This document shows, piece by piece, positions 1 to 64,000 of a DNA stretch of 64,000 nt. This stretch comes from Acidobacteriota bacterium (GTDB lineage Bacteria; Acidobacteriota; Polarisedimenticolia; Polarisedimenticolales; DASRJG01), in NCBI GenBank assembly GCA_031393555.1, contig JANMVW010000171.1:3334-67333 (forward strand), written 5' to 3'. A program made the position numbers and the translations under genes. The first letter of the stretch is position 1; each line of letters opens with the position of its first letter. The notes under the pieces were generated by a model. That model was not told the DNA's origin, searched no databases, and saw only the letters and a program-made list of their open reading frames with translations.

Positions 1-1
1 G

Positions 2-370
2 GAGAACGCGATGATCTTCCCGCTGCTGCAAAAAGAGCTCTCGATCGATGATTACGTGGATCGCGACGAAGGGTGCCGCTTCTCCACTCTCCTCGCCGAC
101 ACCCAGTCGGAGAACCAAGAACAAAAGATCTACAACCGGGAGGTCGGAGCGATCGTCGAACGGGCGCTCGGGCGACTGGACGAGCGCGAGCTTCACATCA
201 TCCGGAATCGTTTTGGACTTCTCGGCGGACAGGAGCAGACACTCGAGGAGATCGGTAAGCGCATGAACCTCAGCCGAGAGCGAGTCCGTCAACTCGAGCG
301 CGAAGCGAAACAGAAACTGCGCATTTGCCTCGGCCCCCAGCGCGGGAACCTCCGGTTCTCGCTCGCCTGA
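2..370 (+). CDS. RNA polymerase sigma-70 family factor, C-terminal part (5' end off-window)
   Basis: The translation ...LDERELHIIRNRFGLLGGQEQTLEEIGKRMNLSRERVRQLEREAKQKLR is a typical sigma region 4.2 helix-turn-helix. The frame stays open to the window edge. Confidence 0.8.
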   Translation, partial: ENAMIFPLLQKELSIDDYVDRDEGCRFSTLLADTQSENQEQKIYNREVGAIVERALGRLDERELHIIRNRFGLLGGQEQTLEEIGKRMNLSRERVRQLEREAKQKLRICLGPQRGNLRFSLA

Positions 371-388
371 CCAGCACGCCCCACCCAG

Positions 389-439
389 CGGTCGCCGCCG
401 GCACCCCCCCCATTCCCCCGCTTCTGCCGGCGGCGACCG
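389..439. terminator. Candidate bidirectional intrinsic terminator between convergent genes
   Basis: A perfect 15-bp inverted repeat CGGTCGCCGCCGGCA (389-403) / TGCCGGCGGCGACCG (425-439) has a 21-nt C-rich loop. It is followed by TTCTTCTCC on the + strand and lies between the sigma stop (370) and the Omp85 stop (461). Confidence 0.45.
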
Positions 440-460
440 TTCTTCTCCAGAGACCCTCGA

Positions 461-3400
461 TCAGAACAGCGTTCCGATAGCGAAGATCAGTTCGCTGGGG
501 CTTTCGTCCGGCCGCCGATCGAGCTTCCACCCGTACTCGAGGCGGATCGGTCCGATCGGGGTGTCGAGGCGGAGTCCGACGCCGGCGTCGAGGCGCAGAT
601 CGGTCGGGTCGAAATCGTCGATCGCTGGGTAGACGTTTCCAGCGTCGACGAACACCTCGCCCCGCAAGGCGCTCCAGATGGGGAAGTGCCACTCTTGGTT
701 GAGTACGAGGATCGCTTCGCCTCCCGCATTGAAGCCCAGGACATCGAGACCTCCGACCGAGTCCGTTGCGAAACCACGAAGCGTGTTGAAGCCGCCGGCG
801 AAATAGCGCTCGGACAGCGGAACGATCTCGGTGCCGCCGAAGGGCTGCTCGGCGCCCACGCGAAGGAAGCTCGCGAACCGGTGGCCACGTCCGACCGTGA
901 CGGTCCACGATCCGCGAAGGAACAACTGGAGGAAGGAGGCTTGTGAGCCCAGGGGCTTCGCAAAGGCGGTGCCCTCGATCGAGGCATAGCCTCCGCGGGT
1001 GGGGAGGAAAGCGTCGTCGCGCGTATCCCGGACAAGGCCCAGACCGGCATCAGCCAGCCGCAGGTTGGACAGTTTGTCCTTGAAAATCGTCTCGAGCTTC
1101 GCCTGGTCGTCCGTGATGTCGAAAATCCGTACCTCTTGAATGCTGTAGCGGAGAAAGCGGATCCACCGCGGCTTCGGCCTCTGCTCGAACCGGAACGACA
1201 ACGTGTCTTCCTTCTTCGAGAAACCCACTTCGACCGATTTCTCAAACAGCAACGAACCGAGGGCGTCGATGGTGTTCCCGAACACGCGCCGTCGCCGCAG
1301 GGTCAGGAGCTCCCGATTCTCTTTTTGGCTGACGCGGCCCTGCAATGTGATCGCCACGTTGCGCCCGGCAAGGTTCGAGTAGCCGAGCAGGAAGCTCGCC
1401 CCGGGCCCGTTCGTCGAGTCATAGCCCACGCCCAAGCCGAGCGCCAACGGCGGCGCCTCCTCGACCTTGACCGTCACACGCTGGGCGCCGGCGACGTCCT
1501 CCCCGAGGGGCATGCTGGTCATCTTCACGTTTGAAAACAGGCCGGTCCGGTAGAGGCGTTGCTGACTATCGAGAAACGATTGATTCGATACCGGCCCGCC
1601 GACGCCGAACGTCAGCGCGCGGGCGATCGTCCTGTTTCTGGTGACCCGGTTGCCCTCGATCGTAATCTCGCCAACCGTCTTGCGATCGCCCGGGGCGATG
1701 TCGAACACGATATCCGCCGTCGCCGCCGCGAGCTCGACCCGCGATTCGACGGTCGTGTCGGGATAGCCGAGCGCGTCGAAGCGCTCTTTGAGCAACTGCT
1801 CCGCCTCGGCGAGACGCCGGGGCGAAAACGTCTCTCCCGGTCGAAGCGGTGTCGCATCGCGCAGCTGCTCTTCCAGGACGGCGTCACCTCCCGCGTAGCC
1901 GACCGTCCCGACGGTGAAGCGCGCTCCTTCGTCGATGGCGACCTCGACCTCGGCACTCTCGCCGTTAGCGGCCAAAGTGATCTGCGGTAGTCCGATACGG
2001 ACGCGCGTGAACCCCTCCTCGCGATAAAGCGCCCTGACCGCGGCGAGGTCCTCCGCGAGCAGGGCCGGACGCAAGAGCCGCTTGCGCAACCCTTGGCTCT
2101 TCGTTGAGGTCATCTGTTTGTCGATCCGAGCCCTCGGAATCGAACCACCACCCACGAAGCGCATGGCGCGCAGTCGCACCGGCTTCCCACGATCCACCAG
2201 CATTCGAACCTTGCGACCGGAGGGCCCGTCGGAAGCATGCCAGGTGACATCGGCGGCGTAGTAGCCGCGCTCTTGCAGGTCACCGATCAGCGCGCGCCCC
2301 GCCTCGTCCCAGAACTCCGGCGTATAGGGGGTCTCCCGCCAGTAGGCTTTGAGCGACTTCAACGCTCCGCGCTTTCCCTTGCCGTCGCTCATGACGAGCT
2401 CGAAGGTGATCTGCGGTCCCGGCGCGATGCGGTAGATGATCCGCCGCGTCTCCTTAGGCCCCTCTTCGCGCACCGCTTCGGCGCGGACGGTCGCCTGGAT
2501 GAAACCGTCCTTGAGGAGCGCGGATCGAATGTGCTCTCCCCCCTGGAGCATGCGCCCGCGGTCGAACGCTTCGCCGGTTTTGATCTTCGCTCGCTTGACA
2601 AGATCGGCCCGCGGGGTGCCGGTGTCGTCGAGCACGTCGACCGAAACGACGACGCCCGACGCCTCGGCCTTTCCGCTCCCGAGGCGGGCGGGTGACCCAC
2701 CGAACTGGCGAGCGTATTGCAGTTCGCCGCCGATGCCGGACTCCGAGTCACTCTCCGCGACCAGGCGGATGTGCCGCGTGGTGTCCCAAGATACCGAGTA
2801 CGTCTGTTTTTGAGCGGTCCCGATATCCTGCGAGAAAGCGATCTTCACCGTGTCGCTCACCTGCTTACCGACCGTGACACGCGCGGTCGGGTCGGACTCT
2901 CCCTTCAGCAACTGCGGGGTGATCGCCAACTGATCGATCCCGAGGGAGCTCTGGATCTGCTTCCCGAAGGTCGAGCTCAAGAGTCCCGCGAAATAGTATG
3001 CGGCCATGTCTCCCGGGAGGGCGGAAGCCGAGGCCGATCCGCTCAACGTGTCGAGCGTCCTTCCGGTCACGAGCAACGAGATGATGTCTTGCGAGTCCAG
3101 CGGCGGGGTCGAGGTCAGTTCGTAGTCGAACTTGTCCAGCGTGCCTTCGATGCGAAGACTGATGTCGTACTCGGCGACGCGTGTCCGACCGCGGAATTCG
3201 AGGTAAGGGTTGATACGTTTCGGATCCGTGAGGTCGACGGTTCCGTACTCGATGCGGTAATCCACGTCCCGATAGCGGACGGTGCCGCCTGGGAACAGGG
3301 AAAAATGTCCCGTCACTTCCGGGCGGGCCAATTCCCCCCCGAGATGAACCTGGCCCTCCGCCTCGACGGTGGCCACGTCGTTGCGGAGCCAGACGTTTCC

Positions 3401-6400
3401 AGGCGCCACGATGTCGACGTCGAGGAAGAGATTGCGCGGGAAGGGCGACTCGGCTGCGGCGTCGAATTCGCGGTGAGCGCCGCCGAACAGACCGACGTCG
3501 AAGTCCTTGGCGTACAGCCCGCGCACCACATCGATGCGGCCGGAGATCGTCGCGCGTTTTGGCGTGCCGTCGATCGCGATGCGGCCCTCGTAGATTCCCT
3601 GGAATCCTTCCGGAAATTTCGCGCGGACGTTCGCGCCGGTAAATTCGGCTCGCACCGACGTGGGAACGACCCCGGTGAACGCGACGCGTCCCGTCGCCGA
3701 AATCTCACCCCCGCCCTGGAACGCGTGGAACGACGTGAGCGTGAGCGCTTGCCCGGCAAAGACCGCCTCCGCGTCGATCGACTCCAGCGTCTGCGGATAG
3801 CCGATGAGACGCATTCGGCCGTCGCGCAAGGTGACCTTGCCTTCGAGATTGGGGCTTTCGAGCGTTCCGGCGAGGGTCGCGTCGATTTTGACCGGACCGG
3901 CGCCGCGGATTTCCGACCACAGAGACGACGCGACCGCCAGGTCGAGCGTCCCCCGGAGGTACCCCGCGACCTCTCCCCCGTCGAGGGATCCGTGCGCCGC
4001 GAGTTCGACCTCCGTGCCGTCACCGGAAAACCGCGACGGGCCGAGCACGAAGCGCCCGCTGTCGAGACGCAGGGGAAACGGCTCGAGGGTGCGAACGACG
4101 CGCGGCCCGAGCCGGACCACGGCTTCGTCGAAGACGCCGTTGATCGCCATCGCGCGCGGTTCCGTCAGATCGCCTTCCGTGTGGACCTGCCCCTTCAACC
4201 GCAGGTCGAGACTCTCCCCGAAGACCCCCCCAGCTCCGACGACCAGATCCTCGAAATACAAAACGGCCGACAGCGGAAGTTTCGGCGCGAAGCCCAGGAA
4301 CCCCTCGAAGGTCCAGGCGGAAGGCTGCGAAGCGACCGCGAACTCGCATCCGTTCGGCGCGATGGTCGCCTCGCCCGTCAGGTTCCCGAGCTGGATCTCA
4401 CGCAAACCGCCCCGTCCGGTGTCCAGGAGGAGGTCGTTCGCGGTGAGCCCGAGTCGTCCGGTGGGACCTTCTTTCGTGATCGTCAGCGAACCCATGGCGC
4501 GGACCGTCCCTTTCGCGCTGAGGCCCGCGTCCGCCAACGTCCGGTTGCGCGCCAGGTCGAGGGTCGCCGAGTGAATCTCCACGCCGACTTCGTTCGTCGC
4601 GAACGCGTAGGTCACGCGCCCGCGGGCCTCGAGTCCATCACTGCGTGCGACGAGCCCCTCGAAAACGGCCTGATCCCCTTCGATGAGCACGGGCGCATCC
4701 ACGGTGTCGACGATCTCATGACCGACGATGACGTTTTTGGCCGCGAGGCTCCCGACCGCCGCGAACACTCCGTGCTCGCGGGATCCGCGGAGCGTCAGAT
4801 CGATCCGGCCATCGACGGAACCGGCAACGCCTGCGCTCGCGAGCAACTTCGCGATGCCGACGCCTCGGGCGGCGAGGTCCACGGCGTCGAGCGCCCCGGT
4901 CTTGGCGTTGAAACGCGCGCTCCCCGCCAGGAACTGCCCGGCCCCGGACAGATCGACGCGCCGGATTTCGACGGAGGATTGTGAGACCGCCAGATCCAGT
5001 ATCGCCGAGGCGAACGGCTCAGCAGCGTAAGAGCCCTCCGCGAGGTCGAGTTCTAGATCGAAGGTCGTGGCCCTCCCGGCGATTCGCAACGACGCGCCGA
5101 GGGTCCCGGCCCCTTGAAGCGGCAGCACGGCAAATCGATTCCGCTCGACCCCGAACGCATCGAGGATCGTCAACGCCGCGGCTTGGGTCGCCCGGGCGTC
5201 GCGCGTTGTCCCTTCGAGCGTGAGATGCCTTTTTGCCGACGCCGCGGAGAGATCCGATTCGAAGCCGAAGCGTAGCGACGCCTTCGCGATCGAGAGACTG
5301 TCGGCCTGAACCCGCACGCGACCGGAATCAAACGTCAGGCGTCCGCGGCCCCCCGCGGGAAGGCGCGCGCTGGTGCCCGCGGAAGCAGGCACGGCGTCAA
5401 AAGTCCCGCCGCCGTTCCACGTCGCGATCCTTCCGGGGTCGCCGGCGATCTTGAACGTCACATCGGCCGTGCTCGCGAGCGGAAGTTCCGGCCCGGCGAG
5501 GGCGATCAGGCGGGAGAAATCGGCGCCCTTCCCGGTCAGGTCCGTACGGAGCTCGAGCGGCGTGCCGAAGAGGAGACTCACCGTTCCCGTGAAACTCCCG
5601 TTGTAAGCGCGCGCGTCGATATTTTCGACGTCGAGATGCCCCGGGCGGATCGTGAGGTCGCAGCGTGCGACCTCCGTGGCGATCGGCCCGACGCGAAATC
5701 CCGTCGTCGTCGCCTGCATCGCGACCCGAATCGGCACGCCGCCGGTGTACACGATCTGGACCGGTCCCTCGGCCCGGCCCGAAAGTCCGGCATGACCCGC
5801 GAGAAACGGGCTCAACGTCCCGAGGTCCGCATCCAGACGACCCTGCGCCGTGAAGGACACGCCGACGCCCCACACGACGTTTCCCGAAAGCTCCCCACGC
5901 GCGCCTGATCCCTCCCCGGTCGCGGAAAATATTTCGATGCGGCCGCCGCCGAGCCTCAATCCCGAGCGCACCGTCGCCGGCCAGGGACGGTTGAAGATCG
6001 GCGCTTCGAGCGTGGCGTGCGTGCTCATCTCTCCGATGAGCAGCTGGCGCGAGGTCGACCAGTCGCCGCGGAAATCCAGCGAGCGCGTCTGCACGCGCAC
6101 GTGCTGGCGCCCGTCGAGATACTCGGCGGTCGCGTCGTCGACGATGAGCCGATCGATCTGGACGGCGACGGGCCCGCTGGCCTTCTTGTCCTTCGGCTTG
6201 AAGGCGTCGATCCACTCACGGCTGAGCGAGAACGTCGCCTTGCGCGCGACGAGTTCGGTGATGTGAACCTGTCCGCCGGCGATCCCGCTCAGCCCGGACC
6301 AGGCGAGTTGGACGCTCCCCTCCCCGATCGTGGCGGTGAGCGGCGGGGCTCCCTCGGCCGGGATCGAAATCGCGACGTCACCCACCGTCGCGGACAGCCC

Positions 6401-6580
6401 GGTCCAGTTGACGTCGATCCGCCCGATCCGCACCGTGGCCCCGAGCGCCTCCGCCAGCCCGGTCTCGAGACGGCGCTGCAGCCAGGAGGTGGATCGCGCG
6501 TCGGGCGGCGTTTGCGCGTGCGTTCCGGCCGTCGCCACAGCGCAGGCAAACACTGCGGCCAGCACTCGGCCGCCCCTCAC
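461..6580 (-). CDS. Fused TamB-like (AsmA/DUF490 family) translocation-assembly protein + POTRA/Omp85 (TamA/BamA-like) outer-membrane barrel, about 2039 aa
   Basis: This is a single open frame. The N-terminus is VRGGRVLAAVFACAVATAGTHAQ, which looks like a signal anchor. The TamB-type C-terminus ...KIAFSQDIGTAQKQTYSVSWDTTRHIRLVAESDSESGIGGELQYARQF is followed by the linker GGSPARLGSGKAEASG. After that come POTRA-like repeats and an Omp85 barrel (GGFNTLRGF..., ...PIRLEYGW..., terminal ...IFAIGTLF). The start is placed at GTG 6580, which overlaps the rlmI stop as GTGA. GTG 6613 and GTG 6565 are alternative starts. Confidence 0.8.
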   Translation of the reverse strand: MRGGRVLAAVFACAVATAGTHAQTPPDARSTSWLQRRLETGLAEALGATVRIGRIDVNWTGLSATVGDVAISIPAEGAPPLTATIGEGSVQLAWSGLSGIAGGQVHITELVARKATFSLSREWIDAFKPKDKKASGPVAVQIDRLIVDDATAEYLDGRQHVRVQTRSLDFRGDWSTSRQLLIGEMSTHATLEAPIFNRPWPATVRSGLRLGGGRIEIFSATGEGSGARGELSGNVVWGVGVSFTAQGRLDADLGTLSPFLAGHAGLSGRAEGPVQIVYTGGVPIRVAMQATTTGFRVGPIATEVARCDLTIRPGHLDVENIDARAYNGSFTGTVSLLFGTPLELRTDLTGKGADFSRLIALAGPELPLASTADVTFKIAGDPGRIATWNGGGTFDAVPASAGTSARLPAGGRGRLTFDSGRVRVQADSLSIAKASLRFGFESDLSAASAKRHLTLEGTTRDARATQAAALTILDAFGVERNRFAVLPLQGAGTLGASLRIAGRATTFDLELDLAEGSYAAEPFASAILDLAVSQSSVEIRRVDLSGAGQFLAGSARFNAKTGALDAVDLAARGVGIAKLLASAGVAGSVDGRIDLTLRGSREHGVFAAVGSLAAKNVIVGHEIVDTVDAPVLIEGDQAVFEGLVARSDGLEARGRVTYAFATNEVGVEIHSATLDLARNRTLADAGLSAKGTVRAMGSLTITKEGPTGRLGLTANDLLLDTGRGGLREIQLGNLTGEATIAPNGCEFAVASQPSAWTFEGFLGFAPKLPLSAVLYFEDLVVGAGGVFGESLDLRLKGQVHTEGDLTEPRAMAINGVFDEAVVRLGPRVVRTLEPFPLRLDSGRFVLGPSRFSGDGTEVELAAHGSLDGGEVAGYLRGTLDLAVASSLWSEIRGAGPVKIDATLAGTLESPNLEGKVTLRDGRMRLIGYPQTLESIDAEAVFAGQALTLTSFHAFQGGGEISATGRVAFTGVVPTSVRAEFTGANVRAKFPEGFQGIYEGRIAIDGTPKRATISGRIDVVRGLYAKDFDVGLFGGAHREFDAAAESPFPRNLFLDVDIVAPGNVWLRNDVATVEAEGQVHLGGELARPEVTGHFSLFPGGTVRYRDVDYRIEYGTVDLTDPKRINPYLEFRGRTRVAEYDISLRIEGTLDKFDYELTSTPPLDSQDIISLLVTGRTLDTLSGSASASALPGDMAAYYFAGLLSSTFGKQIQSSLGIDQLAITPQLLKGESDPTARVTVGKQVSDTVKIAFSQDIGTAQKQTYSVSWDTTRHIRLVAESDSESGIGGELQYARQFGGSPARLGSGKAEASGVVVSVDVLDDTGTPRADLVKRAKIKTGEAFDRGRMLQGGEHIRSALLKDGFIQATVRAEAVREEGPKETRRIIYRIAPGPQITFELVMSDGKGKRGALKSLKAYWRETPYTPEFWDEAGRALIGDLQERGYYAADVTWHASDGPSGRKVRMLVDRGKPVRLRAMRFVGGGSIPRARIDKQMTSTKSQGLRKRLLRPALLAEDLAAVRALYREEGFTRVRIGLPQITLAANGESAEVEVAIDEGARFTVGTVGYAGGDAVLEEQLRDATPLRPGETFSPRRLAEAEQLLKERFDALGYPDTTVESRVELAAATADIVFDIAPGDRKTVGEITIEGNRVTRNRTIARALTFGVGGPVSNQSFLDSQQRLYRTGLFSNVKMTSMPLGEDVAGAQRVTVKVEEAPPLALGLGVGYDSTNGPGASFLLGYSNLAGRNVAITLQGRVSQKENRELLTLRRRRVFGNTIDALGSLLFEKSVEVGFSKKEDTLSFRFEQRPKPRWIRFLRYSIQEVRIFDITDDQAKLETIFKDKLSNLRLADAGLGLVRDTRDDAFLPTRGGYASIEGTAFAKPLGSQASFLQLFLRGSWTVTVGRGHRFASFLRVGAEQPFGGTEIVPLSERYFAGGFNTLRGFATDSVGGLDVLGFNAGGEAILVLNQEWHFPIWSALRGEVFVDAGNVYPAIDDFDPTDLRLDAGVGLRLDTPIGPIRLEYGWKLDRRPDESPSELIFAIGTLF

Positions 6581-7767
6581 GGCGCCCCTGACGCGTCCCG
6601 CAACACGAAGCACTTCAAATAGCGCCCCTCGGGAAACCCCAGCCGCACGGGATGGTCGGCGGCTTGTCCTCGCCGTTCGAGCACCACCGCGTCCCGGCCG
6701 GCGTCGGCCGCGGCCTCGCGTACGAGCCCTTCGAAGGACACTTCGTCGAGATTGAACGAGCAGGACGACGTGAGGAGGACCCCGCCCGGGGCGAGAAGTC
6801 GGATCGCCCGCAGGTTGATCTCTTTGTACCCGCGTCGGGCGGCCGGGACGTCGCCACGGCTCTTTGCGAACGCGGGAGGATCCAGCATGACGAGATCGAA
6901 GCGTTCCCCCCGCCGATCCCGCTCGCGGAGATCCTCGAAAGCGTTCGCTTCGACGAACGTCAGGTTCGTCGCTCCGTTCAACTCCGCATTCGCTCTTCCG
7001 CGAGCGAGAGCCTCCGAGGAGGCGTCGACGACCACAACCTCCGTGGCGTGACGTGCCGCGTGGAGCGCAAACGATGCGTGATACGAAAACGCATCGAGGA
7101 CGCGGCCTCGGGCGTGGGCGCGACACGCCAAGCGGTTTTCTCTCTGATCGAGAAAAGCCCCCGTCTTCTGGCCGCGCCAGGGGTCAGCGGCGTACCGAAC
7201 ACCGCCCTCGTCGACCACGATCTCCTCGGGGGTGGTTCCCGAGAGTTGCTTCACCTCCCGCGCCAACCCTTCGAGCTTTCGCACGGAGGGGTCGTTCCTG
7301 GCGAGGACGGAATCGATGGGAAGGCGCTCGCGCAACGCGGCGACGACGTGATCGACGACGCGCTCCGTGCCCGCCGTCAACGCTTGAATGACGAGGTGGG
7401 TTCCGTACAGATCGGCGACGAGCCCGGGCACGCCGTCGCCCTCGCCGAACAGGAGACGCTTCGCAGGCCATCGGCCGATTTCGGACCCGCGACGCGCGAG
7501 GGCCGAATCGACGCGGGCCGCCCAAAACGCCGCATCGGGGACGACGTCCTCCAGGGACACCATCCGGAGCGCGATTTTCGAGCGGGAGGACCAAAACGCA
7601 ACACCCAAGACCATGCCGGCGTTGTCTCGCACGCGGACGAGATCGCCATGCTCCGCGCCGCTCGACGAGGAAACGTCGTCGGCGAAGACCCAAGGGTGTC
7701 GACTGGCGATCCGCCGGTTGGCGCGCAGCCGGACGGAAATGTCGGGAAGCCGCCGGGAGGGTTCCAT
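6577..7767 (-). CDS. rlmI: Class I SAM-dependent 23S rRNA (cytosine-C5) methyltransferase, RlmI family (PUA + MTase)
   Basis: Motifs align with E. coli RlmI along the whole length: RHPWVFADDV, QKTGAFLDQRENR, VLDAFSYHASFALHAA, RFDLVMLDPPAFAKS, RGYKEINLRAIRLLAPGGVLLTSSCS and GQAADHPV...PEGRYLKCFVLR. Confidence 0.85.
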   Translation of the reverse strand: MEPSRRLPDISVRLRANRRIASRHPWVFADDVSSSSGAEHGDLVRVRDNAGMVLGVAFWSSRSKIALRMVSLEDVVPDAAFWAARVDSALARRGSEIGRWPAKRLLFGEGDGVPGLVADLYGTHLVIQALTAGTERVVDHVVAALRERLPIDSVLARNDPSVRKLEGLAREVKQLSGTTPEEIVVDEGGVRYAADPWRGQKTGAFLDQRENRLACRAHARGRVLDAFSYHASFALHAARHATEVVVVDASSEALARGRANAELNGATNLTFVEANAFEDLRERDRRGERFDLVMLDPPAFAKSRGDVPAARRGYKEINLRAIRLLAPGGVLLTSSCSFNLDEVSFEGLVREAAADAGRDAVVLERRGQAADHPVRLGFPEGRYLKCFVLRDASGAP

Positions 7768-7798
7768 CTCAGCGACTACGGGGCGTCCTCACGACGCC

Positions 7799-8599
7799 CT
7801 ACTCTTCCGAGTCGTCGCCGTCCACGACGAGCGGATCGTCGTCGAGAACCTCGTCCTCCACCTCCGGCTCCGACTCCTCGTCGATGGGGGGCACATCCTC
7901 GGGCTCGTCCACAGGCTCTTCGTCATCGCCGACGTGGAACGGGAACTGGGGCAACAGCCCCTTCTCCTCGAGTTCCTGGCAAGGGAGACAGTGCCGAGCC
8001 CAGGGTTGAACCTCGAGGCGTTTGGGGTTGATATCCTCACCGCATTGCTGGCAGTAACCGTACTCGCCGCGGTCGATCCGGTTCAGTGCCTCTTCGACGA
8101 GCAGCAACTGCTTGCGATCCATCTCGGTCAAGGAGAGCAGGAATTCCCGAGCGTAGGAGTTCACGGCGTAGTCGACGTAGTCCTCGGTCCCGTTGTCGAG
8201 CTCAGCCTGGGAGTCTCCCTTGCTGATCGCGTAGGCGCGCATCAGATCTTGGCGCTTGTTCAGGAGCAGCTCACGAACGTGCGCGCGCTCTTTGCGGCGC
8301 GCGAGGATCGAAGCGGGCTTGGGCACCCGTCGCACCGGCGCCTTCGGTTTTGCGGCGGCGGGCGGGGTCTTCGGCGCGGCTTTCACGATGCGCGTTTCCT
8401 TCACCGGCTTGCCTGTTCCCTTGGGGCCCGCCTTCACGGTCGGCTTGGCGACGGCGGTTTTCTTGGGGGCGGGCTTCGCGGCAGCCGGCTTCTTCTTCGC
8501 GGCGACGGCCTTCGCGGCGACCGCCTTCGCCGGCTTCTTCGCCGCCGGTTTCGCGGTCTTCTTGGCCGGAGGCTTGTTCTTCGAGGACTTCGCTTTCAT
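7799..8599 (-). CDS. dksA: DksA/TraR-family C4 zinc-finger RNA polymerase-binding regulator with Lys/Ala/Pro-rich N-terminal tail and acidic C-terminal tail
   Basis: A DksA coiled-coil tip motif DxxDxA is present (EDYVDYA). The zinc finger is CQQC-N17-CLPC. The N-terminus is MKAKSSKNKPPAKKTAKPAAKKPAKAVAAK... and the C-terminus is ...DDEEPVDEPEDVPPIDEESEPEVEDEVLDDD. The RBS GAGGG lies 6 nt upstream of ATG 8599. Confidence 0.75.
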   Translation of the reverse strand: MKAKSSKNKPPAKKTAKPAAKKPAKAVAAKAVAAKKKPAAAKPAPKKTAVAKPTVKAGPKGTGKPVKETRIVKAAPKTPPAAAKPKAPVRRVPKPASILARRKERAHVRELLLNKRQDLMRAYAISKGDSQAELDNGTEDYVDYAVNSYAREFLLSLTEMDRKQLLLVEEALNRIDRGEYGYCQQCGEDINPKRLEVQPWARHCLPCQELEEKGLLPQFPFHVGDDEEPVDEPEDVPPIDEESEPEVEDEVLDDDPLVVDGDDSEE

Positions 8600-8648
8600 C
8601 GGGAACCCTCGAGCACGCGGGCGCGATTCACGCTCGCGAAAGCGCGGC

Positions 8649-8677
8649 ACTATACCGTCCTGCCCATTTAGCGTCAA
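8649..8677 (-). promoter_or_regulatory. Near-consensus sigma-70-type promoter for the dksA-like gene
   Basis: The minus strand reads TTGACG (8677-8672), a 17-nt spacer, then TATAGT (8654-8649). This sits about 45 nt upstream of ATG 8599. Confidence 0.5.
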
Positions 8678-8775
8678 GGAACGGCGAGGGCCACGAATCG
8701 GTGCGCTTCGCCCCGATTTTCGCTTCCGATCCGCTCGTCGACGTCGACGGTGTCCGCGGTGTCAAAGACGACCTG

Positions 8776-11520
8776 TCACGCCGTCCCCGAGCCGCGAGAG
8801 CCTTCCTCGTCGAGCACCGCGTGGGCCGCCGCGAGACGGGCCACCGGCACCCGATACGGGGAGCACGAGACGTAGTCGAGTCCGGCTCGATGGAAGAAGG
8901 ACACCGAGGCAGGATCCCCGCCGTGTTCACCGCAAATCCCCACCTTGAGCGACGGCCTCCCGATCTTTCCGTCCTTGACCGACAAGGTGACGAGTTTGCC
9001 GACCCCCTCTTGGTCGATCGACTGAAAGGGATCGAATGGAAGGATCCGGCGGTCGAGGTATTCGGGGAGGAACTTCCCGATGTCGTCTCGCGAGAATCCG
9101 TAAGTCATCTGCGTCAGATCGTTGGTTCCAAACGAGAAAAACTCGGCCTCCTTCGCGATCGCCTCGGCCACGAGACACGCCCGCGGAACCTCGATCATCG
9201 TTCCGACGAGGTGAGCGATCTTGGTCTTGGTCTTGGTTTCGACCTCGGCCGCGATGGTACGAACTCGCGAGGCGAGCTCGGTGAACTCCATCACCGTACC
9301 CACGAGCGGGATCATGACCTCCGGGTGCACCTCGATCTTCTTGGCCGCGCAGGCTGCCGCCGCCTCGAAGATCGCTCGCACCTGCATGTCGTAAACTTCG
9401 GGATACGTGATCCCCAAACGGCACCCACGATGGCCGAGCATCGGGTTGGACTCGTGGAGCTGCTCCGCCCGCTCCATGAGTTTCTTGGCGGGCACCTTCA
9501 TCTCGCGCGAGAGCCGCTTGAACTGCTCCGGCGTCGTCGGCAGGAACTCGTGCAGAGGCGGGTCGAGCAGCCGGATCGTGACGGGGAGTCCGCTCATCGC
9601 CTTGAAGATGCCGATGAAGTCTTTGCGCTGCATCGGCAGAAGTTTCGCCAAAGCTTTCTTTCGCCCCTTGAGATCGTCGGCGAGGATCATCTCGCGCACC
9701 GCCCGAATCCTGTCTTCGGCGAAGAACATGTGTTCCGTCCGGCAGAGGCCGATCCCCTCCGCGCCGAACGCACGGGCGACGGCGGCATCGTGGGGCGTGT
9801 CCGCGTTGGTGCGCACCTTGAGGCGGCGCTTCCCGTCGGCCCAGCTCATGAGCGAAGCAAAGCGGCCGTAAACGGATGATTTCTGCGGCTTCAGGGTCTT
9901 TCCGACGAGCACCTGCTGGATCTCCGACGGGTGCGGGTCCAGGGCCCCGAGGATGACCTCGCCGGTCGTCCCATCGATCGACACCGCGGCCCCTTCCTTC
10001 AGTGTCCTGCCGCCCGCCCTGAGCGTCTTCGCGTGAGCGTCGACCTGGATCGATTCCGCGCCGACGACGCAGGGCTTTCCCATCCCGCGTGCGACGACCG
10101 CGGCGTGCGAGGTCATCCCGCCGCGGCTCGTCAGGATGCCGACCGCAGCGACCATGCCGGCGAGGTCCTCCGGGCTCGTCTCCGCCCGAACGAGGAGCAC
10201 TTTGGTGCCCTTGGCGGCCATCTCGACCGCGCGGGCCGCGGTGAACGCGATCGCGCCGGAGGCGGCGCCGGGGCCCGCGGGCAACCCTTTGCCGAGCACG
10301 CGGCCGGCCCCCTTCGCGCGCTCCTTGTCCTTGACGTCGAAGATCGGCGCGAGAAGCTGAATGAGCATATCGGCTTCCACGCGGGCAAGAACCGCGTCGC
10401 GATCGATGACCCCGGCCTCGTGAAAATCGCAGGCAATGTGAAGCGCCGCGAGGCCGGTGCGCTTCCCGGTACGCGTCTGCAGCATGTAAAGCTTGCCGCG
10501 CTCGATCGTGAACTCGATATCTTGCATGTCCTTGTAGTGGGTTTCGAGCGCTGCGCGGATTTCGAGGAGCTGGGCGTAGCACCCCGGCATCGTCGCCTCT
10601 AAGGAGTCGGCCCCGCCCGGGACGGACTGGACGCGGGAGATCGGCCTCGGGGTCCGGATGCCGGCCACGACATCCTCGCCCTGGGCGTTCGGCAGGAATT
10701 CTCCGTAGAACACGTTTTCGCCGGTCGCTGGGTTGCGTGTAAACGCGACGCCGGTCGCGCAGTCGTCCCCCAGGTTGCCGTACACCATGCACTGCACGTT
10801 GACCGCCGTCCCGAGACTGTCGCTGATCCCGTACCGTTGACGGTAGAAGCGCGCGCGGTCGTTGTTCCAGCTGCGGAACACGGCGGTGACCGCGCCCCAA
10901 AGCTGTGCTTGGGGATCCTGGGGAAAGGCAACGCCCGAGGCCTTCTTCACTTTCTCTTTGTATTTCACGACGAGGGCCGCAAGGTCCTTGGCGGTCAACT
11001 GCGTGTCGTCTTCGACGCGTCGCGCGCGTTTCGCCGCCGCGAGCAGGTGCTCGAACTCCGCCTTGGGAATCTCGAGGACAACGTCGGAGTACATCTGAAT
11101 GAAGCGCCGGTACGAGTCGAGCGCGAAGCGCCGGTCTCCGGAAATGCGCGCGAGGCCTTCGACCGAACGATCGTTGAGCCCCAGGTTCAAGATGGTGTCC
11201 ATCATCCCCGGCATCGAGAACTTCGCTCCGGACCGGACCGACACCAAGAGCGGATCGTTGTCATCGCCGAATCGCTTGGCCTGAAGGGTCTCGAGCCGGG
11301 TCATCGCTTCGGCCACCTGGGTGTCGAGGCTCGAAGGCAGCTTGCGCCCGTTTTCGAAGTACAGATTGCAAGCACGGGTCGAGATCGTGAACCCGGGCGG
11401 AACCGGAATCCCGATCGCCGTCATCTCGGCGAGGTTCGCCCCCTTGCCGCCCAAAAGGTCCTTCATCTTGGCCGAACCATCCGCCTGACCCTTTGCGAAG
11501 AAATACACGAGCTTGTCCAC
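8776..11520 (-). CDS. ppdK: Pyruvate, phosphate dikinase
   Basis: The protein is 914 aa. It starts MDKLVYFFAKGQADGSAKMKDLLGGKGANLAEMTAIGIPVPPGFTIST and contains the GGMTSHAAVVARGMG phosphohistidine loop and a PEP-utilizing C-terminal domain. The start is GTG with an AGGAGG RBS. Confidence 0.95.
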   Translation of the reverse strand: MDKLVYFFAKGQADGSAKMKDLLGGKGANLAEMTAIGIPVPPGFTISTRACNLYFENGRKLPSSLDTQVAEAMTRLETLQAKRFGDDNDPLLVSVRSGAKFSMPGMMDTILNLGLNDRSVEGLARISGDRRFALDSYRRFIQMYSDVVLEIPKAEFEHLLAAAKRARRVEDDTQLTAKDLAALVVKYKEKVKKASGVAFPQDPQAQLWGAVTAVFRSWNNDRARFYRQRYGISDSLGTAVNVQCMVYGNLGDDCATGVAFTRNPATGENVFYGEFLPNAQGEDVVAGIRTPRPISRVQSVPGGADSLEATMPGCYAQLLEIRAALETHYKDMQDIEFTIERGKLYMLQTRTGKRTGLAALHIACDFHEAGVIDRDAVLARVEADMLIQLLAPIFDVKDKERAKGAGRVLGKGLPAGPGAASGAIAFTAARAVEMAAKGTKVLLVRAETSPEDLAGMVAAVGILTSRGGMTSHAAVVARGMGKPCVVGAESIQVDAHAKTLRAGGRTLKEGAAVSIDGTTGEVILGALDPHPSEIQQVLVGKTLKPQKSSVYGRFASLMSWADGKRRLKVRTNADTPHDAAVARAFGAEGIGLCRTEHMFFAEDRIRAVREMILADDLKGRKKALAKLLPMQRKDFIGIFKAMSGLPVTIRLLDPPLHEFLPTTPEQFKRLSREMKVPAKKLMERAEQLHESNPMLGHRGCRLGITYPEVYDMQVRAIFEAAAACAAKKIEVHPEVMIPLVGTVMEFTELASRVRTIAAEVETKTKTKIAHLVGTMIEVPRACLVAEAIAKEAEFFSFGTNDLTQMTYGFSRDDIGKFLPEYLDRRILPFDPFQSIDQEGVGKLVTLSVKDGKIGRPSLKVGICGEHGGDPASVSFFHRAGLDYVSCSPYRVPVARLAAAHAVLDEEGSRGSGTA

Positions 11521-11531
11521 CGGGAGGCCTC

Positions 11532-13607
11532 CTAACGGTTCGAGCCGGCCTGGCCGGCCAGCTCGCGGATGTCGAAGTCGCGGGTCACGGTGGCCCGGAT
11601 CGCGGCGAGAAGGTCACATCGCCACCGTGTCGCTTCAGGATCTTTGGGGTCGAGCACGAGGACGTCGTCGAAGAACTTCGCCACGGGCTCGACCAGGCCG
11701 CTCAGGTGATCGATGACCGCCCGGAAATCGTTGGATTGGGATGCGGCGAGAATCCGCGGCCGCAAGGTCTCGTGCCGCTCTTGCAATGCGAGCGCACGTG
11801 CGTCGGACTCGCGATAGCCGGCCGGCGTGGCCGCCGCCGGCGCGTTTGCGAGGATGTTGTCCACGCGTTTGGTGAGCTCGACGAGTTTCGCGAAGTCGGA
11901 GCGGCCTCTCAAGGTCCCCACGATCTCCAGACGCTTGAGGATTTCGGCGATCGGCCACTGCTCGAAGGCGTCGGGGCTGACCTTGGGCCGCCGCACGGCC
12001 GCGATCTCGTTGCCCGAAAAGCCGCGGTCGAGCAACCAGTTGTTGAGACGGTCGTTCTGGAACGCCAGGAACCTGGAATCCTGCCCGGCCCAACCGACGA
12101 GATCGGCAATGGTCAGCGGCCAGGCGCGCTCGGCCAGGATCCGGAACACCCCGCTCGCCGCGCGCCGCAGGCCGAATGGATCGCGCGAGCCCGTGGGAGT
12201 CTCACCGGCCGCGATGAGCCCCATCATGGTATCGAGCCTGTCGGCGACGGCGACGACGCACCCGGCGGCGGTCGCCGGGATCGAATCGTCGGCGCCCGCG
12301 GGCTTGTAGTGCTCGGTGACCGCATCCGCGAGCGCGAGCGGGGCGCCTTCCGCCCGCAACAACAGGCCTCCCACGATCCCCTGCAACTCGGGAAATTCGC
12401 CCACGAGACCGGTGACGAGATCGGCCTTCGCCAATCGGGCCGCCTCGGACGCGATCGCGGCGTCGCCGGCCGTGGGGCCGAGCTTCTGCGCGATCGTCAT
12501 CGCGAGCGCGGTGACGCGTTGGGTCTTGTCCTCGTAGCTTCCGAGTTTCTTGTGAAAGGTGACCCGTTTCAAATCGTCGACACGCGCATCGAGCGTGCGC
12601 TTGCGGTCTTCGCCCCAGAAGAAACGGGCATCCTCGAGCCGGCCCACGACGACCCATTCGTTCCCCCGCCGCACGTGCCCGGCGGGGTCGCGATCGGTGT
12701 TCGCCACCGAAAGAAACGCGGGAAGCAGTCCGTCTTTCCCGCGCACCGAAAACGATTTCTGATGATGCTTGAGGGTGGTGACGAGGATTTCCGCAGGCAG
12801 TTCCAAGAACGACGCATCGAACCGGCCGGCGACGACCCCGGGCCATTCCACCAGATCGACGACCTCGCCGAGGAGTTCGTCGTCTTTGACCACCTCGCCT
12901 CCCAGAGACTCCGCCGCGCTTTCGAGCGCGTGCAGCATCGCCTCGCGCCGCGCCTCGGGCTCGACGAGCACGCGCGCGGCGCGCAACGATTCGACGTAGC
13001 GATCGGCGTCGGGGATCGCGACGAAGCCAGGAGCGAGAAACCGGTGCCCGTCGGAGCCCCGCCCGGAGGTTACGCCCATCAACTCGAGGTCGACAACCGC
13101 GGCGCCGTGCAACGCGACCACCCACTGCACAGGACGAACGAAGCGATGCGCTCCCGTCCCCCACCGCATCATCTTGGGGAAGCTCATCCCGGCGATCGAG
13201 GTCGGGAGTGCCGCTTGGAGCATCTGTTGCAGCGTTCGTTCGCCCACCGCCCGTCGGAACCCCGCGTAGACGCCCTTGTCGGTTTCTATCTTTTGAAGGC
13301 TTGAAGGGTCGATCCCCTGCTTTTTGGCGAATCCCGCCCCAGCCGGTGTGGGCCGGCCGTCGCCCCCAAAAGCGACCGAGGCCGGAGGGCCCAACACGAC
13401 CTCGTCCTTGCCGGGCAACGCGCCGGCCACGGACTCGACCCGAACCGCGAGCCGGCGGGTGCCGCCCCACGCGAGCGAGGGGCCGTGCGGGAACCCGCTG
13501 GCATCGAGCACGGCGACCACACGCGCCCGCAGATCCTCGGCGCCCGCGGCGATCATCCGCGCCGGAATTTCTTCGCAGCCGATCTCGAGGAGGAAGGGTT
13601 CGTTCAT
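11532..13607 (-). CDS. glyS: Glycine--tRNA ligase beta subunit
   Basis: [19 protein letters not shown]... is the typical GlyS N-terminus. ATG 13607 overlaps the glyQ stop (ATGA). The ORF-track 5' extension was discarded. Confidence 0.9.
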
Positions 13608-14485
13608 GAGGGTCCGGTCCGAAGCAGGGGGAAGCCGGCGGTTTCGCGCGAAACGACGTAGGCGTCGGCGACCAAGCACGCCAACCGGCGGATCCTTTGG
13701 ATGAACGCGGCACGCTCGGTCACCGACAGCGCGCCACGGGCGTCGAGTACGTTGAAGAGATGCGAGCACTTGAGGACCGCCTCGTGAGCCGGAACGACGA
13801 GGGGGATGGCGACGATGCGCGCCGCTTCCTTTTCCCAGTTGTCAAACTGGGCGCGGAAGAACGCGACGTCGGCCTCGCGGAACGAGTAGATCGAATGCTC
13901 GATCTCTTCGCGATGGCGAACGTCGCCGTAAGTGATCCCGGCGTCGTTCCACGGGATGTCGAAGATGTTCTTGATGTCGTTCAGGAACATGCAGATTCGT
14001 TCGATCCCGTAGGTCAGCTCGACGGGGATCGGGGCGAGCTCGCGCCCACCGGCCTGCTGGAAGTAGGTGAACTGCGAGATCTCCATCCCGTCCATGACGA
14101 CCTGCCAGCCCACGCCCGCCGCTCCCAGAGTGGGTGACTCCCAGTTGTCTTCTTCGAAGCGGATGTCGTGCTCCAAGGGATCGATGCCGAACGCCCGCAA
14201 CGAATCGAGGTAGACCCGTTGAACGTCGAGCGGCGAGGGCTTCAGGATCACCTGAAACTGAAAGTGCTTGTAGACCCTCATCGGGTTTTCGCCGTAGCGT
14301 CCGTCGCCGGGCCGCCGCGAAGGCTGACAGTAGGCGACTTTCCACGGCTCGGGGCCGAGCACGCGCAAGAACGTGTCCGGGTGCATCGTTCCCGCCCCGA
14401 CCTCGATGTCGTAGGGCTGTTGGAGGACGCAACCCCGGTCGGCCCAGAAGCCGGAGATTCCCAAGAGGAGGCGTTGGAAGTTCAT
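13604..14485 (-). CDS. glyQ: Glycine--tRNA ligase alpha subunit
   Basis: [48 protein letters not shown]... is highly conserved GlyQ sequence. The start is ATG 14485, just after the recO stop. Confidence 0.95.
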
Positions 14486-14489
14486 GGGT

Positions 14490-15248
14490 TCACATCCGCC
14501 CGGCGCCGGCCGCGCGAAGATGCCGGTAGGAACGAAACGTCCGCTCGGCGAATGTTTCCACGGTCCCGCGAAGCAGCGTTTCGAGCGCACCCGTCGGGCG
14601 CGCCACGTCTTCCGGCAGGTCGAGGGCGTGAGGCGGGTTCTTGTCGAAGGCGACGAGCGCTTCGAGCTCGGCCGCGCGGAAGACGACCGCCCCTTGCGGT
14701 TTGGGGCAGCCCCGGCAGAGGAATCCTCCCCCGCCCACCGCCCATCGCACGCCTGAGGCCGCGAACGGCTCTCCGCACACGCCGCAGTGCCCAAGGTCCG
14801 GAAGCACACCGTGGAGCTTCAGCGTCCAGTACTCCACGTATCGCACCGCCAACCAGGGGTGCAACCCCTCCTCGAGCGCGGCAAGCACCGCGCCGAGCAG
14901 GCGGAACGTGGCCTGTTCCGGTTGCTCGTCTCGCACGACGGCCGAGGTGATCTCGCAAAGGACGGCGCAGGCGGCCTGGCAGGTCGGATCCGATTGCATG
15001 GCATCGAAGGAGCGCAGGGGCTCGAGCGATTCGATGCGGTGGAGCTCGCGCCCTTCACGCTCGACCCACGACGCGTTGACGCGCGCCATCGGAGAGAGAG
15101 CCCCTCCGAACCGGCGGCGGCTCTTGCGAGCGGATGCGCCCACTCCCCGCACGCGACCGTGATGTTCGGCTAACAGGGTCACGATGAGGTCCGCTTCTCC
15201 GAGCTCGCTCGTGCCCAGCACGTACGCTTCGTCACGATACTGTTTCAC
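14490..15248 (-). CDS. recO: DNA repair protein RecO
   Basis: There is an N-terminal OB fold ([46 protein letters not shown]) and a C-terminal Cys4 motif (CGVCGEP...FLCRGC). It occupies the era-recO synteny position. Confidence 0.85.
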
Positions 15249-15288
15249 GAAGCGGGAATGATAGCAGGCTGGTCGGAACGTACGGGAG

Positions 15289-16175
<887 letters not shown>

Positions 16176-16179
<4 letters not shown>

Positions 16180-17456
16180 GGTTGTCGCCCCGCGGCCGTT
16201 TCACCGCCGAGCCCCGCTTTGACGCGCACGCGTCGCACGCGCCGCGGGTCGGCCTCGACGATTTCGACGCTCAAACCTGCGTGCTCGAACGTTTCTCCCT
16301 TCACGGGAACCCTGCCGAGCGCGGCCGTCACGAAGCCGCCCACGGTGTCGTAGTCGCGCTCCCCGAGATCGACTCCGAAGACGCGCTCGAGCTCTTCCGC
16401 GTGCGCCCCTCCGGAGACGAGCCAGGCGCCTCCTGTTTCTGACGCAAGCGTCGCGTCGTCCCGATCGTGCTCGTCGTGAATCTCTCCGACGATTTCCTCG
16501 ACCAAATCCTCGAGCGTGACCAGGCCCGCGAACCCTCCGTACTCGTCCACCACTAGGGCGACGTGCGCCCGCGTCCGCATCTCCGCGAGCACCTCGGCCA
16601 CCGTCCGCGTTTCCGGTACGAAAACCGCCGGGCGGAGGAGCCCGCCGATTCCGGCGTCGCCCCAACCTTCGTCCCAAGCGCGCAAGAGATCGCGGACGTG
16701 GAGGATGCCGACCACGTTGTCGATCGTCTCGCCATAGACGGGGAAGCGGGAGTGCGCCGCGGCGAGCGCGACCCCGCGGGCCTCGGCGATCGACGCCTTG
16801 GCGTGCAGGGCGACCACATCCACGCGCGGCGTCATGATCTCTCGCACCAAGGTCGAGTCGAGATCGACGATACCGCGCACCATCCGGCCTTCGCTTTTCT
16901 CCAAGATCCCCTCGCGCTCGCCGACCTCGATGAACGCCTCGACATCTTCGTCGGCGTCTTCGTCGCTCTCCTCTTCCTCCGCGATCGTGCCGGCCCAGCG
17001 ACGGAATGCGGCGTGCACCGGGGCGAGCACCGGATAGGTGAGCGCGTGCACGGGTCGGACGAGGACCGAGGTGACACGCAGCGCCAAGCGCGGGTCCTTC
17101 AGCGCGAAAACCCGCGCCAGCACGGTTTCGACCAGGAGGGTCCCCACGATCGCACCCGTGGCGATGCCCCCCCACCATCCCCAGGGCCACGCGTTCAGGG
17201 CGAAGATCCATCCGGACAGCGCCACGGCGCCGATCAAGGACATCTGGCGCAGCGCGTGAATGGCGGCGCGATGGCTCGACGGAACCGTCTTGAACTCCTC
17301 GAGGAAGGGCAGGCTGTTGCCGGAGTCGGTATTCATGCGCCGCAACGCCACGCGCGACAGGGCGGAAGCCGAAAGCGTCATGATGGAGAGCGCCAGGTCG
17401 AGCAGGAACAGCGCCATCGCCCCGCCGGCGGAGATGCTCAGCGCGAGGGGGCTCAT
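16176..17456 (-). CDS. CNNM/CorC-HlyC family transporter (DUF21 + CBS pair + CorC_HlyC)
   Basis: An N-terminal 4-TM DUF21 region is followed by a CBS pair (VREIMTPRVDVVAL..., NVVGILHVRDLL) and the C-terminal transporter-associated domain. It sits in the conserved ybeY-corC-era position. Confidence 0.85.
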
Positions 17457-17893
17457 CGGCGCGTCGGGGGGAGCAGGGCTCGCGACAGTCGGGCCTGCAA
17501 ACGCATCATCGTGCCATCGTCCACCTCGTGATCATACCCGAGCAGGTGCAAGTAACCGTGGATCACCAAAACGCGAAGTTCCCGGGCGAGCGAGTGCCCG
17601 AACGCTTCCGCTTGGCGGGCCGCCTGCGCCACGGAGATGACGATTTCGCCGAGGGGTCGCGACCCGTCGGGAAGCTCTTCGGCCCCGGACGCGAACGAGA
17701 GCACGTCCGTCGTGACGTCCTTGCCTCGAAAATCGCGGTTCAAGCGCCTCAGGGTGGCGTCGCCGGCGAGCACGATCGAAACTCCGGTGGCCTTCGTCGG
17801 CGGGGCTTTTCGGGCGACGCGCCTGAGGAACGCGGCGAGGGACGCGGGAGGCACAGGCCGGGCCCGCTGCTTCGCGACGATCGCAACGTCCAT
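17453..17893 (-). CDS. ybeY: rRNA maturation endoribonuclease YbeY
   Basis: The metal-binding motif HGYLHLLGYDH is present. The size is 146 aa and the position is syntenic. Confidence 0.9.
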   Translation of the reverse strand: MDVAIVAKQRARPVPPASLAAFLRRVARKAPPTKATGVSIVLAGDATLRRLNRDFRGKDVTTDVLSFASGAEELPDGSRPLGEIVISVAQAARQAEAFGHSLARELRVLVIHGYLHLLGYDHEVDDGTMMRLQARLSRALLPPTRR

Positions 17894-17894
17894 T

Positions 17895-20095
<2,201 letters not shown>

Positions 20096-20099
<4 letters not shown>

Positions 20100-21094
20100 A
20101 TCCGTTCCTCGGACACGCCGTTCTGCCGCGCCTCTTTCAGGCGCGCAGCGCGTTCGTCGTAGGCGACGACGATCCGCTGCACGAGCGGATGCCGGACGAC
20201 GTCCGTCTCGTCAAAGTGCACGATTTCGATCCCTGGGATTCCGGAGACGACCTCTTGCGCTTCCACGAGCCCGGACGTTCTCTGAACGGGGAGATCGATC
20301 TGGGTGACGTCGCCGGTGACGGCCGCCTTCGAGTCGAGGCCGATGCGCGTCAGGAACATTTTCATCTGCTCGGGGGTCGTGTTTTGCGCCTCGTCCAGAA
20401 TGATGAAGGCGTCGTTGAGAGTCCGGCCGCGCATGAAGGCCAAGGGCGCCACTTCGATGGTGCCTCGCTCGACGAGCTGCTCGATCCGCTCGGGCTCGAG
20501 CATGTCGTGGAGCGCGTCGTAGAGCGGGCGAAGGTAGGGATCGACTTTGGCCGCGATGTCGCCCGGAAGGAAACCCAGCTTTTCCCCCGCCTCAACCGCC
20601 GGGCGGCACAAGAGAATGCGCTGGATGCGCTTCTCGTTGAGGAGCGAGATCGCCATCGCGACGGCGAGGTAGGTTTTTCCCGTTCCGGCGGGTCCGACGC
20701 CAAACACCAAATCGTTCTCGCGCATCGCGTCGATGTAGCGTCGCTGGTTCGGAGATTTGGCGACCACCGCTTTTCGAGCCGACGGGTTCAAGCGGGAGTC
20801 GAGGAAATGCTCCGCGAGGGTCGAAGCCTCCTCGCGCGCCATGATACCCACCGCGGTTTTGACGTCGTCTCGTCGGAGTGCGACTCCGCGGGCCTGCAAC
20901 GACGCCAGCTGGACGAGAAGATCGGCGACGCGTTCCTCGCGACCCTCTCCGCCCTCCCCGTCCCCTTGAATCGTGACGTCGCCTCCCCGCGCGCAGACCC
21001 TGACGTCGAACCGGTCCTCGATGAGACGGAGGTTTTCGTCGAGCGGCCCCGCGAGGGTCGCGATCGTCTTGCTCTCCAGGTTGATCGTCTTCAT
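20096..21094 (-). CDS. phoH: PhoH-family ATPase
   Basis: The Walker A motif is GPAGTGKTYLAVA, and IILDEAQNTTPEQMKMFLTRIG is also present. The start is ATG 21094 (MKTINLESKT...), since the ORF-track extension would run into aspS. Confidence 0.9.
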
Positions 21095-21173
21095 CGGGTG
21101 GCCGTCGGGCCTCCGATAAGATAGGCCGCGGAGGATTGGAAGGGAAAGACGACCCGGTAAGTCGTTGCCACGC

Positions 21174-22964
21174 CTAAGCTTCCGTCTTTGCGAGGAGGGC
21201 CAGACGAAGCTCACGAAGCTGTTTTTCGTCCACTTGCGCCGGAGCCTCGCACATGAGATCGGACGCACTGGTCGTCTTCGGGAAGGCGATGACGTCGCGG
21301 ATGGAATCCGCCCCGACGAGCATGGCGCAGATCCGGTCGAAACCGAGCGCGATCCCGCCGTGCGGCGGCGCTCCCGACTGGAGAGCGCGCAAGAGGAAAC
21401 CGAACTTCGCTTGAGCCTCCTCGGGGCCGATCGCGAGCGCGCGGAACACGCGCTCTTGCACGTCGCTTCGGTGGATGCGGATCGATCCCCCGCCGATTTC
21501 CGTCCCGTTCAAGACGAGGTCGTAGGCTTGAGCGAGCACGGCCGCCGGATCGGTGTCGAGTTTGTCCAGGTCCTCCCAACGCGGCGCGGTGAACGGATGG
21601 TGCATCGCCATCCAGCGGTTCTCTTCGGTGTCCCTCATGAACAGGGGGAACCGCTCGACACAAACGAGATCCCATCGGTCCTTTGGAGCGAGGCCGAGCT
21701 CCGCTGCAATCTTCAGGCGGATGGTCCCGAGGGCGCGATCGCAGGCTTCTCGCGTATCGGCCACGATGAGGGCTGCATCGCCTTCGCCCGCGCCGACGGC
21801 GTGTGCGATCTCCCGGCACCTCGATTCACCCAGCAGCTTCAGCGCCGACGAGAGAATGGCTCCCGCCGCATCTCGCTTGATCCACACGAGACCCTTGGCG
21901 CCCGCGTCCTTGGACCACGCCGTCCACTGGTCGAGCTGCTTGCGCGAGGCCGCGCCCGCGCCCGGCACGGCGATTCCGCGGATCGCGCCTCCCGATGCGA
22001 GCGCGGCATCGAACACTGCGAATCCCGTGCCTTCCGCGCTCGGTCCGGCGTCTTTGAGCTCGAGCCCGAAACGCGTGTCGGGACGGTCGACGCCGAAGCG
22101 TCTCATCGCCTCGTCGTAGGGCATACGCGGAAACGGCGTCGGGAGGTCCACACCGATCGCCCGGAACATCTCCTGGACAAGAGGCTCGATGACCGCGTAG
22201 ATCGTTTCGGGCTCGGCGAACGACATCTCGAGATCGATCTGCGTGAACTCAGGCTGCCTGTCGGCTCTGAGGTCCTCGTCTCGGAAGCAGCGCGCGAACT
22301 GGTAGTACCGTTCGAACCCGGCGACCATGAGGAGTTGCTTGAACAGCTGGGGCGATTGCGGGAGGGCGTAGAAACGTCCCGGGTGGACACGGCTCGGAAC
22401 GAGATAGTCCCGCGCCCCTTCCGGCGTCGAACGCGTCAAAATCGGCGTTTCGATTTCGACGAACCCCTGCGCATCGAGGGCGGTACGGGCGGCGCTGGCT
22501 AGCTTGTGCCGCAAGCGGAGCGCGCGTTGCAGCCGAGGACGGCGCAGGTCGACGTACCGATGTTGAAGACGCAGTTCTTCGTTGGCCTCAGCCTCGTCGT
22601 CGACGGGGAAAGGAACGCCCGATGCCGGGTTGTGGACGACCAGGTCGGAGACACGCACTTCGACGTCGCCCGTCGGGTGCTGGGGATTGGGCGACTCGCG
22701 GATCACGACGACGCCGCGGACGCCCACGACGTCCTCGGCATGGAGCTTCTCACCCATGGCGTGAAGCGTCGCGTTGTCGGGGTCAATGACGATCTGGAGG
22801 CGCCCGGTGGCGTCCCGGAGTTCGACGAAGATCAGCTGGCCGAGGTCCCGGCGGCGGTGCACCCACCCCGTGAGGACGACCTCTCTCCCCGCGTCGGCGT
22901 CCCTAGAGGTGACTTCGCCGCATCCGATCGTACGGTGGAGTAATCGCGAGGCATCAACAGCCAT
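21174..22964 (-). CDS. aspS: Aspartate--tRNA ligase
   Basis: The N-terminal OB fold is VVLTGWVHRRRDLGQLIFVELRDATG. Class II motifs FYALPQSPQLFKQLLM, RCFRDEDLRADRQPEFTQID and GGIALGFDR are present. The start is ATG 22964 with an AAGGA RBS. Confidence 0.95.
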   Translation of the reverse strand: MAVDASRLLHRTIGCGEVTSRDADAGREVVLTGWVHRRRDLGQLIFVELRDATGRLQIVIDPDNATLHAMGEKLHAEDVVGVRGVVVIRESPNPQHPTGDVEVRVSDLVVHNPASGVPFPVDDEAEANEELRLQHRYVDLRRPRLQRALRLRHKLASAARTALDAQGFVEIETPILTRSTPEGARDYLVPSRVHPGRFYALPQSPQLFKQLLMVAGFERYYQFARCFRDEDLRADRQPEFTQIDLEMSFAEPETIYAVIEPLVQEMFRAIGVDLPTPFPRMPYDEAMRRFGVDRPDTRFGLELKDAGPSAEGTGFAVFDAALASGGAIRGIAVPGAGAASRKQLDQWTAWSKDAGAKGLVWIKRDAAGAILSSALKLLGESRCREIAHAVGAGEGDAALIVADTREACDRALGTIRLKIAAELGLAPKDRWDLVCVERFPLFMRDTEENRWMAMHHPFTAPRWEDLDKLDTDPAAVLAQAYDLVLNGTEIGGGSIRIHRSDVQERVFRALAIGPEEAQAKFGFLLRALQSGAPPHGGIALGFDRICAMLVGADSIRDVIAFPKTTSASDLMCEAPAQVDEKQLRELRLALLAKTEA

Positions 22965-24231
22965 GAGGGTTCCTTTCCACGCGGACGGCGGCCTCGATGC
23001 CGGCCTCGTCCACCTCGATCTGTTCGCCACTCGTGAGATTCTTCAGACCGAACCGTCCCGTGGAGAGCTCGGTTTCGCCGACGAAAAGGGCGAAGCGCGC
23101 ACCGACGCGCTCCGCGCGCTTCATCTGCGCGCCCAGCGGCCGTTCGGTCAACGGCATCACCACGCGCAGGCCGCGTGCACGCAACGACCTCGCCAGGCCG
23201 ACCGAGGCCCGGAACCCGACCTCCCCCAAGCCCACGAGGACGAGATCCGACGCGACGACCGTTCGGGCCTTTTGCCCCATCACGAGGACGAGTCGCTCCA
23301 TCCCCGCGGCGAACCCAAAACCGGGGATCGCGGGGCCGCCAAGCTCTTCGACGAGACCGTCGTACCTCCCGCCGCCCAGCAGGGCGTTTTGCGCGCCGAG
23401 ACCGGTCGCGACGACCTCGAAGACGGTGCGCTGGTAATAGTCGAGCCCGCGCACGAGGCGAGGGTCGACGACGTACGGGATCGAAAACGCCTCGAGCGTT
23501 TCGCGCACGGAGTGGAAATGCGCCGCGCACGGCGCGCAGAGGCTGTCGGTCATCGTCGGGGCGTCCGCGAGCAACTTGCGGTCGGCCTCGACCTTGCAGT
23601 CGAAAACGCGCAACGGGTTGTCCACCGCCCGACGCCGGCAGTCGTCGCACATCGCGTGAACACGAGGTTTCAGCCACTGCGTCAGCGCCTCGCGGTAATG
23701 CGGGCGGCAGGCGGCGTCACCCACGGTATTCAGGCGCAGCTCGCGATCCTCGATGTCCAACGCGTGGAGAAGCGCCCAGACCATCTCGATCGTCTCGGCG
23801 TCGGCCAAGGGCTCCGCCGCACCGAGGAGTTCGGCCCCGATCTGATGGAACTGCCGCTGGCGTCCCTTTTGTGGGCGCTCGTGACGGAACATCGGGCCGA
23901 GGTAGTAGAGGCGTTCCGGGAATCCTGCGGCGATCGTGCGATGCAAGGCGTGCTCGACGAAAGCACGTACGACCGGCGCGGTGTTTTCGGGACGCAGCGT
24001 GACCGACTCGTCTCCCACGCCAAACGTGTACATCTCTTTGCGCACGATGTCGGTGCCGGCACCCACCGAGCGGGCGAACAACTCGGTCGCTTCGAAGATC
24101 GGCGTGCGGATTTCTCGGAATCCGTACCGCGAGAAGACCTCGTGGGTGGTCTCTTCCAGGAACCGCCACGCAGCGACCTCTTCGGGCAGGAGGTCTCGTG
24201 TCCCCCGAAGGGCTTGGTAACGTAGGGCCAT
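22954..24231 (-). CDS. hisS: Histidine--tRNA ligase
   Basis: MALRYQALRGTRDLLPEE..., class II motifs (FRHERPQKGRQRQFHQ, GGGRYDGL) and an anticodon-binding C-terminus are present. ATG 24240 is an alternative start. Confidence 0.9.
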   Translation of the reverse strand: MALRYQALRGTRDLLPEEVAAWRFLEETTHEVFSRYGFREIRTPIFEATELFARSVGAGTDIVRKEMYTFGVGDESVTLRPENTAPVVRAFVEHALHRTIAAGFPERLYYLGPMFRHERPQKGRQRQFHQIGAELLGAAEPLADAETIEMVWALLHALDIEDRELRLNTVGDAACRPHYREALTQWLKPRVHAMCDDCRRRAVDNPLRVFDCKVEADRKLLADAPTMTDSLCAPCAAHFHSVRETLEAFSIPYVVDPRLVRGLDYYQRTVFEVVATGLGAQNALLGGGRYDGLVEELGGPAIPGFGFAAGMERLVLVMGQKARTVVASDLVLVGLGEVGFRASVGLARSLRARGLRVVMPLTERPLGAQMKRAERVGARFALFVGETELSTGRFGLKNLTSGEQIEVDEAGIEAAVRVERNPHGC

Positions 24232-24254
24232 CTGGAGCATGGTATCGTGACCGC

Positions 24255-25169
24255 GTGACTGCGTGCCGCCTATCGCGCCATGGCGCGGCGTTTTTCGCGT
24301 TCGTCCTCATAGTGGCCCCCGGTTTTGCGCAGTACGGTTCCTCCGGTCCCGAGGTCCAGCCGAACAACTACCCGCCGGCGCTTCCCGCGCGCCGGGGACA
24401 AGGGCCGATGCTCGTTTTCGAGCGACTGGGAGAGATTGCGCTCCCGGGACCGCTCGGGGAGCGGCCCGGTTTTCTGTCCGACGGTGTGGTCGTGTTCCCC
24501 GTCGAGGGCGGTTGGGCGCGCGTGGCTCCCGAGACCAACGCCACGCCTTCGATCGTCCCTTCGGCCGAGTTGCCGGACAGACCGGAGTGGATTCCCTCCT
24601 CCGATGGAAAACGCCGTTACCGGACGACGGCGGAAGGACTGGTCGAAGCGCAACACCGATCCCGGACGAGGAAGAAATGGATCTCGTCGTGGAGGATCGT
24701 CGCGCCGAACTCGATCATGGCGCCGCCCATCCTGCTTGGCCCGCGCCTGTGCTACGCCGGGCTCGACGATCGCGTAACGTGCGTGCGCGCGAGCAACGGA
24801 CACCGGGTCTGGGCGGTTGATCTCGGGGACCGCTTGTCGCGGGGCTTGGCCTGCTGGCCGGCCTGCGGGACGGGGCCGATCGATGGGGAGATCCTGCTCG
24901 TCGTGCCGGATGACGGAGCCTCCTTGGTCGCCCTCGACGCGTACGACGGCCGCCGCGTCGCGACCTTCGACCTCCCCGCCCCGCTGCGTTTCGCCTCGTC
25001 GGCGCTCGTGGTATCGGGAGATCGGATCGCGATTGCACGCAAAGGATACGACGCACGGGATGCCGCCCTCTTGCTCTTCAGGTTGACGCCCGCGCCGCCG
25101 GCCACGCCGGCGTCCCAGCTACCCTATAATGACGGCTCCCCCGCACGGACCCGACCTTCTGGGAGGTGA
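24255..25169 (+). CDS. Secreted hypothetical protein, possible PQQ-like/BamB-like beta-propeller repeats
   Basis: The signal peptide is VTACRLSRHGAAFFAFVLIVAPGFAQ. Repeats resemble ...DDRVTCVRASNGHRVWAVDLGD... and ...ASLVALDAYDGRRVATFDLP. The start (GTG 24255) is inferred. The stop lies inside the RBS region of the next gene. Confidence 0.4.
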   Translation: MTACRLSRHGAAFFAFVLIVAPGFAQYGSSGPEVQPNNYPPALPARRGQGPMLVFERLGEIALPGPLGERPGFLSDGVVVFPVEGGWARVAPETNATPSIVPSAELPDRPEWIPSSDGKRRYRTTAEGLVEAQHRSRTRKKWISSWRIVAPNSIMAPPILLGPRLCYAGLDDRVTCVRASNGHRVWAVDLGDRLSRGLACWPACGTGPIDGEILLVVPDDGASLVALDAYDGRRVATFDLPAPLRFASSALVVSGDRIAIARKGYDARDAALLLFRLTPAPPATPASQLPYNDGSPARTRPSGR

Positions 25170-25172
25170 TTT

Positions 25173-27278
25173 GTGGCCCCGAAAACCGAGAGTCCGAGCC
25201 TCAGGGGGCTCGATCGAAAAGCGTTGCTCGAGATGTACCGATCGATCGTCTTGTCTCGCAAAGTCGACGACAGGGAGATCCAGCTCAAGCGCCAGAACAA
25301 GATCTATTTCCAGATCAACGGCGTGGGACACGAGGCCGTGGGCGCGGCGATGGGCCAGGTATTCCGCCCCGGCCACGACTGGTTCTTTTTCTACTACCGC
25401 GACCGCGCCGCTTCCCTGGCCCTGGGGATTACGCCGCTCGAGATGTTCTTGCAGGCCGTCGGCGCCAAGGACGAACCTCAAAGCGGCGCCCGACAGATGC
25501 CCTCTCACTTCTCGTCCCCGAAACTCCACATCGCCAACACGTCGTCGCCGACGGGAACGCAGTTTCTCCAGGCGTGCGGATGCGCCGAGGCGGGACTCTA
25601 CGCCGCCGAACGCGGCGAGCTTCCGGGAGTTCCTTTTGAGGGCGACGAGGTCGTCGTCGTCACGACGGGCGACGGCACGACGAGCGAGGGCGAATTCTGG
25701 GAGTCCGTCAACACGGCCTGCAACCGGAAGCTCCCGGTCGTCTACGTCGTCGAAGACAACGGCTACGCGATCTCGGTTCCCGTCGAGGTCAACACGGCCG
25801 GCGGAAGCATCTCGAAGCTGCTGGGTTCGTTTCCGAACCTCTTGATCCGCGAGGTGGACGGCTGCGATCCGCTCGCCACCGTCGAGGCGTATCGCGCCGC
25901 CGCTGCGCACACGCGGGCCCGCAAGGGGCCGGCGCTCGTGCACGCGCACGTCGTCCGGCCCTACAGTCATTCTCTGTCCGACGACGAGACCAACTACAAG
26001 ACGAAAGAAGAGCGTACGGCGGAAAGCAAGCGCGATCCCGTCGAGACGTTTCGCGCCACCCTCGTGCGGGAAGGAATCGTCGAACTGTCCGTCCTCGCGG
26101 CGATCGATGCGCAACTCGACGAAGAGGTCGCCCGAGCCGCAGACCTGGCGCTCGCGGCGCCCCGCCCCGAGCCGGCCTCCGCTCTGGAGTTCGTCTACTC
26201 CCCCACCGTCGACCCGACCTCCTCGACGTTTGCCTCTGAACCTTCCGCCGTGGGCCAACCGACGACGATGGTCGATCTGCTGAACGCGTGCATGAAAGAC
26301 GAGATGCGCCGCGATCCCCGGATCGTCGTCTTCGGACAGGACGTTGCCGATGCCTCCCGCGACGAGGCACTCTCGAAGGTCAAGGGAAAGGGCGGCGTCT
26401 TCAAGGTGACGTGGGGCCTGCAGAAGGAATTCGGGGGTACGCGCGTTTTCAATACGCCGCTCGCGGAGGCGAACATTCTCGGGCGGGCGATCGGGATGGC
26501 GCTTCGAGGCTTGAAGCCCGTCGTGGAAATCCAGTTCTTCGACTACATCTGGCCCGCGTACATGCAAATTCGAGACGAGCTGGTCACGATGAGATGGCGC
26601 TCGGGGAACGCATTTTCCTGTCCGCTCGTCATCCGGGTCGCGTACGGCGGCTACATCACCGGGGGCGCGATCTACCACAGCCAAACCGGGGCGGCGCTGT
26701 TCACCGCGAACCCCGGGTTGCGTGTCGTTTGCCCGTCGAACGCTACGGACGCGAACGGGCTGCTGAGGACGGCGATCCGCTGCGACGACCCCGTGCTCTT
26801 TCTCGAGCACAAACACCTGTACCGCCAGACCTACAACAAGGGCGCGAACCCCGGTCCGGACTACATGATCCCGTTCGGGAAAGCCTCGCTCGTCCGCGAG
26901 GGACGGGACGTGACCGTCGTGACCTACGGCGCTACGGTTCATCGCGCGCTTCAGGCCGCGAGGATCGCCGAGGAACGCGGCCTCTCGCTGGAGGTCCTCG
27001 ACCTGCGCTCGTTGAATCCGATTGATTGGGATGCCATCGCGGCCTCCGTGAGAAAAACGAGCAAGGTGCTCGTGCTCACCGAGGATTCCAGGTCTTGGGG
27101 GTACGGCGCAGAAATCGCGGCGCGCATCGGCGAGGAGCTTTACGCCGATCTCGACGGCCCCGTGCGCCGCCTCGCGGCGACCGACACGTTCGTCGCGTAC
27201 GCTCCGGAACTCGAGGATTTCATCCTCCCGCAGACTGCGGACATTCTCAAAGCCGTCGAGGAACTCGCCGCGTTTTAG
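25173..27278 (+). CDS. 2-oxoacid dehydrogenase E1 component, fused alpha/beta subunits (TPP-dependent)
   Basis: The protein is 701 aa. The alpha part contains the TPP-binding region (...[22 protein letters not shown]...). The beta part contains [38 protein letters not shown]. The start is GTG with a GGGAGGTG RBS. Confidence 0.8.
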
Positions 27279-27280
27279 CC

Positions 27281-28528
27281 TCACCACCGCCGAGGCGCAT
27301 CGCGCACGACACGAACGGTGTCTCGCGCGATGAGGAGTTCCTCGTTCGTCGGGATGACCCAGGCGTCGAGTTTCGATCCGGGGGCGGCGATGCGAGCGGT
27401 CTCCCCGGGTGCGACCAACCGGTTTCGGTCCCTGTCGATGACGAGACCAAGGTGGTCGAGATCGGCGCCGATCCGCTCGCGAATGGCCGCCGAGTTCTCT
27501 CCGATCCCCCCCGTGAAGACGAGGGCCTGCGTGCCCGGGTACGTCGCGTAGTAGGCGCCGATGTACTTCTTCACGCGCAAGCAGAACATCTCGATGGCCA
27601 GGTGGGCTCGCCGATCCCCGTTTTCGGCCTCCTCCGCGAGAAGATCGCGCATGTCGCCGGTCAGCCCGGAGATTCCCAAGAGCCCCGATTGCTTGTTGAG
27701 CATGGCCTCGATCTCGTGGAGTCCCATCCCCTCCTTATGCGCGAGGAACTCGAGAATCGACGGGTCGAGATCTCCGGAGCGGGTTCCCATCAGGAGTCCC
27801 TCGACCGGAGTGAATCCCATCGACGTGTCGACCGAAGCCCCGGCTCGAATGGCGCACGCCGAGCAACCCATTCCCAGATGAAGCGTGATCAGGTTGACCG
27901 CTTCGCGCGGAATCCCGTGGATCGTGCGGTACCGGTACGCCACGTAGCGATGCGACGTCCCGTGAAAGCCGTACCGGCGGATCCTGTGCCGGCGGTAGAG
28001 CGAGTACGGGATCCCGTAAAGGAACGAGGTCTCGGGCATCTCGGAATGAAACGCCGTGTCGAACACGGCGACCTGCGGAATTCCGGATCCCAGGACATCC
28101 GCAGCCGCGCGCACGCCTCGCAGGTTGGCGGGGTTGTGAAGCGGGGCCAACTCGATGCACTCTTCGATCCCCTCGATCACCGCGGGTTCGATCCGCACGG
28201 AGCGTTTGAACCGTTCGCCGCCGTGCACGACGCGGTGCCCCACCGCGTGGAGATCCGCCAGGGACCGGATGCCGGGGATCCTGGCGTCGGCGGAGACGAT
28301 CCAGCGAAGGATCCGGTCGATGGCGCCACGATGGTCGCGGATCGGAGCATCCTCGATCACCTTTTGCCCACCTTCGGCCTGGAAGGTGATGAGGGCGAGA
28401 CTCCCGATCCGTTCGATCACACCGCGCGCGAGCCGGCGATCGGTGTCTTTTTCGATGAGGTCGAGGTCGGTCTCGACGATCTGGAACTTGATCGAGGAAG
28501 AGCCGCAATTGAGCACGAGGACGTTCAT
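27281..28528 (-). CDS. ackA: Acetate kinase
   Basis: MNVLVLNCGSSSIKFQIV..., HRVVHGG, YGFHGTSHRYV and IGENS motifs are present. Confidence 0.95.
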   Translation of the reverse strand: MNVLVLNCGSSSIKFQIVETDLDLIEKDTDRRLARGVIERIGSLALITFQAEGGQKVIEDAPIRDHRGAIDRILRWIVSADARIPGIRSLADLHAVGHRVVHGGERFKRSVRIEPAVIEGIEECIELAPLHNPANLRGVRAAADVLGSGIPQVAVFDTAFHSEMPETSFLYGIPYSLYRRHRIRRYGFHGTSHRYVAYRYRTIHGIPREAVNLITLHLGMGCSACAIRAGASVDTSMGFTPVEGLLMGTRSGDLDPSILEFLAHKEGMGLHEIEAMLNKQSGLLGISGLTGDMRDLLAEEAENGDRRAHLAIEMFCLRVKKYIGAYYATYPGTQALVFTGGIGENSAAIRERIGADLDHLGLVIDRDRNRLVAPGETARIAAPGSKLDAWVIPTNEELLIARDTVRVVRDAPRRW

Positions 28529-28587
28529 CGGGACCTTTCCTCCCTTGATGGCCCGAACAGGGCGAAGGAACCATATTGGAAGCTGTG

Positions 28588-29196
28588 ATGCGGCGCGTCC
28601 AGACCGGAATCCTCCTGAGCTTGGTGGCGCTCGCGTCGTCGTGCTCCCACGAGAAGCCGCCCGCGGCGGCGGTGGTCACAGCGCAACCCGCCGCACCGCG
28701 TCAGCACGTCGACGCGCAGGGGGGCACCGAGAAGCGAGGCCCGGGAGGGCTTTACAACGCCTGCGAGCGAATCTGGTGCCTCACGCACGAGCGGAACTTC
28801 GATCTCGAGCACTTCACGAACGGTCACGTCGGCTGGATCCTCCACGACGAAGGGAGCGGCGACATCTTCGTCCCGAAACGCCGGACGGGAGGCCCCGCCT
28901 TCCCGCAGGCCGCACTCAACGTCCTCGCGCTTTGCGGGAAGCACGTCCATCCGTACTGGCTGGGTGCGCGCTCGGGCCCCGTCACGAAAACCGGCTACAA
29001 CGTCGCTCTCGGCTACGATCGCGCTCACTTCCGCTCGTACGGGACCCGCATGATGGCGTGCTGCGTCACGGCCGAGGCGTGGGGGTTCCTTCATGCATCG
29101 GCCCCGCGGGAGTTCCGCTTCGGGGATCGGCGGACGCTGGAAGAGATGGCGGGGTCGGGCTGGCAAAAGGCGTTCCCGACCGCCGGATCTCCATAG
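28588..29196 (+). CDS. Hypothetical lipoprotein
   Basis: MRRVQTGILLSLVALASSC has a lipobox-like LASSC. GC3 stays high to the stop. I recognise no family. Confidence 0.45.
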   Translation: MRRVQTGILLSLVALASSCSHEKPPAAAVVTAQPAAPRQHVDAQGGTEKRGPGGLYNACERIWCLTHERNFDLEHFTNGHVGWILHDEGSGDIFVPKRRTGGPAFPQAALNVLALCGKHVHPYWLGARSGPVTKTGYNVALGYDRAHFRSYGTRMMACCVTAEAWGFLHASAPREFRFGDRRTLEEMAGSGWQKAFPTAGSP

Positions 29197-30253
29197 CGTG
29201 CCCGAAAAGTTTGGCCAGACGATTCGCCAAACCGGGAATCCGCCCCGAAAACTCCATCGCGCCCGAGCCGCGCGGTCGCGCGCCGTTGCCGTCAATCGTG
29301 ATCTCGCTGAGAGGAACCCCGGGAAGAAATCGCGACGCGACCGCAGAGCACTCCTCGAGCGCACCCGCGAAGTCACTTTCCCCCTCGACCGTGCCGCCAC
29401 CCGAGACGACGACCCGAAACGCCAATTCATCTCGGTCGTTGACGTCGAATGACGCGACAGCGCCGCCGTCGCCCCAAGGGGTCGACAGGCCGCCAACCTG
29501 TCGGGCCGAATAGAACCCCCAAGCGTCCTCGCCCTCGAGCTTGATGGCGTCGTGGAGGGCGAGCACCTCGGGGAGCGTCGGAGACGGCGGCGCCGTGGCC
29601 GTCTGCAAGACCATCCGCATCCGCGCGGCATCGCTCGTGACGAGCACGCGGTCTCCCACCGTGGCGACGGCAAAGCCGGAACCGTTGTCGTGGATCTCGG
29701 TCACCGCGATGCCGTCGACGTCCTGCGTCTCGCTTTTCTTCGCGTCGCGGCTCGCCACGAAGCGCATCACTTTCAACACCGCGCGCAGGCGAAACAGGCC
29801 GTGCGAAAAAGTCCCCCGCGCCGCCCAGCCCGCCGGAACCGGCGACCCCGAGGTTCTCTCGCTGATCGGCAGCGAGATCTCGAAGGTGAACGGCGCGAGC
29901 TGGTCGAGCCGCGCCTGTTTGTGCGGGAACGGGATCGCCTCGAAAACGGTCCCACGGAGGAGATTGCGGCGCGTGGCGTCGTTGATCTCGCTGAAGCGCG
30001 CGAACAACGCCGTAAGGCCGGTATCGTTCGGCTTCAGGTCGAGGCACCAATAACGCCCCTCGTCTCCGACGAGGAATGTCTCCGGAGGCCGCCCCGGCGC
30101 CTCGTCGCGCGCTAAACGCCATCCGATCAGTACGGCCCCGGCGACGACCAAGGCCGCGAGGCCCGCAACGACCACCGCGCAACCGGCAATGAACTTCCAC
30201 ACCGGATCTCGCGGCCGGGCGTCGGGTCGTCCGTCTGATCCGGTCCCGCTCAC
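29066..30253 (-). CDS. Hypothetical N-terminally membrane-anchored protein
   Basis: The start is GTG. One TM segment is present (WKFIAGCAVVVAGLAALVVAGAVLIGW), then about 330 aa with no recognisable motifs. GC3 is moderately high in the body. The Pro/Ser-rich tail overlaps the convergent lipoprotein gene. Confidence 0.45.
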   Translation of the reverse strand: MSGTGSDGRPDARPRDPVWKFIAGCAVVVAGLAALVVAGAVLIGWRLARDEAPGRPPETFLVGDEGRYWCLDLKPNDTGLTALFARFSEINDATRRNLLRGTVFEAIPFPHKQARLDQLAPFTFEISLPISERTSGSPVPAGWAARGTFSHGLFRLRAVLKVMRFVASRDAKKSETQDVDGIAVTEIHDNGSGFAVATVGDRVLVTSDAARMRMVLQTATAPPSPTLPEVLALHDAIKLEGEDAWGFYSARQVGGLSTPWGDGGAVASFDVNDRDELAFRVVVSGGGTVEGESDFAGALEECSAVASRFLPGVPLSEITIDGNGARPRGSGAMEFSGRIPGLANRLAKLFGHAMEIRRSGTPFASPTPPSLPASADPRSGTPAGPMHEGTPTPRP

Positions 30254-30292
30254 GGCGCAAATCTATCAGGTTTGCCGTGCTATCGTCACCGC

Positions 30293-31864
30293 ATGCGGCC
30301 GATGGATCGCGAGTACGATGTCGCCGTGATCGGTGGCGCGTTTTCAGGGTCGGCCTGTGCGCTCCTTTTGAAGCGGGACTTCCCGGATTTGCGCGTCGCT
30401 CTCATCGAGACGAAGCCGGTATTCGACCGAAAAGTCGGAGAGTCCGTCATCGAGCTGGGCTCGTGGTTTCTCACGCGCAAGCTCGGTCTCGATCGGCACC
30501 TCGCCATCAAGCACTTGCCGAAATACGGTCAGCGTTACTGGTTCCACAACGAACGCGTCCACCGGCTTTCCGACGCTTCGGAGCTCGGGAATTTCTATCA
30601 GTCGCTGCTCCCGAGCTACCACGTCGATCGCGCGGTCCTCGATGAGCACGTCCATGCGCTTGCCGTACAGGCGGGGGTCGACGACCTTCGTCCCGCGCGC
30701 GTCGTCGACGTCGCGCTCCGCGCGGGCTCGTCGCCGCGCCTGACGGTCGAGGAGGACTCGGGGCGCGCGTCGATCGGGACACGCTTCATCGTCGATGCCA
30801 CCGGACGCGCCGCTTGGTTGGCGAGACGCCTCGGCCACCTCCATCCGATGCCCGAGCATCCGATTCGCTCCGTGTGGGCGCGCTATCGCAATCTGCGTGA
30901 TTTTGACGGCGACTGGCTCGCGGCGCGCGACACCTCACGCGGACCGGGTCGGAGCGGGCGCTGCGGGGTCGGCTGCTCCCGGTCCCTCTCGACGAACCAC
31001 TTGACCGGCCCCGGATGGTGGGTCTGGGTGATCCCGCTCCCCGGCGGCGACACGAGTGTCGGGGTCGTTTGGGACGAGCGACTGTTTGCGCTCCCCGAGG
31101 GACGCAACCTCGGCGAACAGTTCGATGCGTTCATGACGAGTCACCCCGCGGGACGGGAACTCGTCGCCGGAGCCACCCGCGTCGAAAACGACCTTCACGC
31201 GCTGAAAGCGCTTCCCTACCGCGTCGCACAAGTCGCGGGCGACGGGTGGGCCGCTGTCGGCGACGCCGCGGGGTTCATCGATCCGTTCTACAGTCCCGGG
31301 CTCGACTGGGCGGCGCTCACGGTCACGAAAACCGTGGCCCTGATCGGCCGCGTGCTCCAAGCCGGGGCTGAGGGTCCGGCGACGGCGAAAGCGCTCGCGA
31401 AGCACAACCGCGAATTCACCGTGGGATTCTCGCGCTGGTTCGAAGCGCTCTACCTCGACAAGTACTACGTGATCGGCGATGCCGAGCTCATGGAGATCGC
31501 GCTTCGGGTCGAAGTGTCGCTCTACTACCTGGGTATCTTGACGGGGCCGTACCGCAGGGGCGAGGCGGGGCTCGACGTCCCGTTTTCCCATCCCCTCTCC
31601 CTCCCCTTCTACCACCTGATGAGTTTGATCACGCGCCGCCTCGCATCGATCGGACGCGCTCGGATGGCGGCGGGGACGTGGGGACGAAAAAACGCGGGGC
31701 GACACGTCTACCTCCCCGGCTTCAAGCTGGGACCGCGGATGATCAAGTACTTGCCCGGCGCCCTCGCGCGCCTCGCGCGTGCCGAATTGACCGCCGTGCC
31801 CGGCCGGTTGCGGCGGCCCAAGGCAGTCGAGCCCGAGACCGCGTCTCCGCTCAAAGCCTCTTGA
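30293..31864 (+). CDS. FAD-dependent oxidoreductase of the flavin-dependent halogenase-like / geranylgeranyl-reductase-like group
   Basis: The N-terminal dinucleotide fold is YDVAVIGGAFSGS. The WxWxIP motif (WVWVIP) lies at 31019-31036, and GDAAGFIDPFYSPGLD is also present. The start is ambiguous (30272, 30293 or 30302). Confidence 0.65.
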   Translation: MRPMDREYDVAVIGGAFSGSACALLLKRDFPDLRVALIETKPVFDRKVGESVIELGSWFLTRKLGLDRHLAIKHLPKYGQRYWFHNERVHRLSDASELGNFYQSLLPSYHVDRAVLDEHVHALAVQAGVDDLRPARVVDVALRAGSSPRLTVEEDSGRASIGTRFIVDATGRAAWLARRLGHLHPMPEHPIRSVWARYRNLRDFDGDWLAARDTSRGPGRSGRCGVGCSRSLSTNHLTGPGWWVWVIPLPGGDTSVGVVWDERLFALPEGRNLGEQFDAFMTSHPAGRELVAGATRVENDLHALKALPYRVAQVAGDGWAAVGDAAGFIDPFYSPGLDWAALTVTKTVALIGRVLQAGAEGPATAKALAKHNREFTVGFSRWFEALYLDKYYVIGDAELMEIALRVEVSLYYLGILTGPYRRGEAGLDVPFSHPLSLPFYHLMSLITRRLASIGRARMAAGTWGRKNAGRHVYLPGFKLGPRMIKYLPGALARLARAELTAVPGRLRRPKAVEPETASPLKAS

Positions 31865-32428
31865 CGACGACAAGCGCCTGTCCGGCCCGCACTTCCTGCC
31901 CGTCCACGGCGAGTATCTCGACGACCTCCGCTTCGTCGGGAAATCCCGCGCCGCCGTAAGCGATCGGATTGAAGGTTTTCATGACCTCGATCAATCCGAC
32001 CGGCCGCCCCGTCGCGACGCGCTCCCCGACGACGACATAGGGCTTGGCACCGAGCGCCGCCGCCCGGTAGAACACTCCGTCCGTCGGCGAAAGGAGCTCG
32101 AGGGCGCCCGGCGCGCGAGAGGATGTCGCCTCACTCGCTTCGGGGCGGGCCGTACGGGGGTCGGTCGGGGTGACACGAAACAGCGTTTCACCATACTCGA
32201 CGGGAAGCGCATCCTGAGTCCGGCCTTCGATCGCGACCCGGCCGCTGACGCCGTCGGGAACCACGAGGAGAAACCGCCGGCCCAGTTGGGTGAGCGTCCC
32301 GGCGGTCGACCCCGGCTCGACGAACGTCCCGTCTTGGGGAGGGTCGGACCAGAGGCCGAGCTTGGGCGCGCGCAGCGCGGTCCCGGCTTTGGGGTCGTTC
32401 ACCGCGAGCAGAGGAATCGCCGTGGGGC

Positions 32429-32432
<4 letters not shown>
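31851..32432 (-). CDS. Biotin carboxyl carrier protein with extra N-terminal lipoyl-like domain
   Basis: The C-terminal biotinyl domain contains [12 protein letters not shown], with the Lys codon at 31977-31979. ATG 32432 overlaps the carboxyltransferase stop (ATGA). Confidence 0.8.
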
Positions 32433-34153
<1,721 letters not shown>

Positions 34154-34160
34154 CGCCGCC

Positions 34161-35537
34161 TCAGGTCCGTGTCGAAGCCGGCGCGACCAATCCGCTCCGG
34201 GCAAGGTGCGCGACGTCGTAGTCGCCGCGAGCGAAAGCGGCATCGTCGAGCAAGCGCAGGTGCAACGGAATCGTCGTTTTGATCCCCTCCACGCGGAAGG
34301 ACCCCAAGGCCTCCTTGGAGGCCGCGATCGCCTCCTCGCGCGTCGCCGCATGGACGATCACCTTGCCGATCAGCGAGTCGTAGTGCGAGGGCACGCGCCA
34401 CCCGGCGGCGACCCCGGCATCCCAGCGCACCGTGGCCCCCGGCCGCGAAACCGTGGGCGCCACGACGGCGGTGACCAATCCCGGATCCGGGCGGAAGCCC
34501 CGATCGGGATCCTCGGCGTTGATTCGAAATTCGATCGCGTGCCCGTGGAAGACGACCTCGGTTTGACGTACCGACAAAGGCTCTCCCGCGGCGATCGCCA
34601 ACTGCGCCTTCACCAGATCGATGCCGGTCACCATCTCGGTGACGGGGTGCTCGACTTGAAGGCGCGTGTTCATCTCCATGAAGTACAGGCTGCCGTCCGC
34701 GGCGCGCAGGAACTCGAGCGTCCCGGCATTGACGTATCCGAACGAGGCGGAAGCCCGCGCGGCGCGTACGCCCAGATCCGCCCGCGCGATCGGGGTGAGC
34801 GCGGGTGAGGGCGACTCCTCGACGAGCTTTTGGTGGCTCCTTTGGATCGAACACTCCCTCTCGCCGAGATGGACGACGTTACCGTACGCGTCGGCCAAGA
34901 CCTGGAACTCGATGTGCCGTCCGCCCTCCAGGTACTTCTCGAGATACAGCTCGGCGTTTCCAAACGCCTTGTCCGCTTCGAGGGCGGCTTCGGCGAAGGC
35001 GCGTGCCAACTGCGTCGCGTCGTCGCATCGCCGCATCCCCTTCCCGCCGCCTCCGGCGGTCGCTTTCAACAGGACCGGATAGCCCACCTCGCCGGCCAAC
35101 TCCGCGGCGTGCGCGGCCGAGGTCAGTGGGTGGAGCGACCCCGGAATCGTCGGCACCTTGGCCTCGGCCATCGTTCGCTTGGCGCGGATCTTGTCCCCCA
35201 TCCGCGCTATCGCCTCGGGGCCTGGGCCGATAAAAGCGATCCCGTGTTGGGCACAACGCGCCGCGAAGACCGCGTTTTCGGAAAGAAACCCGTAGCCCGG
35301 GTGGATGGCGCTCGCCTCGGTCTGCTCGGCGGCCTGCAGGATCGCATCGGCGTCCAGGTACGAACGCGCGGCAGCTGCGGGACCGAGGCAAACCGTGCGT
35401 CCCGCGCGTGTTAACCAGGGGGCGTTCGCATCCGCCTCGGAGTAAACCGCGACGGTGTCCAGTCCGAGTTCGCAACACGCGCGAATGACGCGCGCGGCGA
35501 TCTCGCCGCGATTCGCGATCAGAACCCGTTGGAACAA
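34161..35537 (-). CDS. accC: Biotin carboxylase (AccC-like)
   Basis: (M)[20 protein letters not shown]..., an ATP-grasp domain, and [16 protein letters not shown] are present. The start is placed at TTG 35537, behind a GGAGGG RBS. TTG 35552 is an alternative start. Confidence 0.9.
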
Positions 35538-35627
35538 AGCGCCCTCCGCCAAACGACGCGAGAGTCTAACACCCCCGCGTCGGAGGCGGATTGCTACACT
35601 GGGGTCGTCGCTCCGGAGGAATCACCC

Positions 35628-36836
35628 ATGGCCGCCACGACCGTGTTGTCCCATCGTGCACGCATCATGCCCGCGAGCCCGATCCGGCGGCTCGCACCGC
35701 TAGCCGCCAGAGCCGCCGCCGCCGGAAAGACCCTTTACGCGCTGAACATCGGGCAACCCGACATCGAGACTCCTCGGGCCATCCTGGATCGACTGCGCGG
35801 ATACGACGCGAGGCTCATCCCCTACGGACCTTCCCAGGGACTCCCCGAGTTCATCGACGCGCTGTGCTTCTATTACAAGAGCGTCGGTCTCGTGGTCACC
35901 CCCGCCGAGGTCTTCGTGACCACCGCGGGAAGCGAGGCGATCCTGTTCACGCTCGGCGCGATCTGCGACCCCGGTGACGAGGTTCTCGTCTTCGAGCCGT
36001 TCTACACGAACTACAACGGGTTCGCGGCGATGGTCGGAGTCTTGCCCGTCCCCGTGACGACGCGCGCGGAGGACGGCTACCACCTGCCCGATCGGTCGGC
36101 GATCGAAGCCAAGATCGGACCCCGGACACGCGGCATCCTGATCTGCTCGCCCAACAACCCGACCGGCACCGTCTACACCGACGCCGAGATGGCTCTGCTC
36201 GCTTCGATCTGCCGTGAGCGAGGCCTCTACCTCATCGCCGATGAGGTCTACCGTGAGTTCGTCTACGACGGGGCGAAGCACCACTCGGCCTTGACCCTCG
36301 AGGGACTCGACGATCAGGTGATCGTCGTGGATAGCGTCTCGAAGCGCTACTCGCTCTGCGGCGTCCGCATCGGAAACGTGGTGACACGCAATCGCGAACT
36401 GATGGACGCATTGTTGCGCTTCGGTCAAGCGCGCCTCTGCCCGCCGACGTTGGGCCAATACGCCTGCACGGCGCTGACCGAGGTCCCGAAAGACTACATC
36501 GCCGGAGTGATCGCCGAGTACGAGAAACGGCGCGACGTCGTATTCGAGGCGCTCGATGCCCTTCCCGGCGTGCTGGTCCGGAAACCCGAGGGAGCGTTCT
36601 ATCTCTGCGCCCGGATTCCCGTGGACGACGCCAACAGGTTCGCGGAATTTCTCGTGCGCGATTTCGACTTGGACGGCGAAACCGTGACGATCGCCCCGGC
36701 CGATGGGTTTTACGCGACCCCCGGCCTCGGGCGAGACGAGGTCCGCATCGCCTACGTCCTCGATGAGACCCGGCTCCGCCGCGCCATGACGATTTTCGCT
36801 AAGGCGCTCGAGGTGTACCCGGGACGGACGCTCTAG
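35628..36836 (+). CDS. Class I/II pyridoxal-phosphate aminotransferase (aspartate/aromatic type)
   Basis: MPASPIRRLAPLA, LNIGQPD, PNNPTG and the SVSKRYSLCGVRIG PLP-Lys motif are present. A GGAGGA RBS lies 7 nt before ATG 35628. Confidence 0.85.
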   Translation: MAATTVLSHRARIMPASPIRRLAPLAARAAAAGKTLYALNIGQPDIETPRAILDRLRGYDARLIPYGPSQGLPEFIDALCFYYKSVGLVVTPAEVFVTTAGSEAILFTLGAICDPGDEVLVFEPFYTNYNGFAAMVGVLPVPVTTRAEDGYHLPDRSAIEAKIGPRTRGILICSPNNPTGTVYTDAEMALLASICRERGLYLIADEVYREFVYDGAKHHSALTLEGLDDQVIVVDSVSKRYSLCGVRIGNVVTRNRELMDALLRFGQARLCPPTLGQYACTALTEVPKDYIAGVIAEYEKRRDVVFEALDALPGVLVRKPEGAFYLCARIPVDDANRFAEFLVRDFDLDGETVTIAPADGFYATPGLGRDEVRIAYVLDETRLRRAMTIFAKALEVYPGRTL

Positions 36837-37798
36837 CGCCCGGAATCGCGGTGCGCGCGCTCCAACCCGACGGCGGCGGCAAGGAGGGGTACGTTGATCT
36901 CGTGGTGGCCGGTGAGCGAAAAGCTCCTCCCCCTGCCAAGCGTCGGCCTCCGGAGGACATTTTCGTCGGTGCGGTAATGACGGATCATGTCCAAGTTGGC
37001 GGTCGCGAAGCCCGAGAGCGCGTGCCCGAGGTTCTCGGCGATCGACACCGCCTTCAGGAAAACCTCGGGGAGTTGTACCGCCGATCCCAGGTTGATCCAA
37101 ACGCCCCCCGAGAGCGACGAGACGATCGTGACGAGCTTGCGGAAGTCGGTGAAGGTGGCCGCGCCGATCGCGGCGCCGTCGGCGGACGGGTGCTGGTGAA
37201 CGATGTCGCTTCCGATCGCGACGTGCACCGTCACCGGAACGCCGAGTTCGAACGCACGGGCGAGCAAGCTCGCCGCGCGGTGCGGCATCGCGGCAGCAAC
37301 GATGCGTCTCCCGAGGACTTCGCCGAAACCGAGCCCCGACGCGCTAGCCTCTTTCGCCGCCTCGTTCAACTCGCGCCCGGTCTCGTCCGCCATCCCATAG
37401 CGTCCCTCGTGCAGCCCGCGGCCCACGTCCTCGGATGTCGCCCCGATCGCCGCGATCTCCCAGTCGTGGATCGCGCCCGCTCCGGTGAGAGCGAGCGCGG
37501 AAATCGTCCCCTCCTCCATCATGCCGATGAGGACCGGCGCCAGACCGACCTTGACCACGTGGGCTCCCGCCGCCACCACGACCGGATGGTCCTCGGCGCG
37601 CGCCTGGACGATCGCCGCGGCGAGCTCCCTCAAGACCTTCACCGCGAGCACGTCAGGCAAGCCGTCGAGGAAATCACCCAGCGACGACGAAGCCGCGACC
37701 GGTCGGGCGAACTCGTCGACACGGACTTTGTTCGACCGCGAGGCCAGCGGGTAGGTCGTCACGCGCGACAAGTCGGCCGGGAGCACGGGCTTCGGCAT
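36833..37798 (-). CDS. Deoxyhypusine-synthase-like (DHS-like NAD-binding fold) family protein, function unknown
   Basis: The only support is loose pattern resemblance (…ISALALTGAGAIHDWEIA…, …VPVTVHVAIGSDIVHQHP…). The assignment is tentative. Confidence 0.4.
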   Translation of the reverse strand: MPKPVLPADLSRVTTYPLASRSNKVRVDEFARPVAASSSLGDFLDGLPDVLAVKVLRELAAAIVQARAEDHPVVVAAGAHVVKVGLAPVLIGMMEEGTISALALTGAGAIHDWEIAAIGATSEDVGRGLHEGRYGMADETGRELNEAAKEASASGLGFGEVLGRRIVAAAMPHRAASLLARAFELGVPVTVHVAIGSDIVHQHPSADGAAIGAATFTDFRKLVTIVSSLSGGVWINLGSAVQLPEVFLKAVSIAENLGHALSGFATANLDMIRHYRTDENVLRRPTLGRGRSFSLTGHHEINVPLLAAAVGLERAHRDSGR

Positions 37799-37841
37799 CG
37801 GGACCCTCCGAATTCGGACCGACAGGATACCCCGCCGTCCC

Positions 37842-38873
37842 CTAGGCGCGCGCAGGCCCGACCACCGTGCGATCGACCGCCTCCGCGATGCGCCGCACGC
37901 CGCGCATCATCGCCTCGAAGCCCTCGATCGTCAGACTCTGACGGCCGTCCGATACCGCGCGCTCCGGGTCGTCGTGAACCTCGACCAGCAGGCCGTCGGC
38001 GCCTGCGGCGACGGCGGCGCGTGAAAGCGCGCCCACCCATTCCCGCTTTCCGGCCGCGTGCGAAGGGTCGACGATGACCGGCAGATGGCTGCGCTCGCGC
38101 AGCACCGGAACGGCGCTGACATCGAGCGTGTTTCGTGTGGCCGTCTCAAAGGTTCGAATTCCGCGCTCGCAGAGGATGACACGGGGGTTGCCGTGGGACA
38201 CGACGTACTCGGCGGCGTTCAGGAACTCGTCGATCGTCGCCATGTGGCTTCGCTTGATAAGAACTGGTTTGGGCTGCCGGCCGCAGGCCGCCAGCAAACG
38301 AAAGTTCTGCATGCTGCGCGCGCCGATTTGCAGCACGTCGACATAGCGCGCGCAAAGCTCCACGTCCTCCGGTCCCACGACCTCGGAGACGACGGGTAGG
38401 CCCGTCTCCTCGCCTGCCGCGGCGAGCAGGCGCAGCCCATCCTCGCCCATCCCTTGGAAACCATACGGCGAGGTCCGGGGCTTGAAGGCCCCGCCCCGCA
38501 GCATCCGCGCTCCCGACGCGGCGACGCTCCGCGCGATCGAACGAATTTGCGCCTCGGACTCGACCGAACAGGGCCCCGCGATCACGACGATCTCGTCACC
38601 CCCGATCGTGACCCCCGACGCCCTCACGCGGGTCGTTTCAGGATGGTACGCGCGCGAGACGAGCGCGTAGGGTGGTACGTCGTGCCGTGTTTCGCGGACT
38701 CCGGGCATCGTCGCGAGACGTTCAGCGAGGCCTGGCGGGGCGGCGCCGAGAACGCCCACGATCGTCTCGTCGCCCCGTACACCCACGGTGACTCGATAGC
38801 CGTCAGACTCGAGGAGGCGGACGACGTCGGCCTTCTGCTTGAGGGTGCATTCCCGACTGAGGATCGCGATCAT
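37842..38873 (-). CDS. aroF: 3-deoxy-7-phosphoheptulonate (DAHP) synthase, type I-beta with N-terminal ferredoxin-like regulatory domain
   Basis: [37 protein letters not shown] and [13 protein letters not shown] are present. ATG 38873 overlaps the trpA stop (ATGA). The ORF-track 5' extension was discarded. Confidence 0.9.
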
Positions 38874-39673
38874 GGACACGTTCCTGCGGACCTCTGCCGG
38901 TCTCCAAGGAGCCCGGCGAGGAAAACCCCCGGACTCTCGCCCCGTTCGATCGCTGCGATCAGCGCCGAACCGACCACGACGCCATCGGCCGGAGGGACCA
39001 ACGCCGCAACGTCTTCGCGGGTCCGTACTCCGAATCCGGCGAGAATTGGACGCGCGGTGGCCGCACGCACGCGCTCGAGGTAGGCGGTGAAATCCGTCCA
39101 TGCGTCGATCCGGCCCCCGGTTGTACCCGTGACGGTCACGGCGTAAACGAACCCGTCGCTCTCGGCGCCGATGCGGTCGAGGCGCGGTACCGGGGTCGCC
39201 GGCGTCACCATCTGGACGAATGCGAGCCCAGCCGCGCGGAACGTCGGCCGGAGGCGCCCCTGCTCCTCGAGGGGCAGATCCGGCACAATGAATCCAGACA
39301 CGCCCGTCGCCGCCGCATCGCGTGCCAGGCGCGTTAGGCCGTACGCCAGAAGCGGGTTCAGGTAGCTCATGATGACGACCGGCGTCGAGAACGACGGGAG
39401 CGAGGCGGCGAGCGCCTGAAGTGTCCAATCCAACGTCGTCCCATCCAGGAGCGCGACGCGACTCGCGCGCTGAATCGTGACGCCGTCCGCCATCGGATCG
39501 GAAAAAGGGACGCCGACCTCGAGGACGTCAGCAGCGGCGGACGCCGCGCGCAGCAGACCGGGAAACGTGGCGCGCGACGGAAAGCCCGCGGTTAGGTATG
39601 CGGCGACCGCCGGTCGCCCGGCGTTTCTTGCCTTCAAGATGGCTGAGGCGATGCGATTTCCCCCTTGGGTCAT
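38870..39673 (-). CDS. trpA: Tryptophan synthase alpha chain
   Basis: [32 protein letters not shown] and [10 protein letters not shown] are present. ATG 39673 overlaps the trpB stop. Confidence 0.9.
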
Positions 39674-40857
39674 CGGCCCGTCTCCATGAGCGTGGGCAGG
39701 TCTTTGTCCCCCCGCCCCGAGAGTCCCAAAAGGATCAGTGCGCCGGGCCGCATCGACGCGAGCCGTTTTGCGCCCGCGAGCGCGTGCGCGGATTCGAGAG
39801 CCGGGAGGATGCCTTCGAGCGTGCAACACGCGCTAAACGCCGCGAGCGCTTGGTCATCACTCACCGGCTCGTAGTGGGCGCGGCCCGAACTCGCGAGAAA
39901 CGCGTGCTCGGGCCCCACTCCCGGGTAGTCGAGGCCGGCCGCGATCGAATGCGTGTCCCGTATTTGCCCATCCGCGTCCTGAAGGAGCAGCGAGAGCGCA
40001 CCGTGCAGAACGCCCGGCGTCCCGCGCGCGATCGTTGCGGCATGATCCCCGGTGGCGCTGCCGCGCCCGCCCGCCTCGAACCCATGCAACGCCACGCCGT
40101 CGTCGTCGATAAACGCGTGAAACAGCCCGATTGCGTTGGATCCACCACCCACGCACGCGGCTACGGCATCGGGGAGCGTGCCCCGTGCCGTTTGGAGCTG
40201 CTCACGCGCCTCGCGGCCGATCACCGCTTGAAACGTGCGCACCAAGAAGGGATACGGGTGTGGCCCGACCGCCGATCCGATGAGGTAGTAGGTTCCTTCG
40301 GGATCCGACACCCAGTCTCTCAGCGCCTCGTCGATTGCGGCACGCAGCGTGGCATCTCCCGAGGCCACGGGGATCAACTCCGCGCCGAAGCGTCGAATGC
40401 GTTCCGCGTTGGGTGCCTGGCGGACCACATCCCGGGCTCCCATATAAACGCGGCAGGCCAGCCCGAGGCGCGCGCACGCCGCGGCAACGGCGACCCCATG
40501 CTGCCCCGCCCCCGTCTCGGCGACGACGCGCGTGGCGCCGAGTCGTTTCGCCAGCATCGCCTGGCCCAGAGCGTTATTGATCTTGTGCGCACCGGTATGC
40601 GCGAGATCCTCGCGCTTCAGCCAGATCTCGGCGTCCCAGGCTCGCGATAAGCGTCGCGCGGGGCACAACGGGGTGGGCCGACCGACCCATTCGGCCAGAT
40701 CCCTGTCCAGCGCGGAAATGAACGACCGATCGGACAGAGCGTCCTGAGCGACGCTCGTCAGGCGCGCGAGTGCCGTCATCAGTGTTTCGGGAACAAATCT
40801 CCCTCCGAAAGATCCGAATCGACCTTCGGCGTCGGGTACGACCGCTGGACTCGTCAT
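39670..40857 (-). CDS. trpB: Tryptophan synthase beta chain
   Basis: GRFGSFGGRFVPETLM, LKREDLAHTGAHKINN (PLP Lys) and GGGSNAIG are present. Confidence 0.95.
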   Translation of the reverse strand: MTSPAVVPDAEGRFGSFGGRFVPETLMTALARLTSVAQDALSDRSFISALDRDLAEWVGRPTPLCPARRLSRAWDAEIWLKREDLAHTGAHKINNALGQAMLAKRLGATRVVAETGAGQHGVAVAAACARLGLACRVYMGARDVVRQAPNAERIRRFGAELIPVASGDATLRAAIDEALRDWVSDPEGTYYLIGSAVGPHPYPFLVRTFQAVIGREAREQLQTARGTLPDAVAACVGGGSNAIGLFHAFIDDDGVALHGFEAGGRGSATGDHAATIARGTPGVLHGALSLLLQDADGQIRDTHSIAAGLDYPGVGPEHAFLASSGRAHYEPVSDDQALAAFSACCTLEGILPALESAHALAGAKRLASMRPGALILLGLSGRGDKDLPTLMETGR

Positions 40858-41684
40858 CGCGCCACCTCGCGTTGCGCCGCGGCATCTCGGCCGGACGCGA
40901 TCATCTTCGAAAGCAGGGGGACCGGATCGTCGGCACGCATCAGCGCCGCGCCGACCAGCGCCACGCTGTAGCCGAGTCGGGCGACGCGGGCTGCGTCCTT
41001 TCGTGTTGCGATCCCGCTCTCTGCGACGAGACGTAAACCAGCGGGAGCGTGACGGGCGAGCGATGCATGCCGGCTCCGATCGATCGCAAGCGTCGCAAGA
41101 TCTCGGGCGTTCACGCCGAGAAGCCCGGCCCCACCCGCGTCATCGAGTGCGCCAACCGCGCGGTCGAGATCGTCGAGGTCGAACGCTTCGACCAAAACAA
41201 ACAGCTTCATCGACTCGGCGGTGGCGATCATTTCCGCCAGGAGGGCGGCATCCAAAAGACGAGCGATCAATAAAACACCGGAGGCCCCGTGGGCTCCCGC
41301 CTCGACCACCTGATACGGTTCGACGAGAAAGTCCTTGCGCATCGTGGGGAGCCCGCATTGTCCTGAGATGTCGGTGAGCGCCTCGAGCGAGCCCGAAAAC
41401 GCGGTGGGCTCGGTCACAACGGAGACCGCGCAGGCACCGCCGCTCGCGTAGGCGGCGCCGGACTCCGATGCGTCGCGGGAGCCCTTCGCGAGCATTTGTC
41501 CCAGCGACGGGCTGCGCGGCTTGAACTCGGCGAACACGTCGAAGCCCGACGCGTGGTGACGCAGAGACTTCGGGGCAGGGCGCATACTCGCGCGCCGCAA
41601 GAGCTCCGCTTCACCGATGCGCGCCTTGGCTGAGCGCACACGCCGTCGGCTGGCCGCAACCATGCCGGCGAGAAAGTCAGACAT
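40854..41684 (-). CDS. trpC: Indole-3-glycerol phosphate synthase (monofunctional)
   Basis: FAEFKPRSPS, AVSVVTEPTAFSGS, PTMRKDFLVEPYQV, LVEAFD, GVNARDL and ESGI are present. ATG 41684 overlaps the trpD end by 8 nt. Confidence 0.85.
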   Translation of the reverse strand: MSDFLAGMVAASRRRVRSAKARIGEAELLRRASMRPAPKSLRHHASGFDVFAEFKPRSPSLGQMLAKGSRDASESGAAYASGGACAVSVVTEPTAFSGSLEALTDISGQCGLPTMRKDFLVEPYQVVEAGAHGASGVLLIARLLDAALLAEMIATAESMKLFVLVEAFDLDDLDRAVGALDDAGGAGLLGVNARDLATLAIDRSRHASLARHAPAGLRLVAESGIATRKDAARVARLGYSVALVGAALMRADDPVPLLSKMIASGRDAAAQREVAR

Positions 41685-42708
41685 GGGTTTGTCCCGTGGC
41701 CCGTGCCCCGAACGCCGCGACCGAGGCGAGCAGCCGGGAAGCCCTTCCGTCATCGATCACGGCCGCCGCAACGACGATTCCTTCACTCATGTCGCGGCAT
41801 CGCCCGGACACCTCGAGCGCGAGCGCCGCGCCGAGCACCAAGGCGTCACGATGCGCGCCTCGCGCCCCGTGGAAAACATCGGAAAGCGCACGGGCATTCG
41901 TCGAGGCGTCGCCGCCCCGGAGGTCTTCTTGTTGGCAGCGCGCGAGCCCGAAACGGAGCGGATCACGCACTTCGGATACGACGCGGTTTGGGACCACCTC
42001 GAAAATGTGGAATGGTCCGATCGGGGTCGGCTCATCCCATCCCTCGCTTCCGTGAATGACGAAGGCGCGTTCGATCGAAAGGCCGGACAACGCGTGCGCC
42101 ATCGCACGGGCTGTCTGGAGAGAAGATGCGCCGATCACCGCGAACGGCGGGTCGGCCGGATTGCACAACGGGCCCAACAAGTTGAACACCGTGCGCGTGC
42201 CGAGCGCGCGACGCAACGGGCCCATCCCACGAAGCGCTTCGTGGAAGTACGGCGCGTGAAGGAACGTGAAACCGGTTGCCGCGAGGAGGGCGCGCGCGTC
42301 GTCGAGCGCCAGAGGGAGCGTCACGCCCAGCGCCGCCAGGACATCCGCGCTTCCCGATCGCGACGAAACCGCTCCACCGCCATGCTTGACCACGGGGGCT
42401 CCCGCAGCAGCCGCGAGAAGGGCAGCGCCTGTTGAGAGATTGAAGCTGCAGGCGCCGTCTCCACCGGTCCCCACGATGTCGACGAGGCCCGTACTCGCAC
42501 CGAACTCGCAAGGCAGCGCACGGGCCCGCATCGCACGGACCAATCCACGAATTTCCGTCGCGGTCTCCCCTTTTGCGCGCAGCGCCGCGAGGAGCGCGCC
42601 GACGACGGCCGCAGGTGTGGACGCCTCGGTGAGAACCGCGAAGAGATCTTCGGCCTCGCGCGGCCCGAGATCGCCGCCTTCCAAGAGGTGTTCCAGCATC
42701 GTCGTCAT
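41677..42708 (-). CDS. trpD: Anthranilate phosphoribosyltransferase
   Basis: LAALRAKGETATEIRG, VDIVGTGGDGACSFNLSTGAA, HGGGAVSSRSGSADVL and NLLGPLCNP are present. ATG 42708 overlaps the trpG stop. Confidence 0.9.
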   Translation of the reverse strand: MTTMLEHLLEGGDLGPREAEDLFAVLTEASTPAAVVGALLAALRAKGETATEIRGLVRAMRARALPCEFGASTGLVDIVGTGGDGACSFNLSTGAALLAAAAGAPVVKHGGGAVSSRSGSADVLAALGVTLPLALDDARALLAATGFTFLHAPYFHEALRGMGPLRRALGTRTVFNLLGPLCNPADPPFAVIGASSLQTARAMAHALSGLSIERAFVIHGSEGWDEPTPIGPFHIFEVVPNRVVSEVRDPLRFGLARCQQEDLRGGDASTNARALSDVFHGARGAHRDALVLGAALALEVSGRCRDMSEGIVVAAAVIDDGRASRLLASVAAFGARATGQTHV

Positions 42709-43286
42709 GACGCCTCGCTTTCGAGGAAGTTGGCGAGAAGCCGCTCGCCGCACGGAGTCAGCACGCTTTCGGGATGAAACTGAACGCCCTCGACCGGCAG
42801 GCGCCTGTGACGGAGGCCCATCACCTCGCCTTGCGAGGTGTAGGCGCACACCGCGAGATCCCGGGGGAGCGTCGCATCGTCCACGCAGAGCGAGTGATAT
42901 CGCCCCGCGGGAAACGGATTCGGGAGACCGGTATACAACGTGCGCCCGTCGTGGTAGACCGGCGATGCCTTGCCGTGAACGAGTCGTGGCGAAGCGACAA
43001 CGCGGCCACCGAGCACCAGAGCGAGCGCCTGGTGTCCAAGACACACGCCGAGAACGGGCACGCGTGGTAGCAGTGTTTCCAAGATCGAGAGCATTGCCCC
43101 GGCGTCTTCCGGGCGCCCGGGCCCCGGCGAGATCACGAGGTGGGTCGGCGCCAAATCGCGCGCCTCACGCGCCCCGATGACGTCGTTGCGGCGGACGTCC
43201 ACCTCGGCTCCCAACGCAAGAAATGCCTGGGCGAGATTCCAGGTGAAGGAGTCGTAGTTGTCGACGAGCAGGAGGTGCGCGTTCAC
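42705..43286 (-). CDS. trpG: Anthranilate synthase component II (glutamine amidotransferase)
   Basis: LLVDNYDSFTWNL, PVLGVCLGHQAL (catalytic Cys) and GVQFHPES are present. The GTG start overlaps the trpE stop (GTGA). Confidence 0.9.
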   Translation of the reverse strand: MNAHLLLVDNYDSFTWNLAQAFLALGAEVDVRRNDVIGAREARDLAPTHLVISPGPGRPEDAGAMLSILETLLPRVPVLGVCLGHQALALVLGGRVVASPRLVHGKASPVYHDGRTLYTGLPNPFPAGRYHSLCVDDATLPRDLAVCAYTSQGEVMGLRHRRLPVEGVQFHPESVLTPCGERLLANFLESEAS

Positions 43287-44662
43287 GATGCGCCCGCGGC
43301 GGCTATCGCCGCGCGCAGAGCCGCCGCCTTCGCCAGGACTTCGTCATGCTCGCGTTCGGGGTCGCTGTCGGCGACGATTCCGGCGCCAGCCTGAAACGAG
43401 ACTCGGCCCTCGGAGAAGACGAGCGTCCGGATGGCGAGCGCCTGGTCCATGACGCCGCCGTGTCCGAAGTAACCGACGCAGCCGGCGTAAAACCCGCGCG
43501 CCGAAGGCTCGATCGCGTCGATCAGCTCCATCGCGCGCACTTTCGGAGCTCCCGTGACCGTGCCGGCGGGAAATGCCGCGGCGAAGAGATCGAATGCGTC
43601 GCGCCCCGGCGCGAGGATGCCGCGCACGCCGGAGACCATGTGCATCACGTGGCTGTAGCGCTCGATCGATCGCGAGGGACGAACGGCAATCGAACCCGGG
43701 ACGGCGACCTTCCCCAAATCGTTCCGGGCGAGGTCGACGAGCATCACGTGCTCGGCCGCTTCCTTGGGGTCCGCGAGAAGCTCGCGCTCGAAAGCGGCGT
43801 CTTCCTGCTCGTCTCCGCCCCTCGGGCGTGTACCCGCGATGGGCCGGAGCGTCGCATCGCGTCCTTGGAGCTTGACCAGCGCTTCGGGCGAGCTCCCCAC
43901 GAGCTCGGTGCCCCCGAGACGAACGAAAAACGTATAGGGCGAGGGGTTGAGGATTCGTAGCGCACGGTAGACGGAGAACGCGTCGCCCTCGAACTCCGCC
44001 TCAAAACGCACCGACAGGACGAGTTGAAAGACCTCTCCCGCGCGGATCGCCTCCTTGCCGCGCAGGACGGCCGCGACGAACGCCCCGCGGTCGAGACTTG
44101 CGCGGGCGCACCCATCCGATCGTGAGGGCGGCTGCGGCGAAATGCCCGCGTGCAGCGCCCGCACAACCTGGGTGCGTAGATTGCTGCGCTCGGACGCTGT
44201 TCCGGCGTGCAAGAGCGCCGCATTGCGGGTCACGTGGTCGAAAATCAGAACGCTTCGTGGCGCGATGAACAGCGCGTCGGGCTCTGTCCCGCTGCGAGCG
44301 GCGTTGCAGGGAAGGCTCTCGAGCCTCCGCGTGGCGTCGAATCCAATCGCACCGACGAGACCGCCCGCAAACGGCAAACCGGAGGAGCCGGGGTCGAGCT
44401 GGGGCGCGGCCGCGAGCGCGGCGCGCAACGGGGCCAGCAGCCCTCGCGGGTCGGCTCGCGAACGACCTCCCCGCGTCTCGGGGATCGACGCCGCGACTCG
44501 GATTTCGTCGGCGTCGCCGAAGCCCAGAAACGAATAGCGTCCCACGCGCTCACCCCCCTCGACGCTTTCAAGGAGGAAACGCGGCGCGAACGACTCGAGC
44601 TTCAGGAACGCCGACACGGGCGTGTCCAGATCCGCCGGAATGTCAAAAGGCGTGTTGTCCAC
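43283..44662 (-). CDS. trpE: Anthranilate synthase component I
   Basis: LLESVEGG, a PIAGTRPRG-type region, HVMLVDLARNDLG, GAPKVRAMELI and GAGIVADSDPEREHDE are present. The start was re-called to GTG 44662, 8 nt after the GGAGGA RBS. The ORF-track start (44707) lies inside the attenuator hairpin. Confidence 0.9.
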   Translation of the reverse strand: MDNTPFDIPADLDTPVSAFLKLESFAPRFLLESVEGGERVGRYSFLGFGDADEIRVAASIPETRGGRSRADPRGLLAPLRAALAAAPQLDPGSSGLPFAGGLVGAIGFDATRRLESLPCNAARSGTEPDALFIAPRSVLIFDHVTRNAALLHAGTASERSNLRTQVVRALHAGISPQPPSRSDGCARASLDRGAFVAAVLRGKEAIRAGEVFQLVLSVRFEAEFEGDAFSVYRALRILNPSPYTFFVRLGGTELVGSSPEALVKLQGRDATLRPIAGTRPRGGDEQEDAAFERELLADPKEAAEHVMLVDLARNDLGKVAVPGSIAVRPSRSIERYSHVMHMVSGVRGILAPGRDAFDLFAAAFPAGTVTGAPKVRAMELIDAIEPSARGFYAGCVGYFGHGGVMDQALAIRTLVFSEGRVSFQAGAGIVADSDPEREHDEVLAKAAALRAAIAAAGAS

Positions 44663-44683
44663 GGCGTGATTCCTCCACGAGCC

Positions 44684-44719
44684 AAAAAAAAGGCCCATCT
44701 CCCGCAAAGGAGATGGGCC
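44684..44719 (-). terminator. Intrinsic terminator (attenuator) immediately upstream of the trpE RBS
   Basis: The minus strand reads GGCCCATCTCC-TTTGCG-GGAGATGGGCC followed by TTTTTTTT. That is a perfect 11-bp stem, a 6-nt loop and a U8 tract. Confidence 0.75.
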
Positions 44720-44743
44720 GGTTGAATCGTCAGATTCGAGACG

Positions 44744-44797
44744 CTAGTCCGCGGCCGCCACCTCCCAGGGGTTGACGCACCACCACCACGCACCCAT
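44744..44797 (-). CDS. trpL: trp operon leader peptide (17 aa: MGAWWWCVNPWEVAAAD; possibly 32 aa from in-frame ATG 44842)
   Basis: The minus strand reads ATG GGT GCG TGG TGG TGG TGC GTC AAC CCC TGG GAG GTG GCG GCC GCG GAC TAG. There are three consecutive Trp codons plus a fourth. The ORF ends 24 nt before the terminator stem. Confidence 0.65.
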   Translation of the reverse strand: MGAWWWCVNPWEVAAAD

Positions 44798-44852
44798 TCG
44801 GGTCGCGACGGCTAACGTGTTCGGGGCGATGCTGCGCGTCATCACGGGGCCT

Positions 44853-44881
44853 TTTGTACCGCGAAGACAGGGCTTACACAA
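44853..44881 (-). promoter_or_regulatory. Possible promoter for the trp leader/operon
   Basis: The minus strand reads TTGTGT (44881-44876), a 17-nt spacer, then TACAAA (44858-44853). The match to consensus is weak and the call is speculative. Confidence 0.25.
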
Positions 44882-44898
44882 GGAGAATCTGGGAATCT

Positions 44899-45687
44899 CT
44901 AGCGCCCCGTAAACTTCGGGGGACGCCTCTCGACGTAGGCGGCCAGCCCCTCGCGCGCATCGTCGGATTCGAAGAGACGCTGCTGCAACTCGCGCTCCAG
45001 GGCCAATCCCTCGCCGAAACTCGCCTCGAGGCCGGACACCACGGCGCGCTTGATGAACCCCACGGCCTTGGACGCGCGCGACGGGGGCAGGAACGAAGCG
45101 GCGTACTCCTCCACGCGGACGTCAAACGAGTCGGGCTCGAACACCTCGTGGACGAGACCGAGGTCCTTGGCTTCCTCGAACGAGAAGGTGCGGCCCGTCG
45201 CCATCAGCTCGAACGCCCGCGAGCGTCCGAGAGCGCGCGCGAGGCGCTGCGTCCCGCCCGTTCCGGGGAGAACCCCGAGGGTCACCTCGGGAAGGCCCAT
45301 CTTGCCTCCCCCCCTTTTCGCAATCCGTAAATCGGCGGCGAGCGCGATCTCGAGGCCGCCCCCGACGCAATGGCCGTTCAAGGCGGCGATCACGACTTTA
45401 GGCGTCTGTTCGAGGCGATTCAACGTCTCGTTGGCATGGAGGCAGAAGTAGTACTTGAAGCCGGGATCGGCCTCGGTCAGCATCTTGATATCGGCCCCGG
45501 CGCAAAAGAACTTCTCGCCCGCGCCGCGCACGACGATGACGTGGACGGTTCCGTCCATGCGCGCTTCGAGGATCGCCGCATCGAGTTCACGCATCATCGG
45601 GTAGCTGTAGGTATTGGCGGGTGGATCGCACAGCGTGATCCAACCGACCCCCCCGCGTGCTTCGTAACGGATTTTGTCGCTGATCAT
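44899..45687 (-). CDS. Enoyl-CoA hydratase/isomerase (crotonase) family protein
   Basis: VIVVRGAGEKFFCAGADIK, ALNGHCVGGGLEIALAADLRIA and the GLPEVTLGVLPGTGGTQRL oxyanion-hole motifs are present. ATG 45687 follows a GAGGGGAG RBS. Confidence 0.85.
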   Translation of the reverse strand: MISDKIRYEARGGVGWITLCDPPANTYSYPMMRELDAAILEARMDGTVHVIVVRGAGEKFFCAGADIKMLTEADPGFKYYFCLHANETLNRLEQTPKVVIAALNGHCVGGGLEIALAADLRIAKRGGGKMGLPEVTLGVLPGTGGTQRLARALGRSRAFELMATGRTFSFEEAKDLGLVHEVFEPDSFDVRVEEYAASFLPPSRASKAVGFIKRAVVSGLEASFGEGLALERELQQRLFESDDAREGLAAYVERRPPKFTGR

Positions 45688-45697
45688 GAAGCTCCCC

Positions 45698-46756
45698 TCA
45701 CGCGGCTTTCCGCAGGCGGCGGACGATCGCATCCGCGGCCGCTCGCGCGCCGAGAGATCCGCCGACGTCGGCCGTGCATTCTCTCGCTTCGAGCGCCGCA
45801 ACGACGGCACCTTCGATCGCCCGGGCCGCTTCCGGCAGGCCGGTATGCTCGAGCATCATCCCCGCGGTCAGAATCGCGCCGAACGGGTTCGCGGTGTCGG
45901 TGCCCGCGTACTTGGGGGCGCTTCCGTGCACCGGCTCGAACATGGAGGTCTTCCCGGGGTAGAGGTTTCCCGACGCGGCCATGCCCAGCCCTCCCTGGAG
46001 CGCGGCGCCCAGGTCGGTGACGATGTCGCCGAACATGTTGCAGGTGACGATGACCTCGAACTGTCGGGGATCCTTGATCAACTGCATCGTCAACGCGTCG
46101 ACGTACAGGTGGTTCGCCCGGATCGCGGGATACTCCGCGGCGACCTCCGCGAAGACGCGCTGCCAGATGTCGTGGGCGTGACGGAGCGCGTTCGACTTGT
46201 CGGACATGGTCACTTTCTTCCGCCCGCTGGCGGCGGCGAACGCAAAGGCGGCACGGATGATTCGCTCGACCCCTTTGCGCGTGTTCACGTCCTCCTGGAT
46301 TCCGATCTCGTCGGGCGTCCCTTTCTTGAAGATCCCGCCCATGCCGGCGTACGCGCCCTCCGTGTTCTCCCGAAAAACGACGAAATCGATGTCCTTCGCG
46401 GTGTAGTTTCGCAAAGGGCAGAGCCGCTCGTTGAGGCAGCGCACCGGGCGCACGTTGGCGTAGAGATCCATCTTGAACCGCGTGCCGAGGAGGATGTCGG
46501 CGGCGTGCTTCATGTCCGGCACGCGCGGGTCGCCGAACGCGCCCATGAAGATCGCATCGAAGCCCGACCAGACCGCGAGCGCCCCGTCGGGAAGCGTCTC
46601 CCCCGTCTTGAGATAACGATCGGCGCCGTAGTCGAAGTGCTCGAGGGTCAACCCGAAACCGAAGACCTTCGACGCCGCCTCGAGAACCTTGACGGCTTCC
46701 TTCGTCACGTCGATACCGATGCCGTCACCTGGAACCATCGCGTAGCGTCGATCCAT
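45698..46756 (-). CDS. Isopropylmalate/tartrate dehydrogenase family oxidative decarboxylase
   Basis: PGDGIGIDV, FRENTEGAYAG, SDKSNAL, NMFGDIVTDLGAALQGGLGMAASGN and FEPVHGSAPK are present. The N-terminal region looks closest to the tartrate/D-malate dehydrogenase subgroup, but specificity cannot be decided from sequence. Confidence 0.8.
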   Translation of the reverse strand: MDRRYAMVPGDGIGIDVTKEAVKVLEAASKVFGFGLTLEHFDYGADRYLKTGETLPDGALAVWSGFDAIFMGAFGDPRVPDMKHAADILLGTRFKMDLYANVRPVRCLNERLCPLRNYTAKDIDFVVFRENTEGAYAGMGGIFKKGTPDEIGIQEDVNTRKGVERIIRAAFAFAAASGRKKVTMSDKSNALRHAHDIWQRVFAEVAAEYPAIRANHLYVDALTMQLIKDPRQFEVIVTCNMFGDIVTDLGAALQGGLGMAASGNLYPGKTSMFEPVHGSAPKYAGTDTANPFGAILTAGMMLEHTGLPEAARAIEGAVVAALEARECTADVGGSLGARAAADAIVRRLRKAA

Positions 46757-46802
46757 CGCGAGTCCTTTCGCGGGCCCGACGGGCCCGTAAGAAACGCGGA
46801 TT

Positions 46803-47183
46803 CTATCGCGGCCGTTCCGCGCGAGCGGAAAGCGACCGGACGGTCGCGAACAACATCAAGGCGATGACGAAGCCCCCCGCATCCGCGACAACGTCCCACG
46901 GACTCGCCTCGCGCCCCGGAACGAACGACTGGTGAAATTCGTCGGAGATGCCCCAGAGGATCACCGCAAGGGCCGAATACAGCGTCGGCGCCGGATGCAG
47001 GCGCTCGAATCCGCCGTGAAAAGCCCGCAACGCGAGCACGCCCAACACCGCGTAACCGGTCGCGTGCAACAGTTTGTCCCAGAAATACTGCGCGCCCGGT
47101 ACGTGGGACAGGGACGACAGCCAGAAGACGACAGCGAGAGCCGCGAGAAAAGGGCCCCACAGGGTGAGGAGCGAGCGTCTCAC
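46803..47183 (-). CDS. VanZ-like membrane protein
   Basis: There are four TM segments, with DKLLHATGYAVLG and ISDEFHQSFVPGREAS motifs. GTG 47183 overlaps the stop of the upstream small ORF (GTGA). Confidence 0.7.
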   Translation of the reverse strand: MRRSLLTLWGPFLAALAVVFWLSSLSHVPGAQYFWDKLLHATGYAVLGVLALRAFHGGFERLHPAPTLYSALAVILWGISDEFHQSFVPGREASPWDVVADAGGFVIALMLFATVRSLSARAERPR

Positions 47184-47353
47184 CTCGGGAAGGGGAGCAT
47201 CAAATAGGCGAGCAGCAAGACGCCTCCGACCATGCTCAACCAAACGAGCGCGCCGAAGCGAAACTGTTCGCGCCGATCGCGGCGCGTCAAGACGGAGAAG
47301 AACGTCGCGATGATTCCGGAGTACACGACGAGGTTGGCGAAGTGGCCGCGCAC
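47180..47353 (-). CDS. Small two-TM hypothetical membrane protein (57 aa; 69 aa if started at 47389)
   Basis: The sequence is ...FANLVVYSGIIATFFSVLTRRDRREQFRFGALVWLSMVGGVLLLAYL.... Its stop is coupled to the VanZ start. GTG 47353 lies directly after the upstream stop. Confidence 0.4.
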   Translation of the reverse strand: MRGHFANLVVYSGIIATFFSVLTRRDRREQFRFGALVWLSMVGGVLLLAYLMLPFPR

Positions 47354-47354
47354 G

Positions 47355-47834
47355 TCAATCCTTCCGTCGTTTCGCGATGTCCCAGACATCCATCAAGAGC
47401 AAGAGGTTCATCAGTCCCGCCGACCAGAGGTAGGCCGTGCCGTAGGCTGAGACGGCGGAGCTCTGACGCTCTCGGAATTTTTCGATGCGCGGCGCGTGCG
47501 AAGCCTCGGACTGATCCGGCAGCTCGTAGGCCGCTTCGCCGTAAACGTTCATCCTCGCGAACGCATCGGCCGGCCCCACCCCCAGATTGGCGACGAGCTG
47601 CAGGCCGGTCAGGAAACTCTCCCGCGGGGAGTACAGCGCGAGGCGCCCGTCGTGGGCGAGACCGAGCCCGAAAGAGCCCATGATCAAAAGGAAGAACAAC
47701 GCGCCGCGCCCCACGCGCCCGAGAATGGCGTGTCCGGCCCCCGGAACCAACCACCCCGCGCCGAGCGCGAGTGCGGTCCGCCCCAAAGACACGTCAGCGA
47801 CGGCGCGCCCCGCAATGGGACGAGTTTCGGTCAT
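47355..47834 (-). CDS. Hypothetical membrane protein (159 aa)
   Basis: Hydrophobic segments include LALGAGWLVPGAGHAILGRVGRGALFFLLIMGSFGLGL and ...TAYLWSAGLMNLLLLMDVW. It begins 3 nt after the rplI stop. Confidence 0.5.
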   Translation of the reverse strand: MTETRPIAGRAVADVSLGRTALALGAGWLVPGAGHAILGRVGRGALFFLLIMGSFGLGLAHDGRLALYSPRESFLTGLQLVANLGVGPADAFARMNVYGEAAYELPDQSEASHAPRIEKFRERQSSAVSAYGTAYLWSAGLMNLLLLMDVWDIAKRRKD

Positions 47835-47837
47835 CGT

Positions 47838-48290
47838 CTACTCGGCCGACTCCGGGACGACCTGGACCGAGACTTTTGCGCCGACCTGCCGATGGACCTT
47901 GATCGTCACCTCGAACGTCCCGATCGATCGAATCGGATCGTGCATCTGGATCTTCCGCCGGTCGACCTCGACGCCCTTGGCTTTCAAGAGGTCCGCGATC
48001 TCTTGGCTCGTGACGGAGCCGTAGAGCGCGTCGTTTTCTCCGACCTTCTTGGCGATCACGAGCTTGATCTCGGCGATGCGCGCGGCGAGCTTGTTCGCGT
48101 CCTCGGTTTCCCGGGCTTCCCGCACGACCCAGACTTTCTTCCGGAGTTCGATCTGCCGCATGTTCCCAGCGGTCGCCTCGAAGGCAAGCGCCTTGGGGAA
48201 GAGGAAATTACGAGCGTATCCGGCGGCGACGTTGACCACCTGACCTCGCTCTCCGAGCTTGTCGACGTCTTCTCTCAATACGATCTTCAC
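47838..48290 (-). CDS. rplI: 50S ribosomal protein L9
   Basis: (V)KIVLREDVDKLGERGQVVNVAAGYARNFLFPKALA is the canonical L9 N-terminus. The start is GTG 48290 with a GGGGAGG RBS. Confidence 0.9.
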   Translation of the reverse strand: MKIVLREDVDKLGERGQVVNVAAGYARNFLFPKALAFEATAGNMRQIELRKKVWVVREARETEDANKLAARIAEIKLVIAKKVGENDALYGSVTSQEIADLLKAKGVEVDRRKIQMHDPIRSIGTFEVTIKVHRQVGAKVSVQVVPESAE

Positions 48291-48304
48291 GCGAGCCTCC
48301 CCGT

Positions 48305-48631
48305 CTAGTCCGAGGTAAACGGGATCAGCGCCAGGTTGCGTGCGCGCTTGATCGCCTGCATGAGCTGCCTTTGGTGCGTGGCGCACGTGCCCGAAATCCG
48401 CCGCGGCAGGATCTTGGCACGCTCCGGAATGTAACTCTGCAAGGTGCGAAGGTCCTTGTAGTCGACCCAACGCGCCTTGTCCTCGCAGAACTTGCAGTAC
48501 TTACGCCGTCGGAAGAGGAAACGCTTCCGGCCTCCGGCGCGCGGTCCCGTCGGCCTTCCGCCGCCCGAACCCCCACCGCCCGTCGGCCTCGAACCGTACC
48601 CGCCTCCGGGGTTGTCTCTCATATAGCCCAT
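48305..48631 (-). CDS. rpsR: 30S ribosomal protein S18 with Gly-rich N-terminal extension
   Basis: ...[60 protein letters not shown] is typical S18. ATG 48631 lies 6 nt after GGGAGGA. Confidence 0.9.
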
Positions 48632-48661
48632 CGTTGGTCCTCCCACGCTGCGGGACGCGGC

Positions 48662-49141
48662 TTAGTTCTGTTCGTCGAAATCGATATCGTCGTCATCGCG
48701 CGCCCCCGCGGGCGGCGCGTCGGAGATGTCGGTCAGCAGACTGGCGACGCGTGCCGCTTCGTCGGTCACGAGTCCAGCCGCACGGGCCGCCTCGGCTTCA
48801 ACGCGAGCTTGCGCGTCGCGCACGGCTTGCTCCTTCGAGGCGACCGCCCAATCCAACTCCATCGAAATCGTCATGTGGCGGATGACTTTGTCGGAGATGC
48901 GCAGCCGGCGGTCGAGTTCTTTGGGGACTCCGGCATCGGAGTCGTAGAGGAATCGCGTGTAGACGCCATCCTCGTATTTCTTGATCGGGTAGGCGAGGCG
49001 GCGACGCCCCATCCGGTCGTTCGCGGCAAAAACGCCCCCGCCTTCGGTCACGACGGCGGACAACGCTTCCACGACGACCTTCTCTTCTTCGTCGGTCAAG
49101 GTGGGTAGGGTGATGAAGACGGTTTCGTAGGTACGAATCAC
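48662..49141 (-). CDS. rpsF: 30S ribosomal protein S6 with acidic C-terminal tail
   Basis: (V)IRTYETVFITLPTLTDEEE... is followed by ...RRLAYPIKKYEDGVY. GTG 49141 follows a GAGGAGG RBS. Confidence 0.9.
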   Translation of the reverse strand: MIRTYETVFITLPTLTDEEEKVVVEALSAVVTEGGGVFAANDRMGRRRLAYPIKKYEDGVYTRFLYDSDAGVPKELDRRLRISDKVIRHMTISMELDWAVASKEQAVRDAQARVEAEAARAAGLVTDEAARVASLLTDISDAPPAGARDDDDIDFDEQN

Positions 49142-49162
49142 GTGCACCTCCTCACGGCGTAT

Positions 49163-49185
49163 CGCCTCCGGGCGCACCGGAGGCG
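49163..49185 (-). promoter_or_regulatory. Stable hairpin in the rpsF 5' leader (possible autoregulatory element)
   Basis: The minus strand reads CGCCTCCGG-TGCGC-CCGGAGGCG, a perfect 9-bp stem. It ends 8 nt upstream of the GAGGAGG RBS (49153-49147) and has no U tract. Confidence 0.3.
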
Positions 49186-49314
49186 AGGGGTGCCGGATCG
49201 CCCGCGCGATCCGAACTGGGCTTTTCGGACTTCATGTCGGGGAACGTCCCCGTCACGAACCGCGGACGTTACCATCGGTTTGGGGGCCGCGCCAGTCCCC
49301 GGCGACGTTGAGCC

Positions 49315-49896
49315 CTAGGCGGAAGCGCCGTTGTACGCCCGCTGAGCCGAGTCGACCCCGTCTCTGAGAACCGTCTCGACCGCATCGGCGGCTCGGTCAA
49401 CCATCGTGGCAACGATGGGACGCTCGTCCGGGAGGAACGTTCCCAGAACGTAGTCGGCAAGATCGCGGCTGTGACGGCCTTCGCCCAGGACCCCGAGCTT
49501 GATTCGGGGAAACGTACCGACGGCCAGGCTCTCGATGAGCGAACGCACGCCGTTATGCCCTCCGGCTCCGCCTTCCGGCCGGACGCGCACCCGTCCAAAC
49601 GCAAGATCCGCGTCGTCGAAGACGACGATGAAATCCTCCGCCTCCGTCCCGTACTTTCTGCGGAGAGCGGTGGCGGCCTGTCCGCTTCGGTTCATGAGGG
49701 TGCGTGGCTTCGCGAGCACGACGCGTTGGCCTCCATATTCCGTCTCCGCGGTCCAGGTCAAACGGCCCAGGTCTCCGCGCGCGGCGAAGGCCGCACCGCA
49801 ACGGAGGGCAATCGCGTCGGCGACCAGAAATCCCACGTTGTGCCGGGTGAACCGGTACTCCGGGCCCTCGTTTCCCAGTCCGAGGACGACCTTCAA
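49315..49896 (-). CDS. pth: Peptidyl-tRNA hydrolase
   Basis: (L)KVVLGLGNEGPEYRFTRHNVGF..., MNRSG and GGHNGVRS are present. The start is inferred as TTG 49896, overlapping the L25 stop (TTGA). There is no in-frame ATG or GTG nearby. Confidence 0.85.
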   Translation of the reverse strand: MKVVLGLGNEGPEYRFTRHNVGFLVADAIALRCGAAFAARGDLGRLTWTAETEYGGQRVVLAKPRTLMNRSGQAATALRRKYGTEAEDFIVVFDDADLAFGRVRVRPEGGAGGHNGVRSLIESLAVGTFPRIKLGVLGEGRHSRDLADYVLGTFLPDERPIVATMVDRAADAVETVLRDGVDSAQRAYNGASA

Positions 49897-50627
49897 GCCT
49901 TCTTGGCCTCGGGCTTTTTCGCGTCGGGCTTTTTGGCATCGCCTTTCTTGGCGTCGCCCTTCTTCGCGTCGGCGTCGTCCCCAGCCGTTTCCTTGCCCTT
50001 CTTGGCGACCTCGGGCTCGGCAGCCGTCGCGGCGGCCTCGTCGACCACGGGCGCGGCTTCTTCCTTCGGCACGGCGACGACACAGACGATCGCCTCCGCG
50101 TCGTCGAGGATCGTCACCCGTTCGCGAACCGGCAGATCCTTCACCGAGAGATGCTGGTTCAGCCGCAGCGCGGCGACATCGAGGTCGAGATGGTCCGGGA
50201 TGTCGGAAGGAAGGCACTCGACTTCGACCTGGCGCAGCACGAACTCGAGCAGGCCTCCGTCCGATTTCACGCCTTCGGCGATGCCGATCAGTCGAATAGG
50301 AACGTTGACACGTACGGACCGGGTCAAATCGACACGGACGAAATCCACGTGAACGAGGCGCTCCGTCACCGGATCGCGTTGGAGGGCTTTGATCATCACC
50401 GCTCGCGACCGATCCTGCCCGGTCAGCGACAACGTGAAAATCGTGTTGCGCCCGGTTTCCAACCCCAGGACTTCCTCGATCTTTCGAGCGCCGACGCCCA
50501 CGGTGAACGGCGGACGGTCCAGTCCGTAAACCACCCCGGGAACCCCTCCGTCCTTGCGGAGGCGGCGGCTCGCGTTTTTGCCCAGTTCCGAACGCTCCAG
50601 CGCTTCGACAACGATGTTCTTGCTCAT
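49893..50627 (-). CDS. rplY: 50S ribosomal protein L25/general stress protein Ctc with Lys/Asp/Ala-rich C-terminal tail
   Basis: MSKNIVVEALERSELGKNASRRLRKDGGVPGVVYG... is the typical N-terminus. The tail is ...AKKGKETAGDDADAKKGDAKKGDAKKPDAKKPEAKKA. The RBS is AAGGAAG. Confidence 0.9.
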   Translation of the reverse strand: MSKNIVVEALERSELGKNASRRLRKDGGVPGVVYGLDRPPFTVGVGARKIEEVLGLETGRNTIFTLSLTGQDRSRAVMIKALQRDPVTERLVHVDFVRVDLTRSVRVNVPIRLIGIAEGVKSDGGLLEFVLRQVEVECLPSDIPDHLDLDVAALRLNQHLSVKDLPVRERVTILDDAEAIVCVVAVPKEEAAPVVDEAAATAAEPEVAKKGKETAGDDADAKKGDAKKGDAKKPDAKKPEAKKA

Positions 50628-50638
50628 GATCTTCTTCC

Positions 50639-51580
50639 TTAAACGAACAGCGAGCTCACGGAGGAGTTGCTGTGGATTCGGGCGATCGCCTCTCCCAGGA
50701 GGCTCGCCACGGAAAGAACGGTGATCTTGGGATTTTGCGCCTTCGCGCTGGACAGCGGGATCGTGTCCGTCACGATGACGTGCTCGAGCTCCGAGTGTTC
50801 TATGCGCTCCAGCGCGGGGCCGGAGAGGACGGGGTGGGTGAAGCAGGCCAGGACCCGGGACGCGCCCTTGTCGCGGAGCGCCTTGACCGCCCCCACGAGC
50901 GTTCCCGCCGTATCGACGATGTCGTCGACGATCATGCACGTGCGTCCCGCAACTTCACCGATCACGTTCATCGTCTCCGCGACGTTGGTGTCGACGCGGC
51001 GCTTGTCGACGATCACGAGCCCGGCCTCGAGTTTTTTTGCGAAGGCGCGAGCACGCTCGACGCCGCCCGCATCCGGGGAGACGATCGTGAGGTTTTGGAA
51101 ACGCTGCCGCTCGACCCAGTCCAGGAGCACCGGGGCGGCGAAAAGATGGTCGACCGGAAGGTCAAAAAACCCCTGGATGGCGGGCGCGTGCAACTCCATC
51201 GCCAGCAACCGGTCGACGCCCGCAGCGGTGAGCAGGTCGGCGACCAGCCGCGCCGAGATCGGAACACGAGGCTTGTCCTTGCGATCCTGCCGCGCGTAGC
51301 CGTAGTACGGGATCACCGCCGTGATGCGCGCGGCCGAGGAACGCTTCATCGCGTCAACCGCGATGAGGAGTTCCATGAGATTCTCGTTGACGGGATGACA
51401 GGTCGGTTGAATCACGAAGACGTCTGTGCCCCGGACGTTTTCGAGGATCTGGCAGTAGACCTCTCCGTCGGAAAACCTCGAGAGCTTCCATTCGCCCATG
51501 GGGATGTGCAGGTAGTGGCAGATCGCGCGCGCGAGGGCCGGGTTCCCGTTTCCCGAAAAGACCTTCATCTCGTTCTTCAT
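50639..51580 (-). CDS. prs: Ribose-phosphate pyrophosphokinase
   Basis: KVFSGNGNPALA, YYGYARQDRK, DLHAPAIQGFFD-type and IVDDIVDTAGT motifs are present. ATG 51580 overlaps the ispE stop. Confidence 0.95.
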   Translation of the reverse strand: MKNEMKVFSGNGNPALARAICHYLHIPMGEWKLSRFSDGEVYCQILENVRGTDVFVIQPTCHPVNENLMELLIAVDAMKRSSAARITAVIPYYGYARQDRKDKPRVPISARLVADLLTAAGVDRLLAMELHAPAIQGFFDLPVDHLFAAPVLLDWVERQRFQNLTIVSPDAGGVERARAFAKKLEAGLVIVDKRRVDTNVAETMNVIGEVAGRTCMIVDDIVDTAGTLVGAVKALRDKGASRVLACFTHPVLSGPALERIEHSELEHVIVTDTIPLSSAKAQNPKITVLSVASLLGEAIARIHSNSSVSSLFV

Positions 51581-52467
51581 CCCACCGCCGGCACGATCCG
51601 CACGCCCGAAGCGACCGTTTGACAGACCCGCACCGTCCAACCCGGGAACTCCTCGCGCAGGTTCTGAGCATCCTCGGTCACGTCGGTCCCCGTGCGGAAC
51701 AACCCAAACACCGTGGACCCGCTGCCGGAAACGAGCGCGACTTCCGCGCCCGAACGCAGCAACGCATCCCGAAAGGTCGCGAGCTCGCCCCGCAACCTGA
51801 ACGCCGCCGGCTCGAGATCATTGATCGCGAGCGCGAAGTCGTTTCCTTTTGCGAACTTAACAAAAAGCCGCAGCACCGTAACATCCACCCTATCGACTGT
51901 CAACGGCGCTCCCAGCGCGCGATAGACGTCAGGAGTGGAAAGTTCGAACGCCGGGCTCCCCAGAATGACCACCCGTTCGGCCACCGGCGGCAGCGCCTCG
52001 ATGGTCGTGCCGCGGCCAGTGCCGAGCGCCGTTCCCCCGGAAAGAAAAAACGGCACGTCCGAACCGAGCTCTGCGGCGAGAGCTCGCAGGGTGGCCGTAT
52101 CCAAGCTCAAGGCCCACAGCTCGTTCAAAAGCACGAGCGCGCCGGCGGCGTCCGAACTCCCACCGCCGAGCCCGGCGCCCACCGGGATCGCCTTGGCAAG
52201 GCTCAAACGCGCCCCCAGCGAGCGCGCTGGCTCGCACCGCGCCTGGAGCAAACGCGCGGCCTTGACGACGAGATTGCTCTCCCCCGCGGGAACCGAAGGA
52301 GGAAAGACCTCGAGCGTGAGCGCCTCGGCAGTCTCGCCCTCGAGAACATCGCAGAGGTCGATCGCCTGGAAGATCGTCACGATCTCGTGATAGCCGTCCC
52401 CCCGACGGCCGACGACATGGAGTCCGAGGTTCACTTTGGCGGGGCAGAGCGCCCGCATCCGGCTCAT
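51577..52467 (-). CDS. ispE: 4-(cytidine 5'-diphospho)-2-C-methyl-D-erythritol kinase
   Basis: CPAKVNLGLHVVGRRGDGYHEI and the GHMP motif IPVGAGLGGGSSDAA are present. ATG 52467 overlaps the upstream lipoprotein stop. Confidence 0.9.
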   Translation of the reverse strand: MSRMRALCPAKVNLGLHVVGRRGDGYHEIVTIFQAIDLCDVLEGETAEALTLEVFPPSVPAGESNLVVKAARLLQARCEPARSLGARLSLAKAIPVGAGLGGGSSDAAGALVLLNELWALSLDTATLRALAAELGSDVPFFLSGGTALGTGRGTTIEALPPVAERVVILGSPAFELSTPDVYRALGAPLTVDRVDVTVLRLFVKFAKGNDFALAINDLEPAAFRLRGELATFRDALLRSGAEVALVSGSGSTVFGLFRTGTDVTEDAQNLREEFPGWTVRVCQTVASGVRIVPAVG

Positions 52468-53081
52468 CGCTCGCCCTCTTTGGGCGCTAACTCTCGGGAC
52501 ATCGCTCCGGCGAGGCTCGACAAGGGCCGCAAACGGAGTCCGTCCGGGGGAACGCCCGTTCCGAGCGCGCGAGGATCCGTCCGCACGCGCTCGAAACGGA
52601 GGCGATCGATCGCCAGGGAACGCGCGCCGTCCTCGATGCGAAGCGACTCCGGAGGGGCGCCGGGAGCCCCCCCGACGCGAGCCACGGTCAGTCCCGCCGG
52701 GGAAATGCCGTCCAGCAACGCGGCGACGGCATCCGCAACCGAAACGCGCACACCGGTGAGGGCCGCGATCGCGCCCGGGCCGTCCGTGCCGACGTAGGCG
52801 GTGGCCGCGGTCACATCCACGATGCACACGGCTCCCCCGCCGGCGTCGAGGATAAAGATCACGCCACCGACGGGAGCCACGAGCTCGGCGTGGAGGCGGT
52901 CGGGCCGCTCCGCCCAAAGGGCGAGCTTGGCGCCTCGCCGCGCGTCGTGACCGTCATCGATCGCGGCCCTGTAAATGACGATCAGCGGTCCGGATCCCGC
53001 AGGGAGTCCGCCGCCGTTGCGATGAGTCGCCACGCAAGCGAGCGCCGTGAGGCCGCAAAGCCCGAACAGCAGCCGTTTCAC
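52464..53081 (-). CDS. Lipoprotein in the LolB synteny slot (LolB/DUF4292-like, putative)
   Basis: MKRLLFGLCGLTALAC has a lipobox. The body (...AKLALWAERPDRLHAELVAPVGGVIFILDAGGGAVCIVD...) resembles the LolA/LolB-fold pattern. It is translationally coupled to ispE-prs, as lolB is in E. coli. Confidence 0.45.
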   Translation of the reverse strand: MKRLLFGLCGLTALACVATHRNGGGLPAGSGPLIVIYRAAIDDGHDARRGAKLALWAERPDRLHAELVAPVGGVIFILDAGGGAVCIVDVTAATAYVGTDGPGAIAALTGVRVSVADAVAALLDGISPAGLTVARVGGAPGAPPESLRIEDGARSLAIDRLRFERVRTDPRALGTGVPPDGLRLRPLSSLAGAMSRELAPKEGER

Positions 53082-55159
53082 GATCCCGGGGTCACCACGG
53101 CGGCCTGGTTTTCGGGCGGTCCGCTGGTGACCGGCACCTTCTCGATCTTCTTCCGGAGAGTCTCTTTCGCCTGCGGCGTCTCGGGTGCGTCGTGAAACTC
53201 GTCGAGCGCTCGTTGCCAGAAGATCTTCGCCCGCGAGGCGTCCCCGGTGCGCTCGTAGTAGTCGCCGAGATGCTCGAGAACTGTGGGATCTCTCGGAAAC
53301 TCTCGAGCGGCGCGCTCCAGCGGATCGCGGGCGTCTTCTACGCGCCCCAGCTTCATGTAGACCCAGCCGAGCGAGTCCAGGTAGGCGCCATTCCAGGGAT
53401 CGATTTGCAATGCGCTTTGGATCAGAACCAGCGCCTCATCGAGGCGCTCGCCGCGATCGGCGAAGCTGTAGCCCAGGTAGTTCGACGCCTCGGCCAGCCG
53501 CGGATCCAGGCGAATCGCCTCACGCAATTCGACCTCCGCCTCGGCGATGCGGCCCTTGCGATCGAGCAGCGCCCCCAAGGCGAGCCGTGCCTCGGCGTCG
53601 CTTGGCGCCGCGCCGACCCAAGCACGAAGCTGTTTTTCCGCCTCGTCGTCTCGTCCGTTGCGCCGCAGGATGGCCGCGACGTCCCCGCGCGCCGCCACGC
53701 CCCCCTTGGCCACAGCCGCATCGAACCGGCCGTCGGCGCGACTCGCTCTCCCCATCGCGAGATCCGCCTCGCCGTCAATCAAGGCGGCTTCGACGGCCTG
53801 GGAGGAGGCGAGAAGTTTCGCAAGTCGCTTAGCCTCCTTGGGGTCGCCGAACAGAATGGCCGTGCGCGCCCGGATCGCCAGCGTCTCCGGGGCGTCGGGC
53901 TTCTCGAGCGCGCCGAGCATCGCGCGCGCGTCGTCGAGGCGTTTGGCCGAAAGATCGATGCCCGCCATGCGGAGGCGTATCTCGTCTCGCCTCGCCGCGT
54001 CTTCGCTCCCATCGCCCGTGAGGCTTCGGAGGGCGATCGCGTACTGCTCGCGCGCGTCGGCGCTCTCGCCGCGTCGCGCAAGGGTTTCGGCCAGCAGGAT
54101 CCTCACGAACGTGTTGTCCGGATATTCGGACGCCAGGCTCTTGGCGATCTGCGTCGCGTCCGCAAGGCGATTGAGCGCCTGATAGGCGGCGGCAATGTGG
54201 AGCCTGACCATCGGATCGCTCTGGCTCGATGCCCGCGCAAGCTCGAGATCGTCCAGCGCCTCCCGTGGCCTTCCTTGCCTCAGCCTCGCCTCGCCGCGAA
54301 GAGCACGCGCACGGACGTTGTCGGGGTTCGCACTGAGGAGTCCGTCGCACGTCGTCTCGATCAGCGACCACTGCCCCGTGTCTCTTGCAAGATCCACGAC
54401 CAGCGGGAGAAGCTCCTCGCTGCCTTCCGGATGAGCCTTGATCCACGCGAGCGTCGTTTCGAGGGCTTCTTTCGTCCGTCCCGCCGCCACGAACGTTTGA
54501 TCCAGAAGGCGCAATGCGTTTTCGTCGCCCGGCCTCCGCAAAAGGAGCGTACGGGCGGCGGCGACGGCCCCGTCGGCGTCTCCCGACGTGAGCTTGAGCC
54601 GCGCCAGCGCCGACCAGATCTCGTCCGGAGCTTCCTTGTCCTCGACCGACAGCCTGTCGTAGAGCCGAATCGCTTCAGCTCTCGCGGCGGGATCGGCCTT
54701 GGGACCGAACGATCGCGACGCCGCGAGGTCGGCGAGCACGCGAACCGCTTCGATTTGGCCTCCGTCGAGTTCGAGCGCCCGCCGCGCCAGGCGGTCGGCC
54801 TCGGCGCGGCGCCCGAGCATGGCAAGCAGCGATGCCCCCTGAGCGAGCAGACCTGGGGAATTCGGCGCGAGCACGACGGCCTGATCGAGCTCCCTCGCCG
54901 CTTCGGCCCCACGGCCGCGAGAAACCGCCAGCCCCGCTGCGACGAGATGGGCGTACGCATCGCCCCGACGAAGCGACTCGGCGGCAGAATCCTCCGAACG
55001 GATTTGCGGTGCGCTCGGGGGCGGTGCCCCATCGCCCCCGGCGGCACGTCCGGCGGCGGGGAGAGCCATCGCGAAGACGAACGCACAGACGCTCAGGGAG
55101 CTCACCATGGAGGGCCCTTTCACGGCGCGGACGGATCTCGAGCCGAGCGGATCGCTCAA
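53078..55159 (-). CDS. Secreted tetratricopeptide-repeat (TPR) protein
   Basis: The signal peptide is ...MVSSLSVCAFVFAMALPAAG. Many TPR-like units follow, with AxxxYxxAL and NLGxxY patterns through to the C-terminus. TTG 55159 overlaps the ctp stop. ATG 55108 is an alternative start. Confidence 0.75.
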   Translation of the reverse strand: MSDPLGSRSVRAVKGPSMVSSLSVCAFVFAMALPAAGRAAGGDGAPPPSAPQIRSEDSAAESLRRGDAYAHLVAAGLAVSRGRGAEAARELDQAVVLAPNSPGLLAQGASLLAMLGRRAEADRLARRALELDGGQIEAVRVLADLAASRSFGPKADPAARAEAIRLYDRLSVEDKEAPDEIWSALARLKLTSGDADGAVAAARTLLLRRPGDENALRLLDQTFVAAGRTKEALETTLAWIKAHPEGSEELLPLVVDLARDTGQWSLIETTCDGLLSANPDNVRARALRGEARLRQGRPREALDDLELARASSQSDPMVRLHIAAAYQALNRLADATQIAKSLASEYPDNTFVRILLAETLARRGESADAREQYAIALRSLTGDGSEDAARRDEIRLRMAGIDLSAKRLDDARAMLGALEKPDAPETLAIRARTAILFGDPKEAKRLAKLLASSQAVEAALIDGEADLAMGRASRADGRFDAAVAKGGVAARGDVAAILRRNGRDDEAEKQLRAWVGAAPSDAEARLALGALLDRKGRIAEAEVELREAIRLDPRLAEASNYLGYSFADRGERLDEALVLIQSALQIDPWNGAYLDSLGWVYMKLGRVEDARDPLERAAREFPRDPTVLEHLGDYYERTGDASRAKIFWQRALDEFHDAPETPQAKETLRKKIEKVPVTSGPPENQAAVVTPGS

Positions 55160-56331
55160 GCGGCTTTGGGGGCAGCCTCGGCCGCGTCGATCTTCCCAAA
55201 ATCGTCGAGCGTCTTATGGAGTTGCTCGTCGTCGCCGTCATCCCGGCGACCGTCGGACTTGACCACCTTGTCGGGAGTCACGCCGTCGGCATTCCATCGC
55301 TTGCCTGCTGACGTTTCCCAGATGTAGCCGGGGATCAGCAAGCCGCCACCTTCCGGAAGTTCGATCAGCTTCGGCTCGGTGCCGAGTCCGTAGGTGGATT
55401 CCCCGTAGACCGCGGCACGTGCCTTGTCTTTGAGAATCATGGCGAGTCCCTCCCCCGCCCCCGCCGTCGCTCCGTTGACGAGCACGCCCAAACGACCCGC
55501 CCAGGCCGGTTTCGGCCGAAGCCCAGCGAGTGTCTCCATGACGTGGCCGTTGCGGTCGCTCAACCGGAGAAAATCACCCGAGGCGAACAGTTCCGCGACT
55601 TGGGCGGCGTGCCGGGTGTTGAGCGAGGCGGCATCGCGGAGATCGATGAGCAGACGGTCCACGCCGCGGTCCTTGACCCCCGCGAGCTCCTGAACCAGCG
55701 CGTCGCTCGGGAGGCGATCGAAGTCTCGAATCTTGAGGACCGCGACTCCGTCTTTCACTTCGAGAAGGAAGGGGGCATCGCGCCGCGCGGCGCGGCCGAC
55801 CGTGACCACCTCTCGCTTCAAGTCCTTGACTCGAAAAAGATCGATGGCGACCGTCGATCCCGGCGCCCCCTTCAAGAGCCGCTGGGACTGGTCGAGGGAG
55901 AGAGACCGCACGGACTGGCCGCCGATCTTCCGGATCTGATCCCCGGCGGCGATCGCGACTCCTTCGGCAGGCGACCCCGCCGCGACCTCGACCACCTGAA
56001 TGACCGGTCCGCTCTTCAGCACCGAGATCCCAGGATCCGCGGCGTCGGTCGATTCCGAACCACGTTTCCAGGCGTCGACGTCCGCTTGTGTCAGGTAAGC
56101 CCCATGAGCGTCGAGCCCACCCATCAGTCCTTGGTCCGCCCCGCGCATCAGCTTGTCCGTGTCCACCGGATCGACGTAATTGTCTACCACGTAGGACAGC
56201 ACCTCGCTGAACAGCATCATCTGCCGGAAGGTGCCTTCGCCGGCGCCTGCCTTCAATGCCGCCCCGCTGCCGAGCAGGACGACCACCACGGCCAAGGAAC
56301 TACTCAAGAGCAAGACACGGCTGCGGCTCAT
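55156..56331 (-). CDS. ctpA: S41 family carboxyl-terminal processing protease
   Basis: The signal anchor MSRSRVLLLSSSLAVVVVLLG is followed by a PDZ region (...AAGSPAEGVAIAAGDQIRKIGG...) and the catalytic region LVNGATAGAGEGLAMILKD. A GAGGTG RBS precedes ATG 56331. Confidence 0.85.
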   Translation of the reverse strand: MSRSRVLLLSSSLAVVVVLLGSGAALKAGAGEGTFRQMMLFSEVLSYVVDNYVDPVDTDKLMRGADQGLMGGLDAHGAYLTQADVDAWKRGSESTDAADPGISVLKSGPVIQVVEVAAGSPAEGVAIAAGDQIRKIGGQSVRSLSLDQSQRLLKGAPGSTVAIDLFRVKDLKREVVTVGRAARRDAPFLLEVKDGVAVLKIRDFDRLPSDALVQELAGVKDRGVDRLLIDLRDAASLNTRHAAQVAELFASGDFLRLSDRNGHVMETLAGLRPKPAWAGRLGVLVNGATAGAGEGLAMILKDKARAAVYGESTYGLGTEPKLIELPEGGGLLIPGYIWETSAGKRWNADGVTPDKVVKSDGRRDDGDDEQLHKTLDDFGKIDAAEAAPKAA

Positions 56332-56418
56332 GGGCACCTCAGGTCGAAAGACGACCATGAGAACCTACACGGACGACACGGCTCCGGCAAGCCGCACGCC
56401 CTTTCTGCGCGGGATGCG

Positions 56419-57573
56419 TCACCGCCGGCGGAGCCAGGAGGCCGGATCGACCGGCCGTCCTGCCTCCCGCAGCTCGAAATAGAGGTAGGGTCCCCGGAGC
56501 GACCCTGAGTCCCCGACGCGGCCCATGTCCTGGCCGCGGACGACCTTGTCGCCGGCCTCCACCAGGAGCACCGCAGCGTGCGCGTAGATCGAGACGACGC
56601 CGTTTCCGTGATCCACGACGACGGTGAGCCCGTACCCCTTGAGCGGAGCGGCGTAGGCCACACGACCGTCGAAAATCGTCCGGAACGGCTTCCCTTCAGC
56701 GGCATCGATGTCCAGCCCGGGATGCGGTACTTGGGTCTTGAAGCGCGGATGAACGATCGTGCCGAACTTCGACGAAACGACGCCCTCCGCGGGCCAGTCC
56801 AGCAGACCGCGGAACTTGCGAACGTCCAATCCGAGGTGCGTCGAAGCGTCCTCGAAGGAGTCGACGAGGCGCCCGAGGTTCCGCGCGGCCTCTTCGAGTT
56901 CGCCGAAGGCCTGCTCGTGCTGCTCGCGGTCTCCGCGGATGCGCCTGAGCAGGGAGGCCCGGGAGGCCCGTCCCGCCGTGATCTCCGCTTCCTTGCGGGT
57001 GGCGTACGAGCGCAGGGAGGACAGTCGCGCCCGCTCGAGAGAGAGCGTTGCCCGCTCTTCGGCCAGTGCTCGCGCGGCGGCCCGCCAGGCCGCGAGTTGC
57101 CCGGCATCGCGGCGCGAGAGATACGTCGCGTAGCGGAAGCCGTCGAGTCCATCGCTGCTCTCCAACGGACCAATGGCTCGAGCAAGCAAACCTGCGGGTC
57201 CGCGCTTGTAAAGTTCTCGAAGGCGAGCCGCCAGGCGAGGCGCGCGACGCGCCTGCCCCACCGAGATGAGCGCGAGCTCGCGCTCGCTGCCGGCGAGCTT
57301 TTCTTCCGTGTCCCGAAGTCGGAGCGCGACCGCTTCGAGTTCCGCGCGGCGGAGAGCGATCTCGGCGTCCATGCGAGCGACGTCGCCGAGCAGGCCGCGC
57401 TCGCGCATCGCCAGTCCGGTGATTTCGCCCTGCAGGCGCCTCATCTCGTCCTGGAGCGCGTCAAGACGCCGCGCGCGCGCCGTATCCGCCCGCGCGTGAA
57501 GCCAAGGGCCGCCTGCCGCCACGATCAGGCCGATCGCGAGCGCCCATGACGCTCCGCCGCCGCGTCGTCGCAT
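56419..57573 (-). CDS. Murein hydrolase activator EnvC-like / M23 peptidase with N-terminal coiled coil
   Basis: A long coiled coil is followed by an M23 domain (HPGLDIDAAEGKPFRTIFDGRVAYA...VVVDHGNGVVSIYAH...GDSGSLRGPYLYFELRE). Confidence 0.85.
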   Translation of the reverse strand: MRRRGGGASWALAIGLIVAAGGPWLHARADTARARRLDALQDEMRRLQGEITGLAMRERGLLGDVARMDAEIALRRAELEAVALRLRDTEEKLAGSERELALISVGQARRAPRLAARLRELYKRGPAGLLARAIGPLESSDGLDGFRYATYLSRRDAGQLAAWRAAARALAEERATLSLERARLSSLRSYATRKEAEITAGRASRASLLRRIRGDREQHEQAFGELEEAARNLGRLVDSFEDASTHLGLDVRKFRGLLDWPAEGVVSSKFGTIVHPRFKTQVPHPGLDIDAAEGKPFRTIFDGRVAYAAPLKGYGLTVVVDHGNGVVSIYAHAAVLLVEAGDKVVRGQDMGRVGDSGSLRGPYLYFELREAGRPVDPASWLRRR

Positions 57574-59819
57574 CAGAGGAGCGGCTTCCCGTCCATCTCG
57601 GGAGGGATCGGCACGCCGAGCACCTTCAGCACCGTCGGGGCGATGTCGATCATCGCGGGATCGCCCCGGTCCAACTTGCGGTTGGAAAAGAGGATGCCGC
57701 GTACCAGGTCCGGGTCGTTGGAACAGTGGTCGCCCGACCAGGCCTTGCGGTTGTCTTCAAGGATGTCGGGCGGAACGCCGCCGAGAGTGGTCTGCCACGA
57801 GACCCGGTAGTTCAGGCTGTTCCCGGCCCGCAGGTCAGGGATGAGATTCGGATCGAAGCTCGAATACAACTCCTGACGCGTCCAAACCTTCGCGATGGGA
57901 TGCTCTCCCGTCAGGGGGTCGACCAGAGCCTCGAGACCTTCCTGAATTCTCCGCCGGACGTCGTCGTAGTCCGCCCCGGGCATCACGGTGCCGTCTCGTT
58001 CTCGGCCCACGACGTTCAAGTAGATGCTGCCGAGCCCGAGCGCGTACGCCTTGGTGCGCGACCAGTCGACGTTTTGGAACAGATCGCGCGTGTCGAAGAG
58101 CTTCTCGAGGGTGGCCGGATCGTTCGTCTGACCCTTCAGGGTCATGAACCCGTTGCGGACGAGCCACGTGTTGAGGTTGACTCCGCGGCGGAACGACGAG
58201 AATCCGTGATCGGAGCACACGAGAAACAGCGCGTCGGGGCCCGCCAGTGCGCGCGCCTTACCGACCATCGCGTCCATCGTCTGGTACGCCTTTAATACCT
58301 CGGGTGCGTACTTCGCCGCGAGCACGGGATCGTAGGCGGGGTGCGACGTATCGAGGAACCTCCAGAAGAGGTGGCCGATGCGGTCGGTAAAATAGAAGAT
58401 CTGGATGTACAGATCGTCGTGTTGATCCCCGAGCAGCCCCGTCAGGATCTCCTCGTCCTTCGCGCGCGTGAAATTCATGTCCTCGAGGAACAGTTCCTCG
58501 TCGCCCACCCCGGAGGGCAGCGACCACGTGTCCTCGGGCCAACCGATCGTCTTGAACAGGCCGAACCTCTTGCGGAGCACCTCGGCGTAGTCCGGCGGCC
58601 ACGAAAACGCGATCGGGTGGCAGTCGGGATGGAAGTTGACGGGCGACAGGTAGAGCTCGAGTTGGGGCGACACCGCGAGCAGCTTGAATCGCGCCATGCC
58701 CTTCATCGGTGCCGCGTGATCGACGACCCAGTTGACGGGAAAATTCAAGATGAACCAATCGCTCCACGCGCCGACTTTGATCGTTTGGGTCTGCCCGGAG
58801 ACCGTGATCGTGCAAGCGTCCGGACCGGCGACGAGCTTCAGCGGAAGATCGATGCGCCGCGGGACGTCCGCATCGTCGAGTTCCTGCCGCTCTCGCCGTT
58901 TGGCGTCCGCGAGCTCCCGCCTGTCGGTGATCCCCGCGGTTTTCCTGTCGACCACGTATTCGTAGAACGGCTTGTTGTTGGGCCCGATCACCCGGGTCTC
59001 GATCGTCCCTTGGTGATCGGCCAGTCGCACGAGCTCGAGGCTGAACTCGTTCCCCCCGCCGCCACCCGGTTGGAACGTGGGGTCGGAGGTGTAGTAGGTC
59101 GGAGTTCCGACGCGCCCGCGCATGTCCGGAACCCCAAGGCCCGAAAGCATGTGCCCGGGCCCCAAGTCCTCCGCGGGAAAGGTCGCGGGAACGCGAATAA
59201 CTTGAGCCTTGAGTCCCGCCTTGGCGGCCAATTCCCACATCGTCCGCCCCTGGCGATGATTGATCGCGTCGGGAACCTCGACGGGGAGAAACTGCTTCGT
59301 GACGAAACCCGACGGTAGCCCAGCGGAGAGTCCGCACAGCGTCGCGATTGCGATCCGTGTCAGCCACGAGGCGCGAAAAAGCAGCAGGATCAAAAACGCG
59401 ATGAGAAAGACCGCGCCCCCGGCAACCAAGCCCACGACGAGGCCGTTTTGAGCGCCGAACAGGAAGGGACGACGGGATTCCGAGTTCATGGCGAAATCGG
59501 GGAGGTAGTCCGCGGGATTGCGCATCAGGAAGTCGAAAATCCGCGTCTTGCCCGGATTCGTACCGGTCGCAAAGGACGACCACGAGACCGGCGTTTGGGG
59601 CGGGTTCGTCGGTTGCAAGGCGGAGAACGAACCGTCGCTTCTGAGCTGCGCCAGGTTGGGGAGCTTCCCTTCGTCCATCCATTGGGTCACGAGGCGCGCA
59701 TCGGCGCCGTCGAAGCCGAGGATCACCACCTTGGGCTTGTCGGCACCCTCCGCAAGACACGTGGCCATCGTCATGGCGCTCATCAAGACGAATGAGATCC
59801 GAGGGGATCGTTGCGTCAT
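57573..59819 (-). CDS. Alkaline-phosphatase-superfamily (type I phosphodiesterase/nucleotide pyrophosphatase-like) protein with internal TM hairpin
   Basis: VVILGFDGADARL, PPQTPVSWSSFATG and VCSDHGF are metal-site and nucleophile-type motifs. An N-terminal signal peptide is present. Two hydrophobic helices lie at aa 126-172. An AAAGGAA RBS precedes ATG 59819. Confidence 0.7.
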   Translation of the reverse strand: MTQRSPRISFVLMSAMTMATCLAEGADKPKVVILGFDGADARLVTQWMDEGKLPNLAQLRSDGSFSALQPTNPPQTPVSWSSFATGTNPGKTRIFDFLMRNPADYLPDFAMNSESRRPFLFGAQNGLVVGLVAGGAVFLIAFLILLLFRASWLTRIAIATLCGLSAGLPSGFVTKQFLPVEVPDAINHRQGRTMWELAAKAGLKAQVIRVPATFPAEDLGPGHMLSGLGVPDMRGRVGTPTYYTSDPTFQPGGGGGNEFSLELVRLADHQGTIETRVIGPNNKPFYEYVVDRKTAGITDRRELADAKRRERQELDDADVPRRIDLPLKLVAGPDACTITVSGQTQTIKVGAWSDWFILNFPVNWVVDHAAPMKGMARFKLLAVSPQLELYLSPVNFHPDCHPIAFSWPPDYAEVLRKRFGLFKTIGWPEDTWSLPSGVGDEELFLEDMNFTRAKDEEILTGLLGDQHDDLYIQIFYFTDRIGHLFWRFLDTSHPAYDPVLAAKYAPEVLKAYQTMDAMVGKARALAGPDALFLVCSDHGFSSFRRGVNLNTWLVRNGFMTLKGQTNDPATLEKLFDTRDLFQNVDWSRTKAYALGLGSIYLNVVGRERDGTVMPGADYDDVRRRIQEGLEALVDPLTGEHPIAKVWTRQELYSSFDPNLIPDLRAGNSLNYRVSWQTTLGGVPPDILEDNRKAWSGDHCSNDPDLVRGILFSNRKLDRGDPAMIDIAPTVLKVLGVPIPPEMDGKPLL

Positions 59820-59934
59820 GCTGCGTTCCTTTCGGCGCGCGCCTCGGATAACCCTGAGACGCCTCGGGAGCTTACCATCCGCGTGGTATTCTGCGCCTCG
59901 CCGCGCGCTGACCTCGCGGCGGTCACGGGCGGTC

Positions 59935-61281
59935 ATGCTGCAGGACGTTCTTCCGGAAACACTCCCTCATTCCGACGAGGCGGAACGTTCCGTTTTGGGA
60001 GCGGTCCTCCTCGACAACCGCCAGATTCATAAGGCGCAAGAACTCCTTACCCACGAGGCCTTTTACGCGGAGCGTCATCGGCGGATCTTCCGGGCGCTCG
60101 AGGAACTGTCGGAGGTCGGGACCGCTCTGGACCTCGTCACGCTGCGCGACGCCTTGGAGCGCGCGGGAGCTCTCGACGCCTGCGGGGGGGTTGCTTACCT
60201 CGTCACACTGATCGACGGCACCGCGCGCTCCGCGAACGTCGAGCACTACGCCAAAATCGTCAAGGAAAAAGCGATTCTTCGCGAGTTGATTCGCTCGGCT
60301 CAGCAGATTCTCTCCTCCGCGATGCGAGCGGAGGGCTCCGCCGACCAGGTGCTGGACGAGGCCGAAAAAGCGATCTTCCATGTCTCCGAGGAGAGGCTGC
60401 GCGCCGGTTTCCTCTCCCTGCGGGAAGTCGGCGAGCGCAGCATCAAGAGCATCGAGGATCTCACCCACAAGCGGGAGCCGGTCACCGGCATCCACTCCGG
60501 GTTCCTCCAGCTCGACGAGATGACCGCCGGCCTCCAGTCCTCCGACCTCGTCATCCTCGCCGCGCGCCCGTCGATGGGAAAGACCGCGTTGGCGCTCAAC
60601 ATCGGCGCGCACGCCGCCATGCGCAACGGCCGCCGGGTCGGTGTCTTCTCGCTCGAGATGTCGCACCAGCAGTTGTTCCAGCGCATGCTCTGCGCCGAGG
60701 CCCGCGTCGACGCGCACCGATTGCGCACCGGGCGGATCGGCAAGGAAGAGTGGGACCGGATCATCAAGGCTTACGCCGAGCTGTCCGATACGCCGATGTA
60801 TATCGACGACACGCCGGGGGCCACCATCACGGAGATGCGAGCCAAGGCGAGGCGTCTCAAGCTCGAGCGCGGTCTCGACCTCGTCATCGTCGACTATCTC
60901 CAGTTGATGTCAGGTCGCGGCCGCTACGAGAGCCGTCAGCAGGAGATCTCCGAGATCTCGCGCTCGCTCAAGGAGATGGCCAAGGAACTCGAAATCCCGA
61001 TCCTCGCGCTTTCGCAGCTGTCGCGCGCGCCGGAACAACGCGGGACCGGCGACAAGCGCCCGCAGCTTTCCGACTTGCGGGAATCGGGCGCGATCGAGCA
61101 AGACGCCGACGTCGTCCTTTTTCTCTTCCGCGAGGAGGTCTACAAGAAAGACGATCCCGACCTCAAGGGAAAAGCCGAATTGATCATCGGTAAACAGAGG
61201 AACGGCCCGACCGGAACCGTGGACCTGCACTTCATCCGCGAGTTCACGAGTTTCGTGAACCCCGAGTGGCGGGACACCTAG
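59935..61281 (+). CDS. dnaB: Replicative DNA helicase DnaB
   Basis: LPHSDEAERSVLGAVLLD, Walker A ARPSMGKTALALN, IVDYLQLM and SQLSRAPEQR are present. The 448-aa length leaves no room for an intein. Confidence 0.95.
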   Translation: MLQDVLPETLPHSDEAERSVLGAVLLDNRQIHKAQELLTHEAFYAERHRRIFRALEELSEVGTALDLVTLRDALERAGALDACGGVAYLVTLIDGTARSANVEHYAKIVKEKAILRELIRSAQQILSSAMRAEGSADQVLDEAEKAIFHVSEERLRAGFLSLREVGERSIKSIEDLTHKREPVTGIHSGFLQLDEMTAGLQSSDLVILAARPSMGKTALALNIGAHAAMRNGRRVGVFSLEMSHQQLFQRMLCAEARVDAHRLRTGRIGKEEWDRIIKAYAELSDTPMYIDDTPGATITEMRAKARRLKLERGLDLVIVDYLQLMSGRGRYESRQQEISEISRSLKEMAKELEIPILALSQLSRAPEQRGTGDKRPQLSDLRESGAIEQDADVVLFLFREEVYKKDDPDLKGKAELIIGKQRNGPTGTVDLHFIREFTSFVNPEWRDT

Positions 61282-61291
61282 GGGGCCGAGG

Positions 61292-62635
61292 GTGCAAAAG
61301 CCGGTCTTCATCTGCCAGCAGTGCGGATTCGCCAGCGGCAAGTGGCACGGTCGCTGCCCGTCTTGCGACGCGTGGGACAGTTTCGTCGAAGAGGCTTCGT
61401 CGCCGGCGCGTCGGGGCGCGCCCGTTCGCACGCCGGAACCGGTCCCCTATCCCGATGTCGCGAGCGCGGATCTCGTCCGCACCTCGACCGGCCTTCCCGA
61501 GTTCGACCGCGTCTTGGGGGGAGGTCTGGTTCCCGGCGGCGTGGTGCTTTTGGGAGGCGAGCCCGGTGTCGGGAAGAGCACGCTTTTGCTCCAATCCGCC
61601 TCGGCGCTCGCGAACGGAGGACGGCGCGTTCTCTACGCCTCGGGCGAGGAGTCACCCGCGCAGCTGCGACTGCGTGGAGCGCGCCTCGACGTCAGTTCGG
61701 CGAACCTGCTCGTGCTCTCCGAAACCGACGTCGATGCGATCGCCGAGGCCGCGAAACGCTCGCGGATCGACGTCTTGCTCGTCGACTCGATCCAGGCCGT
61801 GCGCTGCGGGGAGTTGGCGTCGGTTCCCGGTTCCGTCGGTCAGGTCCGGGAATCCGCGGCGCGTCTGGTCGCCTTGGCCAAATCGAGCGGGATTCCCGTC
61901 GTCCTGGTGGGTCATGTCACCAAGGACGGATCGATCGCGGGACCGCGCACACTCGAGCACGTCGTCGACACGGTGATTCAGTTCGAAGGGGACCGGCACC
62001 ACGCCCATCGCATCCTGCGAGCCCTCAAAAACCGGTTCGGTCCCGCGGACGAGATCGGAGTCTTTTCGATGGGCGAGGCGGGGCTTTGCGGAATCCCCAA
62101 CCCGAGCGAGGTCTTCCTCGCGGAGCGCGCCCCGGGAGCTCCCGGATCCGCCGTCCTTGCGGTGATCGAAGGGTCGCGCCCACTCCTCGTCGAGGTGCAG
62201 GCGCTCGTGGGAGAGACGGCTTACGGCTCGCCGCGGCGCGTCGCTCTCGGAGTCGACGCAGGTCGTCTGGCGATGATCTTGGCGGTCCTTGCGCGCCGCG
62301 CGGGGATCGACGTCGGCGGGCGCGACGTATTCGTCAACGTCGCCGGAGGATTGGAAACGACCGAGCCGGCTGCGGATCTCGCGGTGGCGCTCGCGGCGAG
62401 TTCCAGCCTCACCGGCCGCCCGCTCGCCGAGCGAACGACGGTCCTCGGAGAGATCGGGCTGGCCGGCGAGATCCGAAGCGTCTCCCGACTGGACGCACGG
62501 TTGCGCGAAGCCGCACGCCTCGGATTCGATACCGCCCTCGTGCCGGCGGGCGCGGCTTCGGCGGTCTCGTCCGGCCTTCGCCTCGTCGCCGTGCGCCACC
62601 TCGCGGAAGCGCTCGCCGCGGCGAACGTGGCCTGA
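61292..62635 (+). CDS. radA: DNA repair protein RadA/Sms
   Basis: The zinc finger is CQQCGFASGKWHGRCPSCDAW. Walker A GEPGVGKST, KNRFG and a Lon-like C-terminal domain are present. Confidence 0.95.
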   Translation: MQKPVFICQQCGFASGKWHGRCPSCDAWDSFVEEASSPARRGAPVRTPEPVPYPDVASADLVRTSTGLPEFDRVLGGGLVPGGVVLLGGEPGVGKSTLLLQSASALANGGRRVLYASGEESPAQLRLRGARLDVSSANLLVLSETDVDAIAEAAKRSRIDVLLVDSIQAVRCGELASVPGSVGQVRESAARLVALAKSSGIPVVLVGHVTKDGSIAGPRTLEHVVDTVIQFEGDRHHAHRILRALKNRFGPADEIGVFSMGEAGLCGIPNPSEVFLAERAPGAPGSAVLAVIEGSRPLLVEVQALVGETAYGSPRRVALGVDAGRLAMILAVLARRAGIDVGGRDVFVNVAGGLETTEPAADLAVALAASSSLTGRPLAERTTVLGEIGLAGEIRSVSRLDARLREAARLGFDTALVPAGAASAVSSGLRLVAVRHLAEALAAANVA

Positions 62636-62637
62636 CC

Positions 62638-63423
62638 GTGCGTCGATCCGTGACCGTTCGCGCGATCGTCTTCGGAGTCGCGCTGCTCCTCGTCGCCGCG
62701 GCGGCGGGACGGATGCGCTTCCGGCCGGTCTCCTTGATCGCCGCAGGGGCCACTCTGGTTCTGGCGGGTGAGATTCTGATCGCCCTGTGGGCGCGCGGAG
62801 CGACCCCCCAGAAAGAATCGACGGCCCGCTCGCGCGAAGCGTTGATCGATACGTCCGCGCTGATCGACGGCCGCCTCGCCGACGTCGCCGAAAGCGGCTT
62901 CCTCGACCTCGACCTCATCGTCCCCGAGTTCGTGCTCCGGGAATTGCAGCACGTGGCCGATTCCGAAGATCCGATGCGGCGCGCGCGAGGCCGTCGGGGG
63001 CTCGACGTCTTGCAGGCGTTGCGCGCTTCGACGCGGCTGCCGCTGCGCGTCGTCGACGACGACGTGCCGGAAGAACGCGCCGTCGACCTCAAGCTCGTCG
63101 TCTTGGCCCGGCGGCGCGGCGCGGGGTTGATCACGACCGATTTCACGCTGAACAAGGTCGCGGGCATTCGGGACGTCCTCGTGTTGAACGTCAATGACCT
63201 CGCGCACGCCCTGCGCCCGGTGGTCCTCCCCGGAGAAACTCTTCGCGTGACGATCGTCAAGGACGGCAAGGAGCCGGGCCAGGGGGTCGGCTACCTCCCC
63301 GACGGGACGATGATCGTGGTCGAGCAGGCGCGCGGGTTCTCCGGACGCACGCTCGACGTCGTGGTGACGAGCGCGATCCAGACGGCGGCCGGAAAGATGT
63401 TCTTCGCGAAACCCGCGGAGTGA
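62638..63423 (+). CDS. PIN/TRAM domain membrane-anchored protein (YacL-like)
   Basis: An N-terminal TM pair is followed by a PIN domain (LIDTSALIDGRL...TTDFTLNKVA) and a TRAM domain (GETLRVTIVKDGKEPGQGVGYLPDGTMIVVE). GTG 62638 lies 2 nt after the radA stop. Confidence 0.8.
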   Translation: MRRSVTVRAIVFGVALLLVAAAAGRMRFRPVSLIAAGATLVLAGEILIALWARGATPQKESTARSREALIDTSALIDGRLADVAESGFLDLDLIVPEFVLRELQHVADSEDPMRRARGRRGLDVLQALRASTRLPLRVVDDDVPEERAVDLKLVVLARRRGAGLITTDFTLNKVAGIRDVLVLNVNDLAHALRPVVLPGETLRVTIVKDGKEPGQGVGYLPDGTMIVVEQARGFSGRTLDVVVTSAIQTAAGKMFFAKPAE

Positions 63424-63456
63424 CCGTTAACTCCTAACGCAAACCGTTTCGCACGC

Positions 63457-63702
63457 TCATCGATAAAACCAGGCTCGCAACTCCGACTCCGGCACGAACA
63501 GGCACGCTTGCCGGGAGATCGCCCGCAGCGTGCCGGAGGCGATCTCGCGGTGGAGCGGAATCGTCAAGATCTCGACCTCCCCCGCTTCGTTCTTGCGACG
63601 GAGTTTGGCGTGGCTTCCCGGCGTCAAGGCGACTTCGAACCCGAACGAAGCCAGCGCCTGCAAAACGTCGCGTGCGGAGAGCACCCTAAGCCGGGGTGTC
63701 AC
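63457..63702 (-). CDS. hicA: Type II toxin-antitoxin system HicA-family toxin
   Basis: ...LSARDVLQALASFGFEVALTPGSHAKLRRKNEAGEVEILTIPLHREIASGTLRAISRQA matches the HicA/YcfA pattern. The start is inferred at GTG 63702, with 63684 as an alternative. Confidence 0.7.
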   Translation of the reverse strand: MTPRLRVLSARDVLQALASFGFEVALTPGSHAKLRRKNEAGEVEILTIPLHREIASGTLRAISRQACLFVPESELRAWFYR

Positions 63703-63964
63703 CGTCGCCCACCGACGTCTCGCACTGAAGGACCAGTCGCGGAGAGGGCACGAGCCCCAGAGACGCGGTGTCTTCGCCGTCGAGGTGCAACGCGACGGCT
63801 TCGCGCAGCGCCTCGGCCGTCTCGTCGAGCGATCGCCCCTGCGTGACGACGGCGATCTCGAGGCATTCGGCGACGAACCACGCCCCCTCGCGCACGACGA
63901 CCGCGTGCACCGTGCCACGCGGCGGGTGGGGTTTGGCGCGGTACGTGGCGCGTGCTTCAGCCAC
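63686..63964 (-). CDS. hicB: HicB-family antitoxin (N-terminal RNase-H-like/UPF0150 domain)
   Basis: TVHAVVVREGAWFVAECLEIAVVTQGRSLDETAEALREAVALHLDGE matches the HicB N-domain pattern. It lies directly upstream of hicA and overlaps it. Confidence 0.65.
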   Translation of the reverse strand: MAEARATYRAKPHPPRGTVHAVVVREGAWFVAECLEIAVVTQGRSLDETAEALREAVALHLDGEDTASLGLVPSPRLVLQCETSVGDGDTPA

Positions 63965-64000
63965 CGCAAGCGCCGAGGCTTCTTTGGCTGCACGGCGATG

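Follow-up and report, generated by a model that had tools for sequence, protein, structure and literature searches.

Does the long open reading frame in the 64,000-nucleotide stretch of acidobacterial DNA analyzed here (hereafter, the window) encode one natural chain, in which a TamB protein is joined to an Omp85 barrel, and how would such a chain be held in the cell envelope? A preliminary description had proposed such a fusion. The features on which our answer rests are collected in Table 1.

Reading Frame and Gene Neighborhood

Translation of the minus strand over the whole coding region gave 2,039 codons plus a stop and zero internal stops, confirming the uninterrupted frame without a stop at the junction that had been proposed earlier with no strand given. 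The gene starts with a GTG at 6580, which overlaps (GTGA) the TGA stop (6577–6579) of the upstream methyltransferase gene. This start site is common to the orthologues, whose N-termini read MRGG or MRRG. Because the methyltransferase stop overlaps the start of the fusion gene, the two genes probably constitute a single operon. The gene order glyQ-glyS-ppdK-dksA-like-methyltransferase-fusion is kept in loci L001–L009, L016, and L027.

Table 1. Features of the fusion gene and its upstream neighbor (nucleotide positions in the window; residues of the fusion protein).
Feature	Nucleotides	Strand	Residues	Basis
PUA + SAM-dependent methyltransferase gene (RlmI-like), upstream and co-directional	6577..7767	(-)		Pfam PF17785, PF10672
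Fused TamB-Omp85 CDS, 2,039 aa	461..6580	(-)	1-2039	Single ORF; stop codon at 461-463
Putative N-terminal export signal (MRGGRVLAAVFACAVATAGTHA, then predicted cut before Q)	6515..6580	(-)	1-22	Hydrophobicity, A-x-A rule
TamB-homologous region: N-terminal helix, then long series of β-strands	2702..6499	(-)	28-1293	HMM, hhalign, AF2
DUF490/TamB C-terminal domain	2702..3721	(-)	954-1293	Pfam PF04357, E 8.8e-43, 147 bits vs cutoff 22.4
Three α-helices at groove end, third of low confidence	2942..3094	(-)	1163-1213	AF2 H264-273, H277-282, H286-314 (model numbering)
Six terminal β-strands of TamB half, ending β-signal-like ...ELQYARQF	2702..2932	(-)	1217-1293	AF2
Linker, 16 aa (GGSPARLGSGKAEASG): conserved G-G hinge, then variable flexible tether	2654..2701	(-)	1294-1309	Alignment, AF2
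Five POTRA domains	1457..2653	(-)	1310-1708	AF2 (five β-α-α-β-β units); Pfam POTRA E 1e-30
16-strand Omp85 barrel, LRGF loop-6 motif, ...AIGTLF end	464..1447	(-)	1712-2039	Pfam, TIGR03303, AF2

The TamB Half

Sixteen stand-alone TamB proteins were used to build an HMM, which matched the N-terminal half as one domain, in which aa 28–1293 were aligned with model positions 36–1315 of 1316 (E 2e-158), and hhalign against stand-alone TamBs gave a probability of 100% over 1,259 columns. This half is hence TamB-like over its whole length, the AsmA/Chorein-like start and the repeating groove included, in accordance with the approximately 1,290 aa of TamB/AsmA-like sequence with a DUF490-type end (PF04357) that had been described from the DNA. 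On the proteobacterial TamB equivalog NF047952 (NCBIfam; cutoff 825), the protein scored 40.7 bits, and the Pfam matches to YhdP and DUF748 at aa 34–170 were weak and under the cutoff. The AF2 model of aa 1–960 (pLDDT 85) consists almost wholly of continuous β-strands, and the predicted run of strands over aa 28–1293 is consistent with the repeating β-groove (taco) fold of TamB. The aa 1–960 model also gave a Foldseek match to LPD-3, a bridge-like lipid-transfer protein (E 4e-6), though with a low TM-score and ranked behind ApoB100.

Three helices were modeled where the groove ends (pLDDT below 50 for model positions 280–306), and they match the three conserved helices of E. coli TamB, the third of which is mobile (PMC13119328). 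They are followed by six terminal strands (E318–323, 334–341, 346–353, 360–367, 372–379, and 383–394 in model numbering), and the C-termini of stand-alone TamBs fall exactly at the column of ...QYARQF. The six equivalent strands of E. coli TamB are located in the membrane and paired with β1 of TamA (PMC13119328). TamB-family proteins have a free C-terminus, separate from the Omp85 partner; here, the chain runs via the linker into the first POTRA domain (POTRA1).

The Omp85 Half

The POTRA repeats and complete Omp85 barrel proposed earlier were both found, and AF2 sharpened them to five POTRA domains and 16 strands. Pfam gives three POTRA matches in this half and an Omp85 match (PF01103) at aa 1736–2039 (E 2.4e-42), and the protein terminates in ...IFAIGTLF. 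AF2, Foldseek, and the sequence together give the architecture of BamA, with five POTRA domains, a 16-strand barrel, an RGF loop-6 motif, and a terminal aromatic residue. Unlike BamA, the fused half is not a stand-alone protein with its own N-terminal signal peptide.

Such a likeness allows the reading that the Omp85 half is the principal, essential BamA of the organism and not an extra TamA-like paralogue, so that the core BamA would be covalently joined to TamB. The BamA equivalog TIGR03303 (NCBIfam) was indeed narrowly exceeded over aa 1413–2039 (302.4 bits vs cutoff 297.15), while the score on the TamA model NF047950 (NCBIfam) fell short (135 bits vs cutoff 625), and the POTRA count is the five of canonical BamA instead of three. 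Foldseek aligned this half to full-length BamA (9hg5_A) over approximately 800 columns (E 4e-45), no second Omp85 was found within the 64-kb window, and there is a precedent in Borrelia (PMC5582053, PMC13382580). However, Acidobacteria are reported to carry a canonical BamA plus a second, TamB-linked copy (Heinz et al. 2015, PMC4494059), and a rough tree places the fused barrels with Omp85 genes adjacent to tamB. In some genomes, moreover, there are two paralogues of the fused kind (L014 with L017; on one contig, L022 with L046), which fits poorly with a single essential gene. We consider the identification with the principal BamA unlikely; if true, the protein would correspond to a covalently joined version of what is found in Borrelia, in which TamB works with the only BamA.

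Junction and Linker

The 16-residue linker was located at exactly the coordinates that had been assigned to it. POTRA1 begins directly after the linker without a hydrophobic signal segment, so the earlier statement that the Omp85 half lacks a signal peptide of its own also stands. Among 94 fused proteins, the TamB half has F as its terminal aromatic residue in 75, the next residue is G in 87, and the one after it is G in 71; this G-G is followed by 11–28 residues that vary and include many G, A, P, and R. AF2 models the linker as disordered, with a pLDDT below 50.

The strongly conserved F-G-G could in principle be a processing site, at or near which a chain exported whole would be cut into a separate ordinary TamB and Omp85, and such a cut would restore to TamB the free C-terminal Phe of the stand-alone proteins. 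The motif shows no match to a known periplasmic protease site, however, and the linker beyond the G-G hinge varies in length and sequence. Cleavage would also free an Omp85 precursor without any targeting advantage, and the apparent loss of the N-terminal anchor, described below, is most sensible if the barrel remains attached. Processing into two proteins is accordingly regarded as improbable.

The fusion had further been put forward as a "Rosetta stone" for the interface between the TamB C-terminus and the POTRA domains. Since the join is a flexible, variable linker, it says little on a DUF490–POTRA interface. Published work sets TamB's C-terminal strand against barrel strand β1, not against POTRA, in E. 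coli cryo-EM (PMC13119328) and in Borrelia models (PMC13382580), and its pairing with β1 of TamA or BamA yields a hybrid barrel containing six TamB strands (PMC13119328, PMC13382580). What holds of the proposal is its logic of fused versus split genes, for which the comparison of loci is given below.

N-Terminal Signal and Anchoring

The N-terminus had been described as signal-anchor-like. Its uncharged stretch spans 15 aa, its best 19-residue Kyte-Doolittle score is 1.32, and T-H-A followed by Q comes next; because the segment is so short and weakly hydrophobic and leads into this site, a cleavable Sec signal peptide is a better fit than an anchor, and we infer that the N-terminus is probably of the cleavable kind. 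This call was made with a simple hydrophobicity and A-x-A rule and not with a trained predictor, and by the same rule-based test the inner-membrane signal anchor typical of the TamB family is absent. The AF2 pLDDT over the signal is approximately 46. The median best score in the clade of this protein is 1.53, compared with 2.6–2.7 in stand-alone TamBs and distant fusions, and an A-x-A-like site ends the hydrophobic stretch in 29 of its 31 members. Among fused proteins, only a second, distant clade keeps a long signal anchor. The idea of a chain anchored in both membranes thus fits that distant clade, and it is doubtful for the clade studied here, in which a cleavable signal peptide seems to have taken the place of the inner-membrane anchor. 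Once mature, the protein would then have its own outer-membrane barrel as its sole attachment. That the TamB bridge of this clade has in this way exchanged its anchor and become rooted solely in the outer membrane, through the Omp85 barrel of the same chain, is a tentative proposal to which we give somewhat less than an even chance.

A probable cleavable signal peptide also raises the thought of a type Vd autotransporter (PlpD/FplA), in which one chain likewise carries an N-terminal functional domain, POTRA, and a 16-strand Omp85 barrel in the same order; the TamB-like region would then be a passenger sent to the cell surface through the POTRA–Omp85 module. PlpD exports a patatin passenger and has one POTRA domain with a TpsB-like barrel. 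In the present protein, no patatin match was obtained. What precedes the linker is homologous to TamB over the full length, down to the six membrane strands, and is a periplasmic bridge protein rather than a passenger, and the barrel is of BamA type with five POTRA domains. The split orthologues are ordinary pairs of tamB and Omp85 genes, and the inner-membrane anchor retained in the distant fused clade is incompatible with secretion. Secretion of the TamB-like region is hence very improbable.

Fused and Split Forms among Acidobacteriota

The same architecture was found in more than 100 database clusters (90% identity clustering), at identities down to 24%. Of the 150 best representatives (50% identity clustering), almost every one has an alignment that spans the junction, and most are 2,000–2,350 aa long. 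Among the best 80 GTDB loci (species genomes, nearly all Acidobacteriota), 31 encode the fusion in a single frame, some of them on multi-megabase contigs, and 41 further loci carry tamB and Omp85 as adjacent, separate genes in the same order. The stop and start codons of the split genes overlap, and their Omp85 has a clear signal peptide of its own and approximately seven POTRA domains. The fusion is confirmed to be natural and conserved across many Acidobacteriota, in which it replaces the separate tamB and Omp85 gene pair of other members, and the fused and split loci form a genuine Rosetta stone pair.

Because split tamB and Omp85 genes adjoin with overlapping stop and start codons, a one-base sequencing or assembly error could mimic a fusion, but this explanation is effectively refuted, since the in-frame junction is kept in more than 100 clusters and in the 31 GTDB loci, since the absent signal peptide and the two fewer POTRA domains put far more than one indel between the fused and split forms, and with an identical protein (P0001) on a contig in the Logan assembly of run SRR23617244, an assembly possibly of the same source as the window.

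No paper describing a TamB-Omp85 fusion was found in the searchable literature, in agreement with the view that the architecture had not been described. Public databases already contain many proteins of this kind, labeled with pipeline names (TamB domain-containing, BamA, YaeT), so that the novelty is in the description and not in the sequences. Complete genomes with the fusion include OZ253581.1 and CAWIIB010000009.1.

Comparison with Known Systems

The protein shares with E. coli TamA and TamB the DUF490 domain, a long groove-like region of β-strands, three terminal helices, and six amphipathic end strands with a terminal aromatic residue; in both systems, the Omp85 partner combines POTRA domains with a 16-strand barrel. 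In E. coli, these are two polypeptides instead of one; TamA carries a signal peptide and three POTRA domains, whereas the fused Omp85 half has five POTRA domains and no signal peptide, and TamB has an inner-membrane signal anchor where the fusion probably has a cleavable signal peptide. The fusion also scores below the proteobacterial equivalog cutoffs for both TamA and TamB. In Borrelia burgdorferi (PMC5582053, PMC11361582, PMC13382580), TamB is similarly combined with a BamA-type Omp85 of five POTRA domains, and its C-terminal strands are modeled as completing the BamA barrel. The Borrelia proteins are encoded by separate genes, with BamA as the sole Omp85, whereas the two are covalently joined here.

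The closest arrangement in the same phylum is the split pair, whose TamB and Omp85 are homologous to the two halves and whose genes are translationally coupled. Heinz et al. (2015, PMC4494059) reported that Acidobacteria have a second BamA, which shares an operon with TamB; they gave the order as BamA-TamB and described no fusion, and the order in the split loci found here (L029, L034–L036, and L042–L079) is tamB, then Omp85. Where the fused form has a linker and five POTRA domains, the Omp85 of the split pair has a signal peptide and approximately seven. A BamB-like protein fused to Omp85 is a precedent for joining Omp85 to an equivalent of its partner, although that partner is not TamB, and the survey covering these BamB-like-Omp85 fusions does not list a DUF490-Omp85 class. 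In chloroplasts, the TamB homologue TIC236 is likewise paired across two membranes with an Omp85 homologue, TOC75, but they are made as two proteins, with the anchor of TIC236 in the inner envelope membrane.

Proposed Mode of Action and Significance

Taken together, the computed evidence shows that the gene encodes a full-length groove protein of the periplasm-spanning TamB type tethered to its own BamA-like Omp85, and we think it probable that the protein acts as a lipid bridge. The chain would be exported via Sec by its N-terminal signal, and its C-terminal barrel would be folded into the outer membrane by the BAM machinery of the cell. By analogy with E. coli TamAB, the six amphipathic TamB strands may insert beside β1 of the barrel, leading to a hybrid barrel, after which the F-G-G hinge would return the chain to the periplasm and the 16-residue tether would lead to POTRA1. 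The hydrophobic groove would then bridge the membranes for phospholipids, an assumption carried over from E. coli, and nascent outer-membrane proteins might take the same route.

One gene thus encodes both halves of an outer-membrane assembly/lipid-bridge machine for which E. coli uses two proteins, TamB and TamA. If the clade has indeed given up its inner-membrane anchor, the polarity of anchoring would be opposite to that of every characterized AsmA-like protein, and the free Chorein-like N-terminus would need a partner protein or an amphipathic helix in order to reach the inner membrane. In the distant fused clade that keeps its anchor, one and the same chain would in turn truly be attached to both membranes.

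Domain Anatomy of the Fused Protein

Computational analysis established the protein's anatomy and the homology of its two halves, the conservation of the fusion, and the existence of split orthologues. Translation of the window gave the single uninterrupted frame that the preliminary description had placed at 461–6580, assigned here to the minus strand, with 2,039 codons plus a stop and zero internal stops. Its GTG start (6580) and the TGA stop of the preceding RlmI-like methyltransferase gene share bases as GTGA (window 6577–6580), and this proposed start is sound because the orthologues begin at the identical position (MRGG or MRRG). The overlap suggests that an envelope gene is translationally coupled to one for rRNA modification; the pairing of the two genes is kept in L001–L008, L016, and L027 of the best 80 related loci from GTDB species genomes (L001–L080). 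The previously proposed TamB/DUF490, POTRA, and Omp85 content was recovered by Pfam and NCBIfam searches, and the linker (GGSPARLGSGKAEASG) had been placed exactly. The features are collected in the table.

Features of the fused protein, its neighbourhood, and selected related loci
Feature	Location	Basis or remark
Helix, low-confidence	aa 4–20	AF2
Helix	aa 33–46	AF2
Two weak sub-threshold matches	aa 34–170	Pfam
TamB/DUF490 (PF04357)	aa 954–1293	Pfam, E 9e-43
Groove strands	N-terminal part of aa 900–2039 model	AF2
Three helices	aa 1163–1213	AF2; third low-confidence
Six strands	aa 1217–1293	AF2
Linker	aa 1294–1309 (window 2654–2701)	AF2 pLDDT below 50
POTRA repeats	Omp85 half	Pfam
Five beta-alpha-alpha-beta-beta POTRA units	aa 1310–1708	AF2
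16-strand barrel	aa 1712–2035	AF2
Omp85	aa 1736–2039	Pfam, E 2e-42
DksA/TraR zinc-finger protein	window 7799–8677 (-)	PF01258 at aa 204–239
841-aa ORF	window 17637–20162 (+)	no Pfam match at E ≤1e-5
Split Omp85 partners	L043:11242–14196, L052:11215–14037, L057:11161–13872	
DUF490 and POTRA in one frame, barrel in a different frame	L027:10160–13463	
Omp85 gene first, DUF490 match downstream	L030:9461–17449	

Because Pfam covered little of the TamB half beyond its last 340 residues, an HMM was built from 16 stand-alone TamB-type proteins (1,280–1,553 aa) of the homologue search, which carry PF04357 together with AsmA, YhdP, or DUF748 N-terminal domains and several of which are named TamB at source. 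This HMM gave a single-domain match to the window protein, aa 28–1293 to model positions 36–1315 of 1,316 (E 2e-158), and hhalign of the two family alignments gave 100% probability over 1,259 columns. At the level of sequence comparison this settled the TamB homology, as had been claimed for the N-terminal ~1,290 aa, and the TamB half is complete end to end. The AF2 model of aa 1–960 (pLDDT 85) consists, apart from the two N-terminal helices, of 10–16-residue strands in a near-continuous series. A Foldseek search of this model against the PDB returned low TM-scores only, with ApoB100, LPD-3, and LptD among the matches; LPD-3, a bridge-like lipid-transfer protein, ranked behind ApoB100 with an E of 4e-6. 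Such matches are compatible with a predicted beta-groove, though not decisive.

The C-terminal 630 aa scored barely over the NCBIfam BamA equivalog cutoff (302 vs 297 bits), and the fusion protein scored far under both the proteobacterial TamA and TamB cutoffs. Foldseek aligned the Omp85 half to full-length BamA over ~800 columns (E 4e-45), with top TM-scores for the substrate-engaged BamA chains 8bnz_A (0.60) and 9cmw_A (0.55); the similarity to these chains was considered as a sign of an open hybrid barrel and set aside, the scores being too weak to count. These BamA matches bear on the reading that the Omp85 half is the sole BamA of the cell, as does the search of the 64-kb window, where no additional Omp85 or TamB was found; we regard that reading as unlikely, at a small but appreciable probability.

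Junction and Proposed Mechanism

In the alignment of junction segments, stand-alone TamBs terminate at the F1293 column (...YxKRF) and fused proteins run on. The terminal aromatic residue of the TamB half is F in 75 of 94 fused proteins; a G follows it directly in 87 and a second G in 71, after which come 11–28 variable residues rich in G, A, P, and R. The AF2 model of aa 900–2039 (overall pLDDT 79) reproduces around this junction the published order in TamB of E. coli and Borrelia, where six beta strands follow an alpha-helical segment (PMC13119328, PMC13382580). In the cryo-EM structures of the E. coli complex, these six strands are membrane-embedded, and the last, beta-signal-like one pairs with beta1 of TamA (PMC13119328). 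Cutting of the chain after export, in or near the linker, is quite improbable.

The work on E. coli and Borrelia suggests the following course for an intact chain. It would be exported via Sec, and its C-terminal barrel would be inserted in a BAM-dependent manner. The six TamB strands would then insert next to beta1 of the same-chain barrel, giving a hybrid barrel, and the F-G-G hinge would turn the chain back to the periplasm, from where the tether leads to POTRA1. The groove may serve as a conduit for phospholipid, and perhaps also for protein. A type Vd-like autotransporter, which would likewise place a barrel at the C-terminus of an exported chain, is a highly improbable reading of a protein with an end-to-end TamB half.

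N-Terminus and Anchoring

The N-termini were compared by the length of the uncharged stretch, the best 19-residue Kyte-Doolittle score, and the presence of an A-x-A-like site at the end of the stretch. The close fused clade (n = 31) gave a median stretch of 17 aa, a median score of 1.53, and the site in 29 of 31 proteins; the respective values were 19 aa, 2.73, and 9/52 for distant fused proteins (n = 52), and 21.5 aa, 2.6, and 4/16 for stand-alone TamBs (n = 16). The preliminary description had taken the N-terminus of the window protein (RVLAAVFACAVATAGTHA) as signal-anchor-like. This has to be corrected, as its 15-aa stretch, score of 1.32, and T-H-A|Q fit a cleavable signal peptide, a pattern typical of the Sec type. 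A lipoprotein signal (VFAC, aa 10–13) was rejected since the Cys is missing from many orthologues. There are roughly even odds, judging from these N-terminal features, that the mature protein lacks an anchor in the inner membrane, with its own barrel as the sole attachment. A single chain fixed in both membranes, as pictured earlier, fits a second, distant fused clade (clade B) instead.

Conservation of Fused and Split Loci

The fusion is conserved in relatives, a point that had been left for checking. More than 100 clusters (90% identity) carry PF04357, POTRA, and PF01103 in proteins of ~2,000–2,470 aa, ranging from 86% down to 23% identity, with Polarisedimenticolaceae, Aminicenantes, Blastocatellales, and Luteitalea among the named sources. 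An identical protein occurs in the Logan assembly of run SRR23617244, possibly of the same source as the window. When the junction segment alone (aa 1160–1480) was compared by phmmer with 1.84 billion representatives, there were 1,105 matches at E ≤1e-3, 392 at ≤1e-10, and 62 at ≤1e-30; among the best 150, mostly proteins of 2,000–2,350 aa, the alignment crosses the junction in nearly all. Among GTDB species genomes, 590 relatives were detected, and the best 80 loci, almost all of them in Acidobacteriota MAGs, were inspected frame by frame. DUF490, POTRA, and barrel share a single frame in 31 of them, from Polarisedimenticolia, Terriglobia, Candidatus Solibacter, Bryobacteraceae, and some Vicinamibacterales, and some of these loci sit on 3.5–4.3 Mb contigs. 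The chance that the fusion is an artefact is negligible.

The remaining loci comprise 41 in which tamB is immediately followed by a separate Omp85 gene and 8 with an Omp85 gene without tamB. In the split loci, tamB ends directly after ...RHVF or ...RRRY, and the Omp85 gene, often starting at an overlapping ATG, encodes a classical signal peptide (e.g., MRTLPLLVVVAALLAVGADARA|QP). These Omp85 partners have 900–985 aa and ~7 POTRA domains vs five in the fused form; fusion therefore went along with the loss of around two POTRA domains at the N-terminal end. They match the "second BamA" described for Acidobacteria by Heinz et al., which sometimes has seven POTRA domains and lies in an operon with TamB (PMC4494059). 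The two kinds of loci are a genuine fused-versus-split pair, and the difference between them goes well beyond loss of a stop codon. P0040 (1,376 aa), a protein from the homologue search, was rejected as a split relative, as it contains the start of POTRA1 and is a truncated fusion.

Several loci deviate from these forms. L027 is either a frameshifted (pseudogene) fusion copy or a MAG sequencing error. L030, an acidobacterial locus, has the reversed order with the DUF490 match ~4 kb downstream, in agreement with the BamA-TamB order given for Acidobacteria by Heinz et al. 2015. Some tamB-Omp85 loci that are close relatives of the acidobacterial ones (L034, L035, L060, L078, and L080) come from MAGs bearing the names Deltaproteobacteria, Clostridia, Chondromyces, Nitrospiraceae, or Omnitrophota, which indicates mis-binning, mislabelling, or horizontal transfer.

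In a rough neighbour-joining tree built from the barrels, the fusions appear to form two clades, A with the window protein and B with Solibacter, Bryobacteraceae, and Vicinamibacterales. Two genomes each contain two fused paralogues (L014 and L017 in MAG_302_bin-08; L022 and L046 on contig CAWIIB010000009.1), and the members of each pair sit in separate subclades of clade A, showing that duplication and divergence of the fused gene have taken place.

The fusion gene has housekeeping neighbours: upstream, glyQ, glyS, and the genes for pyruvate phosphate dikinase, a DksA-like protein, and the methyltransferase; downstream, a convergent sigma-70 gene. This order is kept in L001–L009, L016, and L027. 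Among the genomes, the Acidobacteriota MAG JAQBEH01 comes closest, with neighbouring genes 85–96% identical, and related genomes carry the label Candidatus Polarisedimenticolaceae. The DksA-like protein has an N-terminal extension of ~130 aa that is Lys/Ala/Pro-rich and resembles histone H1 (AKKPAKAVAAKAVAAKKKPAAAKPAPKK...), as well as a strongly acidic C-terminal tail, and is conserved beside the fusion gene in related loci.

Significance

TamB-type proteins are now regarded as ancient phospholipid bridges to the bacterial outer membrane. The docking of TamB on an Omp85 barrel was visualised only recently, by cryo-EM (PMC13119328). Open-access papers and bioRxiv, including papers on TAM evolution, reviews, and structures, yielded no account of a naturally occurring TamB-Omp85 fusion, so that the architecture is apparently undescribed, as had been supposed. 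Fusion sequences are already plentiful in public databases, where they carry generic pipeline names, and it is their description that is new. The wide natural occurrence of the fusion provides evolutionary evidence for an obligate, one-to-one pairing of TamB with Omp85 and extends this pairing to a five-POTRA, BamA-type partner beyond Proteobacteria and spirochaetes. The fusion also constrains the geometry, placing the TamB C-terminus within a tether of ~11–28 residues from POTRA1, and offers a ready-made single-chain design for studies of structure and function. Current models are supported rather than overturned, and the value of the finding is supportive and enabling. The possible loss of the anchor adds a question; its apparent absence in one clade would be a natural experiment on whether a bridge-like lipid-transfer protein needs fixation in the donor membrane.

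Follow-up and report, generated by a model that had tools for sequence, protein, structure and literature searches.

Directly upstream of trpE, the 64-kb stretch of DNA analyzed here (the window) very likely carries a classical ribosome-mediated tryptophan attenuator, predicted to sense charged tRNA-Trp and to control trpEGDCBA together with a DAHP synthase gene. This reading, first put forward in an earlier note on the same DNA, is supported by a conserved run of Trp codons, an intrinsic terminator, an antiterminator, and an independent covariance-model match. The elements of the leader and of the operon are the following.

44876-44881, minus strand: -35-like hexamer TTGTGT (TTGCGY in relatives); all 10 close relatives share CTTG.G
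44853-44858, minus strand: -10-like hexamer TACAAA (TA(C/G)AA(C/A/G) in relatives); all 10 close relatives share GTA.AA
44744-44842, minus strand: leader open reading frame (ORF), MTRSIAPNTLAVATRMGAWWWCVNPWEVAAAD, 32 codons plus TAG; homologous ORFs begin at the aligned ATG
44780-44788, minus strand: regulatory codons TGG TGG TGG, Trp19 to Trp21 (TGGTGGTGG), nearly invariant in alignments A1 to A4
44769-44781, minus strand: candidate region 1, 5' side of a predicted 1:2 hairpin; it begins at the second base of the last Trp codon and extends into codons C-V-N-P
44753-44766, minus strand: region 2, GGGAGGTGGCGGCC, codons W-E-V-A-A, which can pair with region 1 or region 3
44708-44719, minus strand: region 3, GGCCCATCTCCT, which serves as the terminator's 5' arm and as the 3' side of the antiterminator; its CCC core shows no variation over 135 sequences
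44692-44703, minus strand: region 4, GGGAGATGGGCC, 3' arm of the terminator, whose pairs are 95 to 97% paired
44684-44691, minus strand: U8 tract of the intrinsic terminator, directly 3' of the hairpin
44671-44676, minus strand: trpE Shine-Dalgarno sequence GGAGGA; GGAG is invariant in close relatives
43283-44662, minus strand: trpE, GTG start, 459 amino acids, first gene of the operon; Pfam Chorismate_bind and PF04715
37842-43286, minus strand: trpG, trpD, trpC, trpB, trpA, and the DAHP synthase gene, from Pfam matches and the gene calls of the identical contig L081

The operon had been read as trpEGDCBA plus a DAHP synthase gene, and Pfam matches and gene calls bear this out. The ribosome binding site (44676-44671) and GTG start (44662) previously assigned to trpE were both found, and the trpE gene call has equal length on contigs L081 and L174. 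An exact-sequence search with TrpE from the window matched no contig; the one with TrpB matched short contigs. Neighboring genes of the operon overlap by 4 nt (trpD and trpC by 8 nt), and trpF is absent from it.

Terminator and candidate antiterminator

Relatives were sampled from the matches listed in species-representative genomes and JGI metagenomes, mostly at about 60% identity, and closer ones were added singly. A terminator scan of positions 44000 to 45500 in the window returned one site only, the hairpin and U8 tract ahead of trpE. The hairpin, GGCCCATCTCC(T)/(G)GGAGATGGGCC at 44719-44692, has a 4-nt loop and a predicted energy of -23.3 kcal/mol; the 11-bp stem and T8 that had been described here were recovered, and the stem comes to 12 bp when the closing U-G pair is counted. 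Among the matches listed, 144 of 147 leader-bearing relatives have a T-run together with a strong hairpin. Across 135 sequences, 97.2% of the cells of the terminator stem are paired, with compensatory changes at 6 of 9 pairs, and the corresponding figures for the window-like subgroup are 95.4% and 5 of 11 pairs. The alignment of relatives that the earlier note had proposed as a check thus shows compensatory changes in the terminator stem, and the TGG run is kept.

The best duplex partner of the terminator 5' arm (44719-44708) is the segment 44766/44765-44753, with -19.4 kcal/mol against a shuffle mean of -11.8 kcal/mol; 1 of 100 shuffles was as good. This duplex energy and the conservation of the pairing agree with the antiterminator segment suggested before (44765-44753). 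Over the family, the partner beats shuffles in 120 of 137 leaders among the matches listed (no more than 5 of 100 shuffles equal it). The distance from the last Trp codon to the antiterminator segment has a median of 11 nt (5th to 95th percentile, 9 to 14 nt) and is about 12 to 13 nt in the window. The MAFFT family columns mix two distal registers of the antiterminator, one being GGAGGTGG and the other GGAG-TGGG, in which a U is bulged. Counts over the whole family were accordingly restricted to the proximal 5 bp, and the window-like type was aligned on its own. Pairing is kept in 92.5% (A3), 90.5% (A2), and 92.5% (A1, proximal 5 bp) of cells, while slid registers leave only 30 to 78% of cells paired. 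Two-sided compensatory changes are absent from the window-like subgroup and from the close relatives, in which GC/GU changes alone occur, and are seen solely in the family-wide proximal 5 bp. Support for the antiterminator therefore comes from conserved pairing and position rather than from covariation. In some lineages the region-2 box lies inside the ORF and in others it lies 3' of the stop codon, which indicates a constraint on the RNA and not on the peptide.

Region 2 can also pair with region 1 in a hairpin that joins 44781-44769 to 44762-44753. Its local fold reaches -10.2 kcal/mol here, and close relatives mostly have -14 to -18 kcal/mol (range, -8.1 to -18.0 kcal/mol); it is thus weaker in the window than in most of them, with a C-A mismatch at a place occupied by U-A in 8 of 10 close sequences. 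On alignment A3, 85.8% of its cells are paired and three pairs carry one compensatory change each; RNAalifold recovers part of the helix. An alternative region 1, GCCGUCGC (44808-44801) with GGUGGCGGC, appeared in one fold and was set aside, as its conservation among relatives is patchy.

When the leader was folded with a stalled ribosome and with the polymerase past region 3, the minimum-energy structure was 2:3 (-26.4 kcal/mol). The terminator state is more stable at equilibrium than the antiterminator state (-37.3 versus -31.7 kcal/mol), so the switch must be kinetic, as in E. coli. The ribosome-free fold of lowest energy likewise retains 2:3 after region 3 has been transcribed, which makes it uncertain how untranslated transcripts behave. 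The folding energy of the whole 246-nt region is ordinary compared with that of shuffles (z = -0.19); the evidence accordingly comes from the individual elements and from how they are conserved, and global fold stability adds nothing to it.

Leader ORF and start of translation

The sequence TGGTGGTGG occurs once in the 64-kb window, against 0.14 occurrences expected on both strands. It is preceded by in-frame ATGs at 44842 and 44797, which share the stop codon TAG (44746-44744). The leader ORFs of relatives encode 21 to 32 amino acids, and a 32-amino-acid ORF was annotated by gene finders in five of them (L164, L165, L167, L168, and L174). The three consecutive Trp codons reported earlier are present and conserved, and this part of the description stands. 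A fourth Trp codon, 44767-44765, had been counted as a feature as well; relatives have Arg or Leu at that place, and the codon is a by-product of the region-2 sequence.

In a near-identical strain, differences are confined to the surroundings of leader codons 1 to 9, in or near them, and all are nonsynonymous. From codon 10 to trpE the near-identical strains are identical, save for one extra T in the U tract of two strains. We asked whether the leader RNA (about 160 nt), the 32-amino-acid peptide, or both might also act in trans, like rnTrpL and peTrpL of Sinorhizobium meliloti. Such action has precedents in Alphaproteobacteria (PMC6614838, PMC7298713, bioRxiv 10.1101/606483), and in regions 2 to 4 it is the sequence itself, beyond the structure, that is conserved across phyla. 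The N-terminal half of the peptide, however, varies freely even among near-identical strains, and the conservation of regions 2 to 4 is explained by three-way pairing, in which every base in regions 2 and 3 must fit two partners. An additional role in trans is thus unlikely.

The earlier note had preferred ATG 44797 as the start of a short ORF ending at 44744. That ORF is present, but both the alignment and the gene calls place the start elsewhere: ATG 44842 is aligned in 10 of 10 close sequences, and ATG 44797 is found only in the strain group of the window, with TCG or CCG at its position in 7 of 9 close relatives. Two close relatives, L167 and L084, have in-frame internal ATGs at other positions. 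On these alignments, the conserved leader start is ATG 44842, giving 32 amino acids, rather than ATG 44797. It would still be conceivable that the attenuator works by translation from the internal ATG (a 17-amino-acid peptide) or from both ATGs, as ATG 44797 is in frame 9 nt 5' of the Trp run and the two starts read identical Trp codons and the identical stop. Neither ATG has a clear Shine-Dalgarno sequence, however, which makes use of an internal ATG improbable, whereas a 5'-proximal ATG is usable on a leaderless message. Together with the absence of ATG 44797 from most close relatives, this makes us rather doubtful of initiation at ATG 44797.

The preferred start at 44842 lies close to a promoter-like box. 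Its -10-like hexamer ends 9 to 10 nt 5' of the leader ATG in 10 of 10 close relatives, the distance in the window being 10 nt, and the 17-nt spacer between the two hexamers is variable in sequence. Both hexamers match the sigma-70 consensus weakly, and a promoter scan made no call there. From the position of the -10-like box, a 5' untranslated region of only a few nucleotides is predicted, and the leader ORF is probably nearly leaderless. Neither this box nor the 1:2 hairpin had been mentioned in the earlier note.

A trpE leader family in several phyla

A short ORF with consecutive Trp codons (Trp-Trp) was present in 145 of 155 upstream regions of trpE among the matches listed (TrpE identity, 56 to 84%), compared with 1 of 155 reverse complements and 2 of 155 shuffled sequences. 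By trpE of relatives at 46 to 49% TrpE identity (Nitrospirota and others), the leader was not found. A covariance model, R1, was built from 67 distant relatives, with the window and its close relatives left out. It matched the window at 44682-44803 on the minus strand over its entire length (model positions 1-134 of 134) with 43.6 bits and an E value of 9e-10, from the Trp codons through the U tract. This was the sole significant match in the window, and R1 also matched 9 of 9 close relatives.

Searches against Rfam 15 yielded no relevant family for the trpE leader region (43500-46000) at E values up to 10, no relevant match in 7 relatives at E values up to 1, and none in the whole window at gathering scores. 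Weak suhB/mmgR and toxic-sRNA matches were terminator look-alikes only.

Among the matches listed, the family has at least about 137 distinct members. They occur in metagenome-assembled genomes (MAGs) labelled Acidobacteriota, Gemmatimonadota, Acidimicrobiia, Steroidobacteraceae, and Rhodospirillales; the nearest named TrpE among the matches listed (68% identity) belongs to a Candidatus Polarisedimenticolaceae MAG of the Acidobacteriota. Among the papers searched, none described the leader family in these host groups. By sequence and predicted pairing, the element in the window is one member of a widespread trpE leader family in several phyla. Its presence in a GC-rich, non-enteric-looking genome had been called worth documenting; it is no isolated oddity, as about 150 relatives across phyla carry a conserved trpE leader.

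The distribution of the leader also bears on whether the hairpin and U8 tract instead serve only to terminate the operon upstream (Iso_dh and enoyl-CoA hydratase), with the Trp-rich ORF being a chance frame. Those genes run in the same direction, with 180 nt between their end and the hairpin, and this gap contains no further terminator. The leader and terminator nevertheless accompany trpE even where the upstream gene differs (L166, L170, L171, and L172) or sits on the opposite strand, and R1 matches from the Trp codons to the U tract. The frequency of the Trp-Trp ORF over the controls speaks against a chance frame, and the 22 nt between the U tract and the trpE start leave no room for a separate trp promoter. 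We regard this explanation as extremely improbable. Control of the hairpin by a TRAP-like protein or a T-box tRNA rather than by a translating ribosome is hardly credible either: both regulate trp genes in Firmicutes (PMC3064811), but no T-box was matched in Rfam (leader region at E values up to 10, whole window at gathering scores), the leader has no runs of (G/U)AG repeats at 2- to 3-nt spacing, and neither system gives a role to a conserved Trp run whose distance from the antiterminator is fixed.

Proposed mechanism

In the favored reading, a ribosome-mediated attenuator, transcription probably starts a few nucleotides 5' of ATG 44842, as the conserved promoter-like box suggests, and the 32-codon ORF would be translated as a nearly leaderless message. 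A ribosome covers about 28 nt of mRNA. With this footprint, the computed geometry is that a ribosome on the Trp codons covers region 1 and not region 2, and that a ribosome at the stop codon covers region 2.

If Trp-tRNA is scarce, the ribosome would stall on Trp codons 19 to 21 (44788-44780), and its footprint, reaching to roughly 44776-44770, would mask region 1 and leave region 2 (44766-44753) free. Region 2 could then capture region 3 (44719-44708) once it is made, so that no terminator forms and transcription reads through into trpE. If Trp-tRNA is plentiful, the ribosome would cross region 2 to the TAG (44746-44744) and mask about 44761-44734; this would let regions 3 and 4 pair as the 12-bp hairpin with U8, ending transcription 22 nt before trpE. 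If no ribosome is present, the 1:2 hairpin (-10 kcal/mol) could sequester region 2, favoring termination. The start site, the translation of the leader ORF, and the response to Trp are inferred from sequence, and the footprints from the general size of about 28 nt.

Regions 2 and 4 read GGAGGUG(G), which is Shine-Dalgarno-like, and region 3 reads CCCA(C/U)CUCC, close to the 16S rRNA 3' end CACCUCC. A speculative extension, to which we give little credence, is that the 16S rRNA tail competes with region 3 for region 2 and that the antiterminator mimics the mRNA-binding helix of the ribosome. In that case a ribosome might be held or paused on region 2, or a 30S subunit might be loaded there. If true, such competition would explain why the sequence of the regions, and not only their pairing, is frozen across phyla, and the near-leaderless start would replace the pause hairpin in coupling the first ribosome to the polymerase.

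Comparison with known attenuators

The leader resembles trpL of E. coli (Yanofsky model, RF00513) in its short ORF with consecutive Trp codons, in the predicted pairings of its four segments (2:3, 3:4, and a candidate 1:2 whose region 1 begins at the Trp codons or past them), in the intrinsic terminator just 5' of trpE, and in its predicted kinetic switch. R1 aligns the attenuator of E. coli K-12 trpL in register, although weakly (20.5 bits), and many leaders of relatives end in WW(W)RTS, as the E. coli trpL peptide does. RF00513 (Trp_leader) itself was matched neither by the window leader (43500-46000, E values up to 10) nor by 7 relatives. The leader has 32 codons with three Trp, whereas E. 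coli trpL has 14 codons with two Trp; region 2 lies inside the ORF, unlike in E. coli, and the stem sequences (GGGAGGTGG / CCCATCTCC / GGAGATGGG) differ. In E. coli, the trpL ORF is preceded by an untranslated 5' leader with a Shine-Dalgarno sequence. The window ORF, in contrast, has no Shine-Dalgarno sequence and apparently begins a few nucleotides from the predicted transcript start.

In this last respect it is similar to trpEGD of Deinococcus deserti, which has a Trp leader peptide and a transcript that starts 1 nt before the start codon, as mapped by RNA-seq (PMC4007540). Compared by arrangement only, both have a Trp leader peptide 5' of trpE outside Proteobacteria and Actinobacteria, and the arrangement in D. 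deserti matches the near-leaderless one predicted here; the D. deserti start is mapped, whereas that in the window is predicted from the conserved promoter-like box.

Trp attenuators are also known from the actinobacteria Corynebacterium and Streptomyces (PMC1262725) and from alphaproteobacterial trpE(G), as with trpL of Sinorhizobium (PMC6614838). These share with the window family two or three UGG codons, GC-rich terminators with U tracts, and complementary "triples" common to antiterminator and terminator, which are conserved over large evolutionary distances. The triple of the window family, GGAGGTGG / CCCAYCTCC / GGAGRTGGG, follows the same pattern, but its boxes differ from those of Actinobacteria, gGCC-rGCy-GGCC.

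Significance

The attenuator is of the ordinary kind and reveals no new mechanism. In a survey from 2010, the attenuators predicted in Acidobacteria were almost all without an assigned function (PMC2965389). The present analysis documents classical Trp attenuation, as predicted from sequence, for an uncultured, probably acidobacterial lineage. The trpE leader family, absent from Rfam 15, can now be searched for with a covariance model, and since the 32-amino-acid leader ORF is at present annotated as a hypothetical protein, the family could improve annotation. Its members include natural variants: in short leaders region 2 follows the stop codon, and in long ones the ORF encloses it. Such variants are usable for testing how much change the geometry of an attenuator tolerates, and the family adds more cases of apparently leaderless leader peptides.

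Elements of the trpE leader

The minus-strand region directly upstream of trpE very probably encodes a Trp-responsive, ribosome-mediated attenuator. This prediction agrees with the reading in the earlier note and is supported by a conserved Trp run, covariation in the terminator, the position of the antiterminator and a covariance-model match. The short ORF, TGG run, in-frame ATG, hairpin, T8 tract, GGAGGA and GTG described in that note were all found at the positions listed here, and we added a promoter-like box that was absent from it.

Elements of the trpE leader (read from the sequence, except the two promoter-like hexamers, which were aligned with close relatives)
44881-44876, minus: -35-like TTGTGT
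44858-44853, minus: -10-like TACAAA, 10 nt to the ATG at 44842
44842, minus: upstream in-frame ATG
44797-44744, minus: short ORF of the earlier note, ATG to TAG
44788-44780, minus: TGG TGG TGG run
44719-44692, minus: terminator hairpin GGCCCATCTCC(T)-TTGC-(G)GGAGATGGGCC
44691-44684, minus: T8 tract after the hairpin
44676-44671, minus: GGAGGA before trpE
44662, minus: GTG start of trpE

A terminator scan of 44000-45500 identified this hairpin-T8 site only, and a search of both strands of the 64-kb window found a single copy of the nonamer TGGTGGTGG (0.14 expected). The folding energy of the 246-nt region was not better than that of shuffled sequence (z = -0.19), so the case stands on specific elements and on comparison. 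The possibility that the hairpin is merely the terminator of the upstream operon was ruled out, since the leader accompanies trpE also in loci with another upstream gene or with that gene on the opposite strand (L166, L170, L171, and L172) and only 22 nt separate the U tract from the trpE start.

Conservation in relatives

Among the matches listed, species-representative genomes contained no close relative of the window TrpE (best, ~60% identity, from metagenome-assembled genomes [MAGs] labelled Steroidobacteraceae/Gammaproteobacteria, Rhodospirillales, Gemmatimonadota, and Acidimicrobiia), and the relatives listed by a JGI metagenome scan formed a similar set. A protein search revealed relatives with 68 to 84% identity on metagenome contigs, nine of which were fetched together with near-identical strains; the nearest named TrpE (68% identity) belongs to a Candidatus Polarisedimenticolaceae MAG (Acidobacteriota), which points to a probable acidobacterial origin of the window. 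In 145 of 155 relatives, the sequence upstream of trpE contained a short ORF that starts with ATG and has two or more Trp codons in a row, compared to 1/155 reverse complements and 2/155 shuffles. Triple TGG occurred in 120 of these upstream regions, and a strong hairpin with a T-run followed the leader in 144 of 147 cases. Neither feature was found for TrpE relatives at 46 to 49% identity (Nitrospirota and others). This comparison, which the earlier note had suggested, shows a conserved TGG run and a terminator stem with two-sided changes.

In the ten closest sequences (the window and the nine fetched relatives), the order is CTTGCGY, a variable 17-nt spacer, GTA(C/G)AA(C/A/G), 9 to 10 nt, and ATG, with the positions CTTG.G and GTA.AA invariant. 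A sigma-70-like pair (at least 8/12 matches) with its -10 element ending 6 to 10 nt (mostly 9) before the ATG was detected in 103 of 137 leaders of the wider family. The hexamers in the window are weak matches, and a promoter scan made no call there. If these boxes are promoters, the leader ORF would start within a few nucleotides of the 5' end, without a Shine-Dalgarno sequence, and we infer a nearly leaderless peptide. This predicted arrangement resembles that of the Deinococcus deserti trpEGD leader peptide, which was mapped experimentally as leaderless (PMC4007540).

Leader peptide and start codon

The ATG at 44797, preferred in the earlier note, is not conserved: seven of nine relatives have TCG or CCG there, and L167 and L084 carry in-frame internal ATGs, but at other positions. 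The leader ORFs of all ten closest sequences (MNRGNVSFTSAVATPSGAWWWCVNLLEVTAAV*, MTRRILSIASPVATPSGAWWWCVSLREVAAAV*, MTTSIRYAWWWYASLREVATD*, and others alike) begin at an ATG aligned with 44842, and gene finders called the 32-amino-acid ORF in L164, L165, L167, L168, and the near-identical strain L174. From this shared ATG and these calls, the predicted leader peptide is MTRSIAPNTLAVATRMGAWWWCVNPWEVAAAD*. At the position of the fourth Trp codon (44767-44765), which had been counted as a feature, relatives encode Arg or Leu; this Trp is hence incidental. All five differences between L174 and the window (240 nt compared) are in or just before leader codons 1 to 9, four of them nonsynonymous (T2K, I5M, N8H, and T9A); codon 10 through trpE is identical, and in two further strains the U tract is one T longer. 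Judged from these sequences, the N terminus of the peptide varies freely and the RNA beginning with the Trp codons does not.

Alternative RNA structures

In 135 aligned leaders, the terminator helix (regions 3:4) had 97.2% of cells paired and two-sided changes in 6/9 pairs, while slid registers used as a control gave 32 to 60%. The 28 window-like leaders yielded 95.4% and two-sided changes in 5/11 pairs.

For the antiterminator (2:3), the stretch from the Trp run to the terminator was searched in each of 137 distinct leaders for the best duplex partner of the terminator 5' arm. The median distance from the last Trp codon to the start of this partner was 11 nt (5th to 95th percentile, 9 to 14; window, 12). 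The partner had a median energy of -15.9 kcal/mol versus -9.4 for shuffles, and it surpassed shuffles in 120/137 leaders (at most 5/100 as good). In the window, the duplex reached -19.4 versus -11.8 kcal/mol, with 1/100 shuffles as good; together with conserved pairing and position in relatives, this supports the candidate antiterminator proposed earlier. Family-wide, the five proximal pairs had 92.5% of cells paired and two-sided changes in three of them (e.g., CG in 92 sequences and GC in 10). Pairing was 90.5% in the window-like group and 92.5% in the ten close sequences; the only changes within these sets are GC to GU, so that their alignments support 2:3 by conserved pairing and position, with no covariation.

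Two leader layouts were observed among loci L001 to L163 (e.g., L058:3836-3971 and L027:3845-3977). In short leaders ending ...WWWRTS*, 9 nt separate the Trp run from the stop codon, which the region-2 box (CGGAGTGGGC or GGGAGGTGGC) directly follows; in long leaders, the box lies inside the ORF with differing flanking codons (P-E-W-A, A-E-V-G, and W-E-V-A). Since its place relative to the stop depends on the layout, the box is conserved as RNA.

The earlier note described the terminator and candidate antiterminator but overlooked a predicted 1:2 hairpin (44781-44769 with 44762-44753, minus strand; -10.2 kcal/mol). Its region 1 takes in the final two bases of the third TGG and continues into codons C-V-N-P. 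In most close relatives the hairpin is stronger, -14 to -18 kcal/mol (full range, -8.1 to -18.0), because CCUCC:GGAGG is added where the window has a C-A mismatch. With 85.8% of cells paired in the ten close sequences and one compensatory change in each of three pairs, this helix is plausible, though its support is modest.

The triple GGAGGTGG / CCCAYCTCC / GGAGRTGGG is conserved across leaders. Multiple pairing would most simply explain this conservation, as every position in regions 2 and 3 pairs with two alternative partners, so that single changes are rarely tolerated. Regions 2 (44753-44766) and 4 (44692-44703) resemble strong Shine-Dalgarno sequences (GGAGGUG and GGAGAUG), and region 3 (44708-44719) the 16S anti-Shine-Dalgarno (CCCAUCUCC; relatives, CCCACCUCC), all on the minus strand; this may be a mere consequence of G-rich/C-rich pairing.

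Proposed mechanism

A ribosome covers about 28 nt. With this footprint, a ribosome with Trp19-21 in the A site reaches ~44776-44770, which covers region 1 completely but leaves region 2 free, and one at the TAG covers ~44761-44734, including most of region 2. Folding of the alternative structures, also suggested earlier, gave the 2:3 helix (-26.4 kcal/mol) as the optimum for a stalled ribosome with polymerase past region 3. Once region 4 is made, the terminator state is favored (-37.3 versus -31.7 kcal/mol), so the choice must be kinetic, as in E. coli.

With scarce Trp-tRNA, the ribosome would stall on WWW, the 2:3 helix would form and polymerase would read through. With ample Trp-tRNA, it would cross region 2 to the stop codon, allowing the 3:4 helix and termination 22 nt before trpE. 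Without a ribosome, the 1:2 hairpin might favor termination; the computed optimum for this state with region 3 made still contains 2:3.

Relation to known attenuators

Neither the window nor seven relatives matched any Rfam 15 family, Trp_leader (RF00513) and T-box included. TRAP-type (G/U)AG repeats were likewise not found. A covariance model built from 67 distant relatives, with the window and its close relatives left out, found the window element at full length (44682-44803, 43.6 bits, E = 9e-10) as the sole significant match in the window, as well as 9/9 close relatives; nothing significant was detected in six more distant TrpE loci (sample from L072 to L080). It also aligned the E. coli K-12 trpL attenuator in register (20.5 bits, E = 5.5e-6, 1.3-kb search), and many relatives have the ending ...WW(W)RTS*, sharing TGGTGGCGCACTTCCTGA with trpL. 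This alignment and common ending indicate that the leader family is a device of the enterobacterial trpL type, perhaps with a distant relationship to trpL.

Classical trp attenuators are known in Proteobacteria. They have also been described for Corynebacterium and Streptomyces, with complementary triples common to antiterminator and terminator conserved over large distances (PMC1262725), Sinorhizobium (PMC6614838, bioRxiv 10.1101/606483), and Deinococcus (PMC4007540). According to a 2010 survey, hardly any of the attenuators predicted in Acidobacteria had been assigned a function (PMC2965389), and our literature search found no description of such attenuators for Acidobacteriota, Gemmatimonadota, or Acidimicrobiia. 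By sequence, the trpE leader family is widespread and absent from Rfam, and the attenuation type itself is already known.

Other features of the window

A single 2,221-amino-acid ORF (461-7126, minus) combines a TamB domain (amino acids 1136 to 1475), POTRA repeats (~1738 to 1813) and an Omp85 barrel (1918 to 2221) in one frame. As TamB and TamA, an Omp85 protein, usually occur separately, the ORF has the look of a fusion, or else it is a mechanical ORF that runs across two genes. An ARAGORN tRNA-Arg(ACG) at 51244-51336 (minus) is long (93 nt), and the Rfam tRNA model reached its gathering score nowhere in the window; the call is thus doubtful, or the tRNA unusual. Three long ORFs lack a Pfam match (17637-20162, plus, 841 amino acids; 25119-27287, minus, 722; 36833-37798, minus, 321, adjoining the DAHP synthase gene on its downstream side), and some may be spurious wrong-strand ORFs in GC-rich sequence.

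The trp operon and its flanks

Downstream of the leader, the genes named in the earlier note were found in the order trpE, trpG, trpD, trpC, trpB, trpA, and DAHP synthase (37842-44662, minus). Adjacent genes overlap by 4 nt (trpD/trpC, 8 nt), trpC encodes IGPS only, and no trpF was found in the operon. The DAHP synthase carries an N-terminal ferredoxin-like domain.

Immediately upstream, genes for an isocitrate/isopropylmalate dehydrogenase-family protein and an enoyl-CoA hydratase occupy the same strand (44899-46756, minus), a synteny kept in L164, L167, L168, L169, and L174. No terminator was found between them and the promoter-like box, and transcription reading through from these genes would encounter the attenuator terminator. 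With DAHP synthase in the operon, the predicted Trp attenuator would govern the first enzyme of the common aromatic pathway, which is notable.
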